Part shown: positions 1 to 64,000 of the stretch, piece by piece | Layout of the letters: the number at the start of each line of letters is the position of its first letter | How positions within the stretch are numbered: the first letter of the stretch is position 1 | NCBI GenBank assembly: GCA_016293205.1 | Contig: JAEDES010000002.1 | Coordinates: forward strand, 4,351-68,350 | Direction: 5' to 3' | DNA: 64,000 bases | DNA from: Bacilli bacterium | Lineage (GTDB): Bacteria; Bacillota_I; Bacilli_A; RF39; UBA660 | Made by a program: the position numbers and the translations under genes | The notes under the pieces: generated by a model | Told to the model about the DNA's origin: nothing | Databases searched by the model: none | The model's input: only the letters and a program-made list of their open reading frames with translations

Positions 1-462
1 TCCATTATATTTAAGTTCAAATATATTAGAATCAATAAAACTTAATTTGTTTTTCATACTAATAAAATTCTCATTACTAATCATTATATCCAAACAACTC
101 ATATCATTTATACATTTTTCCTCAATAAACTCATCTAGCAAACTATTATTAAGAATATAATGTTTATTACTATTAACATTACGACAATAAGTTAATAAAT
201 GTCTTTCTATACATATACTTACATATGTATAAAATAAAACATCACTATTTTCGTTAAATGTTTTTATTGCATTATCTAAAGCAATCCTTGTTTCTTGAAC
301 TAAATCTTCATATGTAATTCTATGACTAACTAGAGAATAATACTTATTAACATACTTATATAATAAAGGACGATACTTTTCATACATTAATTTTTCCGAA
401 TCCTCATCATTTTCTCTAATCATATAAATTACTTCATAATCATTTACATTTTTATATTTCAT
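1..462 (-). CDS. sigH: RNA polymerase sigma factor, SigH-like (C-terminus cut by window edge)
   Basis: Not in ORF track (open to window edge). Manual reverse translation from ATG at 462 gives MKYKNVNDYEVIYMIRENDEDSEKLMYEKYRPLLYKYVNKYYSLVSHRITYEDLVQETRIALDNAIKTFNENSDVLFYTYVSICIERHLL... This has a sigma-70 region-2-like pattern. It lies downstream of cysS-mrnC-rlmB, as sigH does in Bacillus. Confidence 0.55.
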   Translation of the reverse strand, partial: MKYKNVNDYEVIYMIRENDEDSEKLMYEKYRPLLYKYVNKYYSLVSHRITYEDLVQETRIALDNAIKTFNENSDVLFYTYVSICIERHLLTYCRNVNSNKHYILNNSLLDEFIEEKCINDMSCLDIMISNENFISMKNKLSFIDSNIFELKYNG

Positions 463-467
463 TGTTC

Positions 468-1175
468 CTACTTTCTATCCCGAACAACTTCATAAATCAT
501 AATACCAGCAGCAACTGATGCATTTAAACTATTAGTAGTTCCATACATTGGTATCTTAGCAATAAAATCACAATTTTTTTTAACTAATTGACTCATACCA
601 GAGCCTTCATTACCAATAACAAGTGCAATCTTTCCAGAATAATCAATTTCACGATAATCAACGCTATCTTCTAAAGCTGTACCAACTACCCAGAACCCAT
701 TTTGCTTTAAAGCATCTATTGCATTAACTAAATTACTTACTGATACTATATCCATATTATCTAAAGTACCAACACTAGTCTTCATAACAGTAGAATTAAT
801 TTGTACTTGTCTATCCTTAGGCATAATAATTGCATCTACTCCAGCAGCTTCACAAGTTCTAATAATCGCTCCTAAATTATGTGGATCTTCTAAATGATCA
901 AGTAAAACTACAAAACTAGGATCATTATTCAATACATATTTTAATTCTTTGTATTGATAGTCCGGAATATCTAGAATTATACCTTGATGAACTCCATCTG
1001 CCAAACGCTCAATATCTCTTTTTGACTTATATTCTACTCTGAAATTTCCTTTTTCAATAAGTGAATTTATTTCTTTATCATCAAAACCTTCTTGTAAAAT
1101 AATTTTTATAACTTTTTTATCTTTTTTTAATATTTCTTTCGCAACATTACGTCCGTATACTAACATATTACTCAC
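468..1175 (-). CDS. rlmB: 23S rRNA (guanosine-2'-O)-methyltransferase RlmB (SpoU/TrmH family)
   Basis: 235 aa. SpoU-type motifs are present (LDHLEDPHNLGAIIRT, VIGNEGSGMS, NSLNASVAAGI). Synteny after cysS-mrnC. Confidence 0.85.
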   Translation of the reverse strand: MSNMLVYGRNVAKEILKKDKKVIKIILQEGFDDKEINSLIEKGNFRVEYKSKRDIERLADGVHQGIILDIPDYQYKELKYVLNNDPSFVVLLDHLEDPHNLGAIIRTCEAAGVDAIIMPKDRQVQINSTVMKTSVGTLDNMDIVSVSNLVNAIDALKQNGFWVVGTALEDSVDYREIDYSGKIALVIGNEGSGMSQLVKKNCDFIAKIPMYGTTNSLNASVAAGIMIYEVVRDRK

Positions 1176-1554
1176 CTAAGATAAAATTCATAATCTCATC
1201 AATTCTATCTTTTTTCCCTTCTAAATCTAAATATCCAATTAAACTTTCTAATCCTGTAGCATATTTATATGTAACAATATCACAGTTTTTAGGATGCGAA
1301 GTAGTCTTATAATTTCTCGCTCTTTTTACAACAGTAATTTCTTCATCACTTAAAAACTTATTATCTAACATATCTTGTAAAAACTTAGCTTGACTCTTTG
1401 CACTTACATAGTTAATAGACTCTTTTTGTAAATCATTTACATTTCCAATACCCTTACCTATTAAATATTTTCTAACATAATTTTCATATATAGTATCTCC
1501 TAAATACGCAAGTACTAATACATTTATTTCAATTGTTTGCATACATTTCACCAT
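1168..1554 (-). CDS. mrnC: Mini-ribonuclease 3
   Basis: 128 aa with the LAYLGDTIYE RNase III-like signature. Sits between cysS and rlmB as in Bacillus (yazC). Confidence 0.85.
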   Translation of the reverse strand: MVKCMQTIEINVLVLAYLGDTIYENYVRKYLIGKGIGNVNDLQKESINYVSAKSQAKFLQDMLDNKFLSDEEITVVKRARNYKTTSHPKNCDIVTYKYATGLESLIGYLDLEGKKDRIDEIMNFILGE

Positions 1555-1641
1555 CTTAATTATATCATTTATACCTATATTAATTCCCTTTCAAAGGAAA
1601 AATCACACATATATTAACACAAGAAATGTAAAATAACAAAT

Positions 1642-1668
1642 AAAAAGAACTAGACAAAGTCTAATTCT
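1642..1668 (-). terminator. Rho-independent terminator after cysS
   Basis: Minus-strand hairpin AGAATTAGAC-TTT-GTCTAGTTCT followed by a U-run. Confidence 0.5.
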
Positions 1669-3059
1669 TATAATAATTCGTAAGTTGTACCTTCTCTTGT
1701 ATCTATTAATTTAATGCCTCTAGCTAATAATTCATCACGAATAGCATCAGCTTTAGAAAAATCTTTATTCTTTTTAGCTTCTTTTCTTTCTTCAATCTTT
1801 GCTAATACTTCTTTTTGTAAATCTGCATCAACTTCTTTTTCTTCAGCAACTGTTAAATCTAAAGATAATACTTCATCAAATTTTTCAATAATAGCAAGCT
1901 TAGTTCCATCAGAAATATCATCTTTTAATACATCATATACTAATGTAACCATATTAGAAGTATTTAAATCATCTTTAATAGCTTCGCTAAATTTTTCAAT
2001 ATATTCATTATATTTATTATTATCAACTTCATCTTTACTTAATTTAGATACTCTATTTTTTAATTTATTATAAGCATTTTGTGCTCCATCTAAAATTTCA
2101 TAACTAAATGTTAATTGACTATGATAATAAGAGTTTAAACATAAATAACGATACGCTAAAGGATTATATCCTTTTTCTTCTAATAATGATACTGTTAAGA
2201 ATTCACCCTTAGATTTACTCATTTTACCAGTTTCATCATTTAAAAACCCTAAATGTAACCAATAATTACACCATTTATGTCCAAGATATGCTTCACTTTG
2301 AGCAATCTCATTTGTATGATGTGGAAAAATTGCATCCTCGGCACCACAGTGAATATCTAATTTTTCTCCTAGGTTTTTAATAGATATACCAGAACATTCA
2401 ATATGCCATCCCGGATATCCTCTACCCCAAGGAGAGTCCCATTGTAATTCTTGATTATCAAATTTAGAATTAGTAAACCATAATCCAAAATCAAATGGAT
2501 TACGTTTAGCAGTATCTTCTTCTATATCTTCTCTAACCGCAACCATTAAATCATCACTGTTGCGACCAGATAATTCATAATAATTTTTAAATTTAGTAGT
2601 ATCAAAATAAACATTTCCATCAGCAATATATGCATATCCATTTTCTAATAACTTTGTAATCATAGTTATATACATTTCAATATTATCTGTGGCATTTGAC
2701 ACAACATCAGGTTTACGAATATTCAACTTACAACAATCTTCAAAGAAACAATCTGTATAGTATTTTGCAATTTCAAAAGAAGACTTCTTCTCTCTTCTTG
2801 CAGCAACAGCCATCTTATCTTCTCCAGAATCCCCATCTCCTACATTATGACCAACATCAGTAATATTCATTACTCTTTCAACATCATATCCAATAAACTT
2901 AAGTCCTTTTTCTAAAACATCTTCAGAAATATAAGTTCTTAAATTTCCAATATGTGCGAAATGATAAACTGTCGGACCACATGTATACATTTTTACTTTT
3001 CCTTCTTCATTAGGAATAAATTTTTCGACTTTCTTTGTCAATGTATTATATAGTTTCAC
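1668..3059 (-). CDS. cysS: Cysteine--tRNA ligase
   Basis: 463 aa class I aaRS with HIGN (FAHIGNLRTY) and KMSKS motifs; typical CysRS N-terminus MKLYNTLT. Confidence 0.95.
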   Translation of the reverse strand: MKLYNTLTKKVEKFIPNEEGKVKMYTCGPTVYHFAHIGNLRTYISEDVLEKGLKFIGYDVERVMNITDVGHNVGDGDSGEDKMAVAARREKKSSFEIAKYYTDCFFEDCCKLNIRKPDVVSNATDNIEMYITMITKLLENGYAYIADGNVYFDTTKFKNYYELSGRNSDDLMVAVREDIEEDTAKRNPFDFGLWFTNSKFDNQELQWDSPWGRGYPGWHIECSGISIKNLGEKLDIHCGAEDAIFPHHTNEIAQSEAYLGHKWCNYWLHLGFLNDETGKMSKSKGEFLTVSLLEEKGYNPLAYRYLCLNSYYHSQLTFSYEILDGAQNAYNKLKNRVSKLSKDEVDNNKYNEYIEKFSEAIKDDLNTSNMVTLVYDVLKDDISDGTKLAIIEKFDEVLSLDLTVAEEKEVDADLQKEVLAKIEERKEAKKNKDFSKADAIRDELLARGIKLIDTREGTTYELL

Positions 3060-3108
3060 CTTTCATCACCTGACATCATTATAACACAACAATTTTAAAT
3101 AAAGAACA

Positions 3109-5250
3109 CTAAACTTCCACAGATTCCTTATAAATAGATACTAAATAATCAATTTTTCTCGCTCCAACCCTCTTATAATTAGATTCTTCTACTATTTTAT
3201 CCACAAGTTTTGGGGATAAAACACCTCTAGAATTTATTATTTTAATAATATCTTCTCTGTTCAAATCTCTAAATCTAAGTATTCCACTAAATTTAGAAAA
3301 CATCTCTTCACCAATAACATCCTTTATTAATAAAGAATCCACATTACCTGTTGAAAAACCTATATTACTTTGTTCACATCCATAATTGGTTTCAAAAAAA
3401 AGAACAGTATTACGAAAATCAACTTTCTCATTAGAAGAATCAATTAAATAACCATCCTCTAAAATACTAGAAAATAACTGAAGAACTTTTCTAGAAGCAT
3501 ATTCCATATTATTTATAAATAAAATAGAATAACTGTTTCGACGAACCTTATCACATAAAGACACAAGATCTTTATATCCTACATATCCAGCATTAACTCC
3601 TAATATTTTAGAAATAGATGAATCATCACTATATTCACTCATATCTAATTTAATAATAGATTTTTCATTATAAAATAACTTAGAGTACTCTTTTTCTAAA
3701 AATGTCTTTCCAACACCACTTTTTCCAACAAGAAGAAGTGATATTGGTACATTATTATTACTTTTATTAACTTTATCCACAATATCACACATCTTATTAA
3801 TAACTCCCTCTTGTCCAATGACTACTCTATTTAATCTACCAATAATATCATTCTTATTAAAAGAAAGTAATCTTTTAACAGGAATACCTGTCTTACCATA
3901 TACTACTTCATATAAAGAATCTAATAATACATCTTTTGCATGCTCATCAAAATTAAGTTGATTATACTTTTTTTCTAAAGTTAACTCCTTCTTTCTGTAA
4001 ATTGATGCCTCTTTAAAATTATTCTCTACAATCAATTCATTCTTTTTTAATCTAATCTTATTTAACTCCTCATTATACATTCTAATCTTTTTATCATTAT
4101 CATCTTCTATAATAGAACTTTTAGCACATACTTCGTCAAATATATCTATCGCTTTATCAGGAAATTTACCATAATGAACATATTTATCACACAAATAAAT
4201 AATATTATCAATTATTTCATCGCTTATAGAAACATTATGATACTTACTATATAAATCTCTTATATTAAATAAAACATCTTTAGTCTGTTCAATACTCATT
4301 TCATCTATATTAATCTTTTGAAATCTACGATCAAGCGCTTTATCACTTTCAATAAACTTCTTATATTCTTCTTTTGTAGTTGCTCCAATTACTTGAATAT
4401 CCCCTCTAGCAAGATAAGGCTTTAATATATTAGATGCATCTATCGCTCCTTCTGCACCTCCCGCACCTACTAAAGTATGAATTTCATCAATAAATACAAT
4501 TACATCTTTATCTGATACTAATTCTTCAATAACTTGATTAATTCTTTCTTCAAATTCACCTCTATATTTAGTTCCCGCTATTAAAGATGATAAAGATAAT
4601 GAAAACACCCTACAATTGCGTAATTTCTTTGGTACTTTACTTTCTTCGATTCTTCTAACAAACTCCTCTACAATAGCTGTTTTTCCCACTCCTGCATCAC
4701 CAATCAACACAGGATTATTTTTTGTCCTACGTAATAATATTTCAATTAACCTATCAACCTCATTATCTCTTCCAATAACAGGATCATATAACTTATATCT
4801 AGAATTCATATCAACAGCAAATTCTTCTAATAACATTTTCTTCTTAATTGATTTCTTATTAAAATTAAATTTCTTAATAAATTTCTCATATAAATAATCA
4901 ATGTCAATATTCATACCTAAAAGTATTCTATTTGCAACACCTTCACCTTCATCTAATAAAGATATAAATATATCATCAACTTCAATCAATCTATCTTCCC
5001 CTTTATTATTCATAATTACATTATTAAAAACTCTTTTTAATAAAGGAGTATATAAATACATATCATTACTCTTTTTACCAATTCCCACTATATTAATAAG
5101 TTCTTCTCTAAATCTTTCATATGTTAAATCTATCTTTAATAACTCCTTAGTTATCATTAAATCTTTATTGTGTAGTATTGCCAATAACAAATGTTCACTA
5201 CCAACATAAGGATGCTTTAATTCACTCATTTCCTTTTTCATTTGTTGCAA
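3109..5250 (-). CDS. clpC: ClpC-like AAA+ unfoldase (Clp_N domain, two AAA modules; true start probably upstream at a non-ATG codon)
   Basis: Contains a Clp_N repeat (GSEHLLLAIL). D1 has Walker A GDAGVGKT and Walker B VFIDEIH. There is a UVR-like linker. D2 has Walker A GKSGVGKT and an IGF loop (SNIGFS). The frame stays open upstream to an AAGGAG RBS. Confidence 0.8.
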   Translation of the reverse strand: MQQMKKEMSELKHPYVGSEHLLLAILHNKDLMITKELLKIDLTYERFREELINIVGIGKKSNDMYLYTPLLKRVFNNVIMNNKGEDRLIEVDDIFISLLDEGEGVANRILLGMNIDIDYLYEKFIKKFNFNKKSIKKKMLLEEFAVDMNSRYKLYDPVIGRDNEVDRLIEILLRRTKNNPVLIGDAGVGKTAIVEEFVRRIEESKVPKKLRNCRVFSLSLSSLIAGTKYRGEFEERINQVIEELVSDKDVIVFIDEIHTLVGAGGAEGAIDASNILKPYLARGDIQVIGATTKEEYKKFIESDKALDRRFQKINIDEMSIEQTKDVLFNIRDLYSKYHNVSISDEIIDNIIYLCDKYVHYGKFPDKAIDIFDEVCAKSSIIEDDNDKKIRMYNEELNKIRLKKNELIVENNFKEASIYRKKELTLEKKYNQLNFDEHAKDVLLDSLYEVVYGKTGIPVKRLLSFNKNDIIGRLNRVVIGQEGVINKMCDIVDKVNKSNNNVPISLLLVGKSGVGKTFLEKEYSKLFYNEKSIIKLDMSEYSDDSSISKILGVNAGYVGYKDLVSLCDKVRRNSYSILFINNMEYASRKVLQLFSSILEDGYLIDSSNEKVDFRNTVLFFETNYGCEQSNIGFSTGNVDSLLIKDVIGEEMFSKFSGILRFRDLNREDIIKIINSRGVLSPKLVDKIVEESNYKRVGARKIDYLVSIYKESVEV

Positions 5251-5360
5251 TATAATTTGTACTTCTTCTGAAAATTTAGAATAAATAATATCATCTCCTT
5301 AATTTAATTCTAAATTTAAAATTACTTATCATCAATTAAATAAAGTCCAAAAATTACGAC

Positions 5361-5387
5361 AAAAAAAAGAGACCTAAGTCTCTTTTT
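5361..5387 (-). terminator. Rho-independent terminator after the YfcC-family gene
   Basis: Hairpin AAAGAGAC-(4 nt)-GTCTCTTT followed by a U8 run on the minus strand. Confidence 0.7.
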
Positions 5388-5394
5388 AAATATC

Positions 5395-7041
5395 TTATAG
5401 TAATACTAAAATTGCTACTACAATTAAAACTATTACTAAGAATTCTACTACGAATTTCCAGATATTAGCTAACCATTTAGTATATGGAATATCTAAATAA
5501 GCTAATGTAGTCATTAAAATTACACTTGTAGGAGCAACAAACATAACGATACCATAACAAGCTTGGTATAATACACCAATTGTTGAATAGTAATCAGTAT
5601 TTGTAACAACACTTGCATAATATGGAAGTACACTTTGGAATGCATAAGAGATATCTCCATTAAATAATCCAGCTAATAGTGCAACTACTGTAGTTGTCGC
5701 AACATTAAATCCTTTTGAAAGACCTAATATAGCTTCGTATAAAGTAGTTTGGAATGGATGATATGTTACTAATACTAAAATAGTATAAATAACAAAGATA
5801 ATTCCTGCAGGAGCTAAAGCTTTTTTAGCACCTTGTCCAAAACCTTCTAAAGCATCACTTAATTTAACTTTATAAATTAAAACTAAGATTAATGTTAAGA
5901 ATGTTAATGGGAAGAATAAATCATAACATTGCCATCCACCAAATGCTTGGAAATTACCTAATAATTTTCCAAATAATGGGAATCCAAATAATTCAAATTC
6001 TGCCACTTTTTTACTAGCTACTTCAAACCAATCAAGTTTAAATACACTATTCCATGGGAAATATGCCATTAAGAATATTACAGTAGCTAAAACAAATACA
6101 ATAACCATTGGCCATACTCTTTGCTTTAATTCTACTGAAGCTGGGATGTATGCATTTGCATCATCACTTAAATTTGTTTTAACAACGATAACTCCATCAT
6201 CTTTAGCAGCTGCTTTATTGTCTTTACGACTTGCTTTTGATGTAGTTTTCTTTGCTGTTGTCTTAGTAGTTGTTTTCTTTGTTGCTGTTTTTGAAGTTGA
6301 CTTCTTAGTAGTTGTTGCTTTTTTAGTAGTTTTCTTAGCTTCAGGCTTATCTTCTACTTTAACTGCAACTATTTCTTCTTCCACTTTAGCATCCTTCTTC
6401 TTATCAGCTTTAATTTCAGTAATCTTAGTTGTATCATTTTTACTAATATATAGTAATGTATTAAATATTAATAATACTAATCCTACTAGTAAAATCATTG
6501 CTTTAACATAAATATCTGAAGCAATATCTAATCCTAATGCTGATAATAAAACATTTAGTTTACCAAAAGCATAAGTATATCCAGTAATACCTACTAATGA
6601 TGAACCAGCCACAGCTAATGCAGCAACCATTTTATCAAATCCCATCATTAAGATAAATGAAACTAAGAATGGAACGAATAAAAGCATTTCAATTTCAATT
6701 CCATATACAGAAACGATAATAGCAAATAATACCATAATTACTGATAATACTATTTTTTCTTTTCCATATACTTTCTTAACCATCGCATCTAAAAGATTAC
6801 GATATGCAGGAATTTTGTTTAATACTCCATATAATCCACCAACAAAGATTACATATAATGCATAATGTCCAAAATATGATAATGATGTTAATGAATAATT
6901 GAATACATCAAACAATCCTACTTGTACGCGTCCTTGATCTTGTAATGTTCCTTGGAATACAGCAGCTGGAATAATCCAAGATAATATTGCAAATACTAAT
7001 AAAGTTCCAAGAACGACTTTAAATGTATTATGTTTTTTCAT
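5395..7041 (-). CDS. YfcC-family (DcuC/C4-dicarboxylate-carrier-like) membrane transporter with an internal Lys/Thr-rich low-complexity loop
   Basis: 548 aa, polytopic. The N-terminus MKKHNTFKVVLGTLLVFAILSWIIPAA is typical of the YfcC family. The central segment KKTTKKATTTKKSTSKTATKKTTTKTTAKKTTSK is low complexity. Confidence 0.7.
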   Translation of the reverse strand: MKKHNTFKVVLGTLLVFAILSWIIPAAVFQGTLQDQGRVQVGLFDVFNYSLTSLSYFGHYALYVIFVGGLYGVLNKIPAYRNLLDAMVKKVYGKEKIVLSVIMVLFAIIVSVYGIEIEMLLFVPFLVSFILMMGFDKMVAALAVAGSSLVGITGYTYAFGKLNVLLSALGLDIASDIYVKAMILLVGLVLLIFNTLLYISKNDTTKITEIKADKKKDAKVEEEIVAVKVEDKPEAKKTTKKATTTKKSTSKTATKKTTTKTTAKKTTSKASRKDNKAAAKDDGVIVVKTNLSDDANAYIPASVELKQRVWPMVIVFVLATVIFLMAYFPWNSVFKLDWFEVASKKVAEFELFGFPLFGKLLGNFQAFGGWQCYDLFFPLTFLTLILVLIYKVKLSDALEGFGQGAKKALAPAGIIFVIYTILVLVTYHPFQTTLYEAILGLSKGFNVATTTVVALLAGLFNGDISYAFQSVLPYYASVVTNTDYYSTIGVLYQACYGIVMFVAPTSVILMTTLAYLDIPYTKWLANIWKFVVEFLVIVLIVVAILVLL

Positions 7042-7121
7042 AATTAACCTCCCATATTAATTATAACTATTAGACCTTTATTTTACAAGCATTTGGCCTA
7101 TTTTTCGATGAAATTTTGGTG

Positions 7122-7153
7122 AAAAAAAGAAAGATTTTAAATTAATCTTTCTT
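7122..7153 (-). terminator. Rho-independent terminator overlapping the lysS stop codon
   Basis: Perfect 10-bp stem AAGAAAGATT/AATCTTTCTT with a 7-nt loop, then a U-run on the minus strand. Confidence 0.65.
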
Positions 7154-8617
7154 CTCTTCATTTAAAGGTCTCATTAATGGGAATAAAATTACATCCTTAA
7201 TATTATCTGAGTTAGTTAATAATTGAACAACTCTATCAATTCCCATTCCCCATCCACTAATTGGAGGCATTCCAACTTCCATAGCAGATATATAATCATA
7301 ATCCATTGGCATAGCTTCTTCATCACCATTATCTTTTAAAGCTGCTTGAACTTCTAATCTTCTTTCTTGTTCTTGTGGATCAACTAATTCTGAATAAGCA
7401 TTAATTATTTCAGCTCCGTTAATTACTAATTGGAATCTATCAGTAATTTCAGGATTATCATCATTAGCACGAGCTAATGGACTTAAACTAATTGGATGTT
7501 CAGTTAAGAAAATTGGGTTTACTACATTTGGTCTAGCAACCTTTTTATATAATTGATCAACTAAGTTACCATATCCTAAATTTTCTAATGGAGTATCACA
7601 ATCAATTTCTAATTTTTCATCATAAATCTTTTGTAGTAATGTTTCTTTAGTATTGTATTCATTAATATCAATATTTCCATATTTTAAGATTAAATCCCTA
7701 AAGCTAACAGCTTCCCATTCTCCACTTAAATCTACTTCTTTATCTCCAACCTTAATAACTAAAGTTCCAAATAATTTTTCAATAATATATTGAAGCATTT
7801 CTCTTAAGAATTTCATATTGTCTTTATAGTTATAATAAGCACAATATCCTTCAATCATAGTAAAGTCTTGTAAATGAGTTGCATCAATTCCTTCATTTCT
7901 AAAACATCTAGCAATTTCAAATACTTTATTCATTCCACCAACAACAGCTCTTTTTAAATATGTTTCTGGTGCAATTCTTAAATATAAATCTATATCTAAT
8001 GCATTATGATGTGTAATAAATGGTCTAGCAGTAGCACCACTTGCTTTATTATTTAAAATAGGAGTTTCAATTTCAATATATCCTGCTTCATCTAAATAAT
8101 TTCTAATTTCACGAATAAATTTACTTCTTAATAAGAATTTCTTTTTAGCTTCATCATTCATAATTAAATCTAAATATCTTTCACGATAAATAGTTTCAAT
8201 ATCTTCAATACCATGGAATTTTTCTGGTAATGGTTTTAATGCTTTCCCCAAGAAAGTAATTTCATCAGCACGAATAGTTTTTTCTCCAGTATGAGTAGTG
8301 AAAACTTCACCAACTACTCCAATAAAATCACCTAAGTCATAATTAGACTTAAATTCTTGATAAGCTTCTTCTCCAATCATATCTAATTTAACAGAAACTT
8401 GAATCTTTCCATTAATATCACCAATAGTTAAGAAACTCATCTTACCCATTTTTCTCATTAAGATAATTCTACCAGCAACTCTAACACCAGTAACACCATC
8501 TTCTAAATTAGCCGCATCACAAATTTCGTGAGTGATTTCATATCTTTCAGGATACGGATTCTTAATATTTTGTAATTTCTCTCTTCTAACAATTTCTTGC
8601 TCTGTTAATTCTCTCAT
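7142..8617 (-). CDS. lysS: Lysine--tRNA ligase (class II)
   Basis: 491 aa with an OB-fold N-terminal domain and class II motifs (FRNEGID, GMGIDRVV). Confidence 0.95.
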   Translation of the reverse strand: MRELTEQEIVRREKLQNIKNPYPERYEITHEICDAANLEDGVTGVRVAGRIILMRKMGKMSFLTIGDINGKIQVSVKLDMIGEEAYQEFKSNYDLGDFIGVVGEVFTTHTGEKTIRADEITFLGKALKPLPEKFHGIEDIETIYRERYLDLIMNDEAKKKFLLRSKFIREIRNYLDEAGYIEIETPILNNKASGATARPFITHHNALDIDLYLRIAPETYLKRAVVGGMNKVFEIARCFRNEGIDATHLQDFTMIEGYCAYYNYKDNMKFLREMLQYIIEKLFGTLVIKVGDKEVDLSGEWEAVSFRDLILKYGNIDINEYNTKETLLQKIYDEKLEIDCDTPLENLGYGNLVDQLYKKVARPNVVNPIFLTEHPISLSPLARANDDNPEITDRFQLVINGAEIINAYSELVDPQEQERRLEVQAALKDNGDEEAMPMDYDYISAMEVGMPPISGWGMGIDRVVQLLTNSDNIKDVILFPLMRPLNEEKKD

Positions 8618-8637
8618 ATTACTTCTCCTTTTTCTTT

Positions 8638-9267
8638 TTATTTAACTTCAATAACACTAGTACGTGACACTATGTCATGTAATCCTCTCTTGTCTTTTCT
8701 AAACATCACCATACATGCACAAATAATCATAATAATTGATTGAATAATTTCAAATAATAAACTTCCATAAAAATATGCAGATGAACTTGCAAATATCATT
8801 AATGCAAATCCAACAACACTATAGAAAATACTATCAATAATAAATGTTCTAAGAATCATTTGATTAGCAGTAAGTTCCAAATCATTTGATTGTACACGAA
8901 TACCAAACATACTTTTACCAAGAGTTTGGCCCTTATTATATAACTGAAATACAATAAAATAAAGCATTTTTATAATAATAGTTACAAAAGTAAGTGTCCC
9001 AGTTAATTTAGCTAACTGATAATTAATACTTTCACTTTCACTTAAAAAAGTCATTTCATCAATTTCATTATTTACATACGCTTCAGTAACTTCAACCATA
9101 TTCTTATCTAATTTATCTACTGATTTTGCATCAATAAAAGGTACGACTATTAATGATGCAAGAAGTGATACAACAAATATATCGATTAAATATGCACATA
9201 AACGTTTTCGAAAAGATGCCTTCTTATCTTTTTGTTTGTCATCTTTGTCATCTTTATCTTGTTCCAT
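8638..9267 (-). CDS. RDD-family membrane protein
   Basis: 209 aa with the [12 protein letters not shown] ... [13 protein letters not shown] pattern typical of RDD domains, plus several TM segments. Confidence 0.7.
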
Positions 9268-10234
9268 TTAGTCCCTCCTTAAATTCATTTAATATAACGA
9301 TTATATCATGAATATTTGAAGTTTGATATATTTTATTTTTAACAACATTAGCATCTTTAATACCTTTAAAATACCAACCTATATGATTACGTATTTCTAA
9401 GCAAGCCGTTTTTTCATTTTTAACTTCTTTTAAATTCTCTAAATGTTTTAAACACATATCAACTCTATCTAAAGGACTAACTTCTTCTATTTCTTTTCCT
9501 TCAAGTAAATTAATTGCATTTTTTATTAACCAAGGATTTCCTAAAATTCCTCTTCCGATCATAACTGCATCACAAGATGTTTCATCTAACATACGAACTA
9601 CATCTTCTGGAGTTTTAACATCACCATTTCCTATTACAGGAATACTAACAGCCTCTTTAACTGCCTTAATTACGCTCCAGTCAGCTTTTCCACTATAACC
9701 TTGACTTCTTGTTCTCGGATGAACACAAATAGCACTAGCACCCGCTTTTTCTATTGTTTTAGCAACTTCAACAGCATTGATACTGTTGTTATCCCAACCA
9801 CTTCTAATTTTTACTGTAACAGGAATAGGTACTGCTTCAACTACTGCTTTGACAATGTCATATATTTTTTCAGGATTCTTTAATAAAGCAGAACCTGCTT
9901 GAGCACGAACTGCAACTTTAGGAACAGGACATCCCATATTAATATCAATAATATCTGGTTTCATATTTTCATAAATATATTTAGCAGCAGCTACAAAACT
10001 TTCTTTATCACTACCAAATATTTGTTGAACAATAGGTCTTTCTTCTTCAGTCATATAAAGCATATCAATAGTCTTTTGATTATTATAAAAAATAGCTTTA
10101 TCACTAACCATTTCTGCATAAATTAATCCACAACCCATTTCTTTACAAATTCTTCTAAATGCAGAATTACAAATACCAGCCATAGGAGCTAAAACTATTT
10201 TATTAGCTATTTTAACATTTCCAATACTCCACAT
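9254..10234 (-). CDS. dusB: tRNA-dihydrouridine synthase
   Basis: 326 aa TIM-barrel Dus family ([25 protein letters not shown]). Confidence 0.9.
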
Positions 10235-10287
10235 ATAATCCCCTCCAAAGTAAGCATATTATATAATAAATATACCAAAAGAACAAG

Positions 10288-10313
10288 AAAAAAAGAATGA
10301 CCAAGTCACTCTT
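10288..10313 (-). terminator. Rho-independent terminator after mscL
   Basis: Hairpin AAGAGTGAC-TTG-GTCATTCTT followed by a U-run on the minus strand. Confidence 0.65.
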
Positions 10314-10317
10314 AATA

Positions 10318-10749
10318 TTATTTTTTCTTCTTTAATAAATCTCTAATTTCTTCAAGTAATAAAACTTCATCACTCTTTTTAGCATCTTCTTTTTTCTCTT
10401 CTTTTGTTTCTTCTTTTTTCTTAAATTTTTCAAATAATTTTACCATCATAAAAATAGATAAAGAAATAATTAAGAAATCAATAATTGTTTGAATAAAATT
10501 ACCATATAAAATAGAAGCATCTCCTACTTTAATACTTAATTCAGTAAAATCTAATCCACCAAGTAATACTCCAATTAAAGGCATTAACATATCATTTACT
10601 AAACTAGTAACAATTTTACCAAAAGCACCTCCGACAATAACCCCGACAGCCATATCTACTACATTACCTCTAGATATAAACTTTTTAAAATCTGATGCAC
10701 TTTTCTTTAATTTTTCTAATTCTTTTACTTCTGTTTTCTTATTAGCCAT
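10318..10749 (-). CDS. mscL: Large-conductance mechanosensitive channel
   Basis: 143 aa with FISRGNVVDMAVGVIVGGAFGKIVTSLVNDMLMPLIG, the canonical MscL signature. Confidence 0.9.
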   Translation of the reverse strand: MANKKTEVKELEKLKKSASDFKKFISRGNVVDMAVGVIVGGAFGKIVTSLVNDMLMPLIGVLLGGLDFTELSIKVGDASILYGNFIQTIIDFLIISLSIFMMVKLFEKFKKKEETKEEKKEDAKKSDEVLLLEEIRDLLKKKK

Positions 10750-10806
10750 AATTCACCTCTATAAATAATTTAACTTTATTATAGCAATTCTTATTTATAA
10801 AGCAAG

Positions 10807-10833
10807 AAAAAAGAGCTTATTTATCAAGCTCTT
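10807..10833 (-). terminator. Rho-independent terminator overlapping the ftsH stop codon
   Basis: 8-bp stem AAGAGCTT/AAGCTCTT followed by a U-run on the minus strand. Confidence 0.6.
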
Positions 10834-12775
10834 TTAATATTTCAGCCTTAGATTTTCTGTCGTAATCTTCGATATTCTTTTCTTTAGCCATTTCTCTTAA
10901 TTTAGTAATTGATAAAGATTCTAAGTTTTCATCATCTTCTTCAGGCATTTCACCATGTTCTACTAAATAATCAATTTGTTCTTTTGTTAATGTTTCATAT
11001 TCTAATAAAGTCTCAGCTATTAATTTTAATAAGTCTTTATTCTTCTTAATAATATCAGTAGCTTTCTTATGACATTCATTAACAATTCTTCTTATTTCCA
11101 TATCAATTTCATGAGCAACTTCATTTGAGAAATGTTGAGCCTTATTATAATCCCTTCCTAAGAATACACTTCCATCTTGTTGTTCAAATTGTAATGGTCC
11201 TAAATTACTCATACCATATTCAGTAACCATACTACGAGCAATTTTAGTAGCCTTTTCAAAGTCATTATGTGCTCCAGTAGTAATTTCACCGAAAATAACT
11301 TCTTCAGCAGTTCTACCACCTAATAAACCAGTAATTTGGTCAAGTAAATCAGATTTTGTTGAACATAATTTTTCTTCTTTAGGTACCATCATATTATATC
11401 CACCAGCAGATCCTCTAGGGATAATAGTAACTTTTTGAACTACGTTAGCATTTGCAAGTTTTAAACCAATAACTGCATGTCCTGCTTCATGGTATGCAAC
11501 TAACTTACGATCATTTTCACTATATTTATGAGAAACTTTAGCAGGTCCCATAAGAACTCTATCTGTAGCTTCATCAATTTCACTCATAGTAATTTCATTT
11601 TTATCACGTCTTACAGCAAGTAATGCAGCTTCATTAAGTAAGTTTTCTAAGTCAGCTCCACTAAATCCTGGAGTACGTTTTGCCAAATTCTTTAATGTAA
11701 TTCCTTCAGCAAGAGTCTTATTCTTAGCATGAACACCAAGAATTTCTTCACGTCCTTTTACATCAGGTAAGTTAACAGTAACTTGTCTATCGAATCTTCC
11801 TGGACGAAGTAATGCAGGATCTAATACGTCAGGTCTATTAGTTGCAGCAATAACGATAATTCCTTCATTTGCTCCAAATCCATCCATTTCAGTAAGTAAT
11901 TGGTTAAGTGTTTGTTCACGTTCATCATGACCTCCACCTAAACCAGTACCTCTTTGACGACCAACTGCATCAATTTCATCAATAAAGATTAAACAAGGAG
12001 CATTTCTTTTAGCTTGTTGGAACATATCTCTAACACGAGAAGCACCAACACCTACGAATAATTCTACGAAATCAGATCCACTAATAAAGTAGAATGGAAC
12101 ATCAGCTTCTCCAGCAACCGCTTTTGCAAGTAATGTTTTACCAGTACCAGGAGGCCCAAATAATAATACTCCCTTAGGAATTCTAGCTCCAAGTTTTTGG
12201 AATTTCTTTGGATTCTTTAAGAAATCAATAAGTTCAGCAACTTCTTCTTTTTCTTCTTTTAATCCAGCAACATCTTTAAATGTAACTTTATTTTGATCAG
12301 TAACAAGTTTAGCTCTACTCTTTCCAAAATCCATTGAACTCTTATTTCCAGCTACTTGTCTATTAATAATAAAGAATGCACCAGCTATTAAAATAACAAA
12401 TGGTAATATTTCTAATATTATTACTAAGAATGATGAGGAATCAGGATCATCTTCTGCAACTAATTTAAAATCATATTTTTCACTTGCAGTAATAATCTTT
12501 TTCATAACTTCATCACTTAATGGTAACTTAGCCATGAAATATTCATTTTCTTCATATCCTTTTAGTTTACCAGTTGCCTCATAAGTATAACCACTTACTT
12601 TAGTAACAACTTCTACTTCAGTAATTTTTCCACTATTCATTTCATCAATAAACTCATTATATGTTAACACCGTAACATTTTGATTAGCTACATTGAAGAA
12701 ATAAAACATACCTAACATAATTATCGCAATAAATACATAAGGTAATAATCCTCTTTTTACAGTTCTTTTATCCAT
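10817..12775 (-). CDS. ftsH: ATP-dependent zinc metalloprotease FtsH
   Basis: 652 aa with two N-terminal TM segments, an AAA module ([17 protein letters not shown]) and the HEAGH zinc motif. Confidence 0.97.
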
Positions 12776-12793
12776 GTAATTTATATTCCCTCC

Positions 12794-14107
12794 TTAACTG
12801 TATTTCAACACAATATCATAACTATCTACTTTTTTCTTATCATATTTAGATTTCTTTATACCAGGAATCCAAACAATCTTACCCTTAGAATCCAATACTA
12901 TCGGCCAAGAATCTCTAGTTTCAAGTTTTATTTTCTTATCTATAAAAATATCTTTAACTTTCTTAGACCCATTCATACCCTTAACATACATCTTATCTCC
13001 AAATTTTCTTGTTCTAACAATTAAAGGTAATGTAATTTCATTACTATCTAGTCTACAAATAAAATTACTATTATCAGAACAATCATCAATTTTTTCAATA
13101 ACATGATTATTAGGTAATAAAACATAGTTATTAAATTCTATTTCATAACTAGTTATTTCATCAGTTTCTTTTTTTAATTCTAACATATTATAACTCTTAA
13201 TAGCAACAACCTCGTTAGGTAAATTAATAAAACTATTCGACTTATTACTATTAATTAAACTAAGTATTAAATCAATATGTTTATCATTCACTAAAATTAA
13301 GTCATCTTGATAAAATTCACTAAGTAAATAGTATAAAATTTCTTTTTGAATATAACTATCTTCTAATATAAATTTATCTAAATTAATTTTATTATTTTCA
13401 AAGACACGATCAATCGCTTTATTACGACTTTTTTCAATAAACTTACTAGCTTCATCTAAAGTCTCACTAAACTTTAAAAATTTATGATGAACATTAACTT
13501 CCTCTTCTTTTAAGAATGGAATTAAATACTTACGATATCTATTTCTTGTATATTTGTCTTTATCATTTGAACTATCAACATAATATTTAACATTATTTTC
13601 ATTAGCATAGTCTTCTAATTCTTTCTTAGTAAAGTGAATTAATGGTCTAACTATCTTATAAGTTCCCATATCTACCACTTCTTTAAATCCACTATAACCA
13701 TTTAAATTAGAACCTCTAACTATTCTCATCATAACAGTTTCAATCAAATCATCTCCATGATGAGCAGTCATTAAATAATTACCATCATATTTATGAATTA
13801 AATTTTCAAAGAAATTATATCTGATATTTCTAGCTTCATTATGAAAATTATCATCACCATATTCTTCAATAACCATTGATTCAAATACAAGATTATTATC
13901 TAAACAATATTGTTTTAAATACTCTGCTTCTTCATAACTTTCTTTTCTAACATTATGATTAACATGAGCAACAACTAATTGTAAATCATATTTCTCTCGT
14001 ACTCTCAATAACATATCAACTAATGCCATCGAATCTGGTCCAGAAGAACATCCAATAACAATTGTATCATTATTTGAAAACTCAAATACTTCATCAATCT
14101 TAATCAT
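12794..14107 (-). CDS. tilS: tRNA(Ile)-lysidine synthase
   Basis: 437 aa with a PP-loop SSGPDS. Lies immediately upstream of ftsH as in Bacillus (hprT absent here). Confidence 0.9.
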   Translation of the reverse strand: MIKIDEVFEFSNNDTIVIGCSSGPDSMALVDMLLRVREKYDLQLVVAHVNHNVRKESYEEAEYLKQYCLDNNLVFESMVIEEYGDDNFHNEARNIRYNFFENLIHKYDGNYLMTAHHGDDLIETVMMRIVRGSNLNGYSGFKEVVDMGTYKIVRPLIHFTKKELEDYANENNVKYYVDSSNDKDKYTRNRYRKYLIPFLKEEEVNVHHKFLKFSETLDEASKFIEKSRNKAIDRVFENNKINLDKFILEDSYIQKEILYYLLSEFYQDDLILVNDKHIDLILSLINSNKSNSFINLPNEVVAIKSYNMLELKKETDEITSYEIEFNNYVLLPNNHVIEKIDDCSDNSNFICRLDSNEITLPLIVRTRKFGDKMYVKGMNGSKKVKDIFIDKKIKLETRDSWPIVLDSKGKIVWIPGIKKSKYDKKKVDSYDIVLKYS

Positions 14108-14164
14108 ACATCCTCCTCATTAGAGCCAATAAATATTATAACAAAAAAAGAGAAAAATTCATAA

Positions 14165-14503
14165 CTATTTCTCAGGTATTTTTATTATAAATTCTCCATC
14201 TTTTGAATATAAATACTTTTCTCTAGCATATCTTGCAACATAATCTGGATCTTGTAATTTATCTGCATCTAATTTAAGTTCATCTTCCTTCTCTCTTAAG
14301 TAAGATAATTCTGCTTCTAATTCTTTCTTTTCACGATATTTTTCAATTATTTCAACCCAATACTTTCCAATAGTGAATATAGTCGCAAGAATAATAATGA
14401 TACTACCAACACCTAAAAGCAAAAATCTTCTAGTCTTTTTAACCTTACTTTTAGAAGTTTTTTTACCAGTTGTTTTAGCATTACCCTTAGACATAATATT
14501 CAC
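14165..14503 (-). CDS. divIC: Septum formation initiator (DivIC/FtsB family)
   Basis: 112 aa with one TM followed by a coiled coil. Follows yabP-yabQ as in Bacillus. Confidence 0.65.
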   Translation of the reverse strand: MNIMSKGNAKTTGKKTSKSKVKKTRRFLLLGVGSIIIILATIFTIGKYWVEIIEKYREKKELEAELSYLREKEDELKLDADKLQDPDYVARYAREKYLYSKDGEFIIKIPEK

Positions 14504-14565
14504 CTACCTTATCACAATATATTATATAGTAATTAAAACAAACAAACAATAAAAGCACTTTACAT

Positions 14566-14835
14566 TTACTTATCTTTTACACAATTTAACAGAAATAAAC
14601 TAGTAAAAACTCCCAAAATAATCATAAATAAGAAATATAAATGAATTATCCCATTATTAATAAATAGTAAAAAGAAAAAATATAGCAAAGAAAAAAACAT
14701 CACATAAAAAAAGGAATATAAAATACTCCATTTATAAAAAAACAAAACTTTTCTAAAAAAGAATAAAAAACATCCAAAAACACATCCAAATACAAAAGAA
14801 TAAATCAAAGAATATATTTGTATATTTAAACTCAT
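14566..14835 (-). CDS. yabQ: Spore cortex biosynthesis protein YabQ
   Basis: 89 aa, very hydrophobic, overlapping the yabP stop by 4 nt. The call rests on position and size. Confidence 0.6.
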   Translation of the reverse strand: MSLNIQIYSLIYSFVFGCVFGCFLFFFRKVLFFYKWSILYSFFYVMFFSLLYFFFLLFINNGIIHLYFLFMIILGVFTSLFLLNCVKDK

Positions 14836-15122
14836 TTAAACAACCTACTAAATATACTTTCTTCTTTTTCTTTTTTAGAACTTTCTTCTACATAATTAAT
14901 ACTATTAACTAACCCCTTAATAGAAACATTACCAGATAAAGTATCTAATTTAACTAATTCTAAACCTTCTCCTTTTACTATCATAAATCCCATTATAGTC
15001 TCTAATATAAATTGATTATTGTCGAAATTTTCAATTTTCTTCACACCTGTAATAACTAAATTTTTTCTTTCAAGCAAACTAATACTATGATTGTAATTAT
15101 TAATACTATTATCTTTATCCAT
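14832..15122 (-). CDS. yabP: Sporulation protein YabP
   Basis: 96 aa with the YabP-like core LVITGVKKIENFDNNQFILETIMGFMIVKGEGLELVKLD. Confidence 0.8.
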   Translation of the reverse strand: MDKDNSINNYNHSISLLERKNLVITGVKKIENFDNNQFILETIMGFMIVKGEGLELVKLDTLSGNVSIKGLVNSINYVEESSKKEKEESIFSRLFK

Positions 15123-15167
15123 ATAAATCCTCCAATAAAATATATGATAAAGATTATTTTTTAGAAC

Positions 15168-15189
15168 AAAAAAAGATGCCTAAGCATCT
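15168..15189 (-). terminator. Rho-independent terminator after spoVG
   Basis: Hairpin AGATGC-(4 nt)-GCATCT followed by a U7 run on the minus strand. Confidence 0.6.
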
Positions 15190-15196
15190 AATTTTA

Positions 15197-15469
15197 CTAT
15201 TCTTCTTCACCTTCTGGAGCTGTTTTATAAGCTTCTAGAATTGATTCTTCAAACATAGCGCGAACTTCAGGATTAATTGGATGAGCGATATCACGGTAAC
15301 CACCTGTAGCTGTCTTTCGGCTAGGCATAGCTATAAATAGTCCGTTATCTCCTTCAATTATACGAATATCATGTACTGCAAAGCTATCATCAAGTAATAC
15401 TGATGCAATTCCCTTCATACGAGAACCTTCTTTTTCAATTTTACGTACATTTACAGATGTAATTTTCAT
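15197..15469 (-). CDS. spoVG: Septation/regulatory protein SpoVG
   Basis: Sequence [40 protein letters not shown]...FIAMPSRK. The start was chosen at the second ATG, 8 nt after the GGGAGG RBS; the ORF track starts 2 codons earlier. Confidence 0.92.
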
Positions 15470-15565
15470 GAACATTTCCTCCCTTTTAAAGTATAATAAC
15501 TTTATACAATAATTTTATACCAAAAACCTTGAAATTGCAACATTTTTTAATATATAGCCCTTATC

Positions 15566-15775
15566 CTACAATATTTCTAAATTACCGATTAATAAATCAC
15601 TATAAGAAAAACTTTTTACAGTACCATTACTATCTAAAATAGTAAAAACAGCAGGATAAATACCAATGATTTTACCAGTAAACTCATCTAGCATATTTCT
15701 AGATCCATGAAAAACAAATTTTCTTTCTACTTCTAAGTTATCTAAAACAAGATTTTTAACTTTATCAATCATCAT
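15566..15775 (-). CDS. veg: Veg protein (biofilm formation stimulator)
   Basis: 69 aa with the Veg-like pattern GKIIGIYPAVFTILD...FSYSDLLIGNLEI, directly after yabG as in Bacillus. Confidence 0.8.
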   Translation of the reverse strand: MMIDKVKNLVLDNLEVERKFVFHGSRNMLDEFTGKIIGIYPAVFTILDSNGTVKSFSYSDLLIGNLEIL

Positions 15776-16536
15776 CTTGGATACCCCACATACATAGTTC
15801 CATTCGTAATAATACCACCTATACCCTCACTACCATACTTTGTCTTTTCAAGTATTTCAATTAAATCAATACTCTTATTCTTATCAGATAATGCTAAAGA
15901 AGAAGCAACAATTGCTGGATCTAAAGCATGGATATTAATACGTTTGGGACTAGATGCAAAATTAGCACCTGCTTTAATTAAGGCCTCATAATTGGATTGA
16001 CAAGCCCCCGCAATAATAATTAATTTATCCTGACTTTTTTCATATTTTCTAGCTTCTTTAACACACATAATAAAATTATCTGTATTTTGATATTCATTCT
16101 CTCTTCTAGAATAAAAAGCATCATGACCAGTCACAACAACAATATCCGGATTATATTCTTCTAACAAGGAACCTATTTTAGATGGCATATCAATCTCATT
16201 TAAACAAATGCCATTTGCTTTAATATTCATTTCTTTATAAAAATTCATACATCTATCTAAATACTCATTATCACCATCAATATGAAGTACACTACCTGGA
16301 ATATAAAAATAAGTAGAACGATCTAGTCTCATTTTACTTACATTTTCTTTTATAATATCTAAATCGCTACTAGAAGTAGCACTACTTTTCATTAAATCCT
16401 TTACAGGAGCATCTGCATATAATCTAACATCTACTCCCTTCAAAAATACAACTTCTGGATTAATATCAACAATCCTAAATAAAATATCATGTTTATGAGA
16501 TATTCTAGTAACCAAATCCCCTATTTTATAATTCAT
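15772..16536 (-). CDS. yabG: Sporulation-specific protease YabG
   Basis: 254 aa containing IGDLVTRISHKHDILFRI, VLHIDGD, VVTGHDA and AGACQSNYEALIKAGANFASSPKRINIHALDP, which closely parallel B. subtilis YabG. Confidence 0.85.
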   Translation of the reverse strand: MNYKIGDLVTRISHKHDILFRIVDINPEVVFLKGVDVRLYADAPVKDLMKSSATSSSDLDIIKENVSKMRLDRSTYFYIPGSVLHIDGDNEYLDRCMNFYKEMNIKANGICLNEIDMPSKIGSLLEEYNPDIVVVTGHDAFYSRRENEYQNTDNFIMCVKEARKYEKSQDKLIIIAGACQSNYEALIKAGANFASSPKRINIHALDPAIVASSLALSDKNKSIDLIEILEKTKYGSEGIGGIITNGTMYVGYPR

Positions 16537-16567
16537 ATAATCACCAATAAATTATATGAATCAAAAT

Positions 16568-16590
16568 AAAAAAAAGAACCTTAGTTCTTT
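16568..16590 (-). terminator. Rho-independent terminator at the nrtR stop codon
   Basis: Hairpin AAAGAAC-(4 nt)-GTTCTTT followed by a U8 run on the minus strand. Confidence 0.6.
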
Positions 16591-17399
16591 TTATATCTAA
16601 ACAATGCCGATGGTCTATGACCTTCTCCACCTTGAACATGTTCAGTCTTTTCAACTTTATCTGCAATAATTCTTCTAAATGCAGGTGCAAGTAATTTTTT
16701 ATTAAGAATAACTTCATATACTTGTTGTAAATCACCTAAAGAGAATAATTCAGGCATCATATTAAATACAACATCAGTATATCCAATCTTATTCTTTAAT
16801 CTTTCAATACCAGCCCATATTACAACAGGATGATCAAATGCTAAAGAATCATTCTCAAGTACTGAAAATTTATATCTATCAGTAGTCTTATCTCTTAATG
16901 TTTTACCAATCTTAAATTTAATAGTTTCATTACCATTATCAAGAATTACTAAAACATCATCTTTTTCTTCAAAATAAGTAATATTAAACCATGATGCATT
17001 ACTATTTAATTTATCCTTTAAACGATTCTTATCAACTAAAGCCATATAAGTAGTTGAAACAACACGCATACGAGGATCTCTATTAATTGATCCATATGTA
17101 TATAATTGTTCTAAATATATATCTTTTAAATTAGTTTCTCTTTCAAGGATTCTAACAGGACAATCTTCTAATTCTTCATGAACATCTAAAAATCCTCCTG
17201 GTAAACACCACTTATCTTTAAATGGATAATCATCTCTTTTTACAAGTAAAACACTCATATACTTTTTACTAGATTTACGATAATTCTCATGTTCTTCATC
17301 ACTAATACTAAAGATTAATATATCTGTAGTCATACTAAGTCTTTCATAATCATCCGGATTATATGCTTTTAAAAACTCTTCTTCACTTTTATACATCAT
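16581..17399 (-). CDS. nrtR: NrtR-type regulator (non-catalytic Nudix domain plus C-terminal winged helix)
   Basis: 272 aa. The N-terminus EEFLKAYNPDDYERLSMTTDILIFSI and the C-terminus LAFDHPVVI...FSLGDLQQVYEVILNKKL..AFRRII match the NrtR architecture. The Nudix box is degenerate (RILERETNL instead of REUXEEXGU). Confidence 0.7.
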   Translation of the reverse strand: MMYKSEEEFLKAYNPDDYERLSMTTDILIFSISDEEHENYRKSSKKYMSVLLVKRDDYPFKDKWCLPGGFLDVHEELEDCPVRILERETNLKDIYLEQLYTYGSINRDPRMRVVSTTYMALVDKNRLKDKLNSNASWFNITYFEEKDDVLVILDNGNETIKFKIGKTLRDKTTDRYKFSVLENDSLAFDHPVVIWAGIERLKNKIGYTDVVFNMMPELFSLGDLQQVYEVILNKKLLAPAFRRIIADKVEKTEHVQGGEGHRPSALFRYKKN

Positions 17400-17435
17400 G
17401 TTAATAACACCTCAAACCTATCATAACATAAAAAG

Positions 17436-17459
17436 AAAAAAAGTACTACTTAGTACTTT
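17436..17459 (-). terminator. Rho-independent terminator at the acyl-CoA ligase stop codon
   Basis: Hairpin AAAGTACT-(4 nt)-AGTACTTT followed by a U-run on the minus strand. Confidence 0.6.
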
Positions 17460-19176
17460 TATTTTCACTCTCAAGTTCACGATAATTTACTTTACCAATT
17501 AAAGTTTTAGGTAAACTTTCTCTAAATTCAAATTCTTTTGGAACCATATAAGCAGCAAGATTCTTTTTACAATAATCTTTAATATCCCCTCTTACTTTCA
17601 TACGATCCTTAACTCCTTCTTTTAAGACAATATACGCTTTTGGTACTTGTACTTTATAAGGATGTGGAATTCCAATAACACCACAGTTTAATACATCAGG
17701 ATGTTTCATTAATACATTTTCAATATGTGATGGGTAAACATTATATCCAGAAACAATAAGCATTCTTTTTAAACGTGAAACATAGAACACAATACCATCT
17801 TCAGTCATATATCCTAAGTCTCCAGTATGAACCCAAATCTTTCCTTTTTTATCCATTTGTAATATTTCATTTGTTTCTACTTCATTATCTAAGTATCCTG
17901 CCATAGTTGCTGGACTATGAACACAAATTTCCCCAGTTTCTCCATAAGGAACTTCTTCCTTAGTATCTGGATTAACAATCTTAATTTCATTACTTGGGAA
18001 TGGAATTCCAATAGAGCCAGGAACAGTTGCATCAAGTATTTGTGCACAAACAGGTCCACCAGTTTCAGTCATACCATAACCTTGAATAATACTTAAATCA
18101 GCACCATGTGCTCTAAAGAATTTATTAACAGCATCATTTTTTTCAGGAACTAAACTATCTCCTCCAGAAATTACATACTTAACATAAGATAAATCCATAT
18201 TATCAAAATGCTTATTTGTAAGTAAAGCCTCATATAAAGTAGGAACTCCCGCTACTATGGTTGGCTTATATGAAGTAAATAATTTATCAAATCTCTTAGC
18301 ATCAAATTGTGGAATTAAAATTACAGTTGCACCCAAACATAAAGCATCATGTACGCATACACATAAGCCAAAACAATGAAACATTGGCAATACTGCAAGC
18401 ATTGAATCACTACTATCGATTTTAGGAAATAAGATAGGTGCTTGCTTAGCTAAAGCGTTAATATTACCATTAGTTAAAACAATATTTTTAGGAGTACCAG
18501 TAGTACCACCACTATGTAAGATTACTGCAGGTTGATCTTTTGTTGTTTTAACAAGAACTTTATTAGTATAATGTTTACCTTTTTCCATAAAGTCATGCCA
18601 ATACATATAAGATTCACTTCGTTTAGGTTTTTCAATCTTTCTACCAGCAGTTAAATTATAACCAAATTTTAATAATGTAGGCATTGAATCACTTGCAGAT
18701 ACAACAATAGTTTTATATACAGCAGTATCCTCAATTATCTCTTTAACCTTTTTATAACTTAAGTTAATTGCAATAAGCATAACACTCTTTGTACTATTTA
18801 AAGAAAACTTAATTTCTTCTTCAGCAGAAAGAGGATGAATTATATTTGCAATTGCCCCAATTTCATTAATTGCATAAAATGCAATGACAGCCTCAGGAGT
18901 ATTAGGCATACAAATCGTAACAACGTCCCCCTCACGAATGCCTTGACTACGTAAAGCCTTTGCACAAATATTAATTTCATTTAAAAATGTACGTCTAGAC
19001 ATCTTTTTATTAAAATAATTAAGTGTAGTCTTATCTAACACATTTTGACTACAATCTCTCATATATTCATAAACAGATACATTAGGTACTTCAATTTCTC
19101 TTTTATCCTTGTCATAATATTTATCCCAAGGATGTTTATATTTCATTTTATTAACCATTTTATCAAATAATTTCAT
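17446..19176 (-). CDS. AMP-dependent acyl-CoA synthetase/ligase (long-chain-fatty-acid--CoA ligase-like)
   Basis: 576 aa with the AMP-binding motif LHSGGTTGTPKNI, plus GYGMTE and GDLGY motifs. Confidence 0.85.
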   Translation of the reverse strand: MKLFDKMVNKMKYKHPWDKYYDKDKREIEVPNVSVYEYMRDCSQNVLDKTTLNYFNKKMSRRTFLNEINICAKALRSQGIREGDVVTICMPNTPEAVIAFYAINEIGAIANIIHPLSAEEEIKFSLNSTKSVMLIAINLSYKKVKEIIEDTAVYKTIVVSASDSMPTLLKFGYNLTAGRKIEKPKRSESYMYWHDFMEKGKHYTNKVLVKTTKDQPAVILHSGGTTGTPKNIVLTNGNINALAKQAPILFPKIDSSDSMLAVLPMFHCFGLCVCVHDALCLGATVILIPQFDAKRFDKLFTSYKPTIVAGVPTLYEALLTNKHFDNMDLSYVKYVISGGDSLVPEKNDAVNKFFRAHGADLSIIQGYGMTETGGPVCAQILDATVPGSIGIPFPSNEIKIVNPDTKEEVPYGETGEICVHSPATMAGYLDNEVETNEILQMDKKGKIWVHTGDLGYMTEDGIVFYVSRLKRMLIVSGYNVYPSHIENVLMKHPDVLNCGVIGIPHPYKVQVPKAYIVLKEGVKDRMKVRGDIKDYCKKNLAAYMVPKEFEFRESLPKTLIGKVNYRELESENKSTK

Positions 19177-19192
19177 TAATTCACCTCATTTT

Positions 19193-19208
19193 TTCAACAC
19201 TTGTTGAA
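19193..19208. promoter_or_regulatory. Candidate TetR operator (16-bp palindrome TTCAACAC-TTGTTGAA)
   Basis: Perfect 7-2-7 inverted repeat in the divergent intergenic region, 17 nt upstream of the acyl-CoA ligase start codon. Confidence 0.4.
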
Positions 19209-19319
19209 TAAATTACAAATGCATTATATAATTAATTCATATGAAAAAACAAGCATCAATATAAGTTAAATTGAAAATTATTAAACAGAAATCACAAAAG
19301 TGTTTAAGAAGAGGTAGTT

Positions 19320-19883
19320 ATGGACAGAAGAACAAAATATACTAAAAAAATAATAAAAGAAACATTTATAAATTTATTAGAACAAAAAGAATTAACAAAA
19401 ATCACAGTAAGTGAAATATGTGAAATAGCCGACATCAATAGAGCAACATTCTATAGATATTATTTAGATGTATATGATTTATTATCAAATATACAAAAAG
19501 AAATTGAAGAAGAATTAAGAAACGCATACCATCCACAATCTGAAACAGATAATACAGTATCAAACTTTTCAAAAGCCTTACTAGAAGTAATGTTAAAAAA
19601 TAAAAAATTAGTAAAAGTACTATTTGATACAAACAACAATATCTTCTTCCTAAATACGATTCTTGAAGTAGCCTATGAAAAATGTAAAGAAAAATGGAAA
19701 AGTTATCTACCAGAACTATCTGATGAAGATATTGAATATGCATCAGTATTTATTTTTAATGGAGCATTAGGAGTTGTAAATTTCTGGGTAAAAAACGATT
19801 TTGATAAAGATATTGATGAAATATCAAATATAATTGAAAGTATAAGTTATTACGGAACACGTAGATTTATATATAAAAAGTAG
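19320..19883 (+). CDS. TetR/AcrR-family transcriptional regulator
   Basis: 187 aa with the N-terminal HTH TVSEICEIADINRATFYRYY. Divergent from the acyl-CoA ligase gene. It is the only clearly real plus-strand gene left of oriC. Confidence 0.85.
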   Translation: MDRRTKYTKKIIKETFINLLEQKELTKITVSEICEIADINRATFYRYYLDVYDLLSNIQKEIEEELRNAYHPQSETDNTVSNFSKALLEVMLKNKKLVKVLFDTNNNIFFLNTILEVAYEKCKEKWKSYLPELSDEDIEYASVFIFNGALGVVNFWVKNDFDKDIDEISNIIESISYYGTRRFIYKK

Positions 19884-19905
19884 GACCAAGTCCTACTTTT
19901 CTTTT
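19875..19905. terminator. Bidirectional terminator between the convergent TetR gene and nadK
   Basis: Perfect 10-bp stem AAAGTAGGAC-CAA-GTCCTACTTT flanked by an A-run and a T-run. It spans both stop codons. Confidence 0.7.
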
Positions 19906-20699
19906 TCCAATAATTTATCATTTACTACTTTTATAAAATGAAAATCATTCATTCTTAAACACTTAATACTCTTTTTAGAGATCTTTGTTTCAATCTTAAT
20001 AACATTTTCTATTTTTTTATTAACTCCATCTATCATAAAGAAAACATTCTTATTATCCTTTGGTACTAAAGATATAATCTTATCACTTGGAACAATAACA
20101 CTATTAACTAAACTTCTATATATCCTATTATTTAAAGGAGCAATCGGTGTAATAGATAAAGTCTTCAAAGTATTATAAATAATACTACCACCAAAACTCA
20201 TATTATAAGCAGTACTTCCAGTACTAGTACTAATAAGTAATCCGTCACCTGTAAAATTCTCTAATAGTTCATTATCTACATAAACATCAAGTTTCATAGT
20301 ATTAAAATCCATATCACGAACAACAATCTCATTTAAAGAATCAAATAAAACCACTTCATCTTCAGTAATAACCTTACTCTCTTGAATACCAATTTCTTCA
20401 ATCTTATAATTATCTGAATTTAGTCTTTTAACAAAATCAGCACATTTATCAATATCTATTTCTTGTAAAAATCCAAGCGTACCACTATTAATTCCAATGT
20501 AATAAATATCTTCATTAAATTTAGTATCTTTAACCATTCTAAGAAAAGATCCATCTCCACCAATTGAAATAGCTAAATCATAATTTCTACTAACAATCTT
20601 AAAATCATATTTTTTTAATTCAAGTTCTAAATCCTTCGCAACTATCTTAGATTTCTCATTATCATTTATAAACAATTTTATCTTATTAATTTTCCTCAT
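19893..20699 (-). CDS. nadK: NAD kinase
   Basis: 268 aa with GGDGSFL and the NEIVV..., STSTGSTAYN motifs of PpnK. Confidence 0.9.
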   Translation of the reverse strand: MRKINKIKLFINDNEKSKIVAKDLELELKKYDFKIVSRNYDLAISIGGDGSFLRMVKDTKFNEDIYYIGINSGTLGFLQEIDIDKCADFVKRLNSDNYKIEEIGIQESKVITEDEVVLFDSLNEIVVRDMDFNTMKLDVYVDNELLENFTGDGLLISTSTGSTAYNMSFGGSIIYNTLKTLSITPIAPLNNRIYRSLVNSVIVPSDKIISLVPKDNKNVFFMIDGVNKKIENVIKIETKISKKSIKCLRMNDFHFIKVVNDKLLEKEK

Positions 20700-20701
20700 A
20701 A

Positions 20702-21286
20702 CTACACCTCGTTTATATATAACTGATTGTCTAAAATATATTGATATACATCACTATCTAAGTATTTTACAATATCTTTGCTTAATACATTTTTTCTAAT
20801 ATAAGTAGAACTTAAATCATTTAAATCCATATTTACAACAACAATATTATCTTTATATTCAAAAAATCGTATCAATAATTCATTTATTAGATTGGTATTT
20901 CTTTCTATAACTAAGAACTTATAATTCTTTAACAAATATTCTCCGTTTTTCCACTTATCAATATAACTTAAATTATCACTTCCACAGATAAAATAAATTT
21001 CATCTTCTGGATATAGATTACTAAAATAATCTAATGTATCACAAGTATAAACTACATAATCTTTCATTTCATAATCACTAACCATCATATTAGGATTTTT
21101 ATCAGTAACTAACTTTATCATATCTAATCTATATTTATTGTCAATCAAATTATTCTTATATTCATATTTACATCCAGTAGGAACAAAAATAATTTTATCC
21201 ACATACCTATTTAATAAAAACTTAGCAATCTCTTCATGTCTTTTATGTATAGGATTAAAACTTCCTCCAAAAACACCAATCTTCAT
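20702..21286 (-). CDS. nadD: Nicotinate-nucleotide adenylyltransferase
   Basis: 194 aa with GGSFNPIHKRH (HxGH-type) and the SSTYIR motif. Confidence 0.9.
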   Translation of the reverse strand: MKIGVFGGSFNPIHKRHEEIAKFLLNRYVDKIIFVPTGCKYEYKNNLIDNKYRLDMIKLVTDKNPNMMVSDYEMKDYVVYTCDTLDYFSNLYPEDEIYFICGSDNLSYIDKWKNGEYLLKNYKFLVIERNTNLINELLIRFFEYKDNIVVVNMDLNDLSSTYIRKNVLSKDIVKYLDSDVYQYILDNQLYINEV

Positions 21287-21297
21287 ATAATCACCAT

Positions 21298-23121
21298 CTA
21301 AAAATTATCAATTTCATTCAACCAAATATTCATACTAACATCACTATTCATAACAAAGTCTTTCTTAGAATCAAGACTAACACTACCAACCTTCACTCCG
21401 TCAGGAACACAATTTCTCTTAAATTGTTGAGTAAAGAAACGTCTAACAAATACTTTTAACCATTTCTTAATATCATCATCACCAAAACTATTTTTAAAAG
21501 TCTCTCTCGCAATAAAATATATTTTCTTAATAGATTTACCCTTATAGAAATGATATAAGAAGAAATCATGTAATACATAAGGTCCAATACTACTTTCAGT
21601 CTTTTGTAAAATATTACCAGCTTCATCTGGTGGAAGTAATTCAGGAGAAATAGGAGTATCTAAAATACTATTAATTACTTTACTTTGCTTCTTATTAGCA
21701 TTATCACTAAACCATTTAACAAGAATTCTAACTAAAGTCTTAGGAATATTAGCATTTACTGAATACATACTCATATGATCCCCATTATAAGTACACCATC
21801 CAAGCGCAGCCTCACTTAAGTCCCCTGTACCAATAACAAATCCATCTTCCATATTCGCAACATCCATTAAAATTTGAGTTCTTTCACGAGCTTGTAAATT
21901 TTCATATGCAACACTGCGATCATTTTCATCTAATCCAATATCTTTCATATGTAAAATTGATGCATCCTTAATACTAATTTCTCTTAAAGTAGCACCATAT
22001 TCTTTAACAAAGTCACATGCATTATTATAAGTACGTCCAGTAGTACCAAAACCTGGCATTGTAATACCAATAATATTTTTTAAATCAAGTTTAAGTTTCT
22101 TATAAGCTTCTACAACAATTAAGAAAGCTAAAGTAGAATCAAGTCCTCCAGAAATACCAAGTACACATTTAGGATATCCAAGTTGTTTTAAGCGCCTAGC
22201 AAGCCCACAACTTAAAGTATTAACAATATCACTACATCTATTATTAAAGTCATCATCACTTGGTACAAAAGGATATTCTTTATATAAACGATTAAACACT
22301 TCTCTATCAACAACATCTACATCAATAAATTCATTATATTTACCAACAATATCTTCATAATCAACATCAGCATAAATAATATTACTCTCAAAATCAAATC
22401 TTTCATTATTATTAAGCAACTTTCCATTTTCGTAGATAAAACTATATCCACCATATAATCCTGCACTACTAGATTCATTTAATCCACAACTTGTATAAAC
22501 TAAAGCACTTTTATTATGTTTAGAATCAACCATTAAAGTATTTTTAATAAACTCATAGTTACCAACTAATTCATACTGACTATCATTCATAAATCCAATA
22601 CCAGTTAAATATCTACTATCAAACCCTACACTAAATACTAAATTAGAATCATTAATATCTCTAAATACTAAGTTATTTCCAACTATTACATCATTACCTA
22701 AAAAATTGTAAGTAATAATACCTTCATCCCAAGAAGCAAACCATCTATTTTCAAAATCATAATCAACATACTTTTTAGGAATAATTCCAACCACATTATT
22801 TTTGTTAACTACAAGATTACAATTATATAATTTACCTCTTATTTTTAAAGGTGCACCTAAAATATATGTAATATCAATATTCTTAGTCTTTTCAATAATA
22901 TATTTAATACTATTTTCAATTTCATTAATTAAACTATCTTGGTAAAATAAATCTCCACAAGAATAACCAGTTAAAGATAACTCAGGAGTATTAACAATAC
23001 TAATTCCTTTAGCAAAAGCTTCTTTTATCAATTTAACTAATTCTTCTCTATTAAACAGAGGATCTCCTATTTTCAAATTATTAACAATATTTCCTACTCT
23101 TATAAATCCATACTTTTTCAT
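21298..23121 (-). CDS. nadE: NAD+ synthetase, long (glutamine-dependent type) form with N-terminal CN-hydrolase-like domain
   Basis: 607 aa. The C-terminal synthetase domain has the PP-loop GISGGLDS. The N-terminal nitrilase-like domain has a Glu (TPELSLTGY) and a Lys (IIPKKY), but the expected Cys motif is replaced (see findings). Confidence 0.9.
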   Translation of the reverse strand: MKKYGFIRVGNIVNNLKIGDPLFNREELVKLIKEAFAKGISIVNTPELSLTGYSCGDLFYQDSLINEIENSIKYIIEKTKNIDITYILGAPLKIRGKLYNCNLVVNKNNVVGIIPKKYVDYDFENRWFASWDEGIITYNFLGNDVIVGNNLVFRDINDSNLVFSVGFDSRYLTGIGFMNDSQYELVGNYEFIKNTLMVDSKHNKSALVYTSCGLNESSSAGLYGGYSFIYENGKLLNNNERFDFESNIIYADVDYEDIVGKYNEFIDVDVVDREVFNRLYKEYPFVPSDDDFNNRCSDIVNTLSCGLARRLKQLGYPKCVLGISGGLDSTLAFLIVVEAYKKLKLDLKNIIGITMPGFGTTGRTYNNACDFVKEYGATLREISIKDASILHMKDIGLDENDRSVAYENLQARERTQILMDVANMEDGFVIGTGDLSEAALGWCTYNGDHMSMYSVNANIPKTLVRILVKWFSDNANKKQSKVINSILDTPISPELLPPDEAGNILQKTESSIGPYVLHDFFLYHFYKGKSIKKIYFIARETFKNSFGDDDIKKWLKVFVRRFFTQQFKRNCVPDGVKVGSVSLDSKKDFVMNSDVSMNIWLNEIDNF

Positions 23122-23123
23122 AT

Positions 23124-23714
23124 TTATCTCCTTATATATTGTTTTGCTTTTTCTATAGTATATTGTGACTGTAAATCATTAATCATACCTAATTCTACTA
23201 ATTCATATAATTCATCTACACTACACTCAAAATATTTAATAAATTCACTACTATCTAAAGATTGAGAGCCAATCTTTCTACATCCTTCTGCTAGAAAAGA
23301 TTTATTATATGCACTGCTACATCCTTGATCTTGATAAAACTGTCCAAGTAATCTAATATTTTCAGGAACATATCCAGTCTCTTCAAACAATTCTCTTTTA
23401 GCAGCATCTTCATACTCTTCACCTACATCAACATATCCAGCAGGGAGTTCTATACCAACACCACTTCTTGTAAATACTCTAGGTTGAACTACTAAAATAA
23501 CATTCCCATCAACTGTAACAGGTAAAACTATTGAAGCATTTCCATCATTATTTCCCTTTAAAATTTTCTCTCTAGTAATAACTTCCCCATTATTTAGTTC
23601 AACTAAATATTTATTAACTTTTATAAAGTCACCTGTCATCTCCATCAATTTTTTTCTCTTAGTCATTAGTAATTCAACATATTCATTTAATTCTTCTAAC
23701 TTCTCTTTTCTCAT
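23124..23714 (-). CDS. Nudix hydrolase (ADP-ribose pyrophosphatase-like)
   Basis: 196 aa with an intact Nudix box GYVDVGEEYEDAAKRELFEETGY, embedded in the NAD operon. Confidence 0.75.
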   Translation of the reverse strand: MRKEKLEELNEYVELLMTKRKKLMEMTGDFIKVNKYLVELNNGEVITREKILKGNNDGNASIVLPVTVDGNVILVVQPRVFTRSGVGIELPAGYVDVGEEYEDAAKRELFEETGYVPENIRLLGQFYQDQGCSSAYNKSFLAEGCRKIGSQSLDSSEFIKYFECSVDELYELVELGMINDLQSQYTIEKAKQYIRR

Positions 23715-25180
23715 TACTTCTTCACCAAAACTTTACCTTTATCTTCACCAGTTCTACGTAATTTAATTAATTCTTCCTTTAATTCTCTTAACTTATCAGA
23801 TAAATCCACATAATATCCATGAGGTTTATTTAATCTAGTAACTTCTGGATATAAAGATTGAAATTCCTCTTCAGCATATTCTCTTGTTTCTTCTAATGTA
23901 GGTACATCATATACTAATTCACCATCTTTAAAGATTGGAACTTGTAATTCACGTACATCATAATTACTTAATTCAGTTTTCTTCCATGTTTCAACTGGAT
24001 GTACTAATGTATATTTATCTTCTGGAATAATTTCATCACTTAATGCAATAACATCACCTAAAGCATAACCAGTATCTTTATCATAGAAACGATATACTTT
24101 TTTATAACCAGGATTAATAGTTTTAATACCATCTTCACTTACTTTAATACGAGGTTTAACTTCACCTTCATCTTCAACTGCTACTAATTTATATACTCCA
24201 CCTAATCTATCATTAGGAGCTGTTAAGTTATCCCCAACACCAAATGTATCAACTTCTGCTCCTTGTTCTAATAAATCTTTAATAGTAAATTCATTTAATC
24301 CATTTGATAAACAAATAGTAGTATCAGTATATCCAGCGGCATCTAACATCTTTCTAGCTTCTTTTGATAAATAAGCTAAATCTCCACTATCAATTCTAAT
24401 TCCTTTAAACTTATAACCATTTGGTTTTAAATATTCATTAGCAACTCTAATTGCATTTGGAATACCACTCTTTAAAACATTGTATGTATCAACTAAAAAT
24501 ACACAGTTATTAGGATTAGCCTTAGCATAATCTAAGAAAGCATCATATTCATCATCATATAAAGTAACTAAAGAATGAGCCATAGTACCAACAACCGGAA
24601 TTCCATATTCCATAGCAGCATCAGTATTAGAAGTACCAGCAGCTCCTCCCATATAAGCTAATTTAGCAGCCTCAACTGCAGAATCACTTCCTCTACCACG
24701 TCTAGCACCAAATTCGAATACACCACGTCCATCTGCAGCATCTGTAATTCTTTTAGCCTTAGTCATTACTAATCCACCATGATTAAAGTTTGTAAGTAAT
24801 GAAGTTTCAATAATTTGAGCCTCAATTGCATTAGCTTTAACTGTAAGTACAGCTTCATTTGGAAATACAGCAGTTCCATCAGGTACAGCATAAATATCAC
24901 CAGTAAATTTAAAGTTTCTTAAATATTCTAAGAAATCTTCATCAAAACCTTTAGTACGAAGATATTCAATTTGATCATCATCAAAATGTAAATTTTTAAT
25001 ATATTCAATAGTTTCATCTAATCCACCACTTAATGTATATCCACCTTCAAAAGGATTTTTTCTAAAAAATAAATCAAAGTATGCAACTGAATCTTCTTTT
25101 CCTTGTTTAAAATATGTTTGAGCCATTGTTAACTCATAATAATCTGTTCTTAAAGTTTTATTTTTTTTCATCTTACTCAC
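23714..25180 (-). CDS. pncB: Nicotinate phosphoribosyltransferase
   Basis: 488 aa with TDYYELTMAQ, GTMAHS and the IRIDSGDL motif typical of PncB. Confidence 0.92.
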   Translation of the reverse strand: MSKMKKNKTLRTDYYELTMAQTYFKQGKEDSVAYFDLFFRKNPFEGGYTLSGGLDETIEYIKNLHFDDDQIEYLRTKGFDEDFLEYLRNFKFTGDIYAVPDGTAVFPNEAVLTVKANAIEAQIIETSLLTNFNHGGLVMTKAKRITDAADGRGVFEFGARRGRGSDSAVEAAKLAYMGGAAGTSNTDAAMEYGIPVVGTMAHSLVTLYDDEYDAFLDYAKANPNNCVFLVDTYNVLKSGIPNAIRVANEYLKPNGYKFKGIRIDSGDLAYLSKEARKMLDAAGYTDTTICLSNGLNEFTIKDLLEQGAEVDTFGVGDNLTAPNDRLGGVYKLVAVEDEGEVKPRIKVSEDGIKTINPGYKKVYRFYDKDTGYALGDVIALSDEIIPEDKYTLVHPVETWKKTELSNYDVRELQVPIFKDGELVYDVPTLEETREYAEEEFQSLYPEVTRLNKPHGYYVDLSDKLRELKEELIKLRRTGEDKGKVLVKK

Positions 25181-25828
25181 CTATTTAATTAATTGTTTAA
25201 CCTTTCCTTTTAAATCTTCAACATCTTCTACAACAATTGCACCAGCTTGTTCTAAAACTTTATATGCAATTTCTAACCATTCTTCTCTGCTATGTCCTGG
25301 TGCATCAAAAGTATCTATACAACTTTTAACTACAAATACTTTTAAATCATGATTTATTTCATCTAAGTATCTAAGTAATGTTCTACCAAAATCCATTACA
25401 CATAAATCTCCACATACACCTGCAAGTACAATCATTTTTAATTTTTCTAATGCTTTAATATCATCTTGTAATGTTCTATTAAGCATTCCATTAATTGAAT
25501 TCTTATAATATGTTCTAGTATTTGGTTTATTCTCCTCGTCTTGAAATTCAGGAATCAATTTAGCTTCCTCAGTTCCTTCAACACAATGTTCTGGATAAGA
25601 AACAAATTCTAAAGCATTCTTATCATGATTTTCTAAAATAAAATTTACTAATTCTTCTTCTTCTCTAAACATTTCAATTAAAGCTTGTTGTTCAGGAACT
25701 AAATCATTATATTTAGGATTTGCCATTGGTCCAAAATTAACAAATCCATTATTCATATCAATCATGAATAAAGTTTTTAAAAATTCAACATCTTCTTTTG
25801 TCATATTAGTTTTTCTACACATTTCCAT
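25181..25828 (-). CDS. pncA: Isochorismatase-family cysteine hydrolase, probable nicotinamidase
   Basis: 215 aa with IDMNNGF and the GVCGDLCVMD catalytic-Cys motif. First gene of the pncB-containing operon. Confidence 0.65.
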   Translation of the reverse strand: MEMCRKTNMTKEDVEFLKTLFMIDMNNGFVNFGPMANPKYNDLVPEQQALIEMFREEEELVNFILENHDKNALEFVSYPEHCVEGTEEAKLIPEFQDEENKPNTRTYYKNSINGMLNRTLQDDIKALEKLKMIVLAGVCGDLCVMDFGRTLLRYLDEINHDLKVFVVKSCIDTFDAPGHSREEWLEIAYKVLEQAGAIVVEDVEDLKGKVKQLIK

Positions 25829-25840
25829 ATAATCCTACTT

Positions 25841-25904
25841 GTTATTATCATTTTGTTAATAAGTATATTTAAAAATAATTTCTTTTTAACAATTTGTTAA
25901 TAAC
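25841..25904. promoter_or_regulatory. Three GTTAWTAAC-type sites in the NAD operon 5' UTR
   Basis: GTTATTATC at 25841-25849 (8/9), GTTAATAAG at 25855-25863 (8/9) and GTTAATAAC at 25896-25904 (9/9). The last lies inside the 15-bp palindrome TTAACAA-T-TTGTTAA at 25886-25900. Confidence 0.35.
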
Positions 25905-25935
25905 TATACCTAAAAAATATTTCAAGTTGTTTCAC

Positions 25936-25962
25936 TTGTTATTAACATTTTATTAATAACAA
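25936..25962. promoter_or_regulatory. Candidate repressor operator: perfect 10-7-10 inverted repeat TTGTTATTAA-N7-TTAATAACAA straddling the -10 box
   Basis: The arms at 25936-25945 and 25953-25962 are exact reverse complements. The 7-nt spacer contains the predicted -10 hexamer. Confidence 0.45.
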
Positions 25963-25975
25963 AGAAATTTGTCAA
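25947..25975 (-). promoter_or_regulatory. Sigma-A-type promoter of the pncA-pncB-nudix-nadE-nadD(-nadK) operon
   Basis: On the minus strand: TTGACA (25975-25970), 17 nt spacer, TAAAAT (25952-25947). Confidence 0.5.
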
Positions 25976-26008
25976 CCCTTTTTTTAAGAAAATTAAAAAA
26001 AGTATTTA

Positions 26009-26806
26009 TTAAGATAACTCATTCGCTATCTCAACAAATACTTCTACATCTAAAGCTTCTGCTCTAACATTTAAATCTTTTCCATGTTTTTCAAGGACTC
26101 TACTTACTTTATCTAAGTCATATCCTTTTAAATTATTACGCAATGTCTTTCTCTTATATTGAAATGAATCTCTTACCAACTTTTCAAAAAATTTAAAGTC
26201 ATTTAATAATAACTTATCACTCTTTTCACTAAAAGAAATAATTACACTATCAACATTTGGTTCAGGTACAAATTGTTTTCTTGATACAAAGAATTCTTTC
26301 TTTATATTATAAAAATAATTTAAAAGTACTGTAATAGATCCATATTCTTTATTACCACTCTTAGTAGAAAATCTATCTCCTACCTCTTTTTGAACCATCA
26401 TTACAATCTTTTCAAATCTAAGTCCACTATCAATTAATTTTAATATAATAGGTGTTGTTATATAATATGGAACATTACTTACAAAATATAACTTATCATA
26501 ATCATATTTTTCTACATCTTTAACAATATCTGATTCTAAGAAATCTTGAAATAATATAGTTATATTATCTCTATCACCTAATCTTTTATCATGTTCTTCT
26601 TTTAATTCTTCATCTATTTCATATGCTAAAACATTATCAGCAACCATTGATAATTCTCTAGTCATAATTCCACCACCTGGTCCTACTTCAATAACTAGAC
26701 TTTTACCATCTATTTCAGCACTTCTTACTATCTTTTTAACAACATTTATATCTTTTAAGAAATTTTGACCAAACTTCTTTTTAAATTTAACATCATATTT
26801 TTCCAT
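26009..26806 (-). CDS. rsmA: 16S rRNA (adenine1518/1519-N6)-dimethyltransferase
   Basis: KFGQNFL motif and the SAM-binding VIEVGPGGG. The start was set at MEKYDVKFKKKFGQNFL, preceded by a GGTGGTGA RBS; the ORF track extends 18 codons upstream. Confidence 0.93.
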   Translation of the reverse strand: MEKYDVKFKKKFGQNFLKDINVVKKIVRSAEIDGKSLVIEVGPGGGIMTRELSMVADNVLAYEIDEELKEEHDKRLGDRDNITILFQDFLESDIVKDVEKYDYDKLYFVSNVPYYITTPIILKLIDSGLRFEKIVMMVQKEVGDRFSTKSGNKEYGSITVLLNYFYNIKKEFFVSRKQFVPEPNVDSVIISFSEKSDKLLLNDFKFFEKLVRDSFQYKRKTLRNNLKGYDLDKVSRVLEKHGKDLNVRAEALDVEVFVEIANELS

Positions 26807-26867
26807 ATAATCACCACCAAAAATATAGCATATTTTATCACAAATAAAAAGGATGTGCAATTAAACT

Positions 26868-27509
26868 TTACACATACCCTTTTCTTTCCTCATCAACTAA
26901 TTGTTTAACTTTAACAATATTAATAACTAAAATAACGATTATCGGAATAATAATAGATATTATAAATCCAAATGGATTAGTTATAAACTTATATAAAATT
27001 CCAACAGAAGGTACTTTAAATAATACCTTACCATATATATCACTAAAACTAACTAAAGATGAATCTTCACTTTTATTATTATCACCTTTAGTTCTATAGA
27101 CTAAATTACCATTTTGAATAGTTTGTTTACCAACAATTCTATGTGTAATAGTTAGACCACTATATCTAATATCTTTAGATGCAAAAGTAATAATATCACC
27201 AATATTTAAATTACCTTGTTTATCAACTCTTTGTACAACTACACCATCATTAACATTAATAGTTGGAACCATACTAGGAGAAACTATCACGTAAGCAGAA
27301 TATATTGGTAACTTACTATCACCACTTTTAGATCCAAAATACTGATCACTAAAATAAACAATTAAGTAAGTAAATACTATTAAACAAAAAGCAATAATTG
27401 CTAAAACAAATCCTCTAGACATAGTCTTACAAATCATTTTAACTTTATCAGTAAAAGACTGTTTCTTACTGTCTTCTCGAATAACCAATATATCACCACC
27501 TATTCTCAT
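26868..27509 (-). CDS. sipW: Signal peptidase I, SipW (ER/archaeal) type
   Basis: 213 aa with SPSMVPTI (catalytic Ser), ITHRIVG (His) and TKGDNN, plus an additional C-terminal TM segment as in SipW. Confidence 0.8.
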   Translation of the reverse strand: MRIGGDILVIREDSKKQSFTDKVKMICKTMSRGFVLAIIAFCLIVFTYLIVYFSDQYFGSKSGDSKLPIYSAYVIVSPSMVPTINVNDGVVVQRVDKQGNLNIGDIITFASKDIRYSGLTITHRIVGKQTIQNGNLVYRTKGDNNKSEDSSLVSFSDIYGKVLFKVPSVGILYKFITNPFGFIISIIIPIIVILVINIVKVKQLVDEERKGYV

Positions 27510-27591
27510 AACACAATTATAATACTAAAAAAAGAAAATGACTATAAATTAGACATCTTCAAAAAAATACTTTACACAAAAAAAGCAAATA

Positions 27592-28188
27592 TTAATTTGC
27601 TTTTCCATCAACTATAATTTTAACTGAATAATTTTGAATTTGTTCTGGAGTAACTTCTGCAGTATCAGAAATCCACATTCTTAATCTAAAGTTTTCAGTC
27701 TTATTATTTTTATTAGTTCCCTTATAAATAGTCATAGCATTTTTATATTCACTATCTTTCATATTAGAACTAAAAACTATTGGACCAGTTACTTCAGAAT
27801 AACTACCACTTACTTCTTTTTCTAAATAAATTTTAACATTTTCGTCTAAAGCAGTTGATAATTCCTCATCTTTAACAAGAATAATACTATATTCTAAGTT
27901 ATTAGCGTTACTAATATCAGTATTAATTGAAAAATCAAAGAATTTATCAGATGCATCTTGAATCATACCATCAGCATCACTCATCTTAATACCATTAGTA
28001 ATTGCAAAAATATTTTTATCATCAGTATAAGTCATAGAAATTTCTCCACCACTTACTTCATCATACTCTATATTTTTAGGTTCACAATAAAACAAATAAC
28101 TAGATAATCCTATAACTGCACCAACTGATAAAAATACTGCTATTAAAAGCATCCATACTTTAAAAGATATTTCCTTTTTATTTGCCAT
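27592..28188 (-). CDS. Hypothetical membrane-anchored/secreted protein (candidate SipW substrate)
   Basis: 198 aa with a single N-terminal hydrophobic segment (WMLLIAVFLSVGAVIGLSSYLF) followed by a beta-rich soluble domain. I recognise no family. Confidence 0.5.
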   Translation of the reverse strand: MANKKEISFKVWMLLIAVFLSVGAVIGLSSYLFYCEPKNIEYDEVSGGEISMTYTDDKNIFAITNGIKMSDADGMIQDASDKFFDFSINTDISNANNLEYSIILVKDEELSTALDENVKIYLEKEVSGSYSEVTGPIVFSSNMKDSEYKNAMTIYKGTNKNNKTENFRLRMWISDTAEVTPEQIQNYSVKIIVDGKAN

Positions 28189-28237
28189 ATTACCTCCATA
28201 TTATCATTTGTATACTATGTTAAGCATAACACAAATA

Positions 28238-28990
28238 TTAATCTAGGTCAAACATACTACAAGCATTATTTGTAGTTTCTAATCCAACTTCTTCAACATT
28301 TACACCAAGTATATCAGCAATCTTATCTGCAATTAAAGGAATATACTTAGAACTATTCTTTTCTCCTCTAAATGGAGTTGGTGCCAAATATGGACTATCT
28401 GTCTCTAAAACAATATTTTTTAATCCAACAGATTCAACTACTTTATACAAATTACTATTTTTAAAAGTAACTACTCCACCAATTCCTAACATATATCCCA
28501 TAGAAGTATATATCTTAGCAGTTTCAACACTACCACTAAAACAATGAATAACTCCAGTTAAATCAAACTCTTTTAAAATATTAATAGTATCTTCAACAGC
28601 ATCTCTACTATGAATAACTACTGGTATATCAAGTTTTTCAGCAATAACAAGTTGTTTTCTAAACAATTCAATTTGTTCATTCTTATTATCTTTACCATAG
28701 TAATAATCAAGGCCAATCTCTCCAAGTCCAACAACTTTATCTAATTTTAATAAATTTTCAAGTTCAACAAGATCCTCGTCTGTAACAACATCAACCTCAC
28801 TAGGATGATATCCTAATGTTAAATAAACTTCTTCATATCGTCTAGATAACTCAATACTTTCAAAAATACTATCTTTAGAACATCCAGATATAATTATCTT
28901 AGATATATTACTTTCCCTATTTTCTTTTATTACTAAATCTATATCATCATAATCTTCTCTAGATAAATGACAATGTGTATCAATAAACAT
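28238..28990 (-). CDS. tatD: TatD-family metal-dependent DNase/hydrolase
   Basis: MFIDTHCHL start after a GAGGTG RBS, with GEIGLDYYY, HSRDA and ETDSPYL motifs. Follows metG as Bacillus yabD does. Confidence 0.9.
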   Translation of the reverse strand: MFIDTHCHLSREDYDDIDLVIKENRESNISKIIISGCSKDSIFESIELSRRYEEVYLTLGYHPSEVDVVTDEDLVELENLLKLDKVVGLGEIGLDYYYGKDNKNEQIELFRKQLVIAEKLDIPVVIHSRDAVEDTINILKEFDLTGVIHCFSGSVETAKIYTSMGYMLGIGGVVTFKNSNLYKVVESVGLKNIVLETDSPYLAPTPFRGEKNSSKYIPLIADKIADILGVNVEEVGLETTNNACSMFDLD

Positions 28991-29016
28991 ATAAAACACC
29001 TCAAACATATAATAAC

Positions 29017-29047
29017 AAAAAAAAGATAAGAATTAAATCTTATCTTT
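29017..29047 (-). terminator. Rho-independent terminator after metG
   Basis: Perfect 10-bp stem AAAGATAAGA/TCTTATCTTT followed by a U8 run on the minus strand. Confidence 0.7.
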
Positions 29048-29052
29048 TTAAA

Positions 29053-30588
29053 CTATTCTAAATTTAACTTTTCTTTGTCAATTCTTTGGAATAAAGCACT
29101 TGGTTGTCCTAATTCATAAGAATTATCAACTAAATAAGTATAATCTTTCTTATCATTATTTATTTGTTTTAAGATTTCACTACTTGTACTAGGCATAAAT
29201 GCTTCTAACATAGAACCACATACACGAATAGATTCTAATAAGTTATAAATAACTGTTTCTAATCTATCTAATTGAGCATCATCTTTAGCTAAAACCCAAG
29301 GAGTAGTTTCATCAATATATTTGTTTGATAATCTTAATACATTAAAGATTTCAGTCATAGCATCAGCTACTTGTAATGCTTCCATCTTAGCAGATACTTT
29401 TTCATCTAATTCTTTAATAGAATTAATAAATTTATCATCTAATTGAGCATCTACTACATTTTTATTAGTAACTTTTCCATCAAAGTATTTATTACCCATT
29501 GAAATAGTTCTTTGTACTAAATTTCCTAATACATTTGCAAGTTCACTATTAATCTTTTCAATTAATAAGTCATAAGTAATATTACCATCATTTGCAAATG
29601 GAATTTCATGTAATAAATAGAATCTAACTGCATCTACACCAAACTTATCTACTAAATCATCAGCATAAATAACATTTCCTTTAGATTTACTCATCTTGTC
29701 ACTACTTGTTAATAACCAAGGATGTCCAAATACCTTTTTAGGTAATTCTAGGTCTAATGACCATAAGAAACAAGGCCAATAAATAGTATGGAATCTAATA
29801 ATATCTTTACCAATTAAATGTAAATCAGCAGGCCATAACTTCTTGAATTCATCACTTTCATTATCAACATCATAACCAATATTAGTAATATAATTTGTTA
29901 AAGCATCTAACCAAACATAAACAACATGTTTTGAATCAAAATCTACAGGAATTCCCCATTTTAATGTAGTACGTGAAACACATAAATCTTGTAATCCTGG
30001 TTTAATAAAATTATTTAACATTTCATTCTTTCTAGATACTGGTTGAATAAAATCAGGGTGATCTTCAATATATTTTTCTAATTTTTCTTGATAATTACTT
30101 AATTTAAAGAAATATGCTTCTTCACTTTCTTCATGAACATCTCTACCACAATCAGGACATTTTCCATCCACTAATTGAGATTCAGTCCAGAATGATTCAC
30201 AAGGTGTACAATAAAGTCCTTTGTAAGTATCTTTATAGATATCTCCTTTGTCATACATCTTTTTAAATATATGTTGAACAACTTCTTTATGTTTTTTATC
30301 AGTAGTTCTTACAAAACGATCATAACTTGTATCCATTAAATCCCAGATACGTTTAATTTCTCCTGCTACATCATCAACAAATGCTTGTGGTTCTACTCCT
30401 GCAGCAGCAGCCTTTTCTTCAATTTTGATACCATGTTCATCTGTACCTGTTTGAAAATAAACATCATATCCTTTTAATCTTTTCCATCTAGCAATTGCAT
30501 CTGCTAAAACAATCTCATAAGTATTTCCAATATGAGGTTTACCAGAAGTATATGCAATAGCTGTTGAAATATAATACTTTTCTGCCAT
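29053..30588 (-). CDS. metG: Methionine--tRNA ligase (short form, no C-terminal tRNA-binding domain)
   Basis: 511 aa with HIGN (KPHIGNTYE), a CPDC zinc knuckle and KMSKS. Confidence 0.95.
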   Translation of the reverse strand: MAEKYYISTAIAYTSGKPHIGNTYEIVLADAIARWKRLKGYDVYFQTGTDEHGIKIEEKAAAAGVEPQAFVDDVAGEIKRIWDLMDTSYDRFVRTTDKKHKEVVQHIFKKMYDKGDIYKDTYKGLYCTPCESFWTESQLVDGKCPDCGRDVHEESEEAYFFKLSNYQEKLEKYIEDHPDFIQPVSRKNEMLNNFIKPGLQDLCVSRTTLKWGIPVDFDSKHVVYVWLDALTNYITNIGYDVDNESDEFKKLWPADLHLIGKDIIRFHTIYWPCFLWSLDLELPKKVFGHPWLLTSSDKMSKSKGNVIYADDLVDKFGVDAVRFYLLHEIPFANDGNITYDLLIEKINSELANVLGNLVQRTISMGNKYFDGKVTNKNVVDAQLDDKFINSIKELDEKVSAKMEALQVADAMTEIFNVLRLSNKYIDETTPWVLAKDDAQLDRLETVIYNLLESIRVCGSMLEAFMPSTSSEILKQINNDKKDYTYLVDNSYELGQPSALFQRIDKEKLNLE

Positions 30589-30612
30589 CTTTCATCTCTC
30601 CCTTTTAAATAT

Positions 30613-30864
30613 CAAAAAAAAATTATTATAAACATAAGGACGACAAAAATCGCGGTACCACCTTACTTTATAATAATTTGATATTATACACTCAAATAGT
30701 TAACGCCTATCTACGACTATACCTACATATCGATATAGTAGTTCAGAAGCCATATCTTATAACTTTCATTAATCCTCCACTTTCACCTTACAGAGGTCTC
30801 TACAAAAAACTACTGATTACAGACTCTTCATCATAACTTTTATAAACTCTAACTCGAGCTCTTG
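30613..30864 (-). promoter_or_regulatory. T-box riboswitch leader of metG
   Basis: The conserved T-box sequence GGTGGTACCGCG lies on the minus strand at 30662-30651. An extended -10 TGTTATAAT is at 30879-30871. The terminator stem AAATTATTATAAAGTAAGG...CCTTATGTTTATAATAATTT is followed by a U-run. A candidate AUG specifier at 30753-30751 is unverified. Confidence 0.8.
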
Positions 30865-30888
30865 CCCTAGATTATAACACATCATTTT

Positions 30889-31371
30889 TTATTCTTCAAT
30901 ATATTTTTCTAAAAAAGAACCCATCATTTTGACTAAATTCCTATCTATTTCAACGATTTCACTTTCTTTTGTTAATAAAATAATGCCCCCAACAACATCA
31001 CTATTAACAATAATAGGACATAAATAATATGAATAATCTCCATCAATAGAATCTATAATCTTTCTCTCATTTAATAAATCAATAAGTTTTTCTGAAATAT
31101 TAACATCTTTAACATCAATCCCAAAACTACATATAAACTTATCAGTATCACATAATAAAATACTCTTTTTACTAGAATCATACAAAACAGAACATAATAA
31201 ACAACCAATCTCTTCAATACTTTTAATCTTAGAATACTTAGTTAACTTAATAACCTCATCATTAAACTTAATCTCAATCATATCACCATCTTTAATTCTC
31301 ATTAAACTTCTAATCTCTTTTGGAATAACAATTCTTCCTAATTCATCTATTCTTCTTACAATTCCTCTCAT
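30889..31371 (-). CDS. spoVT: Stage V sporulation protein T (AbrB-type N-domain plus GAF-like C-domain)
   Basis: MRGIVRRIDELGRIVIPKEIRSLMRIKDGDMIEI matches the SpoVT/AbrB swapped-hairpin domain. The length is about 160 aa. Start set at the internal Met after an AAAGGAA RBS. Confidence 0.8.
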   Translation of the reverse strand: MRGIVRRIDELGRIVIPKEIRSLMRIKDGDMIEIKFNDEVIKLTKYSKIKSIEEIGCLLCSVLYDSSKKSILLCDTDKFICSFGIDVKDVNISEKLIDLLNERKIIDSIDGDYSYYLCPIIVNSDVVGGIILLTKESEIVEIDRNLVKMMGSFLEKYIEE

Positions 31372-31421
31372 AATATTATTCCTTTCTAGAATTATTATTG
31401 CCAATTACTTACAATTAATAC

Positions 31422-31444
31422 AAAAAAAGAAGACTAAGTCTTCT
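31422..31444 (-). terminator. Rho-independent terminator after the 219-aa hypothetical gene
   Basis: Hairpin AGAAGAC-TTA-GTCTTCT followed by a U7 run on the minus strand. Confidence 0.6.
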
Positions 31445-32102
31445 ATTTTTCATTAAATAATCTTGAGTTTTCTAAAGTAAATAAGTATCTTTCAGATTGT
31501 TCCTTTACTCCATTAATTAAAGTAGTATCTTTAACTAAAATCTTAATATCAATATTTTCAAGTAATTGTCTTTGGTAAGTACCATTAACAAATTTAGTTA
31601 TATCATCAACAATCTTCTTCATTTTAGCTTCATCTTCTACTTCACTAAATAATTTATTAATATTTTTTATAATATCTTTTTCAACACATTCTTTTAAATC
31701 ATCTTTTAAAATCTTCTTAATCTTTTTATTAATAACCTCTAAGTCTTTTTTTCTAATTTTAAATATATCTGTATCTTTTTCAAACTTATAATTATTAATT
31801 AAATCATTTAATACATCAAGTCTCTCTTTTTTTACAACATTACCACTTTTTGCAAGATCCTTTCTATATTTATCCATCATATGATCTAAAGATTCTATAT
31901 TCAAAATAATATGATTCTTTTTTGCTATATCTAAAAACTTTGTCTTAATAACATCCATAGAATCTAGAGGAGGCTTCTTAATTAAAGACATTAGATCTTC
32001 ATCTACTAATACATTAGTATTATTCTTTATTGTTTCTAATATGGCTAATTTGTAATTATTTAAATGTTGTTCCTTAAATTTCAATAAAGTATCTTCCATC
32101 AT
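31443..32102 (-). CDS. Hypothetical Lys/Asp-rich helical protein
   Basis: 219 aa with no TM segment and no motif I recognise. Sits between mfd and spoVT. Confidence 0.5.
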   Translation of the reverse strand: MMEDTLLKFKEQHLNNYKLAILETIKNNTNVLVDEDLMSLIKKPPLDSMDVIKTKFLDIAKKNHIILNIESLDHMMDKYRKDLAKSGNVVKKERLDVLNDLINNYKFEKDTDIFKIRKKDLEVINKKIKKILKDDLKECVEKDIIKNINKLFSEVEDEAKMKKIVDDITKFVNGTYQRQLLENIDIKILVKDTTLINGVKEQSERYLFTLENSRLFNEK

Positions 32103-32143
32103 CTACACTCCCAGTATATTAAATTTAACAATTAAATTCAAAA

Positions 32144-35100
32144 TTAGTCAATAGAATCTCCAAATTTATCATAAATTTTATCTAATAATTCAACTAAGTA
32201 ATATACAGGATGTTTTTCTAACTTAATAATATCTAAAACAATTACTAAATTACTTCCCCTACTTATAAATCTAAACATATTAGTAACATAGAATGCATCC
32301 ATAAATATTTCTTCTGTGTCAAGTTTTTCAACTACTTCTCCTGGGAAAGAAATCTCTATAGAATTCTTGCTTTGTCTAACATTACTAATCTTAAGTTTTT
32401 TAGCAAGTTTTTCAAACCACTCTTCATACATATAAACAATTAAATCATCTTCTAACTTACCAAATCTATCTTCTAACTCATTCTTAATAGATTCAAATTT
32501 CTCTTTTGAATCAATTTCATTAATTTTTCTATGAATTTCAATCTTAAGTTCATCTTCAGAAACATAATTATCATCAATATGAGTTGCAACATTAAGAAGT
32601 GGGGCAGAATCAGTAGTCTCTTCTTCAACAACCTCAATATTCTTTTTACGACTAACTTCATCATTAAGCATCTTTAAATATAAATCAATTCCAACTGAAT
32701 CAATAAATCCTGCTTGTTCGCTACCAAGAATATCTCCTGCTCCTCTTATTGATAAATCGCGAGTAGCAATAGAAAATCCTGATCCTAACTCAGTAAACTC
32801 TTTAATTACATTTAATCTCTTAACAGCAGACTCACTTAAAGACTTAAATGGTTGATACATAAGATATGCATAAGCAAACTTATCACTACGACCAACTCTA
32901 CCTCTAATTTGATACAACTGACTAAGACCAAATCTATCTGCATCCATAATAATTAATGTATTAACATTAGGAATATCAATACCAGTCTCAATAATGGTAG
33001 TACATACCAATACATCATATTCATGATTTGTAAATTCAAAGATTTTACTCTCTAACTCATTCTTTGTCATTTGACCATGTGCAATCGCAACACGAGCATC
33101 AGGAACTAAATTACAAATTCTATTTTTAGCTTCTTCAATAGATTGAACTCTATTATAAAGAATAAATACTTGTCCATTACGTGATAATTCTTTATATATA
33201 GCATCCCTAATAATTTGTTGATTCTCTTCAATTACATATGTTTGAACAGGATATCTATTAACAGGAGCAGTCTCAATTAAAGATAAACTTCTAATACCAA
33301 CTAAAGACATTTGTAAAGTTCTAGGTATTGGAGTTGCTGTTAAAGTTAAAACATCAACATTAGTCTTATATTGTTTAATCTTTTCCTTATGCATTACTCC
33401 AAATCTTTGTTCTTCATCTATTACAAGTAATCCTAAATCTTTAAGTTTAACATCATCACTAAGTAATCTATGAGTACCAAAAACCATATCAATAGTTCCA
33501 TCTTTTAATCCATCAAGAATTCTTTTAGTTTCTTTAGGAGTTGTAAATCTATTTAATAAACCAATTGATACAGGAAAATTCTTAAATCTTTCTTTAGCAT
33601 TTTCATAATGTTGGTTAGATAAAATCGTTGTAGGACAAAGAAATAATACTTGTTTAGAATCAAGAATAGCTTTAAATGCCGCTACAAAAGCAACTTCTGT
33701 CTTACCAAAACCAACATCACCACATAGTAATCTATCCATCGGTTGAGGTCTTTCCATATCCGCTTTAATTTGACTAATTGCTTGAATTTGATCCTTGGTA
33801 AGTTCATAAGGAAAATCATTTTCAAAATCAATAGACATATCACAGTCCTCAGAAAAAGCATATCCACGACGTGATTCTCTTTCTGCATATAAAGCAAGTA
33901 ACTTATCCGCAACATCATTAATCTTCTTACGAACTCTTTCTTTAGTTTTAGCCCATTCTACTCCATCTAATTTATTAACTTTAGGAGCAACACCCTCTTG
34001 TCCAGAATATTTACTAAGTAAATCAATCTTCTCAACAGGTATATAAATCTTATCAGTACCTAAATATAAAACTTCTAAATAATCTTTAGATATACCACTA
34101 ACAGTAAGCGTCTTAATACCATTATAAACACCTATACCATGAACATTATGAACTACATAATCACCAACAGCTAACTTAGCAATATCCTTAATACTAGAAG
34201 AATATTTAAATTTAGTATTATATTTCTTTTTCTTTTCAATATTATTAAATAATTCTTTAGACGATAAAACAACCAAATCTTTATAAATAAAACCTTGATT
34301 TACATCACCTTCAACTAAATTAACTCCACCAAATACAATATTATCAAAGTCAACTTCATGCAATTTCATATTTAAATTTTTAATTAAACTACGTATTTGA
34401 TACTTCTTAAGAATAATTACAACAGTTTTACCACTATCAGTACAACTACGTATATATTTATTAATTAATTCACTATTCTCATTAAAATTACTAATACTTT
34501 TGACACCAAAATCAACAACATCACTAATATTAACATTACTAGTGAGATTATTTAATGAGAAGTAATACATTGGATAATCTACAGATATATCATTTAAATT
34601 AAACATATAATTGCCACTAAACTCAGTATCTTTAGATTCCTTATATGTAACAATCTCTTCTAATATATGATTAAATCCTACTTCTATTTGATCATAATCC
34701 TTAAATATAGTAATAGAATCATCTAAATAATTAGAAATAGATTCTACTTTATTATATTTAGGAAGAAACTTTTGTTTACCAAACTCTTCTTCTGAAACAT
34801 CCTCATCTACTAAAAATTCAAAATATGGTTTAACAATAATACTATTTGTACTTTTAATAGACTTTTGACTATCAGTATCAAAATATCTAATAGATTCGAT
34901 TTCATCATCAAAAAATTCAATACGTATAGGATTTTCTTCATCGACAGGAAAAATATCTACAACAAATCCTCTAACACCAATTTCTCCAGTCTTACTAACA
35001 ACTGTATCACGACAATAACCACTATTAATAAGCTTAGAAATCAAATCTTTTGGTTCAATAGTCATTCCGACTTTAAGTTCAAGAATATGATCAACATAAC

Positions 35101-35461
35101 TCTTCTTAGAAGGTAAATATCTTAAATACCCCATTAAATTAGTAATAACAATAGAACTTTCATTTTCTAATATCTTATTAATTGTCTCTAATCTATTAAT
35201 TTGTAAATCAGGACTAATCGCCAATGCTTCACTAGTAAGAAAATCATCCATTGGAAATAAATAACATTTATCAGTATAGTTACTTAAAGAAGAATATAAA
35301 TTATTAGCTTCAAATAAAGAATTAACAACAACCAATATATTCTTCTTCTCTTTTTTTAATAATCTGCTTAAATAAGCACAAAAAAACTCATCGGTAACAC
35401 CAACGATACCCATGTTTTTTTTCGCATCAACTTGTATAAACTTATCAAGAAAATTCATCAT
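32144..35461 (-). CDS. mfd: Transcription-repair coupling factor
   Basis: 1105 aa with a UvrB-homology N-terminus, an RNAP-interaction domain and a superfamily-2 helicase (GDVGFGKTEVA, DEEQRFG). Confidence 0.95.
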   Translation of the reverse strand: MMNFLDKFIQVDAKKNMGIVGVTDEFFCAYLSRLLKKEKKNILVVVNSLFEANNLYSSLSNYTDKCYLFPMDDFLTSEALAISPDLQINRLETINKILENESSIVITNLMGYLRYLPSKKSYVDHILELKVGMTIEPKDLISKLINSGYCRDTVVSKTGEIGVRGFVVDIFPVDEENPIRIEFFDDEIESIRYFDTDSQKSIKSTNSIIVKPYFEFLVDEDVSEEEFGKQKFLPKYNKVESISNYLDDSITIFKDYDQIEVGFNHILEEIVTYKESKDTEFSGNYMFNLNDISVDYPMYYFSLNNLTSNVNISDVVDFGVKSISNFNENSELINKYIRSCTDSGKTVVIILKKYQIRSLIKNLNMKLHEVDFDNIVFGGVNLVEGDVNQGFIYKDLVVLSSKELFNNIEKKKKYNTKFKYSSSIKDIAKLAVGDYVVHNVHGIGVYNGIKTLTVSGISKDYLEVLYLGTDKIYIPVEKIDLLSKYSGQEGVAPKVNKLDGVEWAKTKERVRKKINDVADKLLALYAERESRRGYAFSEDCDMSIDFENDFPYELTKDQIQAISQIKADMERPQPMDRLLCGDVGFGKTEVAFVAAFKAILDSKQVLFLCPTTILSNQHYENAKERFKNFPVSIGLLNRFTTPKETKRILDGLKDGTIDMVFGTHRLLSDDVKLKDLGLLVIDEEQRFGVMHKEKIKQYKTNVDVLTLTATPIPRTLQMSLVGIRSLSLIETAPVNRYPVQTYVIEENQQIIRDAIYKELSRNGQVFILYNRVQSIEEAKNRICNLVPDARVAIAHGQMTKNELESKIFEFTNHEYDVLVCTTIIETGIDIPNVNTLIIMDADRFGLSQLYQIRGRVGRSDKFAYAYLMYQPFKSLSESAVKRLNVIKEFTELGSGFSIATRDLSIRGAGDILGSEQAGFIDSVGIDLYLKMLNDEVSRKKNIEVVEEETTDSAPLLNVATHIDDNYVSEDELKIEIHRKINEIDSKEKFESIKNELEDRFGKLEDDLIVYMYEEWFEKLAKKLKISNVRQSKNSIEISFPGEVVEKLDTEEIFMDAFYVTNMFRFISRGSNLVIVLDIIKLEKHPVYYLVELLDKIYDKFGDSID

Positions 35462-35462
35462 A

Positions 35463-36032
35463 TCACCTATTTTTACGATTATACTTACTCATTAAATCTC
35501 CAAATGGTAATTTAAAATAATCATCTATTACTTCAACTAATTCATCAAATAACTTATTATATGCATCAGTATCAGTTTTTGAAAATTTACCTAAAACATA
35601 ATCCTTCATATCAGCGTCTTTATCTTTAGAAATACCAATCTTCAATCTCTTATACTCTGATGAAGATAAACAATTCTCTATATTTCTAAGACCATTATGT
35701 CCTCCACATGAACCTTTATCTTTTAATTTAAAATTACCAGTTAATAAATCCATATCATCAGAAAAAACTAATATATCACTAATGTCTATCTTAAAATAAC
35801 TCATAAATTGATTAACAACAGTACCTGACAAATTCATATAAGATTGAGGTTTTAAGAAGATAACTTTCTCTCCACCAACTAAAGATTCAACGTATAAACC
35901 ATTAAATTTCTTTTTCCAATCAGCAGGAATACCTTTTTTATTTAAATAATAATCTATGAACATAAAACCAATATTATGTCTAGTATTATCATATTCCTTA
36001 CCTGGATTACCTAATCCTATAATTAATTTCAT
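35463..36032 (-). CDS. pth: Peptidyl-tRNA hydrolase
   Basis: 189 aa with the canonical Pth sequence MKLIIGLGNPGKEYDNTRHNIGF. Confidence 0.95.
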   Translation of the reverse strand: MKLIIGLGNPGKEYDNTRHNIGFMFIDYYLNKKGIPADWKKKFNGLYVESLVGGEKVIFLKPQSYMNLSGTVVNQFMSYFKIDISDILVFSDDMDLLTGNFKLKDKGSCGGHNGLRNIENCLSSSEYKRLKIGISKDKDADMKDYVLGKFSKTDTDAYNKLFDELVEVIDDYFKLPFGDLMSKYNRKNR

Positions 36033-36039
36033 ATTATCA

Positions 36040-36879
36040 CTACTTTCCTAAATGATATTCTTTATAAACTATTGATTTGGCAACATTTCTTTCTTTTGCA
36101 ACTAACTTAATAGCATCTTTCTCACTCATACCATCATCTACATATACTTTTACATGGTCAATGATACTCATACTACTATAATCAACTACATCACTATTAC
36201 CTTCAACGATAATAACAAATTCACCTTTCATTTCATCAACTAAATCAATTAGTTCACTAATCTTACCTCTACATATTTCCTCATGAATCTTAGATATCTC
36301 ACGATTAATACTAATATTTCTATCACCAAATACTTCCAACATATTCTTTAAAGTATCTTTAATTCTATGAACTGATTCATAAAAGATCATAGTATATTTT
36401 AAATTTTTTAATGATTCTAATTCACTCTTTTGTTTAGAATTCTTAGCATTTAAGAATCCGTAAAATAAAAATGGAGATGGACTAATTCCAGAAGAAGTTA
36501 ATGCAGGTACAAATGCAGTAGCACCTGGTAAACTTATAACATTGTAACCACATCTAATTACTTCTCTAGCAATTATATAACCAGGATCGCTAATAATGGG
36601 AGTTCCTTGATCTGTAACCAGACCAATATTCATACCTTTACTTAATTCATCAACAACATTACTCTTAATTTTATCTTCATTAAACTCGTGACAACTAACA
36701 AGTTTTTTCTTTATATTATATTTACTTAGAAGTTTACCTGTTTCTCTAGTATCTTCACATAATATAAAATCAACAGTTTCTAATGTCTTTAATGCTCTAA
36801 CAGTAATATCATCTAAATTACCTATAGGTGTTGGTATTAAATATAAACTAGCACTATCATCATAACTCTTTTGACTCAT
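36040..36879 (-). CDS. rsmI: 16S rRNA (cytidine1402-2'-O)-methyltransferase
   Basis: 279 aa tetrapyrrole-methylase fold (LYLIPTPIGNLDDIT, CEDTR). Confidence 0.9.
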   Translation of the reverse strand: MSQKSYDDSASLYLIPTPIGNLDDITVRALKTLETVDFILCEDTRETGKLLSKYNIKKKLVSCHEFNEDKIKSNVVDELSKGMNIGLVTDQGTPIISDPGYIIAREVIRCGYNVISLPGATAFVPALTSSGISPSPFLFYGFLNAKNSKQKSELESLKNLKYTMIFYESVHRIKDTLKNMLEVFGDRNISINREISKIHEEICRGKISELIDLVDEMKGEFVIIVEGNSDVVDYSSMSIIDHVKVYVDDGMSEKDAIKLVAKERNVAKSIVYKEYHLGK

Positions 36880-37616
36880 TACTTTACCTCCACTAATAAC
36901 TTCTTATACTCCTCTGTCTCACTATCATCTTCATTATATAGAATGAAAGGATTTTCTACTTTTAAGCCTACTTTTCCATTTTTTTGACCTTCAATAAGAA
37001 CCAAAGTTGATTCTTTATTACTCTTTTCATGTACAAAACGAACCCTTTTAGGTTCAATATTATTCTTTCTAAACTCACTTAAAATCTCCATTAAGCGGTC
37101 AGTTCTATGTACAATAGCAAAATTTCCATTATTTTTCAACAATTTTTTAACAATAACCATTAATTCACTTAATGTAATTTCAACCTCATGTCTAGCTATA
37201 ACCTTTTCAATATTATCATTAAAAAAATTCTTATCATTAACTTTAAAATACGGAGGATTACATGTAATTAAATCAAAAGACTCAAATGTTTCATCCGAAA
37301 CATAATCCTTCATATTAGTATTTATAATTTCAATAACATCATTAAGACCATTATAATCAACCGATCTTTTAGCCATATCAGCTAACTTACTTTGTAATTC
37401 TACTCCAATAATTTTCTTATCACATCTAAGCGACATAATTAATGGAATAGCACCATTTCCACAACCTAAATCTACTATTTTCTTATCTTTAAGTCTAATA
37501 GTAGCAAAATTAGCTAACATAATACTATCTAATGAAAAAGAAAAACAATCAGTATCCTGAAATATTTTTCTATTTTTATATCCTAATATATCATTTAGAA
37601 CTTCCATTTTTATCAT
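36879..37616 (-). CDS. SAM-dependent methyltransferase, tRNA1(Val) m6A37 TrmN6/YabB-like
   Basis: 245 aa with DLGCGNG and the NPPY motif (CNPPYF). Position equivalent to Bacillus yabB. Confidence 0.75.
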   Translation of the reverse strand: MIKMEVLNDILGYKNRKIFQDTDCFSFSLDSIMLANFATIRLKDKKIVDLGCGNGAIPLIMSLRCDKKIIGVELQSKLADMAKRSVDYNGLNDVIEIINTNMKDYVSDETFESFDLITCNPPYFKVNDKNFFNDNIEKVIARHEVEITLSELMVIVKKLLKNNGNFAIVHRTDRLMEILSEFRKNNIEPKRVRFVHEKSNKESTLVLIEGQKNGKVGLKVENPFILYNEDDSETEEYKKLLVEVK

Positions 37617-38394
37617 CCTTTGAAAATTCTACTATTCCTTTTTCTTTTAAATCAACACTATAAGTTTGTTTAAATACATCCACACTAACAACTTTACCCA
37701 TACCTTGTTCAGTATCGGCAATCATACCTATTTTAGGTAAATCTTTCTTTAATTCAGTATAAACATCATTTTCATAATCTAAACAACATAATAATCTTCC
37801 ACAAACACCATTAATCTTAGACGGATTTAAAGCTAACATTTGATTTTTAGCCATATTTATAGAAACACTATTAAAATCATTTAAAAATGAACTACAACAT
37901 AAAAATAATCCACATGGCCCAAGTCCACCAACTTTTTTAGCCTTATCTCTTACTCCTATTTGTCTTAATTCAATTCTAGTCTTATACTTTTGAGCAAGTT
38001 TCTTAGCAAGTTCTCTAAAATCTACTCTGTTATCTGATAAGAAATTAAATACTAATTGATTTTTATCTAAACTATAAAAAGCATCAACAAAGTTCATTTC
38101 TAATTCTAAATCTTTACTATATTTTTTAGCATCCTTTAATGCTTCTTCAGCCTCTGTATTATTCTTTTCATTTACTTTTATATCTTCATCAGTTGCTTTT
38201 CTAATTACATTTAATAAAGGTAAATTTAAATTATCTTCTTTTTCTTTATAATTAGCTTTAACAACAGTACCTAATTGCATACCATTTTCACTATCAATAA
38301 CAACTAAATCATTTTTAGCAAATTCCATACAATTAGGTGATAAATAATAAACTAAATTACTAGAATTTAATCTAACTACTACTACATCTACCAT
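37591..38394 (-). CDS. ricT: PSP1-domain protein RicT/YaaT
   Basis: 267 aa with Cys-rich GPCGLFLCCSSFL...CGRLLCC motifs typical of YaaT. Follows holB. Confidence 0.85.
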   Translation of the reverse strand: MVDVVVVRLNSSNLVYYLSPNCMEFAKNDLVVIDSENGMQLGTVVKANYKEKEDNLNLPLLNVIRKATDEDIKVNEKNNTEAEEALKDAKKYSKDLELEMNFVDAFYSLDKNQLVFNFLSDNRVDFRELAKKLAQKYKTRIELRQIGVRDKAKKVGGLGPCGLFLCCSSFLNDFNSVSINMAKNQMLALNPSKINGVCGRLLCCLDYENDVYTELKKDLPKIGMIADTEQGMGKVVSVDVFKQTYSVDLKEKGIVEFSKDDKNGSSK

Positions 38395-38395
38395 A

Positions 38396-39241
38396 TTAAC
38401 CTCCTATCATTTTTGCAAATAGAGAATCTAACCATAACTTATAATTAATATTATACTCTAACTTTTTTAATTCACTTTCAATTATAGAAATTAAATTTGT
38501 AATATACGAAGATTTTACACCACTAAGTATAGATATAACTTCACTATTACAAGTAAATTCACTATATGTTAAATATTTCAAATAACTAATTAAAATATTT
38601 TCTAACTCTATTAATCTTTCTTTTGCAGTTACTTTATCAGGTAATATATTAGTAAGAATATCATTATAATTAATAAATAACTTACTCTTACCAACTATAC
38701 TATCCAACAAATCTAATATCTCATTAGAAATTTCCACAATAGATTCTTCCTTCTTTAAGGAAAGAATTTGACACCTAGAAAGAATTGTTTCTATTACTAA
38801 ATAACGATTAGTAGTAAGTAATATTGCAACAATATCATCCTCAGGTTCCTCTAAAAACTTCAAAATTGTATTAGCAGATGAATCATTAAATTTATCTGCT
38901 TCTTTTATAATATAAATTCTTTTATTATCAAGTAATGATTTATTATTAAATTCCTCTTGCAATGAAGTCATTTGTTTCTTTCTAATTAAATTACCCTCAG
39001 GTTCAATTATTTTTAAATCAACATAATTTCCACTATCAATTTGACTACAAATATTACATTTTCCACAATTCAAACATTTACTATTTTTATCATCTCGACC
39101 ACATAAAATTAATTTAACAAAGTCTAAAACACATTGGTAGTCATCTTCATAATTATCAACTTCAATCAAATAAGCATGCGATAATCTATTTAAACTACTA
39201 ATATTATCAATAATCTTATAAAATTGAACTCTATTATTCAT
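38396..39241 (-). CDS. holB: DNA polymerase III subunit delta'
   Basis: About 281 aa, AAA-like, with the zinc module CLNCGKCNICSQI and the SRC motif (LSRCQ). The ATG at 39241 is preferred over the TTG at 39244. Confidence 0.85.
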   Translation of the reverse strand: MNNRVQFYKIIDNISSLNRLSHAYLIEVDNYEDDYQCVLDFVKLILCGRDDKNSKCLNCGKCNICSQIDSGNYVDLKIIEPEGNLIRKKQMTSLQEEFNNKSLLDNKRIYIIKEADKFNDSSANTILKFLEEPEDDIVAILLTTNRYLVIETILSRCQILSLKKEESIVEISNEILDLLDSIVGKSKLFINYNDILTNILPDKVTAKERLIELENILISYLKYLTYSEFTCNSEVISILSGVKSSYITNLISIIESELKKLEYNINYKLWLDSLFAKMIGG

Positions 39242-39250
39242 CAAACCACC

Positions 39251-39427
39251 TCACAATACTAAATAATAAAATAAAACTAATAAAAACAAACCAGGACATC
39301 CAAATAAAACAACAATCCCAGCAGTAATATAATTAATTGGAATCATTAAATTAAAATTAACTGATATTAAATTAAATCCATATAACAAAAGTAAACTAAA
39401 TATAACTTTCTTAATTATTTTAAACAT
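39251..39427 (-). CDS. bofA: Pro-sigma-K processing inhibitor BofA (58 aa; absent from the ORF track)
   Basis: Manual translation gives MFKIIKKVIFSLLLLYGFNLISVNFNLMIPINYITAGIVVLFGCPGLFLLVLFYYLVL, preceded by a GGAGGC RBS. The PIN...T.....G.PG motif and the position after recR match Bacillus bofA. Confidence 0.65.
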   Translation of the reverse strand: MFKIIKKVIFSLLLLYGFNLISVNFNLMIPINYITAGIVVLFGCPGLFLLVLFYYLVL

Positions 39428-39465
39428 TATAGCCTCCTAATGAAGACTATGAATTTTAAAAAAAA

Positions 39466-40062
39466 TTATTCAACAGCTTTTCTATCACTAAGAGCTCTCT
39501 CTAAAGTTAAACTATCAACATACTCCATATCTGCTCCTATAGGAACACCACTAGCAAGTCTAGTAACTTTAATATTCATACCATCTAATATTCTTTTAAT
39601 ATATAAAGATGTAGTTTCCCCTTCAATACTTGGCTTAAAAGCAAATATTATTTCTTTAAACTTTTCTTCATTAATACGATCAATAAGTTTATCCAAACCA
39701 ATATCTTCTGGATTAATACCATCTAAAGGAGAAATTAATCCTTCTAAAACATGATATTTACCATTAAACATACCAAGTTTTTCAAATAAGAAAACATTCT
39801 TAGTATCTTCAACTACACATAATAATTCACAATCGCGTAACTTACTATTACATATAGAACAAACATCATCTTCTGTTAAAGTATTACAAATTGAACATTT
39901 ATGTATCTTACTCTTTACATCTTTTAAACTTTCAGCAAAAAAATCAGTTTGCTCCTCTTCTAATTCTAAAACAGAAAAAGCCAGTCTTTCGGCTGTTTTC
40001 TCTCCTATTCCAGGTAAAAATTTAAAAGATTCAATTAAGCTTTTAATACTATCTGGATACAT
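39466..40062 (-). CDS. recR: Recombination protein RecR
   Basis: 198 aa with an HhH (LPGIGEKTAERLAF), a C4 zinc finger and a Toprim domain. Confidence 0.95.
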   Translation of the reverse strand: MYPDSIKSLIESFKFLPGIGEKTAERLAFSVLELEEEQTDFFAESLKDVKSKIHKCSICNTLTEDDVCSICNSKLRDCELLCVVEDTKNVFLFEKLGMFNGKYHVLEGLISPLDGINPEDIGLDKLIDRINEEKFKEIIFAFKPSIEGETTSLYIKRILDGMNIKVTRLASGVPIGADMEYVDSLTLERALSDRKAVE

Positions 40063-40074
40063 ATAAATTAATTC

Positions 40075-40371
40075 CTAAAATAAACCTGGAATGTTACCAA
40101 ATTTACCCATTTTCTTATCTAAAGCTGCATCAACTTTTTTATTTGCTTCATTTACAGCAATAACAATCATATCTTGTAACATTTCAATTTCATCTTTATC
40201 TAAAGATTCGCTTGAATCAATTTCTACTTTAACAACTTCTTTAGTACCTTTAACAGTAACTTTAACTAAAGAACTTTCGCCAACAAATTCAGAGTTATCT
40301 ACTTCTTCCTTTGCTTTTAACATATCTCTTTGTAAAGCTTGCGCTTGTTTCATCATAGCTTGCATATTCAT
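40075..40371 (-). CDS. ybaB: Nucleoid-associated protein YbaB/EbfC
   Basis: 98 aa with MMKQAQALQRDM... and a C-terminal PGLF. Sits between dnaX and recR. Confidence 0.9.
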   Translation of the reverse strand: MNMQAMMKQAQALQRDMLKAKEEVDNSEFVGESSLVKVTVKGTKEVVKVEIDSSESLDKDEIEMLQDMIVIAVNEANKKVDAALDKKMGKFGNIPGLF

Positions 40372-40389
40372 AATATATAATCTCCATTC

Positions 40390-42150
40390 CTATTCAAATT
40401 CTACAATATCACCAAATAGTTCTACTGCACTACTTACTATTATATCATCTTTTTCTACTTCTTCATAGATTTCTTCAGGTTCTTCAACAACTTCATAATG
40501 ATTACCATCTTTTAAAGAAGCTATATATTTATTCTTTTCAATTTCCCATTGTTCATCACTAATAATTGCTATTTTCTTATTAGAATTAGTAAGTTTATTA
40601 TAAACATATGTAATCTTATCAAGAATATTAAGATTTTGCTTAACAACAGAGTCATATTCATAACTTAAAATAAGACTATCTTCACTTACTGCACGAATTT
40701 TACCATCTAAAATAGCACATACAACGTATCCTACTTCTTGATCAAAAGTAAAATCCTCTAAAATACTCATATTATCAAGTTCAAACTTTAATAATTGTTT
40801 ATTAGCAAGAGCCATTGTATTATTGACACGTGCTTTCATAATATCATCAATATTTAATATAGAACCAGTTGATTCTTCTTCAGGCTCATAAGTATTAGAA
40901 ACAGCACTTATTGTTGGTTCTTCAACAACTTCCTTAGTAGTTTCAACAACCTTTTCAGAAACAACATTAACCACAGGCTCTTCTTTTACAATATCCTTTT
41001 CAACTATTTTTTCAACAACTTTTACTTCCTTATTTACAATAGAAGTCTCTTTATTTTCAACATTATTATTAACAACACCTACAAAATTATTTCCCGGGAA
41101 ATAATTTTTATTTAAAATATTATCATTTATAAACTTAATTAATAACATTTCAATAAAGATTTTTGGATTACTACTTCTTTTAATATCGAACATATTTTCG
41201 TTAATTAGGTTTACAAATTTTTGGACTAAATCAAGTGAAAAGTCTAAATTTTTATTAGAAATATAATAATCCACAAGTAAATTTCGAGAAAAATGCATCA
41301 ATTGAGACATAATTTGTATTAAATTTTTGCCTTCATTGTTAAATTTAGTGATTTTTACTAACACTTCTGATAAATTTCCACTAAAAATATCACTACAAAG
41401 CTCATACAAATTTTTAGATGTAATCATACCATTTAATTCAGCAAAAATTTCTAAAGTAATTTTCTCATCAGTATATGATCGTAATTTATCTAACATTCCT
41501 AATGAATCACGCATACCACCATCAGATGCTACAGCAATTTCCATTAAAACTTCATCATCTATGTCGATTTTTTCTTCTTTACATACATATTTTAATCTTT
41601 CAACAATCATTTCATCAGAAATTCGTCTAAAACTGAAGCATTGACAACGAGAAATGATAGTTTCAGGCACTTTTTGAGGGTCCGTAGTAGCTAAAATAAA
41701 AATAACATGCTCAGGTGGCTCCTCTAAAGTCTTTAAAAATGCATTAAAAGCACTTGTTGAAAGCATATGAACTTCATCGATAATATATACTTTATATTTT
41801 AATTCTGCAGGAACTAAAGAAACATTATTTCTTAATTCACGAATTTCTTCTACCCCATTATTTGATGCCGCATCAATTTCTATGATATCTACACATTCTT
41901 TTTCAAAAGAATGAAGACAATTTTTACATTTTCCGCAGGAATTTCCATCAATTGGCTCTAAACAGTTAGCTGCACGAGCAAAAATCTTCGAAACTGTTGT
42001 TTTTCCTGTACCTCTGGGCCCAAAAAACATATAAGCATGTGTTAAAGAATTATATTTAACAGAATTTAATAAGGTTTTTACTATTGTATTTTGACCTACT
42101 ACACTATCAAAATCTATAGGTCTATATTTTCTATATAAGGCTTGATACAT
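40390..42150 (-). CDS. dnaX: DNA polymerase III subunits gamma/tau
   Basis: 586 aa with GPRGTGKTT, a zinc module CGKCKNC, IIDEVHMLS and SRCQ. Confidence 0.95.
   Translation of the reverse strand: MYQALYRKYRPIDFDSVVGQNTIVKTLLNSVKYNSLTHAYMFFGPRGTGKTTVSKIFARAANCLEPIDGNSCGKCKNCLHSFEKECVDIIEIDAASNNGVEEIRELRNNVSLVPAELKYKVYIIDEVHMLSTSAFNAFLKTLEEPPEHVIFILATTDPQKVPETIISRCQCFSFRRISDEMIVERLKYVCKEEKIDIDDEVLMEIAVASDGGMRDSLGMLDKLRSYTDEKITLEIFAELNGMITSKNLYELCSDIFSGNLSEVLVKITKFNNEGKNLIQIMSQLMHFSRNLLVDYYISNKNLDFSLDLVQKFVNLINENMFDIKRSSNPKIFIEMLLIKFINDNILNKNYFPGNNFVGVVNNNVENKETSIVNKEVKVVEKIVEKDIVKEEPVVNVVSEKVVETTKEVVEEPTISAVSNTYEPEEESTGSILNIDDIMKARVNNTMALANKQLLKFELDNMSILEDFTFDQEVGYVVCAILDGKIRAVSEDSLILSYEYDSVVKQNLNILDKITYVYNKLTNSNKKIAIISDEQWEIEKNKYIASLKDGNHYEVVEEPEEIYEEVEKDDIIVSSAVELFGDIVEFE
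41089..41102. promoter_or_regulatory. Consensus Noc-binding site (NBS) inside dnaX
   Basis: ATTTCCCGGGAAAT exactly matches the 14-bp B. subtilis NBS palindrome. It encodes FPGN in dnaX. Confidence 0.55.
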
Positions 42151-42183
42151 AATATTCCTCCTAACTAAGAGTTATTATAGCAT

Positions 42184-42221
42184 AAAAAAAACTAAAACTT
42201 ATTTTTTTCTTCGTTTTAGTT
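42184..42221 (-). terminator. Possible terminator at the tadA 3' end
   Basis: 9-bp stem AACTAAAAC/GTTTTAGTT with a 14-nt loop and a U-run. The 5' arm lies in the tadA coding sequence. Confidence 0.4.
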
Positions 42222-42651
42222 CAAAAAATTCATTTAAAAGCGATTTAGACTCATTTTCAGCTAAATTATTAACAAAATTAACACTATTATTAGTAGAATC
42301 AACCTCAAAAATTGTGGAAATTAATTTAAAATTACCTTTATCAGAATTCTCACATGCGGAAAAAACATTTTTAATTCTAGCCTGTTTAATCGCACTAGCA
42401 CACATTGGGCAAGGATCTAAAGTTACATATAAATCACAATCCTCTAATCTCCAGTTTTTTAATTTTTTTGATGCTTTTTTTATCACATTTAATTCTGCAT
42501 GTTCTAAACAGCACATCTTTTTTTCCTTTTTATTGTGACTTTTAGCAAGAATTTCATCATTTTTCACCAAAATTGCCCCAATCGGAACTTCATCTTGTTT
42601 AAAAGCCTTCCTAGCCTCTTTAAAAGCTAAATCCATATATTTTAAATCCAT
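42199..42651 (-). CDS. tadA: tRNA-specific adenosine deaminase
   Basis: 150 aa with the CDA zinc motifs HAELNVI and PCPMCASA. Confidence 0.92.
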   Translation of the reverse strand: MDLKYMDLAFKEARKAFKQDEVPIGAILVKNDEILAKSHNKKEKKMCCLEHAELNVIKKASKKLKNWRLEDCDLYVTLDPCPMCASAIKQARIKNVFSACENSDKGNFKLISTIFEVDSTNNSVNFVNNLAENESKSLLNEFFELKRRKK

Positions 42652-42664
42652 AAATAATCACCTA

Positions 42665-42743
42665 CAAAAAAAGTGCACATAGATGGAGGCCCTTAAGGCT
42701 GCTACTTTCCAGTCCTGACCTGGTTCAAACACATCTATTGCAC
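42665..42743 (-). ncRNA. ffs: Signal recognition particle RNA, minimal (4.5S-like) form
   Basis: The minus strand reads GUGCAAUAGAUGUGUUUGAACCAGGUCAGGACUGGAAAGUAGCAGCCUUAAGGGCCUCCAUCUAUGUGCAC followed by a U-run. It contains the conserved domain IV core (CCAGGUCAGG..GGAA..AGCAGCC) and its ends pair into one long helix. Confidence 0.75.
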
Positions 42744-42749
42744 AAACTA

Positions 42750-42778
42750 ATTCTACTATTTTTGTGGATTTTTGTAAA
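42750..42778 (-). promoter_or_regulatory. Promoter of the SRP RNA gene
   Basis: On the minus strand: TTTACA (42778-42773), 17 nt spacer, TAGAAT (42755-42750). The predicted TSS is about 7 nt downstream, at the first G of the terminal helix. Confidence 0.5.
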
Positions 42779-42810
42779 CACATTTGTGAATTAAATCATT
42801 ACAAATTCAC

Positions 42811-42833
42811 TTTTCCACACTTTTTGTGGATTA
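42811..42833. promoter_or_regulatory. Head-to-head DnaA-box pair (module 1)
   Basis: TTTTCCACA-ctttt-TGTGGATTA; each box has 1 mismatch to TTATCCACA. Confidence 0.6.
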
Positions 42834-42834
42834 A

Positions 42835-42850
42835 TGTTTCACGTGAAACA
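42835..42850. promoter_or_regulatory. parS site 1 (ParB/Spo0J binding palindrome)
   Basis: TGTTTCACGTGAAACA matches the Firmicutes parS consensus TGTTNCACGTGAAACA exactly. It is part of a 24-bp perfect palindrome at 42831-42854. Confidence 0.8.
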
Positions 42851-42946
42851 TTAATTTTAAAGATTATACCCCTATTATTTTTCATTTAAACATTTTAATT
42901 TGTTTAAAATTCACTTTAATCAATAAAAAAATACTATTTATCAATT

Positions 42947-42969
42947 AAATTCACAAACTTTGTGGATTA
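42947..42969. promoter_or_regulatory. DnaA-box pair (module 2; upstream box degenerate)
   Basis: AAATTCACA-aactt-TGTGGATTA, with 3 and 1 mismatches respectively. Confidence 0.4.
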
Positions 42970-42978
42970 TTTTTTTAA

Positions 42979-42994
42979 TGTTTCACGTGAAACA
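42979..42994. promoter_or_regulatory. parS site 2
   Basis: TGTTTCACGTGAAACA, an exact consensus match, 9 nt after the DnaA box. Confidence 0.8.
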
Positions 42995-43013
42995 TAGTGA
43001 ATTATTAACAATT

Positions 43014-43040
43014 ATTGTTTAAAAATAAAGAAAATAAGCC
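43014..43040. repeat. AT-rich direct repeat, copy A
   Basis: ATTGTTTAAAAATAAagAAAATAAgcc matches copy B at 22 of 24 positions. Confidence 0.5.
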
Positions 43041-43085
43041 ATAAATTAATAAAAACATACATACCTATAGATTCATTTATAAATA

Positions 43086-43108
43086 TTATCAACCATTTTT
43101 GTGGAATA
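43086..43108. promoter_or_regulatory. Head-to-head DnaA-box pair (module 3)
   Basis: TTATCAACC-atttt-TGTGGAATA, with 2 and 1 mismatches respectively. Confidence 0.5.
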
Positions 43109-43109
43109 A

Positions 43110-43125
43110 TGTTTCACGTGGAACA
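43110..43125. promoter_or_regulatory. parS site 3 (one mismatch)
   Basis: TGTTTCACGTGGAACA, 15/16 to consensus, 1 nt after the DnaA box. Confidence 0.65.
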
Positions 43126-43156
43126 TAAAACTTAAAATCAAATGTTTGTTTATAAC

Positions 43157-43179
43157 TTATCAACAAGTTCTGTGGATAA
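43157..43179. promoter_or_regulatory. Head-to-head DnaA-box pair (module 4)
   Basis: TTATCAACA-agttc-TGTGGATAA; the first box has 1 mismatch and the second is perfect. Confidence 0.7.
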
Positions 43180-43180
43180 A

Positions 43181-43196
43181 TGTTTCACGTGAAACA
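43181..43196. promoter_or_regulatory. parS site 4
   Basis: TGTTTCACGTGAAACA, an exact consensus match, 1 nt after a perfect DnaA box. Confidence 0.8.
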
Positions 43197-43245
43197 TCTC
43201 TCAAAATAAATTTTAAACAACATTTGTTAATAAATTATTAAATAA

Positions 43246-43270
43246 ATTGTTTAAAAATAACCAAAATAAC
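43246..43270. repeat. AT-rich direct repeat, copy B
   Basis: ATTGTTTAAAAATAAccAAAATAAc, matching copy A at 43014-43040. Confidence 0.5.
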
Positions 43271-43371
43271 AAAAATGCATTTAAATGAGTTTAGATTGAT
43301 AATCACTCACCAAAATAAAAATAAATCGCTTAAAATGCATTTTCTATTTTTAAGTCGCTTTTGTATAAAAA

Positions 43372-43380
43372 TGTGGATAA
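43372..43380. promoter_or_regulatory. Perfect DnaA box
   Basis: TGTGGATAA, 12 nt upstream of NBS 1. Confidence 0.6.
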
Positions 43381-43392
43381 AAATATCAAATT

Positions 43393-43406
43393 ATTTCCCG
43401 GGAAAT
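43393..43406. promoter_or_regulatory. Noc-binding site (NBS) 1
   Basis: ATTTCCCGGGAAAT exact match, within the 18-bp palindrome TTATTTCCCGGGAAATAA. A half-site TATTTCCC follows about 10 nt downstream. Confidence 0.7.
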
Positions 43407-43469
43407 AAATTAAAAAATATTTCCCACTTGATATATCAACAAATTAATAAACAATCTGTTCAAAAAAAT

Positions 43470-43483
43470 ATTTCCTGGGAAAT
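43470..43483. promoter_or_regulatory. Noc-binding site (NBS) 2, one mismatch
   Basis: ATTTCCTGGGAAAT, 13/14 to consensus. Confidence 0.5.
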
Positions 43484-43606
43484 AAAATTAAATCAATTTA
43501 AATTAAAATAAAAAGACTAACCTATTACAAATTAATTAGATTTTATTTTATAAAAATATATATAAATTTCCACAATATATTAATTGCATGATGTTTACAT
43601 CAAAAT

Positions 43607-43620
43607 ATTTCCCGGGAAAT
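43607..43620. promoter_or_regulatory. Noc-binding site (NBS) 3
   Basis: ATTTCCCGGGAAAT exact match, followed 3 nt later by a perfect DnaA box. Confidence 0.7.
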
Positions 43621-43623
43621 AAT

Positions 43624-43632
43624 TTATCCACA
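43624..43632. promoter_or_regulatory. Perfect DnaA box
   Basis: TTATCCACA. Confidence 0.6.
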
Positions 43633-43660
43633 AAAAAAACATTATTTATCTCAAAATGTT

Positions 43661-43669
43661 TTTTCCACA
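43661..43669. promoter_or_regulatory. DnaA box (1 mismatch)
   Basis: TTTTCCACA. Confidence 0.4.
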
Positions 43670-43682
43670 AGACACTTTTTGA

Positions 43683-43712
43683 CAAAAAAAGAATGAGACT
43701 TTACTCATTCTT
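43683..43712 (-). terminator. Rho-independent terminator after gyrA
   Basis: Minus-strand hairpin AAGAATGAG-TAAAGT-CTCATTCTT followed by a U-run. Confidence 0.75.
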
Positions 43713-43737
43713 TACAATTTATAAACATTAATTTGAT

Positions 43738-46260
43738 TTATTCGTTGACATCTGATGCTTCTTCAATAGTTACTGCTTCCGTTGTACTTTCAGTAACTTC
43801 ACTAACATTTGTATTATCTTCGTTTACATTTTCAGATTCATTTTCATCTTCTTTAGCAACTATTGTAACTGTAGCTACCATTTGATCATCTTTAAGATTA
43901 ATTAATCTAACACCTTGAGTAGCACGTTTTAATGTAGATATTTGCTCTCCTGGCATTTTCATGATAATTCCACTATTTGTTACTACTATAACATCATAAT
44001 CATTACCTTCATCAACACATTTTAGAGCAGCCATCATACCATTCTTTTCAGTAACATTAAATGCTCTAACACCTTTGCTACCTCTATGAGTAAGTCTATA
44101 TTCATCAATAACTGTTTTCTTACCATATCCTTTTTCAGTAACAATAAGTATATACTGACCAGAATTAACAACTTCTGCACCAACAACGAAACTTCCATCT
44201 AAATCAATACCTTTAACTCCCGAACTACTACGTCCCATTGCTCTGATTTCATTTTCATCAAATCTAACCATACGACCATTACTTGCTCCAAGAGCTATTT
44301 CATTAGAACCATTTGTTTTTCTAACACTAATTAATTCATCATCATCTTTTAAAACAATAGCAATTTTTCCACCTTTTCTAATATTTTCAAACTCAGTAAT
44401 ATCAGTCTTTTTAACAATTCCACCACGAGTTGCAAACATTAAATATTTAGTAACTTGGTCGTCAGCATCAATTTCCACAATCGAACTTATGTTCTCGTTC
44501 TTCTCTAATGGAAGTAAATTAATGATTGGTAATCCCTTAGATTGTCTAGCAAATTCAGGAACTTCATAACCTTTCATTCTATAAACCCTACCTCTATTTG
44601 AGAAGAATAAAATATAATCATGAGTTCTCATTGAAATCATATGTTCTACAAAGTCTTCCTCATTTGTAGCCATACCTTTGACTCCAACTCCACCTCTATT
44701 TTGAGTTCTATAAGTATCACTTCTTAAACGTTTTATATAACCATTCTTAGTTAAAGTAATAATTACATCTTCATTTGGTATTAAAGACTCATCCTCGATA
44801 TATTCAATAGCTGTCATATCGATATTTGTACGTCTCTCATCACCATATTTATCTTTAATTTCTAATAATTCATTTTTAATTACTTCTAATATCTTAGAAT
44901 CACTAGCTAAAATGCCACGTAACTCGTCAATTAACTTTAACAAGTCATTTAGTTCATTTTCAATCTTTTCACGCTCTAAGCCAGTTAAACGACGTAATTT
45001 CATTTCTAGAATGGCATTTGCTTGAACTTCAGATAACTTAAAGTTATTCATTAATCCTTCTCTAGCTTCTTCATCAGACTTAGCAGCGCGAATTAATTTA
45101 ATAACAGCATCAATATTATCTAAGGCAATCTTTAAACCTTCTAAAATATGAACACGTTTTTCAGCAACATCTAAATCAAATTTAGTACGTCTAATAATAA
45201 CTTCTTTTTGATAATCAATATATTTAACAATAATTTCTTTTAAACCAAGTGTCTTTGGAACACCTTGATCTAGCATTAAGAATATAATTCCATATGTTGT
45301 TTGGAACGCTGTATGTTTATAAAGTTTATTTAAAACTACTTGTGCATTAGCATCCTTCTTTAATGTAATAGTAATTTTAATACCATCTTTTAAATCAGAA
45401 TGGTAATCAGAAATACCTTCAATTGTTTTATTATGAACAAGTTCAGCTACTTTATTCTTTAATTCTAAAGTATTAACACCATAAGGTACTTCATCAATAA
45501 TAATATATTGTTTTCCATTTTTTTCTTCTATTGTGGCCTTACTACGAATTGTAATAGAACCACGTCCAGTTTCATAAGCTTTTCTTATTCCACTGTTTCC
45601 TAGAATAATTGCGCCTGTTGGAAAATCAGGTCCTTTAATGTGTTGCATTAATTCATCTAATTCAATATCAGGATTATCAATATAAGCAACACATCCATCA
45701 ATAACTTCACCTAAATTATGGGGAGGAATGTTAGTAGCCATACCAACAGCAATACCAGTAGTTCCGTTAACTAAAATATTAGGAAATCTAGAAGGTAAAA
45801 CAGCAGGCTCTCTTTCACTCTCATCAAAGTTAGGACTAAAATCAACTGTATTTTTATTAATATTTCTAAGTAATTCAAGAGATATTTTTGATAAACGCGA
45901 CTCTGTATAACGCATTGCCGCAGCTCCATATCCTTCAATATTACCAAAGTTACCATGACCATCAACTAACATATATCTATATGAGAAGTCTTGCGCCATT
46001 CTAACCATTGCTTCATAAATAGATGAGTCACCATGTGGGTGATATTTACCCATAACGTCTCCGACTATTCTTGCACTCTTCTTATGAGGTTTATCAGGTG
46101 TATAACCAGATTCATACATTGAATATAAAATACGTCTATGAACAGGTTTTAAACCATCTCTTAAATCAGGAAGAGCACGAGCAACAATAACACTCATTGA
46201 ATACTCTAAAAACGAATCTTTTACTTCTTTAACAATACTATTTTGTTCTAATCTATCCAT
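43738..46260 (-). CDS. gyrA: DNA gyrase subunit A
   Basis: 840 aa with AMRYTE (active-site Tyr), a QRDR-like [13 protein letters not shown] and a beta-pinwheel CTD. Has an acidic C-terminal tail. Confidence 0.97.
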
Positions 46261-46272
46261 TTTCTTACCCTC

Positions 46273-48210
<1,938 letters not shown>

Positions 48211-49323
48211 CTACTTTCTTTCAATATTTCCATTCTTAACTTCGTATATATAAGACTCATTTAAATACTTTTTATTAATACTCTTTAAATCAGTAGTAGT
48301 AATAATTGATTGAATATCATTATCTCCAACAAATTTTAATAACCTATTTCTCTTTTTAATATCTAATTCACTAAAAATATCATCTAATAAAATCACTGGA
48401 TTAAATCCACTAACCTCTTTAAATAAACCTATTTCACTAAGTTTTAAACATAAAACAGCTAATTTTTGTTGTCCTTGAGAACCAAAATACTTTAAATCAT
48501 TTCCGTTAAAATTAAAGTAAAAATCATCTCTATGAGGACCATACATAGTCATTCCATAATTTAATTCTTTATTATAATACTTATTAAAATAATCTTTTAA
48601 TTTATCTTTAATTTCTTCATCAGTTAAATTTTTAATATCAAAACTAGTCAAATATTCAACACTTAATCCTTCAAAATCAGCTATTTCTTTATAATATTTA
48701 TTAATACTACCATTAATAAAATCAATATATTCCAATCTTTTTCTATAAATAATAACTGCTTTTTCAATCAATTTATCAGTTAAAATATCTAAATAATTTT
48801 TATCAGCAATACTATTATTAAATAATATTTTTAAATATTCATTTCTAGTTTTTAAAATTTTATTATATTCATTATAAGTATTTAAATAAGTTTTTGATAT
48901 TTGAGATAATTGTATATTTAATAAATTTCTTCGTATATTAGGTGATCCCTTTATTATTTCTAAATCATCTGGTGTAAATATAATTACATTTAAGTTTGAG
49001 ATATAATCAGCAACTTTCTTAATGGAATTTTGATTTATCATCAAATCTTTCTTTTCTTCTGTTATATCAATCTGTAACTTAGTAATAATTCTATCTTTTT
49101 TAACAATTCCTTTAATTTGACTTTTCTTTTTATTAAACATAATTATATTAGGATTTACCCCTACTCTATGTGATTTAGTAAGAGCAAGCATTATTATTGC
49201 TTCTAATATATTAGTTTTTCCTTGAGCATTGTCTCCAATAAAAATATTCATACCTTCATTAAGAGTAATATTAATATTGGCACAATTTCTAAAATTTAAT
49301 AAAGAAATTTTCTTGATTTTCAT
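48211..49323 (-). CDS. recF: DNA replication and repair protein RecF
   Basis: 370 aa with GDNAQGKTNILEAI (Walker A), the signature FGSQGQQ and Walker B ILLDDIFSELD. Confidence 0.93.
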   Translation of the reverse strand: MKIKKISLLNFRNCANINITLNEGMNIFIGDNAQGKTNILEAIIMLALTKSHRVGVNPNIIMFNKKKSQIKGIVKKDRIITKLQIDITEEKKDLMINQNSIKKVADYISNLNVIIFTPDDLEIIKGSPNIRRNLLNIQLSQISKTYLNTYNEYNKILKTRNEYLKILFNNSIADKNYLDILTDKLIEKAVIIYRKRLEYIDFINGSINKYYKEIADFEGLSVEYLTSFDIKNLTDEEIKDKLKDYFNKYYNKELNYGMTMYGPHRDDFYFNFNGNDLKYFGSQGQQKLAVLCLKLSEIGLFKEVSGFNPVILLDDIFSELDIKKRNRLLKFVGDNDIQSIITTTDLKSINKKYLNESYIYEVKNGNIERK

Positions 49324-49346
49324 TTAAATACACTAAAAAGACCCAT
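49320..49346 (-). other. Candidate 8-codon leader uORF (MGLFSVFK) translationally coupled to recF
   Basis: An ATG follows the AGGTGAT RBS. Its TGA stop overlaps the recF ATG (ATGA). recF has no SD of its own. Confidence 0.3.
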
Positions 49347-49391
49347 ATAATCACCTATCCCCTACTTCAGTATTCCTATACATACGTTAAT

Positions 49392-49400
49392 ATTATACCA
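49392..49400 (-). promoter_or_regulatory. Extended -10 promoter element upstream of recF
   Basis: The minus strand reads TGGTATAAT. Confidence 0.4.
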
Positions 49401-49421
49401 TAAATGCCCTTTTAAAGCACT

Positions 49422-49450
49422 AAAAAAATAGTTAAAATTAACTATTTTTT
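49422..49450 (-). terminator. Rho-independent terminator after the comK-like gene
   Basis: AT-rich hairpin AAATAGTT..AACTATTT followed by a U7 run on the minus strand. Confidence 0.5.
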
Positions 49451-49458
49451 CCTTATTT

Positions 49459-49905
49459 TTACTTATTTTTTCGCATTCTCATGATAAAGTCTAGTCTAGA
49501 TGCTCTAGAAAGCTGATTTTCGATAGTTCTAAACGAACAAGGTACTGTAATTTCCCTATTATTATCAAATAAAATCTTAGTACTTGTACTATCAATTTTT
49601 TCAATCTTTTTAACCCTTTTTAATGAAATCCATACACAATCAGCGGCAGCTGGTGATGTTGTTGGAAATACAATTAAATTATCACTATCTTCAACAATAA
49701 TAGGTACTTTATATTCTGCACCTAATATATCTCTAGCACTTTCTTTTCTACCATTATAAGTACTGCCAAAGTATTTACAACTATCCTCCATTATTTTAAA
49801 TGGAACTTCATCCACAATAAATTTCTCATCATCCTCATAAATGATGCTTTTTTCCTCTTCTCCTGGCACAATTGCTAATGTACCATTACTTATCTCATAT
49901 TTCAT
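49459..49905 (-). CDS. ComK-family protein (short form)
   Basis: 148 aa. YEISNGTLAIVP, DSCKYFGSTYNGRKESARDILGAEYKVPIIV and LIVFPTTSPAAADCVWISLKRVKKIEK parallel the B. subtilis ComK core. It lacks the C-terminal ~45 aa. Confidence 0.65.
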   Translation of the reverse strand: MKYEISNGTLAIVPGEEEKSIIYEDDEKFIVDEVPFKIMEDSCKYFGSTYNGRKESARDILGAEYKVPIIVEDSDNLIVFPTTSPAAADCVWISLKRVKKIEKIDSTSTKILFDNNREITVPCSFRTIENQLSRASRLDFIMRMRKNK

Positions 49906-49963
49906 ACTTTTCCCCCTAAATGAGCCTTTTTTACAGGTCTCAACAAATATTTATCACTTTTTT

Positions 49964-49991
49964 TTGTCGATTTTTCTCTATTTATGTCGAA
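49964..49991. promoter_or_regulatory. Two Spo0A-box-like heptamers upstream of the comK-like gene
   Basis: TGTCGAT at 49964-49970 and TGTCGAA at 49985-49991, in the same orientation and 21 bp apart, between the dnaN terminator and the comK-like start. Confidence 0.3.
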
Positions 49992-50004
49992 AATAATAAA
50001 AAAA

Positions 50005-50036
50005 ACAAAAAAAATAGAAGAAATTCATCTTCTATT
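50005..50036 (-). terminator. Rho-independent terminator after dnaN
   Basis: Perfect 9-bp stem AATAGAAGA/TCTTCTATT followed by a long U-run on the minus strand. Confidence 0.7.
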
Positions 50037-50073
50037 TATAATATACACATTAAATTTCAAAATATTTAATAAA

Positions 50074-51201
50074 TTAATATGTTCTAATTGGTAAAACTAA
50101 TTGAGTTAATGTTTCATCTTCTGTAGATTTAATTAAAATAGGTTTAATTTCTCCTACAAAATGAATATCCACAGTTTCTGTTGAAAAACTCTTTAAAGCT
50201 TCCATCATATATTTAGCACTAAATGAAATCTTTATATCTTCATTATTATTCTTAGTAATTGGCATTTTTTCTTCAACTCTACCAATTTCTGCACTACTAC
50301 TTCTTAAAATTAATGTATTTCCATTAGTTTCAAGTGTAACAATGTTCTTTTCTTTATCACTAGTTAAAATACTAACACGATCAATAACACTATAGAAAGA
50401 ATCTAATGTTGTACTAATAATTAAATAAGAATCATCTGGTAATAAATTACTTGTATTTGGATAAGTTCCATTAATTAATCTAGATTCAAATTTTAAATTA
50501 CCATTCTTAAATAAGATCTTATTATTAAAAATATGTAATTCAACTTCTTCTTCGTCATCACCAAGAATTTTTGAAAATTCAATAATATTATGACTAGGAA
50601 TAACAATATTATAGTTTTCTTCACATTCCTTATCTAATTTAACAACTTTTCTAGCTAAACGATATGAATCTGTAGAATTACATTCTAACATATCTCCTAC
50701 TATATTAAAGTTAATACCAGTTAATACAGGTTTACTTTCTTCATTAGATGAAGCAAATGCTGTTTGATTAACAATACTCTTAAATACACCAGCTTTTAAA
50801 ATAACTTTCTTTTTACTTTCTTCTAAACCAATATTAGGATATTCACTTTCACTAATACCATTTAAGTTAAATTCACTATTTTCTGTGTAAATTAAAATCT
50901 TTAATTCATCAATAACATCAATATTAATATATTTATCAGGTAATTTTCTAACAATATCTAAAATATATTTACCTTGAATAATAATACTACCTTCTCTTTC
51001 AATAACAAAGTCATCATCATCATTACAATCAATACTTGTTTGAATAGTAATATCATTATCACTTGCTGTTAAAGTAAGTTTCTTCTTTTTTAATTCAAAT
51101 TTAATACCTGCTAATACTGGGATTAAATTCTTAGTTGAAATAGCTTTTGATACTTTATTTAAAGCATCTAATAATAAATCTTTCTTAATTGTTAATTTCA
51201 T
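50074..51201 (-). CDS. dnaN: DNA polymerase III subunit beta (sliding clamp)
   Basis: 375 aa, three-domain clamp, with MKLTIKKDLLLDALNKVSKAISTKNLIPVLAGIKF and a C-terminal LVLPIRTY. Confidence 0.95.
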   Translation of the reverse strand: MKLTIKKDLLLDALNKVSKAISTKNLIPVLAGIKFELKKKKLTLTASDNDITIQTSIDCNDDDDFVIEREGSIIIQGKYILDIVRKLPDKYINIDVIDELKILIYTENSEFNLNGISESEYPNIGLEESKKKVILKAGVFKSIVNQTAFASSNEESKPVLTGINFNIVGDMLECNSTDSYRLARKVVKLDKECEENYNIVIPSHNIIEFSKILGDDEEEVELHIFNNKILFKNGNLKFESRLINGTYPNTSNLLPDDSYLIISTTLDSFYSVIDRVSILTSDKEKNIVTLETNGNTLILRSSSAEIGRVEEKMPITKNNNEDIKISFSAKYMMEALKSFSTETVDIHFVGEIKPILIKSTEDETLTQLVLPIRTY

Positions 51202-51334
51202 ATAATATTCCTTCTTTCTTTTATAGTTTTATTATTATTACTGTGGAAATTGTGGAAAACATTATTTTTCTCTTATATAACAACGAATTCTTATCAACAA
51301 CCACTGTGGATAAAATGTTTTTCTTTCCACACTT
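51202..51334. other. oriC, dnaA-dnaN half (DnaA boxes plus trio-like repeat and AT-rich tract)
   Basis: DnaA boxes are TGTGGAAAT (51242-51250), TGTGGAAAA (51251-51259), TTATCAACA (51291-51299), TGTGGATAA (51305-51313, perfect) and CTTTCCACA (51323-51331). A (TTA)4 repeat at 51229-51240 abuts the tandem boxes. Confidence 0.75.
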
Positions 51335-52714
51335 TTACACAACCCCGATATCTTTTTTCAATTTTTCAATGATATTAGCTAAATCTTTATTAACTTTTAT
51401 CTCGTTTTCTATCTTTTCAACAGAATGCATTACTGTAGAATGGTCTTTACCTCCAAATTCTGTTCCTATCTTAGGAAAAGACTCATTTGTAAGACTTCTT
51501 ACTAAATACATAGCAATTTGTCTTGGAAATGAGATATTAGAGCTTCTCTTTTTACTTCTTATATCTTCAACAGATATTTGGAAGTATTCAGATACAATCT
51601 TTTGTATTCGATGAACATCATCTTTTTCTCCCATTCCTTTACTTATATAGTCTTTTAATGCTTCTATTGCTAAATCTAAAGTTATTTCAGAACCACCCAT
51701 TATAGCAGAATAAGCAATAACTCTAGTAATAGACCCTTCTAGATTTCTAACATCAGTATTGATATTAGAAGCTATATATTCTATAACATCTTCAGGAATT
51801 TCTTGTTCAAAATTGCCAGCAATTATCTTCTTTTTTATAATTTCTGTTCTAAGTGCAAAGTCTGGGGGAAAAATATTAACTGTTAATCCCCAACAAAACC
51901 TTGTTTTTAAACGGTCTTCAAATACTTTTAAGTCATCAGGAGACCTATCTGATGAAATAATAATTTGTTTATTATCATTATGTAAATAATTAAACGTATT
52001 AAAGAATTCGTTCTGAGTACCAGAAGCACCACTTAAGAATTGAATATCATCGATTATTAATACATCTATATTTCTATACTTATCTTTAAAGAAATCAATA
52101 AAACTTAAATTAGTACCTTTATCATCTTTCTTAGTCATACTAATAAAATCTTGTATAAATTGATCACTTGTAACGTATAAAACCTTTTTATTTGAATGTT
52201 CTACCATATAATTACCAATAGCATGCATCAAATGTGTCTTCCCTAACCCACTATTTCCATATATAAATAAAGGATTATACATATTTCCTGGATTCTCAGC
52301 TACAGAAATCGCAGCAGCATGTGCAAACTTATTAGTATTCCCGACTATAAAGTTATCAAACGTATATTTTGACATTAAATTTGAACGAAAAGGAATTGCT
52401 TTATTAATAGTATTATCAACAGAATTGTTAATAACTTCTCCACTACTCTCCTCTTCCTCCTCAACTATATCATCTTCCGTCCATAAAACTATATCATAAT
52501 TACTACCTGTAACATCTGATAAAACCTTAACAATTAAATCATAATAGTTATCCATAATGTGCTTCTTATGTATTGATAAAGGAACGATAATATAAGCATT
52601 TTCATTATGTAACTTATATAATTTTGTTTCTGAAAACCACGTATTAAATAAAACTGGAGACAGTTCGTCTTTGATTCGTTCTAAAAAGTTAGACCATAAA
52701 ACATCAACGTTCAT
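51335..52714 (-). CDS. dnaA: Chromosomal replication initiator protein DnaA
   Basis: AAA+ motifs GNSGLGKTHLMHAI and IIDDIQFL, and a domain IV ending in KDHSTVMHS. Start set at MNVDVLWSNF, 9 nt after the GGGGGAG RBS; the ORF track begins 6 codons earlier at GTG. Confidence 0.97.
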   Translation of the reverse strand: MNVDVLWSNFLERIKDELSPVLFNTWFSETKLYKLHNENAYIIVPLSIHKKHIMDNYYDLIVKVLSDVTGSNYDIVLWTEDDIVEEEEESSGEVINNSVDNTINKAIPFRSNLMSKYTFDNFIVGNTNKFAHAAAISVAENPGNMYNPLFIYGNSGLGKTHLMHAIGNYMVEHSNKKVLYVTSDQFIQDFISMTKKDDKGTNLSFIDFFKDKYRNIDVLIIDDIQFLSGASGTQNEFFNTFNYLHNDNKQIIISSDRSPDDLKVFEDRLKTRFCWGLTVNIFPPDFALRTEIIKKKIIAGNFEQEIPEDVIEYIASNINTDVRNLEGSITRVIAYSAIMGGSEITLDLAIEALKDYISKGMGEKDDVHRIQKIVSEYFQISVEDIRSKKRSSNISFPRQIAMYLVRSLTNESFPKIGTEFGGKDHSTVMHSVEKIENEIKVNKDLANIIEKLKKDIGVV

Positions 52715-52879
52715 TGTTACCATCTCCCCCACAAAGTAATTAAACTACAATTATTCTACCTTAAAAATAAAAAAATGAAAACAATTTTTATCAAAAAATT
52801 AATTTTCTTTTTCCTAGTAAAAATAAATGTCAATTTTCCATTCAGTGAACTACTATAAATCATTATAAAACAAAAAACA

Positions 52880-53075
52880 ACCCCTACTTTTCAACAATTT
52901 TATAGTGGATAAAATAATCACAAAAAGTGGATAAAAACTTATCAACAGGATATCAACAGAGTTTTCAACAACTCAAATCATTGATATATATAGTTAAAAC
53001 TAAGTTTTCCACATTTTCAACAATTTTTAATTTCACAAGTTCAAAAAAGTTCTCCACATACCTGTGGAAACTGTT
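52880..53075. other. oriC, rpmH-dnaA half (DnaA-box array)
   Basis: At least 10 DnaA-box-like 9-mers are present. Examples: AGTGGATAA at 52904 and 52926, TTATCAACA at 52939, TTTTCCACA at 53005, TTCTCCACA at 53050 and TGTGGAAAC at 53063. None is a perfect consensus match. Confidence 0.75.
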
Positions 53076-53112
53076 TAAAACTATTTAATATTTATAAAAA
53101 AATAACTTTTAA

Positions 53113-53142
53113 TTGACAAAAACACACTTTTCTTATTATAAT
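53113..53142 (+). promoter_or_regulatory. rpmH promoter
   Basis: TTGACA (53113-53118), 18 nt spacer, TATAAT (53137-53142). Confidence 0.55.
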
Positions 53143-53172
53143 AATGGAGATTTATGTCTGGAGGTGGAACAA

Positions 53173-53295
53173 ATGAAAAGAACATATCAACCAAATAATC
53201 GTAAAAAAGCAAAAAGATTAGGATTCTTTGCACGTAAAAAAACAAATATTTTAAATCGTCGTCGTCGTAAAGGACGTAAGAGTCTTTGCAAATAA
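53173..53295 (+). CDS. rpmH: 50S ribosomal protein L34
   Basis: MKRTYQPNNRKKAKRLGFFARKKTNILNRRRRKGRKSLCK, with a GGAGGTGG RBS upstream. The 20-codon N-terminal extension in the ORF track is spurious. Confidence 0.9.
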   Translation: MKRTYQPNNRKKAKRLGFFARKKTNILNRRRRKGRKSLCK

Positions 53296-53302
53296 TAAAA
53301 TT

Positions 53303-53327
53303 ACCGCTGCTAAAACAGTGGTTTTTT
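53303..53327 (+). terminator. Hairpin/attenuator after rpmH
   Basis: ACCGCTG-CTAAAA-CAGTGGT followed by a T6 run. Confidence 0.5.
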
Positions 53328-53355
53328 ACTCTTAATATAAAAAAAGGTGATATTA

Positions 53356-53706
53356 ATGAGAAAACTTTACATAGTTAAAGATAAAAGGGATTTTGACAAG
53401 ATTATAAATAATAATAAGGTTAGAAAAAGTAGGTATTATGTAATATATCATCAAGAAAACTCATTTCCTTATGATAGATTCGGTATTTCTGTAGGTAAAA
53501 AGATAGGAAATGCCGTATATCGTAATAAACATAAGAGAAAATTAAGAGCAATAATTGATAATTATAAAAAATCCTATGTAAATAGCCAAGATTATATTAT
53601 AATATTAAGAGGAAGTGCAAAAAATATCCCATATCAAGAATTAAATGATGACTTCCTAAAATTAATGACTATCATAAGGAAGGATATAAAAAATGAAAAA
53701 AACTAA
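53356..53706 (+). CDS. rnpA: Ribonuclease P protein component
   Basis: About 116 aa, basic, with FGISVGKKIGNAVYRNKHKRKLR (the RNR motif region). The ATG after the AAGGTGAT RBS is preferred. Confidence 0.88.
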   Translation: MRKLYIVKDKRDFDKIINNNKVRKSRYYVIYHQENSFPYDRFGISVGKKIGNAVYRNKHKRKLRAIIDNYKKSYVNSQDYIIILRGSAKNIPYQELNDDFLKLMTIIRKDIKNEKN

Positions 53707-54628
53707 GAACAGATTAAAAGTACTATTAATTATTTCTTTAGTATTTTTAACAACTGGATGTGCAACAACATTAACAGATAAAGAAAAACAACCGGTTAAA
53801 AATGAAGTAACTGGTCAAAATCTTATCGAAAACATTATTTGTAAACCAACTGATAAAGAAACTATCAAGGTATATGAAAAAAATGGAGTTAACATAAAAA
53901 AACTACCAGATTGTAATGAATTTAAGATAAGTGATGGTAAATATGAAAGTTTATGGACAACATTCTTTATAAAACCTCTATCATTTATCATTATAAAAAT
54001 AGGGGAGATAGTTAAAAATTATGCTATAGCAGTAATTTTAGTAAGTTTAGCAATTAGATTAATTGCTTTCCCAATAACAAGAAAGACTGCATTACAATCC
54101 GAATTAATAAAGAAAGCTCAACCAGAAATTGAAAGAATTCAAAAGAAATATAAAGATAAACAAGATCAAGAATCTATGATGAAACAAAATCAAGAATTAT
54201 TAGCTGTTTATCAAAAATATAATATCAATCCAATGTCAGGATGTTTATTCTCAATGTTACAATTACCTTTATTTATAGCATTCTTCGAAGCAATTCAAAG
54301 AACACCAGCTATATTTGAAGATGTTTTCTTAGGATTACAATTAGGAACAACACCTGCAGTAGGTATTACTTCAGCAACATTCTATATGTATGCAATATTA
54401 GTAATTTTAATAGGAACAACAACTTATTTATCATTTAAGATGAATTCAACAGGTAATATGCAAGATCCTAGTATGAAAATGATGCCATATATGATGACTG
54501 GTATGATTATATTTACATCTTTATTCATGCCATCAGCATTAGGAATATATTGGATAACAACAAATGTATTTACAATTATTCAAAATATTTTAGTGAAAAG
54601 GAGTAAAGAAGCCCATGGAAAAGCATAA
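53693..54628 (+). CDS. yidC: Membrane protein insertase YidC/SpoIIIJ (lipoprotein form)
   Basis: 311 aa with a lipobox LTTGC and the Oxa1-family core (LAIRLIAFPIT..., MKMMPYMM). Confidence 0.9.
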   Translation: MKKTKNRLKVLLIISLVFLTTGCATTLTDKEKQPVKNEVTGQNLIENIICKPTDKETIKVYEKNGVNIKKLPDCNEFKISDGKYESLWTTFFIKPLSFIIIKIGEIVKNYAIAVILVSLAIRLIAFPITRKTALQSELIKKAQPEIERIQKKYKDKQDQESMMKQNQELLAVYQKYNINPMSGCLFSMLQLPLFIAFFEAIQRTPAIFEDVFLGLQLGTTPAVGITSATFYMYAILVILIGTTTYLSFKMNSTGNMQDPSMKMMPYMMTGMIIFTSLFMPSALGIYWITTNVFTIIQNILVKRSKEAHGKA

Positions 54629-55229
54629 ATATCAAGGAAAAACATTAGAAGAAGCAAAAGAACAAGCAAAAATTGATTTACAAGAAGTAGAAGAAAACTT
54701 AATAATTAAACAAGAAGAAGAAATAAAAGGCGGATTATTCAAAAGTAAAAAAATAGAAATTGAAGTAATTGAAAAAAGAGAAGTAGTTAAATATATTAAG
54801 GAATACTTAGTAAAATTGTTAAAAAACTTAGGATTCCAAGTAAATATTGAAATAAAAAATAAAGAAGCTATTCCTACATATTTAATTTATTCTGATAATG
54901 ATGCATTATTAATAGGAAAGAATGGTAAAAATCTAAAAGCATTAAGTGTTGTAGTAAATCAACATATTAATAAAGAATTAGGAAAAACATTCAAATTCAT
55001 TATAGATATCAATTCATACAAAGAAAAACATGAAAAATCAATAGAATATCTAGCTAAAAAGATTGCTAGAGAAGTAGCAACTTCAAAAATACCTGTTAAA
55101 TTAGATTCAATGAATTCATACGAAAGACGTATAGTTCACAATATTTTAACTAATAATAAGAAAGTTTACACTGAAAGTGAAGGGGAAGAACCAAACCGTT
55201 GTGTAGTAATTAAACCAAAAGAAGATTAA
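54615..55229 (+). CDS. jag: Jag/KhpB RNA-binding protein (Jag_N, KH and R3H domains)
   Basis: 204 aa with the C-terminal R3H region SYERRIVHNIL. Follows yidC. Confidence 0.85.
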   Translation: MEKHKYQGKTLEEAKEQAKIDLQEVEENLIIKQEEEIKGGLFKSKKIEIEVIEKREVVKYIKEYLVKLLKNLGFQVNIEIKNKEAIPTYLIYSDNDALLIGKNGKNLKALSVVVNQHINKELGKTFKFIIDINSYKEKHEKSIEYLAKKIAREVATSKIPVKLDSMNSYERRIVHNILTNNKKVYTESEGEEPNRCVVIKPKED

Positions 55230-55242
55230 TTCTTCTTTTTTT
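55217..55242 (+). terminator. Rho-independent terminator after jag
   Basis: AAAGAAG-(7 nt)-CTTCTTT followed by a T-run, overlapping the stop codon. Confidence 0.5.
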
Positions 55243-55291
55243 TATGATATAAGTGTGCTATAATATGGTAGAAAAAAAGGGAGGAATCCGC

Positions 55292-56644
55292 ATGAATGAC
55301 ACAATAGTAGCAATTTCTACTACAATGGGAGTAGGAGCAATTTCAATAATTAGACTAAGTGGAAAAGATGCAATATCAATAGTAAATCAATGTTTTAAAG
55401 GCAAAAATTTAGAAGAAGTACCGACACATACAATTAATTATGGCCATATTTATGATGGAGAAGAATTAATTGATGAAGTATTAGTATCAGTAATGAAAGG
55501 ACCAAGAAGTTTTACTGCTGAAGATGTAGTAGAAGTAAATAGTCATGGTGGAATCATTACAACTAATAGAATCTTAGAAACAATGTTAAATCATGGAGCT
55601 AGATTAGCAGAACCAGGAGAATTTACAAAAAGAGCATTCTTAAATGGACGTATTGACCTAGTAAAAAGTGAAGCTGTAATGGATTTAATTGAAAGTAAAA
55701 GCGATGAAGCTAGAAAAATGGCACTATCTCAATTAGGAGGAACAACTTCAACTTTAATTACTAACTTTAGAAATACTTTAAAACAATTATTATCATCAAT
55801 AGAAGTAAATATAGATTATCCAGAATACTATGATATTGAAGTAATGACTGTAGAAAAAATAAAAGAACAAGTGTCAATCATGAAAAAAGAATTACAAGAA
55901 TTAGTAAAATCTAGTGAAAATACTGCTACAATAAAAAATGGTATAAAAACTGTTATTCTAGGTAAACCAAATGTAGGAAAGAGTAGTATTCTAAATAAAT
56001 TATTAGAAAAAGATAAAGCAATAGTAACAGATATAGCAGGAACAACAAGAGATATAGTAGAAGGTGAAATATATCTAGATGGAGTACTACTTAATATAAT
56101 TGATACTGCAGGAATCAGAGAAACTGATGATGTAGTAGAAAGAATTGGTGTAGAAAAAAGTTTATCTATGATCAATGATGCTGACTTAATTATAGTTGTT
56201 TTAAATAGTAATGAAGAATTATCTGATGAAGATAAAGAAATCCTCGAAAAGACTAAAGATAAAACAAGAATTATAGTTTTAAACAAAAACGACTTAGATA
56301 AAAAACTAGTAATACCAACAGATTTAAAAAATGTAGTAGAAACAAATACAAATGATATAGATGGAATTACATCTTTGAAGAAAAAAATAAAAGAGTTATT
56401 TAATTTAGAACAAATAGCAACAAAAGACTATACATATTTAGCAAATAGCCGTCAAATTTCTTTAGCAAAACAAGCGTATAAAAATTTATTAGATGCAGAA
56501 CAAGCAATAAAAGATGATCAACCAGTTGATATGATTGAAATTGATTTAAAAGAATGTTTTGATACATTAGGAGAAATCATCGGGGCGACTTATAGTGAAG
56601 AAATTATTGATAACTTATTTGAAAATTTCTGTGTAGGAAAATAG
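55292..56644 (+). CDS. mnmE: tRNA modification GTPase MnmE
   Basis: MNDTIVAISTTMGVGAISIIRLSG start, G-domain motifs GKPNVGKSS, DTAGIRE and NKND, and a C-terminal CVGK. Confidence 0.95.
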   Translation: MNDTIVAISTTMGVGAISIIRLSGKDAISIVNQCFKGKNLEEVPTHTINYGHIYDGEELIDEVLVSVMKGPRSFTAEDVVEVNSHGGIITTNRILETMLNHGARLAEPGEFTKRAFLNGRIDLVKSEAVMDLIESKSDEARKMALSQLGGTTSTLITNFRNTLKQLLSSIEVNIDYPEYYDIEVMTVEKIKEQVSIMKKELQELVKSSENTATIKNGIKTVILGKPNVGKSSILNKLLEKDKAIVTDIAGTTRDIVEGEIYLDGVLLNIIDTAGIRETDDVVERIGVEKSLSMINDADLIIVVLNSNEELSDEDKEILEKTKDKTRIIVLNKNDLDKKLVIPTDLKNVVETNTNDIDGITSLKKKIKELFNLEQIATKDYTYLANSRQISLAKQAYKNLLDAEQAIKDDQPVDMIEIDLKECFDTLGEIIGATYSEEIIDNLFENFCVGK

Positions 56645-56656
56645 GAAGTGAATATA

Positions 56657-58519
56657 ATGAAATACGAAATTATAGTAGTAGGTGGAGGCCATGCAGGATG
56701 TGAAGCAGCTCTAGCCGGTGCAAGAAAAAATCACAAAACTCTACTAATTACAGGAAATATAAAAAATATTGCAGACATGCCATGTAATCCATCAATTGGT
56801 GGACCAGCTAAAGGTATCGTTGTAAGAGAAATAGATGCATTAGGTGGAGAAATGGGAAGAAATGCTGATAAAGGTGCTATCCAAATAAAAATGTTAAATA
56901 CTAAAAAAGGACCAGCAGTTCAAGCATTACGTGCTCAAGCAGATAAAATAACTTATCCGCAAGAAATGTTGAAAACTCTACAAGCGACAGAAAACCTTGA
57001 AATTAAAGAAGCAATGGTAGAAAAACTATTAGTAGAAAATAATAAAGTAGTAGGAGTAGAGTTAGCAAATGGAGAAACAATTAATGCTGATGCTGTAATT
57101 TTAACTACTGGAACATATTTAAGAAGTGCAATTTTAGTAGGAGATAATAAAACTCCAGGTGGACCACATGGTGAAAAAGAATCAAAACACTTAAGTACAC
57201 ATTTAAAAGAATTAGGATTTACAATACTAAGGCTAAAAACAGGAACACCTCAAAGAATTGATAAAAATTCAATAGATTATTCAAAAACATCACTAGAGCC
57301 AGGAGACCCTGAAATAAGAACATTCTCATTTGATAATAAAGCATATTATGAAATAGAAGACCAAGTACCATGTCATTTAATTTATACAACAGAAGAAACT
57401 CATAACATTATTAGAGAACATTTAAATGAATCAAGTATGTATGGTGGTTATGTTGAAGGAATAGGTCCAAGATATTGTCCATCAATTGAAGATAAAATTG
57501 TAAGATTTGGTGAAAAAGAAAGACATCAGTTATTCTTAGAACCAGAAAGTAGATATTATGATGATATTTATATTCAAGGTTTCTCAACAAGCATGCCACA
57601 TTATGTACAAGATCAAATGGTAAGAAGCTTACCAGGTCTAGAAAATGCCAAAATATTAAAATATGCTTATGCAATCGAATATGATGCAATCGATTCAAGA
57701 CAACTAAAACAATCATTGGAAACAAAATTAATAGAAAATTTATATACAGCAGGTCAAATTAATGGAACTAGTGGATACGAAGAAGCAGCAGGACAAGGAT
57801 TAATTGCAGGAATTAATGCTGCATTAAAATTAGAAGGAAAAGCACCATTAATCTTAAAAAGAAATGAATCATATATCGGTGTATTAATAGATGATTTAGT
57901 AACAAAAGGAGTAAAAGATCCTTATAGATTATTAACATCCCGTGCTGAATATAGATTATTATTAAGAAATGATAATGCTGATATAAGATTAAGAGACTAT
58001 GGATATCAAGTTGGATTAGTAGATGAAGAAAGATATCAAAAATTTACTAATAAAAAACAACAAATAAAAGAATTTACAGAGTTATTACAAACAACAAGAA
58101 TTACACCAAAGAAAGAAACTAATGAATACTTAGAATCGATAGAAACAACACCATTAAAAGATGGCATATCATTATATGAATTCTTAAAAAGACCAGAAGT
58201 AACATTGGAACATATAGCTCATTTTGTAGAAATACCAGAAGATAAAGAAGTAAAAGAACAAGTAGAAATAAATACTAAGTATGAAGGATATATAAAGAAA
58301 TCATTAAAAGAAGCAGAAAAGATGCTAGCTTTAGAAGAAAAACAAATTCCTTCAACAATCGATTATAGTAAAGTTCCTAATTTAGCAAGTGAAGCAAGAC
58401 AAAAATTAGCAGAAATTATGCCAACAACAATAGGTCAAGCATCAAGAATAAGTGGAGTAAATCCTGCGGATATATCAATCTTAATGGTATATTTAAGAAG
58501 AAATGGTGCTCATGAATAA
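56657..58519 (+). CDS. mnmG: tRNA uridine 5-carboxymethylaminomethyl modification enzyme MnmG
   Basis: FAD-binding [12 protein letters not shown] and the [13 protein letters not shown] motif. The ATG 8 nt after the AGGAAG RBS is preferred. Confidence 0.95.
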
Positions 58520-59147
58520 AGAATTATTTATTGAAGAGTTAAATAAATTAGGAATTAATGTAACAGAAGATCAATTAAGTAAATTAAATAAGTTTTATAA
58601 ATTACTAATTGAATGGAATGAAAAGATTAATCTAACAAGAATAACTGAAGAAAATGAAGTATACTTAAAGCACTTTTATGATAGTTTAACTATAAAAAAA
58701 GTAATTGATTTAAATGAAGTAGAAACATTATGTGACGTAGGTACAGGAGCAGGCTTTCCTGGTATAGTCTTAAAAATAATGTATCCTCATTTAAAAATAA
58801 CATTAGTAGATTCCCTACAAAAAAGAGTTAACTATTTAAATTCAATCATTAAAGATCTTGAATTAGAAGATATTCATGCTATTCATAGTAGAGGAGAAGA
58901 CTTTAAAGAAAAATTTGATGTCGTTACAGCAAGAGCTGTTGCTAACATTGAAAAACTAGTAACATACACAATGCATTTATTAAATAAAGATGGTCAATTA
59001 GTTGCAATGAAAGGTAATATTGAAGAAGAATTAACTGAATCAGTACAACAAAAACTATCTAAGAAATATCAAATAAAACAAATTGAAAAGTTCTTTCTAC
59101 CAATTGAAGAAAGTCATAGAAGTTTAGTTGTTTTAAAGAATAAATAA
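58503..59147 (+). CDS. rsmG: 16S rRNA (guanine527-N7)-methyltransferase
   Basis: 214 aa with [16 protein letters not shown] and the [13 protein letters not shown] motif. Confidence 0.92.
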
Positions 59148-59197
59148 AAGAAAACATTCCTTATTTTGTCAAGTACAAAGTAAGAAATGTTTTTTTA

Positions 59198-59226
59198 TTG
59201 AAATAAGAAATAAAAAGAGATATAAT
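59198..59226 (+). promoter_or_regulatory. noc promoter
   Basis: TTGAAA (59198-59203), 17 nt spacer, TATAAT (59221-59226). Confidence 0.5.
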
Positions 59227-59264
59227 GATAACATAGGAATAAAAGAATAAAGTGAGGGATACCC

Positions 59265-60500
59265 ATGAATACAGATCCAAAAGATGAAGTAGTATACTTA
59301 TACTTAGATGACATAATACCAAATAGATTTCAACCAAGAGAAGTTTTTGATGAAAAAGCCTTAAAAGAACTTGCTGTATCAATTAAAGAACATGGTGTAA
59401 TCCAACCTATTATCGTAAGAAGTGTAAAAGACAAATACGAAATAATTGCTGGAGAACGTCGTTATAAAGCATCTGCTTTAGCAGGATTAACAAAAATACC
59501 AGCGATCATAAGAGACTTAGATGATAAAGAAAGTTCAAAAGTAGCCTTACTAGAAAATCTACAAAGAAAGAACTTAACACCTATCGAAGAAGCAAGAACA
59601 TATCAAAAAATACTGGAAATAGATGAAATGACTCAAGAAGATTTGGCAAAAACAATGGGAAAAAGCCAATCTGCAGTAGCTAATAAATTAAGATTATTAA
59701 CACTACCAGATGAAATTCAAGATTCTCTATTAAAAGAACAAATCTCAGAACGTCATGCAAGAGCATTATTAAATTTAACAGATGCTCCAAAACAAATTGA
59801 ATTATTAAAGAAAATAATTAATCAAAAAATGAGTGTTAGAGCTGTAGAAGAAGAAATAAAAAGATTAAACAACAAAGATGGAATAAGTAACATGGCTACT
59901 ACAAGTCAACAAATAACTGTTACTCCAACACCAATCAATCCAACACCATTATCTCCAACAATAATGCCAGTTGAAGAAATTGTTGAAGTAGAACCATATG
60001 AAGGTTATAAAGTAGTTCCACCGGCAGAAGGTAACACATTTATTAATTATGAAAATGCTGCCGATGTTGATGAAGAAGAAACAGAGGAATTAGATGAACC
60101 TATGAATTTTAATAATATAAATGAACCTGTTGATATTAATGCATTAAAGAAACAAGCTGAAGATATCAAGCCTCAAGAAACAAGCAATAACTTAGATAGT
60201 TTACTTAATATAAATGTTCCAGGACAAAAAGTATATAATTCATATGCGGAAAAAGCAATTAGTGAAGGATATGCACCTCAACAACCTAAAACAAAAGACT
60301 ATTTCAGCGCACCAGATTTCTCAACTATTGATCTACCAACAGTAGCAGAACCAGCTGTTTATACAGTAGACGATGCAATGAATAAAATTAGAGATTTAGT
60401 AAGAGATTTAGAGTCACATGGCATAAGCGTTCATAAAGATGAAATGAATTTTGAAAGAACTTTCCAAGTAATAATTAAAATTGATAAAAATGTTGAATAA
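59265..60500 (+). CDS. noc: Nucleoid occlusion protein Noc (ParB paralog) with a long internal low-complexity insertion
   Basis: 411 aa with a ParB N-domain (IIPNRFQPR, IIAGERR). The HTH region GKSQSAVANKLRLLTLP...ISERHARAL resembles B. subtilis Noc rather than Spo0J. It sits after rsmG and before soj-spo0J. Consensus NBS sites are present in the window. Confidence 0.75.
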   Translation: MNTDPKDEVVYLYLDDIIPNRFQPREVFDEKALKELAVSIKEHGVIQPIIVRSVKDKYEIIAGERRYKASALAGLTKIPAIIRDLDDKESSKVALLENLQRKNLTPIEEARTYQKILEIDEMTQEDLAKTMGKSQSAVANKLRLLTLPDEIQDSLLKEQISERHARALLNLTDAPKQIELLKKIINQKMSVRAVEEEIKRLNNKDGISNMATTSQQITVTPTPINPTPLSPTIMPVEEIVEVEPYEGYKVVPPAEGNTFINYENAADVDEEETEELDEPMNFNNINEPVDINALKKQAEDIKPQETSNNLDSLLNINVPGQKVYNSYAEKAISEGYAPQQPKTKDYFSAPDFSTIDLPTVAEPAVYTVDDAMNKIRDLVRDLESHGISVHKDEMNFERTFQVIIKIDKNVE

Positions 60501-60502
60501 AT

Positions 60503-60528
60503 AAAGTGGATAAAAATCCACTTTTTTT
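60503..60528 (+). terminator. Rho-independent terminator after noc
   Basis: AAAGTGGA-TAAAAA-TCCACTTT followed by a T-run. Confidence 0.7.
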
Positions 60529-60597
60529 CATAAAATCATTTAAAAAACTTTTATTCTTTGATACAATATTAAAGTAATATGGAAAATGGGTGATTAG

Positions 60598-61404
60598 ATG
60601 GGAAAGGTTATATCATTAGTAAATCAAAAAGGTGGAGTAGGAAAGACAACAACTAGTATTAATCTTTCAGCATCATTAGCAGTATTAGGAAAAAAAGTTT
60701 TATTAATAGATTTAGATCCTCAAGGTAATACAACTACTGGTGTTGGAATAAATAAAGGAGAGATTGATAAAAGTGTCTATGACGTTTTAATTGATGAATG
60801 CGCTATAACAGAAGCAATGGTTAAAACTAAATATAAAAATTTATATGTTTTACCAGCAACTATCAATTTAGCAGGAATCGACAGCGAATTAATGGAAAAA
60901 AGTCGCCAAGAAGATAACTTTGATAAAGGTAAACAATTAAAGAAACACTTAGAATCAATAAATGACAGTTTTGACTACATAATTATAGATTGTCCACCAT
61001 CTTTAGGAGTTATTACAATCAATGCTTTAACAGCATCAAATTCAGTAATAATTCCAGTACAATGTGAATTCTTCGCACTAGAAGGAATCACACAATTATT
61101 AAAAACAATAATGTTGGCTCAAAAAAAATTAAATCCAACTCTTGATATTGAAGGAGTATTATTAACAATGTTAGATTCCAGAACAAACCTAGGATTTGAA
61201 GTTGTTGATGATATTAGAAAATTCTTCAAAGAAAAAGTATACAACACAATAATTCCAAGATTAGTAAGATTAACAGAAGCTCCTTCACACGGAGAGCCAA
61301 TTATTGCATATGATCCAAAAAGTAGAGGATCTGAAGCATATCTTAATTTAGCGAAGGAAGTGATTGAACGCAATGGAAGAGAACAAAATGGAAGTAACCA
61401 GTAA
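60598..61404 (+). CDS. soj: Chromosome partitioning ATPase Soj/ParA
   Basis: 268 aa with the deviant Walker A NQKGGVGKTT and the IIIDCPPSLG motif. Confidence 0.93.
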   Translation: MGKVISLVNQKGGVGKTTTSINLSASLAVLGKKVLLIDLDPQGNTTTGVGINKGEIDKSVYDVLIDECAITEAMVKTKYKNLYVLPATINLAGIDSELMEKSRQEDNFDKGKQLKKHLESINDSFDYIIIDCPPSLGVITINALTASNSVIIPVQCEFFALEGITQLLKTIMLAQKKLNPTLDIEGVLLTMLDSRTNLGFEVVDDIRKFFKEKVYNTIIPRLVRLTEAPSHGEPIIAYDPKSRGSEAYLNLAKEVIERNGREQNGSNQ

Positions 61405-62281
61405 AAGAAGAGCTTTAGGTAGAGGATTAGAAGAACTTTTTTATAACGAACCAATCGATTATAACAAAGTAGAAGAAAAAATAATTACAGAAACACCAAA
61501 AGAAGCCATAACAATGGTTAAGTTATCTGAATTAAGAAGTAATCCATACCAACCAAGAAAAGTATTTGATGAAGATGCCTTAAAAGAATTAGCAGCATCA
61601 ATCAAAGAACATGGAGTATTCCAACCAATTATTGCAAAGAAAAGTATAAAAGGTTACGAAATAATTGCTGGAGAACGTCGTGTTAAAGCATCAATTATGG
61701 CTGGATTAGAAGAAATTCCAACAATCATAAGAAATTTTGATGATACAGAAATGATGGAAATAGCATTACTTGAAAACTTACAAAGAGAAAACTTAAATGC
61801 TATTGAAGAAGCAAATGCTTATAAAAAATTATTAGAAACATTAAGTCTAACACAAGAACAATTAGCTGCAAGACTTGGTAAAAGTAGAAGTCACATTACT
61901 AATATGATAGGTTTACTTGCATTACCTGAAGTAATTCAACAAGATGTAAGTGAACAAAAAATTAGTATGGGACATGCTAGAGTATTAAGTAAGCTTGACA
62001 ATAAAGAACAACAAAGAGAATTAGCAGATAAAATTATAGCAGAAGGACTAAGTGTAAGAAGTTTAGAAGAATTAACTAATTCTGAAGAAAAATATCCAAA
62101 AGCACATAAACAAGTAAAAACAAAAGAAACATCAAATGATTATAAATATCTACAAGATGAATTATGTGAAAGATTAGGTGCAAAAGTAAGAATTAAGAGT
62201 AATAAAATTGAAATAAGCTTCGTAAATGGAAATGATCTTAATAGATTACTAGAAATAATGCATATTGAGCCTAGAGGTTAA
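61388..62281 (+). CDS. spo0J: Chromosome partitioning protein Spo0J/ParB
   Basis: RALGRGLEELF N-terminus, NPYQPRK, IIAGERR and the HTH GKSRSHITNMIGLL...MGHARVL (ParB-type). Start uncertain: in-frame ATGs occur at 61364, 61373 and 61388. Confidence 0.9.
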   Translation: MEVTSKRRALGRGLEELFYNEPIDYNKVEEKIITETPKEAITMVKLSELRSNPYQPRKVFDEDALKELAASIKEHGVFQPIIAKKSIKGYEIIAGERRVKASIMAGLEEIPTIIRNFDDTEMMEIALLENLQRENLNAIEEANAYKKLLETLSLTQEQLAARLGKSRSHITNMIGLLALPEVIQQDVSEQKISMGHARVLSKLDNKEQQRELADKIIAEGLSVRSLEELTNSEEKYPKAHKQVKTKETSNDYKYLQDELCERLGAKVRIKSNKIEISFVNGNDLNRLLEIMHIEPRG

Positions 62282-62283
62282 TT

Positions 62284-63090
62284 ATGAAAGAATTAATATC
62301 TAGTATTAATATAATGAAAATAGTATTGCCAATAGTATATATAGTAGTAGCTATTCTAGCCTACAAAATAATAAAAAATATTATATATAAGGTAATAAAA
62401 GTAAATAAGAAAAATCATCATTATCAAAGAGTTGAAACAGTAAGATTACTTATTATAAACATAGTTAAATACATAATAGTTGCAATTGCATTATTGGCAA
62501 TCCTTGCAACATTTGGAGTTAATGTAAATGCTCTAATTACAGGATTAAGTGTAACAACAGCTATTATTGGTTTAGCTTTTCAAGATCTAGCAAAAGATTT
62601 AATTGCTGGAGTTTCAATTATAACAGAAGCTCAATATGATGTAGGTGATACAATTCAAGTTGGAACATTTATGGGACAAGTTGAATCTATCGGGTTAAAA
62701 ACAACAAGAATAAGAGATTACACAGGAGCAACAAAAATAATAGCAAATAGATATATGGACGATATAGTTAACTATAGTCTTCATGATTCTTTAGCAATTG
62801 TAGATGTTTCTGTAGATTATAATCAAAAATCAGAAAAAGTAGAAAAGGTATTAAAAGACTTAGCTGAAAATTTAAGTGGAACTATTCCAGATACAACTGG
62901 AGAAATTGAAATTCTAGGTATAAATAGTTTAGGAGACTCATCAATTGTATATAGAATAACAGTTCCAACTAAGCCAATGGCACATTACGGAGTTCAAAGA
63001 ATCCTAAGAAAAGAGATTAAAGAAGCCTTAGATAATGCTAAAGTAAAAATACCATTCCCACAAATTGAGGTGCATCATGGAAAACAATAA
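62284..63090 (+). CDS. Small-conductance mechanosensitive channel (MscS family)
   Basis: 268 aa with three TM segments followed by the MscS beta-domain motif GDTIQVGTFMGQVESIGLKTTRIRD. Confidence 0.85.
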   Translation: MKELISSINIMKIVLPIVYIVVAILAYKIIKNIIYKVIKVNKKNHHYQRVETVRLLIINIVKYIIVAIALLAILATFGVNVNALITGLSVTTAIIGLAFQDLAKDLIAGVSIITEAQYDVGDTIQVGTFMGQVESIGLKTTRIRDYTGATKIIANRYMDDIVNYSLHDSLAIVDVSVDYNQKSEKVEKVLKDLAENLSGTIPDTTGEIEILGINSLGDSSIVYRITVPTKPMAHYGVQRILRKEIKEALDNAKVKIPFPQIEVHHGKQ

Positions 63091-63271
63091 TTACGAAGTA
63101 GGAACAAAAGTTATAATGAAAAAACAACACCCTTGTGGTGCTAATGAATGGGAAATTACAAGAGTAGGTGCAGATATTAAAATAAAATGCCTAAATTGTA
63201 ATAGGACCATTCTAATACCAAGAATTGATTTTAATAAAAAATTAAAGAAAATCATTTCAGAGGAAGGATAA
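63065..63271 (+). CDS. DUF951-family small protein (YyzM-like)
   Basis: 68 aa with KKQHPCGANEWEITRVGADIKIKCLNC, which is typical of DUF951. Confidence 0.7.
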   Translation: MRCIMENNNYEVGTKVIMKKQHPCGANEWEITRVGADIKIKCLNCNRTILIPRIDFNKKLKKIISEEG

Positions 63272-63276
63272 AAAGT

Positions 63277-64000
63277 ATGAATGATAAAAGAAAACTAAAG
63301 TTAAAAAAGTTTTATTTTCATCCAATTACAATATTTATCTTTTTAACAATTGTAGTAGTAATATTAAGTGGAATATTATCAGCATTTGAAATGCAAGCCA
63401 CATATAATACAGTTAATGTTAATACAAAAGAACTTGAACCAACATTAATTGCAGTAGAGAATCTCTTTAGTTTTAGTGGACTAAAGTTCATCTTAAGTAA
63501 TGCATTACTAAATTTCTTAAGATTTACACCATTAGGATTCTTACTAATATCAATGATAGGTCTAGCTGTTGCAGAAGCATCAGGTTTAATTGAAACATTT
63601 TCAAGAAAATACTTATCACAAGTACCAAAATATGTATTAACATTCTTAATATTATTATTGGCAACCGCATCATCAATAATTAATGATATTGGATATGCAT
63701 TATTAATACCACTTACAGCATTGATTTACTTCATTATTGGTAGAAATCCAATATTAGGTATAATAACTGCTTTCTGTGGAGTTGCCTTTGGAACAGGAGC
63801 AACATTATTTATAGGAACAGCAGAAATATCGTTAATGGACTACACAAAAGTAGCAGCCGAATTAATTGATGAAACAAGTCACATAGCCTTAAGTTCAAAT
63901 CTTTTCTTTATAATTGCTGCATCATTTATTATTTCAATAATAGGTACAATTATTATTGAAAAAGTAATAGCACCAAAGATAGGAAAATATAAAAGAGAAG
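63277..64000 (+). CDS. AbgT-family transporter (N-terminal part; runs off the window)
   Basis: Manual translation gives MNDKRKLKLKKFYFHPITIFIFLTIVVVILSGILSAF...FTPLGFLLISMIGLAVAEASGLIE...GRNPILGIITAFCGVAFG, which parallels E. coli AbgT. Not in the ORF track because it is open-ended. Confidence 0.85.
   Translation, partial: MNDKRKLKLKKFYFHPITIFIFLTIVVVILSGILSAFEMQATYNTVNVNTKELEPTLIAVENLFSFSGLKFILSNALLNFLRFTPLGFLLISMIGLAVAEASGLIETFSRKYLSQVPKYVLTFLILLLATASSIINDIGYALLIPLTALIYFIIGRNPILGIITAFCGVAFGTGATLFIGTAEISLMDYTKVAAELIDETSHIALSSNLFFIIAASFIISIIGTIIIEKVIAPKIGKYKRE

Follow-up and report, generated by a model that had tools for sequence, protein, structure and literature searches.

ParB bound at its centromeric parS sites controls ParA, and ParA in turn controls the oligomerisation of DnaA. 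In Bacillus subtilis, the parS sites and the DnaA-box clusters are separate loci. These clusters restrain initiation and display genetic synergy with Spo0J/Soj (Okumura et al. 2012, PMC3245932), and the control of DnaA by ParA in this bacterium is independent of the position of parS (Koh 2022, PMC7614844). In Caulobacter crescentus, DnaA binds to DnaA boxes at the parS centromere itself (Mera, Kalogeraki and Shapiro 2014, via PMC6399470; PMC11151105), and a DnaA-ATP-dependent change in centromere segregation is known there from experiments (PMC6399470). Only in a few model species is the coupling between replication and segregation understood so far: it relies on diffusible Soj in Bacillus, and in Caulobacter on DnaA at the centromere.

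The window considered here is a 64-kb stretch of DNA from an uncultured RF39-type gut bacterium. In the 990-bp spacer between gyrA and ffs, ~8-10 kb from dnaA/oriC, parS sites and DnaA-box-like 9-mers are interleaved nucleotide by nucleotide. This pairing is kept in related species, a sign that the start of replication and chromosome segregation may be coupled in cis.

The origin neighbourhood

The origin was placed by the flip in GC skew at ~53 kb together with the rpmH/dnaA/dnaN gene order (genes at 51-53 kb). The dnaA gene (51335..52732, minus strand) encodes a canonical domain IV that aligns with those of E. coli (1J1V, E = 2e-21) and B. subtilis (8BTG, E = 5e-28) and conserves the recognition segment GG(K/R)DH(S/T)TV(M/L)H; we take the base-contacting residues of this domain to be those assigned after Fujikawa 2003. 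Farther along are soj (60598-61404, plus strand) and spo0J/parB (about 61364-62281, plus strand), which together span 60598..62281, and upstream of this pair is the gene for a Noc-like ParB paralogue (59265-60500).

The dnaA-dnaN spacer carries the origin unwinding module (51229..51313, minus strand), with an inverted box pair (51291-51313), tandem boxes (51242-51259) and four TAA repeats that resemble DnaA-trios (51229-51240). Its layout matches the box-plus-trio architecture of the basal unwinding system (PMC8287927). The dnaA-dnaN spacers of all the lineages have tandem boxes of the motif TTWTCCACAg (TTTTCCACAg, TTATCCACAg) beside TAA x4 trio-like repeats, and in all of them TAATAATAATAA adjoins the tandem TTTTCCACAg boxes. 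Box variants of the TTATCAACA type are also present upstream of dnaA, and the pair TTATCAACA-N5-TGTGGATAA found in module 4 of the array (see below) recurs in the dnaA-dnaN spacer. Module and origin box variants co-vary in some lineages and not in others: TTTTCCACA is present in both places in L017-L019, but L011 shows no such agreement.

Downstream of the array lie ffs-tadA-dnaX-ybaB-recR, dnaX being the clamp-loader gene. The SRP RNA gene ffs (42667-42747, minus strand, identified by Rfam) has a likely promoter, TTTACA-17-TAGAAT (42750..42778, minus strand), with aaaTCCACAaaa inside its spacer. Apart from the SRP RNA and a distant T-box, Rfam revealed no structured RNAs in the window.

The parS sites and their adjoining boxes

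An earlier, sequence-only reading of this DNA had described four modules in the gyrA-ffs spacer, and both their coordinates and their sequences were reproduced here. Each module has a match to the parS consensus TGTTNCACGTGAAACA (coordinates given without strand): site 1 (TGTTTCACGTGAAACA, 42835..42850, upstream of the ffs promoter), site 2 (42979..42994) and site 4 (43181..43196) are exact, and site 3 (43110..43125), previously scored as 15/16, is 16/16 as well because its minus strand reads TGTTCCACGTGAAACA. All four are thus perfect on one strand, rather than three as had been counted. They are the only parS matches with 0-1 mismatch in the window, and shuffled sequences yield an expectation of 0.09 matches, even at ≤2 mismatches. 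Judged from their palindromic match, their origin-proximal position, the presence of soj and spo0J along with a Noc-like protein, and their conservation in relatives, the 16-mers appear to belong to the chromosomal parS class, in agreement with the earlier assignment.

Next to every parS in the window, on the side away from the origin, there is a DnaA-box-like 9-mer, followed 5 nt farther out by a second one that is inverted and weaker. Mismatches were scored against TTATCCACA. The proximal boxes are all on the minus strand: TGTGGATTA (consensus strand TAATCCACA) in module 1 (42825..42833; 1 mismatch, 1 nt from parS 1) and again in module 2 (42961..42969; 1 mismatch, 9 nt from parS 2), TGTGGAATA (consensus strand TATTCCACA) in module 3 (43100..43108; 2 mismatches, 1 nt from parS 3) and TGTGGATAA (consensus strand TTATCCACA) in module 4 (43171..43179; 0 mismatches, 1 nt from parS 4). 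The distal inverted boxes, on the plus strand, are TTTTCCACA in module 1 (42811..42819; 1 mismatch, 5 nt from the proximal box), the weak AAATTCACA in module 2 (42947..42955; 3 mismatches), TTATCAACC in module 3 (43086..43094; 2 mismatches), which other strains read as TTATCAACA, and TTATCAACA itself in module 4 (43157..43165; 1 mismatch). The range of 0-3 mismatches reported previously is therefore correct. In each module the TT end of the box points toward parS, and the TCCACA core is invariant in the proximal boxes. The box-N5-box-N1-parS spacing is present, as had been noted, in modules 1, 3 and 4, module 2 having a gap of 9 nt. It is also correct that flanks and spacers differ, there being no similarity among the four modules beyond parS and the box core. 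Near-identical modules occur on ten contigs of the same species; among these the geometry changes in one place only, module 1 of strain L005, whose two boxes are 6 nt apart rather than 5 nt.

Since the origin uses the same motif and domain IV of the host DnaA is canonical, the view that the 9-mers are genuine DnaA-type boxes appears well supported. Two other assignments were considered for these sequences. The TCCACActtttTGTGGA of module 1 resembles a terminator; this reading was dropped because the sequence is simply the inverted box pair, has no proper T-run, is on the strand opposite to all the local genes and is missing from the other modules and from relatives. Inspection of the sequence 3' to each parS-adjacent box revealed no DnaA-trio run (at least three NAN repeats within a few nt), so the modules do not count as additional origin or unwinding elements; the real one is in the dnaA-dnaN spacer.

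The box cluster and other elements of the spacer

Counting boxes with no more than one mismatch, the 990-bp spacer contains 8, as against ~0.4 per kb expected, and the whole window 47, where shuffles predict 25.8. Having several boxes that are intergenic and near but outside oriC, the spacer would qualify as a DnaA-box cluster in the sense used for B. subtilis. Two perfect boxes are orphans, one at 43372..43380 (minus strand) and the other at 43624..43632 (plus strand), the latter 2 nt from a palindrome at 43606-43621 that resembles a Noc-binding site. Just past the gyrA terminator is a conserved element, CTTGTGGAAAAAACATTTT (43653..43671, minus strand), that contains a DnaA box; matches of 12-19 nt, or fragments, are found in every lineage compared, including the box-less L012.

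Further Noc-binding-site-like palindromes are found at 43392..43407 (TATTTCCCGGGAAATA, no strand assigned, 0 expected by chance) and 43469-43484, and the gyrA-ffs spacer of every relative examined has 1-5 copies. A general rule that DnaA boxes flank these palindromes is unsupported, most copies being unboxed: boxed copies occur once in this DNA, at 43606-43632, and twice in L106.

What is kept and what is lost among the sister species

Ten sister species were sampled by gyrase (GyrA) homology; L016, at 95% GyrA identity, is outside this comparison, its sequence stopping 300 bp past gyrA. The parS array is in the gyrA-ffs spacer of all ten (10/10), with 4-6 parS each, the contig of L261 ending after one. 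In six of these species a TWWTCCACA box lies 0-9 nt from 24 of the 28 parS, with gaps of 0-4 nt at 21 sites and of 6-9 nt at 3 more. Box side and polarity are identical at all the boxed parS of the six species, and no box of opposite polarity was seen within 10 nt of the 28 parS. For the first five species, the 17/22 sites with a gap of 0-3 give a binomial tail of 3e-41, a figure uncorrected for relatedness. Lineages at 87-91% gyrase identity share nothing in this spacer except parS, the boxes, the Noc-site-like palindromes, two short elements and ffs; the juxtaposition of parS and box thus survives across species whose spacers (20% GC) are otherwise unalignable.

The more elaborate geometry has a narrower distribution. 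The distal inverted box is consistent only in the species of the window, with traces in L011, L051 and L071, and is absent from most relatives. Given that a box accompanies 24/28 parS at varied gaps and that the distal box is restricted in this way, the unit that has been conserved is, on this comparison, a parS with a single box at a loosely kept distance. The hard-wired fusion of fixed geometry that had been proposed does not hold, because in addition the gap ranges over 0-9 nt and two sublineages are box-less. Gaps that vary this much give the two sites different rotational settings, which argues against rigid protein-protein docking.

In the two box-less sublineages, comprising four sister species, none of the 17 parS has an adjacent box, and yet 4-6 parS persist between gyrA and ffs; the order of the genes and the context of the promoter are likewise unaltered. 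Retention of parS without boxes had been named in advance as an observation that would count against the composite; it is what we find in these four species (0/17) and not in the six others (24/28). The number of boxes with ≤1 mismatch per spacer is 6-12 in the box-bearing relatives vs 1-2 in the box-less ones; in the box-bearing spacers, roughly one box in two is an orphan, oriented the same way. In both sublineages adjacent and orphan boxes were lost together whereas parS stayed. The box must therefore be dispensable for centromere function, and the joint loss of the adjacent and nearly all of the orphan boxes indicates that they act like a dispensable set and not like a part of parS function.

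Tandem duplication is clearly the growth mode of these arrays: L014 has five copies of a unit NBS-57/58 bp-parS with residual flank similarity, and L019 has three of parS-box-92 nt-box. Adjacency may consequently be inherited and not selected, and constant geometry alone is no evidence of selection on the arrangement. A gap of 1-2 nt is a small target for indels, so that with duplication of the unit both adjacency and polarity could persist by descent alone. The earlier argument for selection over recent duplication thus stands in part. Recent duplication as the sole cause is ruled out for this window, given the dissimilar module flanks and the conservation of the unit across lineages, but the constant geometry to which that argument appealed is not proof of selection.

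Distant genomes and metagenomes

The scan of more distant genomes was selected for the composite pattern with one box polarity, and the matches listed give no frequency. Among them, genomes whose GyrA identity is as low as 66% have the composite in the corresponding spacer downstream of gyrA. Its side relative to gyrA is flipped in L047, L103 and L106; boxes are always origin-distal only within the family of the window, and a logic of pointing towards the origin is therefore not general. The matches listed also include a Terriglobus MAG of 60% GC in which four dispersed parS all read parS-ta-TTTTCCACAg, two other unrelated genomes with the composite at 2/3 and 3/8 of their parS, and Caulobacteraceae genomes with parS-8 nt-TTATCCACA, which we infer to be the published Caulobacter DnaA site.

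Generic parS sites are not boxed: 156 unselected metagenome parS, among the matches listed, have 1 box within 31 nt vs 0.78 expected. The sequence-only reading had raised the concern that similar 9-mers might flank arbitrary sites equally often in so AT-rich a genome; TWWTCCACA has a background frequency of 2.8e-4 per position and strand in this set of genomes, far below its frequency next to parS. This background, the 0.09 parS expected in shuffled sequence and the lack of enrichment at the 156 unselected sites rule out chance in AT-rich DNA, and the pairing of parS with a box is far beyond chance.

Discussion

On balance, we favor the interpretation that this locus is an origin-proximal centromere with four loading sites for ParB (Spo0J) that doubles as a DnaA-box cluster, and that the adjacency of the two is functional. 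The components of this reading differ in their likelihood. We consider it highly probable that both DnaA and ParB bind at the locus, and almost as probable that the boxes have been selected for DnaA binding. That adjacency itself is functionally relevant has, in our estimation, a little less than an even chance, and the specific version in which DnaA is a polar roadblock seems rather unlikely. A direct interplay between ParB and DnaA is plausible.

In mechanistic terms, ParB dimers would load at parS and domain IV of DnaA would occupy the abutting box, the two proteins becoming neighbors on the DNA; the locus could then be a high-affinity sink for DnaA near oriC, located inside the ParB partition complex. 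Bound DnaA might constitute a one-sided obstacle or gate to the ParB-CTP clamps leaving parS, and ParB/Soj might act on the DnaA held at the abutting box. If DnaA gated the clamps and ParB/Soj acted on the held DnaA, the availability of DnaA and the state of the centromere would be coupled, as in Caulobacter. Roadblocks reportedly hinder ParB clamps, and for D. radiodurans and V. cholerae there are reports of ParB contacting DnaA directly (PMC7022226). According to a much broader proposal, which we regard as doubtful, the combination of parS and an abutting box of fixed polarity would be an ancient cis-element of composite type that arose repeatedly; it would be present throughout the RF39 order, with independent counterparts in the Acidobacteriota (Terriglobales), an alphaproteobacterial MAG and another low-GC MAG, and there DnaA would gate the loading or release of ParB-CTP clamps, or ParB/Soj would act on centromere-parked DnaA.

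The locus might instead combine two independent functions in a single spacer, with the parS array serving segregation and SMC loading, the boxes forming an ordinary cluster for titrating or sensing DnaA, and adjacency, polarity and gap being by-products of the tandem duplication of a founder unit, so that ParB and DnaA have no interplay on the DNA. We consider this a real possibility, though less likely than not. The duplicated units are there to be seen in L014 (x5) and L019 (x3), about half of the boxes are orphans of the same orientation, and the gaps, with a mode of 1-2 nt, a tail to 9 nt and mostly T-rich runs, look like the product of slow indel drift. Nevertheless, a box within 9 nt has been kept at 24/28 parS while the rest of the 20% GC spacer was randomized, and an opposite-polarity box is found at 0/28. 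The disappearance of adjacent and orphan boxes together from two sublineages that retain parS is also what independent functions would predict, as is the flipped side in distant genomes, which the inversion of a segment would give; titration by the DnaA-box clusters of B. subtilis is, moreover, established (PMC3245932). Less easily accommodated, among the matches listed, are the persistence of the composite to 66% GyrA identity, its presence at four dispersed, non-tandem loci in Terriglobus (60% GC) and its occurrence at 2/3 and 3/8 of the parS in two other unrelated genomes.

It is very improbable that the flanking 9-mer, instead of being a DnaA box, provides ParB with an additional, third half-site of degenerate sequence, or some other protein specific to the lineage with its site. 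By inspection, TTTTCCAC agrees with the parS half TGTTNCAC at 7/8 positions, only position 2 being different. This position, however, is T or A in the flanking motifs compared and never G, the base that is fixed there in the parS consensus; a 2020 study by Jalal et al. is said to have found that G at this very position distinguishes parS from Noc sites. After CCAC there is always an A, the base that a DnaA box demands, where a parS half-site would continue with G; the identical motif adjoins the DnaA-trio-like repeats at the origin, and the distal boxes TTATCAACA resemble origin box variants and not parS. Binding of P. aeruginosa ParB to many copies of a parS-related motif, reported in PMC5961200, would fit the half-site reading. 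We think it scarcely more probable that the boxes are operators through which DnaA regulates ffs-tadA-dnaX-ybaB-recR, perhaps with ParB spreading as a co-regulator, a reading that is compatible with the others. The array is upstream of the promoter-like site of the SRP RNA gene, there is a TCCACA in the spacer of this promoter, the clamp-loader gene dnaX is among the genes downstream, and some of the B. subtilis DnaA-box clusters regulate adjacent genes, according to PMC3245932. Most of the boxes, though, are found 60-900 bp farther upstream than the promoter, their placement following the parS sites instead, and the box-less sister species have the same gene order and promoter context.

If the favored reading of a centromere that doubles as a DnaA-box cluster with functional adjacency is true, this would be the most direct cis-wiring yet seen of the machineries for replication start and segregation. 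Should the composite cis-element also be real, licensing and segregation would be wired in cis in many bacteria, generalizing the single Caulobacter example. The compact module of 26-40 bp is amenable to in vitro work or to transplantation into B. subtilis, and it would let one ask, in a concrete natural setting, whether the loading and spreading of ParB-CTP clamps are shaped by proteins that bind specific DNA sites. If the adjacency was merely inherited through duplication of the unit, the locus would still illustrate how, in a large gut lineage that is uncultured, arrays of centromere sites and clusters of DnaA boxes come into being, are co-amplified and disappear.

Comparison with known systems

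The datA locus of E. coli, a high-affinity DnaA-box cluster not far from oriC, reduces DnaA availability, and here too there is a box cluster close to oriC; datA acts by IHF-dependent hydrolysis of DnaA-ATP, and E. coli is without ParABS. The DnaA-box clusters of B. subtilis are similarly intergenic and near but outside oriC, the present one having 8 boxes per kb at 8-10 kb. Unlike those clusters, the boxes here are fused with parS at the nucleotide level and have a fixed polarity. The B. subtilis pathway by which Soj/Spo0J control DnaA (Murray and Errington 2008; Scholefield 2011, 2012; Koh 2022) employs the same set of proteins as is encoded in the window, but it operates via diffusible Soj and neither needs nor predicts boxes that abut parS. 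On chromosome 2 of Vibrio cholerae, rctA/parS2 (PMC3688505; PMC6399470) is likewise a centromere site that also binds or titrates an initiator, the proteins there being ParB2 and RctB, and the arrangement connects segregation to initiation. It differs from the present locus in having RctB instead of DnaA as initiator, in belonging to a replicon of plasmid origin and in its site architecture.

The fusion of DnaA boxes with parS had been thought undescribed; the binding of DnaA at the parS centromere of Caulobacter is, however, a precedent for it (PMC6399470). The feature that characterizes the Caulobacter system, DnaA boxes within the parS locus, is found here. In both cases the centromere region, which lies a few kb away from the origin, contains the boxes, with initiator and ParB sharing one locus, and the role proposed in Caulobacter is to couple initiation potential to centromere behavior. 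The host here, unlike Caulobacter, is of the Firmicute type with Soj/Spo0J/Noc, and we know of no polar anchoring system in such hosts. Finally, while the Caulobacter case is experimental, ours is known from sequence, and here the box abuts parS (mostly at 0-4 nt) in a composite that is repeated 4-6 times per spacer.

Results

The parS array and the identity of its boxes

The 990-bp spacer between gyrA and ffs (the SRP RNA gene) contains the only four good parS matches of the window (0.09 expected from shuffles, with up to 2 mismatches). These 16-mers start at 42835, 42979, 43110 and 43181 and all match TGTTNCACGTGAAACA 16/16 on one strand; the sequence-only reading located the four modules exactly and correctly recognized a consensus parS, but was mistaken in scoring one copy at 15/16. 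On the low-coordinate side of every parS (4/4) there is a DnaA-box-like 9-mer, reading in modules 1-4 on the consensus strand TAATCCACA, TAATCCACA, TATTCCACA and TTATCCACA, with gaps to parS of 1, 9, 1 and 1 nt. A weaker, inverted distal 9-mer lies 5 nt beyond each proximal box (TTTTCCACA, AAATTCACA, TTATCAACC and TTATCAACA, respectively). At ≤1 mismatch the spacer has 8 boxes and the whole window 47, against 25.8 expected from shuffles. Near-identical modules are found on ten contigs of the same species.

The flanking motif TTTTCCAC resembles the parS half-site TGTTNCAC, which calls for caution in naming it a DnaA box. However, in the sequence listings a G at position 2 is never seen and an A always follows CCAC, so that the motif fits DnaA, not ParB. 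Moreover, the same motif stands in the dnaA-dnaN spacer, both in the window and in all relatives fetched: an upstream box TTWTCCACAg and, ~50 nt on, two tandem boxes (TTTTC(C/A)AC-TTTTCCACA, one G, then TAATAATAATAA). The clade thus uses at its own origin the motif that abuts parS. The upstream origin box of the window takes the form of an inverted pair, TTATCCACA-N5-TGTTGATAA, identical to the pair in module 4. An unwinding module at 51229-51259, kept in all relatives, comprises tandem boxes (TTTTCCACA + ATTTCCACA), one base and four TAA DnaA-trio-like repeats, a layout that agrees with the box-plus-trio unwinding system reported for bacterial origins (PMC8287927). In the encoded DnaA, the C-terminal domain can be aligned with two structures, E. 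coli domain IV on DNA (1J1V) and B. subtilis 8BTG; its recognition segment is conserved.

Genomic setting

The local genes are all on the minus strand, in the order recR, ybaB, dnaX, tadA, SRP RNA gene (42667-42747, minus strand, Rfam), spacer, gyrA, gyrB, recF, a ComK-family gene, dnaN and dnaA. The GC skew changes sign at ~53 kb, beside rpmH/rnpA, placing oriC at 51.2-53.1 kb and hence the array 8-10 kb from it. The GC content is 27%. The closest GyrA relatives are labelled "Tenericutes/Mycoplasmatota bacterium" and one more distant match is a "Candidatus Coprovivens" MAG; we take these to belong to the uncultured gut order RF39. At 58.5-62.3 kb are rsmG, a Noc-like ParB paralogue, soj (parA) and spo0J (parB). 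The paralogue (59265-60500, plus strand, 411 residues) matches Noc/ParB over residues 8-206 (ParB_N + HTH_ParB), while Pfam gives no match for its ~200 C-terminal residues; Noc proteins usually have fewer than 300 residues.

Several other features were observed. The ComK-family gene (49459-49905, minus strand, Pfam E = 8e-44) occupies the dnaN-recF interval, an unusual location for a competence-regulator homologue, and is found in all seven relatives whose loci extend that far. The SRP RNA gene has a promoter-like site (42750-42778, minus strand, TTTACA-17-TAGAAT) whose spacer contains a TCCACA DnaA-box core; several relatives have the final parS of the array directly upstream of the equivalent promoter. 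A 78-codon ORF within the array spacer (43275-43511, plus strand) overlaps two Noc-site-like palindromes; it is annotated as a gene on a public contig (L004), has no Pfam match and is probably spurious. A T-box leader (30633-30843, minus strand, Rfam 95.7 bits) upstream of a 511-residue ORF (29053-30588) bears no relation to the parS/box finding.

Orthologous loci in sister species

Orthologous loci were fetched via GyrA homologues, that is, without selecting for the parS-box pattern. Their gene order is conserved, and the gyrA-tadA spacer holds 4-6 parS in every species except L261, whose contig stops after one. Gyrase identity between five lineages is 87-91%; their spacers (18-23% GC) have in common only parS, boxes, Noc-binding-site-like palindromes, two short elements and ffs. 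The element AAAATGCATTTTAAGCGATTT (43323-43343, minus-strand reading) has an exact match of 21 nt with L012 and of 15 nt with L011, and in the window belongs to an imperfect inverted repeat, CGCTTAAAA...TTTTAAGTCG.

Six species bear boxes (that of the window, L011, L017, L018, L019 and L260). Among their 28 parS, TWWTCCACA is found at a gap of 0-4 nt in 21 and of 6-9 nt in 3, a degenerate TTTTTCACA is beside one, and 3 have no box. The polarity is uniform: every parS-adjacent box lies on the tadA side of its parS and points its TT end at it, and none of opposite polarity occurs within 10 nt of these 28 sites. Four species in two sublineages (L012, L014 and L261; L262) have no boxed parS (0/17) and only 1-2 boxes altogether in their spacers, the L012/L014 group having 4-5 Noc-site-like palindromes instead. 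The distal inverted box is consistent only in the window species, with traces in L011, L051 and L071. Of the composite module originally proposed, what extends across relatives is therefore parS with one abutting box, and this is the evolutionary unit.

The palindrome TATTTCCCGGGAAATA corresponds to the Noc-binding-site consensus. Four copies, one with a single mismatch, are present in the window (0 expected by chance): three in the array spacer (43392-43407, 43469-43484 and 43606-43621), which thus collects sites for both ParB-family proteins, and one inside dnaX (41088-41103); each of the seven lineages checked has a copy within the dnaX region. A distant RF39-like MAG (L106:1-45 and L062) has the three site types in a chain, parS-tg-TTATCCACA-tt-ATTTCCCAGGAAAT, the DnaA box lying between parS and the palindrome with 2-nt gaps.

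Wider distribution

Scanning one genome per species with CACGTGRAACA-N(0-14)-TWWTCCACA gave at least 120 loci. Among the matches listed, RF39-like genomes with GyrA identities between 91% and 66% have the composite downstream of gyrA, in the same spacer, and in three of the more distant ones the box is on the gyrA side; a Terriglobus MAG (L059, L088, L097, L098; 60% GC) has four dispersed parS, all TGTTTCACGTGAAACA-ta-TTTTCCACAg; boxes accompany 2/3 parS in an alphaproteobacterial MAG and 3/8 in a 24% GC MAG; and Devosia (gap 1), Emticicia (gap 5), Rufibacter (gap 6) and Caulobacteraceae (gap 8) have clade-specific single sites. Three of the four Terriglobus sites have a GAAA(A)CACGACA(G) motif nearby, and parS, box and motif may together make up a longer centromere repeat of Acidobacteriota. 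Since such a scan selects for the pattern, an unselected control set was used: near 156 perfect metagenome parS, among the matches listed, there was 1 box within 31 nt, on either side and in either polarity, vs 0.78 expected. Ordinary parS sites are thus not boxed, and the composite is lineage-specific, yet recurring.

Discussion

The locus is a parS array close to the origin, and in this lineage it is at the same time a cluster of DnaA boxes. ParB and DnaA are predicted to sit side by side on this DNA, and in the mechanism that we prefer bound DnaA would obstruct or gate ParB-CTP clamps on one side, and ParB/Soj would act on the DnaA parked at the array. This mechanism draws on the fixed polarity and short gaps, on the known hindrance of ParB sliding by roadblocks, and on the ParB-DnaA contacts reported in other bacteria (PMC7022226).

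Whether the adjacency has been selected is less straightforward. The sequence-only reading deduced selection on the arrangement from constant geometry and divergent flanks, an argument weaker than it looks: tandem-duplication units are visible in the spacer maps, and separate selection on each element plus co-duplication can maintain adjacency. L019 has parS-box-92 nt-box three times. The box-less sister lineage (L014, also L012) has a spacer of 1.7 kb; in L014 (8708-9990) a Noc-site-like palindrome precedes parS by 57-58 bp five times, and the flanks retain some similarity. Here the tandemly duplicated unit again has two sites, but the partner of parS is another one. In box-bearing spacers about half of the boxes are orphans, oriented like those beside parS. 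The parS-box gaps are T-rich, with a mode of 1-2 nt and a tail to 9 nt, the spectrum expected if a duplicated founder unit drifted slowly by indels, and neutral descent may explain the adjacency. Real constraint is favoured by the survival of the unit where the DNA around it has been completely randomised and, among the matches listed, at GyrA identities as low as 66%, by the absence of opposite polarity, and by the dispersed composites in unrelated genomes. The case for a functional adjacency is weakened by the two losses of boxes, by the change of side in distant genomes, by a spacing so loose (0-9 nt) that it speaks against rigid protein docking, and by the indifference of ParA control of DnaA to parS position in B. 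subtilis (PMC7614844). On balance we regard a functional adjacency as possible, and independent functions of parS and boxes as somewhat less likely. The composite itself is real, conserved and directly testable, and the mechanism is a proposal only.

The sequence-only reading knew of no earlier description of the arrangement. Our full-text search, within the literature covered, found no description of parS with abutting DnaA boxes, nor of such arrays in Firmicute-type genomes, and within that literature the array is new; an initiator at a centromere, on the other hand, was known already. The Caulobacter finding reportedly originates with Mera 2014. DnaA binding at that centromere is established (PMC6399470, PMC11151105), and on V. 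cholerae chromosome 2 the initiator binds at the parS locus (PMC6399470). Finally, like the DnaA-box clusters of B. subtilis, which interact genetically with Spo0J/Soj (PMC3245932), the present locus would be a DnaA sink near oriC, but one located inside the ParB partition complex.

Follow-up and report, generated by a model that had tools for sequence, protein, structure and literature searches.

A conserved array of predicted parS and Noc-binding sites near the replication origin in a clade of uncultured gut bacteria

Noc, a paralog of the partition protein ParB, is known almost wholly from Bacillus subtilis and Staphylococcus aureus, in which its binding sites (NBS) are scattered and the protein tethers DNA to the membrane. 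An N-terminal amphipathic helix is needed by Noc for membrane binding and nucleoid occlusion. The NBS known so far are described as single sites in scattered positions, and 41 Noc-bound loci have been mapped in S. aureus, in which Noc also restrains DnaA-dependent initiation. In addition, the DnaA-box clusters (DBCs) of B. subtilis act jointly with Spo0J/Soj on initiation, and Caulobacter DnaA binds the parS region. The parS sites of B. subtilis are single sites, mostly inside genes.

In the window (the whole 64,000-nucleotide stretch analyzed here), a 990-bp gap (42748 to 43737) between gyrA and the SRP-RNA/tadA/dnaX genes contains an array of four parS sites, three NBS, and at least eight DnaA boxes. 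The array lies 9 to 10 kb from oriC and is bounded on its left by a small SRP RNA gene, just upstream of tadA-dnaX, and on its right by a terminator-like hairpin of gyrA. The features are as follows.

41089-41102, no strand: isolated exact NBS within the variable dnaX linker
42667-42747, minus strand: small SRP RNA gene (RF00169; 55.8 bits, gathering score 40)
42811-42850, no strand: parS unit 1, inverted DnaA-box pair TTTTCCACA-N5-TGTGGATTA (42811-42833) and, 1 nt on, parS (42835-42850)
42961-42994, no strand: parS unit 2, minus-strand DnaA box TAATCCACA (42961-42969) and parS (42979-42994)
43086-43125, no strand: parS unit 3, degenerate box pair TTATCAACC ... TGTGGAATA, then parS TGTTTCACGTGGAACA (43110-43125)
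43157-43196, no strand: parS unit 4, inverted box pair TTATCAACA-N5-TGTGGATAA (43157-43179) and, 1 nt on, parS TGTTTCACGTGAAACA (43181-43196)
43372-43380, minus strand: perfect DnaA box TGTGGATAA (TTATCCACA on the minus strand), 12 nt from NBS-1
43393-43406, no strand: NBS-1, exact ATTTCCCGGGAAAT
43418-43425, plus strand: NBS half-site TATTTCCC, read directly from the sequence
43470-43483, no strand: NBS-2, ATTTCCTGGGAAAT, 13/14
43566-43574, plus strand: ATTTCCACA, weak DnaA-box-like site (2 mismatches) that doubles as an NBS half-site
43607-43620, no strand: NBS-3, exact ATTTCCCGGGAAAT
43624-43632, plus strand: perfect DnaA box TTATCCACA, 3 nt past NBS-3
43661-43669, plus strand: DnaA box TTTTCCACA, 1 mismatch
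43688-43713, minus strand: intrinsic-terminator-like hairpin of gyrA
52733-53346, no strand: oriC region upstream of dnaA, with the GC-skew minimum, the gene-strand switch, and 5 DnaA boxes

The array itself was rejected as the true origin because both the minimum of the GC skew and the switch in gene strand fall at about 52.7 to 53.3 kb, next to dnaA; the skew is negative throughout 42 to 52 kb. The observation of the sequence-only reading that an NBS cluster lies beside a parS array and DnaA boxes near the origin is borne out, at 9 to 10 kb from the skew minimum, and all of its motif positions were recovered directly in the sequence. Its description of the DNA as noncoding needs correction for 42667 to 42747, where the SRP RNA gene lies. 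This gene, at the far edge, was all that a search for a hidden gene or RNA beneath the cluster turned up; a 78-amino-acid open reading frame (43275 to 43511) is AT rich, lacks a family match, and is probably spurious.

NBS-1 is embedded in an 18-bp palindrome, TTATTTCCCGGGAAATAA (43391 to 43408), and the three NBS are packed into 228 bp (43393 to 43620), an arrangement rightly described earlier as unlike the scattered sites of B. subtilis. Four NBS matches (≤2 mismatches) were found in the 64-kb window versus 0.12 expected, the fourth being the exact site in dnaX at 41089, and none of 100 shuffles gave four. The 990-bp gap holds eight DnaA boxes (≤1 mismatch), which form a significant noncoding cluster outside oriC (0.6 expected from the remaining window; Poisson P = 3e-7). 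These excesses exclude chance for both the NBS and the DnaA boxes. Three of the eight boxes are perfect, versus one in the two oriC spacers together. Within the array, boxes lie 1 nt from parS and 3 to 12 nt from NBS, and the box-pair design seen beside parS is found again in the dnaA-dnaN spacer (51291 to 51313). The first box of parS unit 3 is TTATCAACA in other strains. The parS sites start at 42835, 42979, 43110, and 43181, spanning 42835 to 43196 to the left of the NBS cluster, and no further parS (≤1 mismatch) occurs anywhere else in the 64-kb window. The sequence-only reading took the parS array as mere background to the NBS cluster, but the two form the halves of a single element. DnaA boxes also abut each parS, a point missing from that reading.

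The NBS have the 14-bp core ATTTCCCGGGAAAT and the 16-bp form TATTTCCCGGGAAATA, both identical to those of B. subtilis and S. aureus, and, as in these species, they are origin proximal and a Noc-type paralog is encoded beside soj-spo0J. Unlike the known sites, they are clustered within 230 bp beside parS, they are coamplified in tandem with parS in relatives (up to eight NBS in tandem), and their presumed binder has no membrane-targeting helix. The four parS sites match the consensus TGTTNCACGTGAAACA (≤1 mismatch) and, as in ParABS centromeres, lie within about 10 kb of oriC with an R..G ParB (Spo0J) and a ParA (Soj) nearby; the difference is that all four parS sites of the window share one noncoding array with the sites of a second paralog. 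Like the B. subtilis DBCs and the boxes of the Caulobacter parS region, the DnaA boxes are noncoding consensus boxes outside oriC that are tied to a partition locus. However, in contrast to the DBCs, they lie 1 to 4 nt from parS and NBS palindromes, form a 44-bp module in some species, and are optional in the clade.

Judged from its sequence, an entire clade of uncultured gut bacteria has conserved the array. Among related species, sequence downstream of gyrA was available for 24, and parS sites lie in the gyrA-tadA-dnaX interval of every one; 16 of them have NBS as well, and the other 8 have parS without NBS, which indicates that NBS coloading is not obligatory. No NBS were found near gyrA in 54 outgroup Bacillota gyrA loci. 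A gene-blind metagenome scan with the pattern NBS-N(8-38)-parS matched at least 120 contigs, and 76 of the 80 listed represent the same gyrA locus, with G+C contents of 19 to 35%. Strictly alternating parS/NBS tandem repeats occur in L003 (period, 64 bp), L005 (126 bp), L016 (82 bp), and L022 (about 72 bp). The 16-bp NBS form is 99 to 100% conserved over 298 sites of related loci while the spacers between sites diverge, which sustains the earlier identification of these sites as genuine NBS. The only palindromes with G or C that recur in the array spacers are the NBS and parS cores, and no third palindromic site type was found in the arrays without NBS. The locus is kept even in species whose GyrA is only about 61% identical over its full length. 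Outside the arrays, the NBS in dnaX occurs at the same place in at least four other species, but in a different reading frame, and further gene-embedded NBS are dispersed in relatives in homologs of recF and two other genes.

Between species, the sites change quickly in order and in copy number. Four strains share one layout; they differ in nine SNP columns, all of them outside the NBS and parS sites, a number too small for significance. A fourth NBS in L082, considered as a copy number difference between strains, is an inverted copy beside an N run and is probably a scaffolding artifact. Assemblies often break at the array region. A long Noc and an NBS-bearing array were seen in one genome in this window only. 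The literature covered, which is incomplete, contained no account of arrays combining parS and NBS, and none of a Noc lacking the membrane helix.

Candidate binders for both site types are encoded in the window, as follows.

59265-60500, plus strand: Noc-like ParB paralog, 411 amino acids, presumed NBS binder
60598-61404, plus strand: Soj/ParA ATPase
61364-62281, plus strand: Spo0J/ParB, presumed parS binder, with specificity residues R-M-A-G (R173...G201)

These genes follow rsmG (gidB; 58503 to 59147) in the order rsmG, noc-like, soj, and spo0J. The N terminus of Spo0J carries a ParA-interaction-type (LGRGL-type) peptide, KRRALGRGLEELF. The specificity residues of the Noc-like protein are Q-K-T-R, with Q173, K179, and R201 as in Noc, whereas position 184 is T (T, S, or A across the family) instead of the K of Noc. 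The experimentally derived rule for NBS specificity is Q173 and R201 together with lysine at either 179 or 184 (PMC7383237), so that one lysine is enough. The residues satisfy this rule, and the product of 59265 to 60500 is the likely NBS binder, in agreement with the sequence-only reading, which had proposed it as a plausible cognate protein. The CTP-binding N-terminal domain is present (Pfam ParB_N, 5e-35), and its motifs GERRYKAS and ENLQR do not vary within the family. It is followed by the helix-turn-helix (HTH), a disordered linker (residues 205 to 365, about 160 residues) containing the conserved short motifs PLxPT, KFINYGE, DLDSLLNI, and DYF, and a C-terminal dimerization-type domain. 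The protein thus shares with Noc (TIGR04285; 7nfu, 7ng0, 7ol9, and 6y93) the CTP-binding domain, the HTH, Q173/K179/R201, and the gene position, but it differs in its long disordered linker, in residue 184, and in having no amphipathic helix. It also scores 289.2 bits against the curated Noc profile TIGR04285, below the cutoff of 315, and matches profile positions 1 to 199 of 255.

The missing helix bears on the explanation of the cluster as ordinary nucleoid occlusion, in which it would be a dense patch of a scattered NBS set and the Noc-like protein would tether DNA to the membrane and block division. The dispersed gene-embedded NBS in dnaX and in the relatives, the canonical position of the noc-like gene, and the best solved-structure match, which is Geobacillus Noc (216 bits versus ≤176 for ParBs), are consistent with this explanation. 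However, neither the protein nor any of the 16 aligned members of its family has the N-terminal amphipathic helix. In the alignment with Noc of Geobacillus and B. subtilis, the match starts only at Noc residues 24 to 26, all 16 members start about 20 residues ahead of the PNRFQPR motif, and stop codons are found in frame immediately before the Noc-like start. The AlphaFold model of the C-terminal extension, which is not decisive at a mean pLDDT of 61, likewise has no apparent membrane-binding element, but only a disordered linker with a pair of short helices and then a C-terminal domain like that of ParB. Without the helix in the family, the membrane-tethering or occlusion patch envisaged in the sequence-only reading loses its known mechanism and is not borne out. 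In addition, the tandem coamplification of NBS with parS in other species points to a centromere link rather than chromosome-wide marking, and the score of the protein lies under the curated Noc cutoff. Ordinary occlusion is therefore considered unlikely.

The array may instead serve chiefly to control DnaA: it would be a box cluster in the manner of the DBCs of B. subtilis or datA of E. coli, and ParB and Noc clamps would gate its titration capacity; the sequence-only reading had offered this as its second alternative. The density of boxes, with more perfect ones than in the oriC spacers, their close spacing to parS and NBS, and the precedents in the B. subtilis DBCs, S. aureus Noc, and the Caulobacter parS region all favor a connection with DnaA, as do the relatives in part. 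NBS-DnaA box-parS modules were found in 19 of 107 loci, and a 44-bp form, TATTTCCCGGGAAATA-ATT-TTATCCACA-A-TGTTTCACGTGAAACA, is fixed in some species; L092 has five copies, one of them with an additional T in its spacer, and L151 has at least four. The junction of NBS-3 with its DnaA box is the NBS-box junction of the modules in L092 and L151. Over 71 arrays, 74 DnaA boxes were counted versus 33.6 expected. However, 39 of these arrays have no DnaA box at all, and the large parS/NBS arrays of L003, L005, and L016 contain zero or one box. Over all relatives, a box lies within 30 nt of the NBS center in 6 of 66 cases versus about 5% expected, which is about chance; the adjacency of NBS and DnaA boxes in relatives thus holds for the modules but not as an overall rate. 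The boxless arrays indicate that DnaA coupling cannot be the core function, and together with the chance-level proximity they make it look like a lineage-specific addition, here included, rather than the reason for the array. The conserved core consists of NBS and parS, and DnaA boxes are, on this comparison of sequences, a recurrent but optional third component and do not define the element. An array devoted chiefly to DnaA control is accordingly improbable.

Transcriptional control or insulation, in which clamps would act like KorB on the SRP-RNA/tadA/dnaX operon or on gyrA read-through, is very unlikely. The array does lie between the gyrA terminator and promoter-like sites of SRP RNA/tadA, and KorB, a ParB-family clamp, is described as silencing genes at long range. 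However, the array lies between tadA and dnaX in L016, L021, and L022 and is split around tadA in L007 and L013, and this varying position shows that it is not tied to one promoter. Shuffled sequence gives more promoter-like matches (15.2) than the region itself (9), and multicopy arrays of two site types would be unnecessary for regulation. Nonfunctional repeat expansion or chance in an AT-rich spacer, with which the rapid change of site order and copy number and the frequent assembly breaks would agree, is effectively refuted by conservation: only 0.12 NBS are expected in the window, the 16-bp motif is invariant between diverged spacers, the locus is kept down to about 61% GyrA identity, and the dnaX NBS is kept across different reading frames.

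The NBS cluster is probably one half, that of the Noc sites, of a composite centromere close to the origin. This centromere would coload two CTP-dependent clamps and, in this lineage, would have a DnaA coupling as well. The steps of this proposal, from binding through clamp loading and spreading to functional output, are those that we infer. The parS sites would load Spo0J/ParB and the NBS would load the Noc-like paralog; the ParB CTP-binding fold is retained in each protein, so that each is expected to nucleate at its sites, close into clamps, and spread. The two kinds of clamp would slide over the surrounding 10 kb or so, oriC included. Selection appears to act on both kinds of loading site sharing one place, by which two paralogous nucleoprotein complexes would be placed on one origin domain. 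Here and in some relatives, DnaA boxes are wedged 1 to 4 nt from parS and NBS, and at this distance ParB/Noc and DnaA occupancy should affect each other, which would tie the assembly of partition complexes to the free initiator available. Interleaved loading sites could, however, be roadblocks to each other's clamps, which would count against a benefit of interleaving. The below-cutoff Noc score of the paralog, its T at position 184, the eight related species without NBS in the array, and the pairing of a long Noc with an NBS-bearing array in this window alone also weigh against the proposal.

A second and more tentative proposal, with less than even odds, concerns the Noc lineage itself. The helix-less Noc of this clade may act at the centromere and not as a membrane-tethering occlusion factor, being loaded beside ParB from interleaved sites into a two-clamp partition or organizing complex. 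The conserved motifs in its linker may recruit further partners, and DnaA may sit between the two loading sites in some species. A helix-less centromeric Noc could be the ancestral state, soon after duplication from ParB and before the helix was gained.

A large clade thus departs from the picture drawn from B. subtilis and S. aureus, with NBS and parS coamplified at one origin-proximal locus, a helix-less Noc, and sometimes wedged DnaA boxes. It offers a natural system for asking what role Noc has before or without membrane binding, whether two orthogonal CTP clamps can share one centromere, and how partition complexes connect to the replication initiator. For in vitro tests of competition or cooperation, the 44-bp NBS-DnaA box-parS module provides a ready substrate.

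The chromosome origin region lies within the window (GC content, 27%), and the nearest relatives found are uncultured animal or human gut MAGs labelled "Bacilli bacterium" or "Tenericutes bacterium," one of them a closed 1.5-Mb genome. On the − strand, dnaA is followed in order by dnaN, a ComK-like gene, recF, and gyrB, and on the + strand to its right runs a series of genes up to rsmG, a ParB-family gene, soj, spo0J, and an MscS-type channel gene. The minimum of the cumulative GC skew, at ~53 kb, coincides with a switch in gene orientation, so oriC adjoins dnaA. The cluster of Noc-binding sites (NBS) is located 9 to 10 kb from oriC on one replication arm. The ComK-family protein (148 aa; PF06338, 8e-44) is encoded at 49459-49905 (− strand) between dnaN and recF, and an origin operon is an unusual place for such a gene in a reduced genome. 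Upstream of a 511-aa ORF (29053-30588), a T-box leader was also found at 30633-30843 (− strand; RF00230, 95.7 bits).

Features of the window around the NBS cluster and the origin
40390-42150, − strand, dnaX
41089-41102, exact NBS within dnaX
42199-42651, − strand, tadA
42667-42747, SRP RNA gene
42835, 42979, 43110, and 43181, consensus parS sites
43372, − strand, perfect DnaA box flanking the NBS cluster
43393, exact NBS (NBS-1)
43470, NBS with one mismatch (NBS-2)
43607, exact NBS (NBS-3)
43624, + strand, perfect DnaA box flanking the NBS cluster
43661, DnaA box with one mismatch
43688-43713, gyrA terminator hairpin
43738-46260, − strand, gyrA, followed by the gap and then tadA
51335-52732, − strand, dnaA
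59265-60500, + strand, ParB-family gene of 411 codons

Every motif that the sequence-only reading had listed in the gap was recovered at its coordinate. The NBS consensus ATTTCCCGGGAAAT has four matches in the window, compared with 0.12 expected, and none of 100 shuffles gave four. Eight DnaA boxes with at most one mismatch lie in the gap, where the density in the rest of the window would predict 0.6 (P = 3e-7). Given the SRP RNA gene and the gyrA terminator hairpin, the truly noncoding array spans 42748-43737. A 78-aa ORF over NBS-1 and NBS-2 (43275-43511, + strand), which one metagenome assembly (L083) annotates as a gene, is probably spurious, since it is very AT-rich and has no family match.

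The NBS cluster is one half of a larger element, the other half being the four parS sites immediately to its left, besides which no parS with up to one mismatch occurs within the 64 kb. An inverted DnaA-box pair precedes three of the four parS sites and ends 1 to 2 nt from them, as in TTATCAACA-N5-TGTGGATAA-A-TGTTTCACGTGAAACA (43157-43196), and the parS at 42979 has a single DnaA box 9 nt away. The pair TTATCAACA-N5-TGTGGATAA lies directly beside parS at 43157-43179 and 42811-42833 and is also present in the dnaA-dnaN spacer (51291-51313); thus, the array boxes are of the type used at this organism's origin.

The conservation of the array was analyzed in gyrA loci fetched with 10-kb flanks, one genome per species. 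Of these, 26 come from the low-GC clade of the window and have GyrA identities of 61 to 86%; two of the 26 have almost no downstream sequence. In the gyrA-tadA-dnaX interval, parS is present in all 24 species with downstream sequence and is accompanied by NBS in 16. In four species, parS and NBS alternate strictly in tandem repeats.

Species with alternating parS/NBS repeats
L003, 8 parS and 8 NBS, 64-bp period
L005 (closed genome), 6 parS and 6 NBS, 126-bp period
L016, 8 parS and 7 NBS, 82-bp period
L022, 4 parS and 5 NBS, ~72-bp period

The only recurring 12-mer palindromes containing G or C in these spacers are the NBS core and two parS-core variants. The parS variant TGTTCCACGTGGAACA (core TTCCACGTGGAA) replaces TGTTTCACGTGAAACA throughout the arrays of L015 and L019 and is also found in L007, L013, and L018. 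No NBS was found within 10 kb of gyrA in 54 outgroup loci from Bacillaceae, Paenibacillus, Staphylococcus, Erysipelotrichaceae, and others. Three of these loci (L028, L036, and L040; Erysipelotrichaceae, [Eubacterium] hominis) have two or three parS sites ~1.7 to 5.2 kb downstream of gyrA and no NBS, and therefore the gyrA-distal location of parS may predate the addition of NBS.

Public metagenome contigs were further scanned for the bare pattern NBS-N(8-38)-parS, with genes ignored, which returned at least 120 matching stretches. Among the 80 matches listed, all with GC contents of 19 to 35%, 76 have homologs of gyrA, tadA, dnaX, ebfC, or recR beside the sites, and the remaining 4 are short fragments with none of them, so among these matches, an NBS beside parS nearly always marks the present locus in the low-GC clade. 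Together, the 80 listed metagenome loci, the 26 species loci, and the window contain 298 NBS, 261 of which are exact, and the flanking T and A of the 16-bp site are 99 to 100% conserved. Contigs from ten metagenome samples encode an identical TadA and have one site layout wherever they reach. In the spacer, four strains are distinguished by nine SNP columns; none of these lies within NBS or parS, but with only ~1 expected there by chance, their absence is uninformative. Many contigs of this species end inside the array, which indicates that it breaks assemblies. In L082, a seeming fourth NBS ~746 nt upstream of tadA abuts a run of N and duplicates the NBS-1 region in inverted orientation; it is probably a scaffolding artifact.

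DnaA boxes were counted in the 71 arrays with flanking sequence sufficient for a background estimate. In total, 74 boxes were found against 33.6 expected, with none in 39 arrays and most of the excess in seven, including the window's, which shows that the boxes are recurrent but optional. In the window and the 26 species loci, a box lies within 30 nt of the center of 16 of 105 parS sites (~5% expected) and of 6 of 66 NBS, the latter near chance (~5% expected). The adjacency of NBS and DnaA boxes noticed in the window is therefore near chance in relatives overall and is found in some species as fused modules. L092 and L151, whose GyrA proteins are 80 to 81% identical to the window's, carry near-identical modules (L092, 209-1766; L151, 2526-4030), TATTTCCCGGGAAATA-ATT-TTATCCACA-A-TGTTTCACGTGAAACA, in which an NBS is followed after 3 to 4 nt by a perfect DnaA box and after 1 nt by parS. 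L092 has five copies, one of which contains an additional T in its spacer, and L151 has at least four; stretches of divergent, AT-rich DNA of a few hundred bases separate them. Solitary NBS lie between these modules, and a degenerate box-like TTTTGCACA follows each of them. Of 107 loci, 19 have NBS-box-parS triplets, and AATTTTATCCACAA is the commonest filler between NBS and parS (11 times). In the window, NBS-3 and its box (TATTTCCCGGGAAATA-AT-TTATCCACA) correspond to the NBS-box part of these modules and the parS units to the box-parS part. An earlier suggestion that the cluster is a second layer of ParB-family control over DnaA boxes is plausible for this species, but it cannot account for the array as a whole.

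Single NBS also occur in relatives within homologs of recF and two other window genes and are common to subgroups of species. The dnaX site of the window, which sits in a variable linker at a position common to five species, recurs ~1,030 to 1,155 nt into dnaX of L009 (14281), L018 (4703), L025 (14429), and L010 (14701). It is translated as IISREI in L009, L018, and L025 and as IISQEI in L010, where it has one mismatch, but as YFPGNN in the window. Because the reading frame differs between species, the DNA sequence is conserved and not the peptide. This indicates DNA-level selection on the dispersed sites, and the Noc-like protein described below probably keeps scattered sites besides the array.

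The 411-aa Noc-like protein contains ParB_N and ParB HTH domains, and its best matches among solved structures are the Noc proteins of Geobacillus (216 bits) and Bacillus subtilis (192 bits), with ParBs scoring at most 176 bits. Four positions have been shown experimentally to set parS/NBS specificity, with Q173 reading adenine 1 and R201 cytosine 6 of NBS, given a lysine at 179, 184, or both (PMC7383237). These positions are Q, K, T, and R in the 411-aa protein versus Q, K, K, and R in Noc; the protein therefore satisfies the published rule and, as the sequence-only reading proposed from its HTH, is likely to bind NBS. In the Spo0J paralog, the residues are R...G, which ParB is described as conserving absolutely, and its N terminus carries a KRRALGRGLEELF peptide.

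The Noc-like protein cannot be classed as a canonical Noc, given its score, N terminus, and linker. Its score of 289 bits with the NCBIfam Noc model falls short of the 315-bit cutoff, and the alignment covers only profile positions 1 to 199 of 255. It starts ~20 residues ahead of the PNRFQPR motif and lacks the stretch that in Noc forms the amphipathic membrane-targeting helix and helix alpha-2. The start codon has a good ribosome-binding site and is directly preceded by in-frame stop codons, and all 16 aligned family members (60 to 92% identity to the window's protein) share the same start. The N-terminal helix mediates membrane association, and a Noc variant without it is impaired in nucleoid occlusion (PMC8429893). 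The reading of the cluster as a membrane-tethering or occlusion patch thus loses its known mechanism. The DNA-binding domain is followed by a ~160-residue linker with predicted disorder (pLDDT below 50) and then by a C-terminal domain modeled as a helix plus a beta-hairpin. The linker (residues 205 to 365) contains motifs conserved across the family (PLxPT, VPP, KFINYGE, DLDSLLNI, and DYF) that look like docking motifs for partners. Almost all of the best 120 of at least 8,000 scored candidates from the homology search are 400 to 470 residues long.

Neither parS/NBS arrays, NBS-DnaA box-parS modules, nor a Noc family without the membrane helix was found in the incomplete literature library searched. 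The parts of the array are all of known kinds, and what is new is their combination and the protein variant. Sites for two different ParB-family specificities are combined in a conserved, origin-proximal, noncoding array, a paralog encoded nearby has the matching specificity residues and no membrane helix, and DnaA boxes are integrated into the arrays of some lineages, including the window's. DnaA-box clusters of B. subtilis work jointly with Spo0J/Soj (PMC3245932), and DnaA is reported to bind the parS region in Caulobacter (Mera et al. 2014, as reviewed in PMC6399470). At the array, Spo0J and the Noc-like protein would both be loaded onto the origin domain as CTP clamps, and DnaA binding in this species may be coupled to their occupancy, since its boxes lie 1 to 4 nt from the palindromes.
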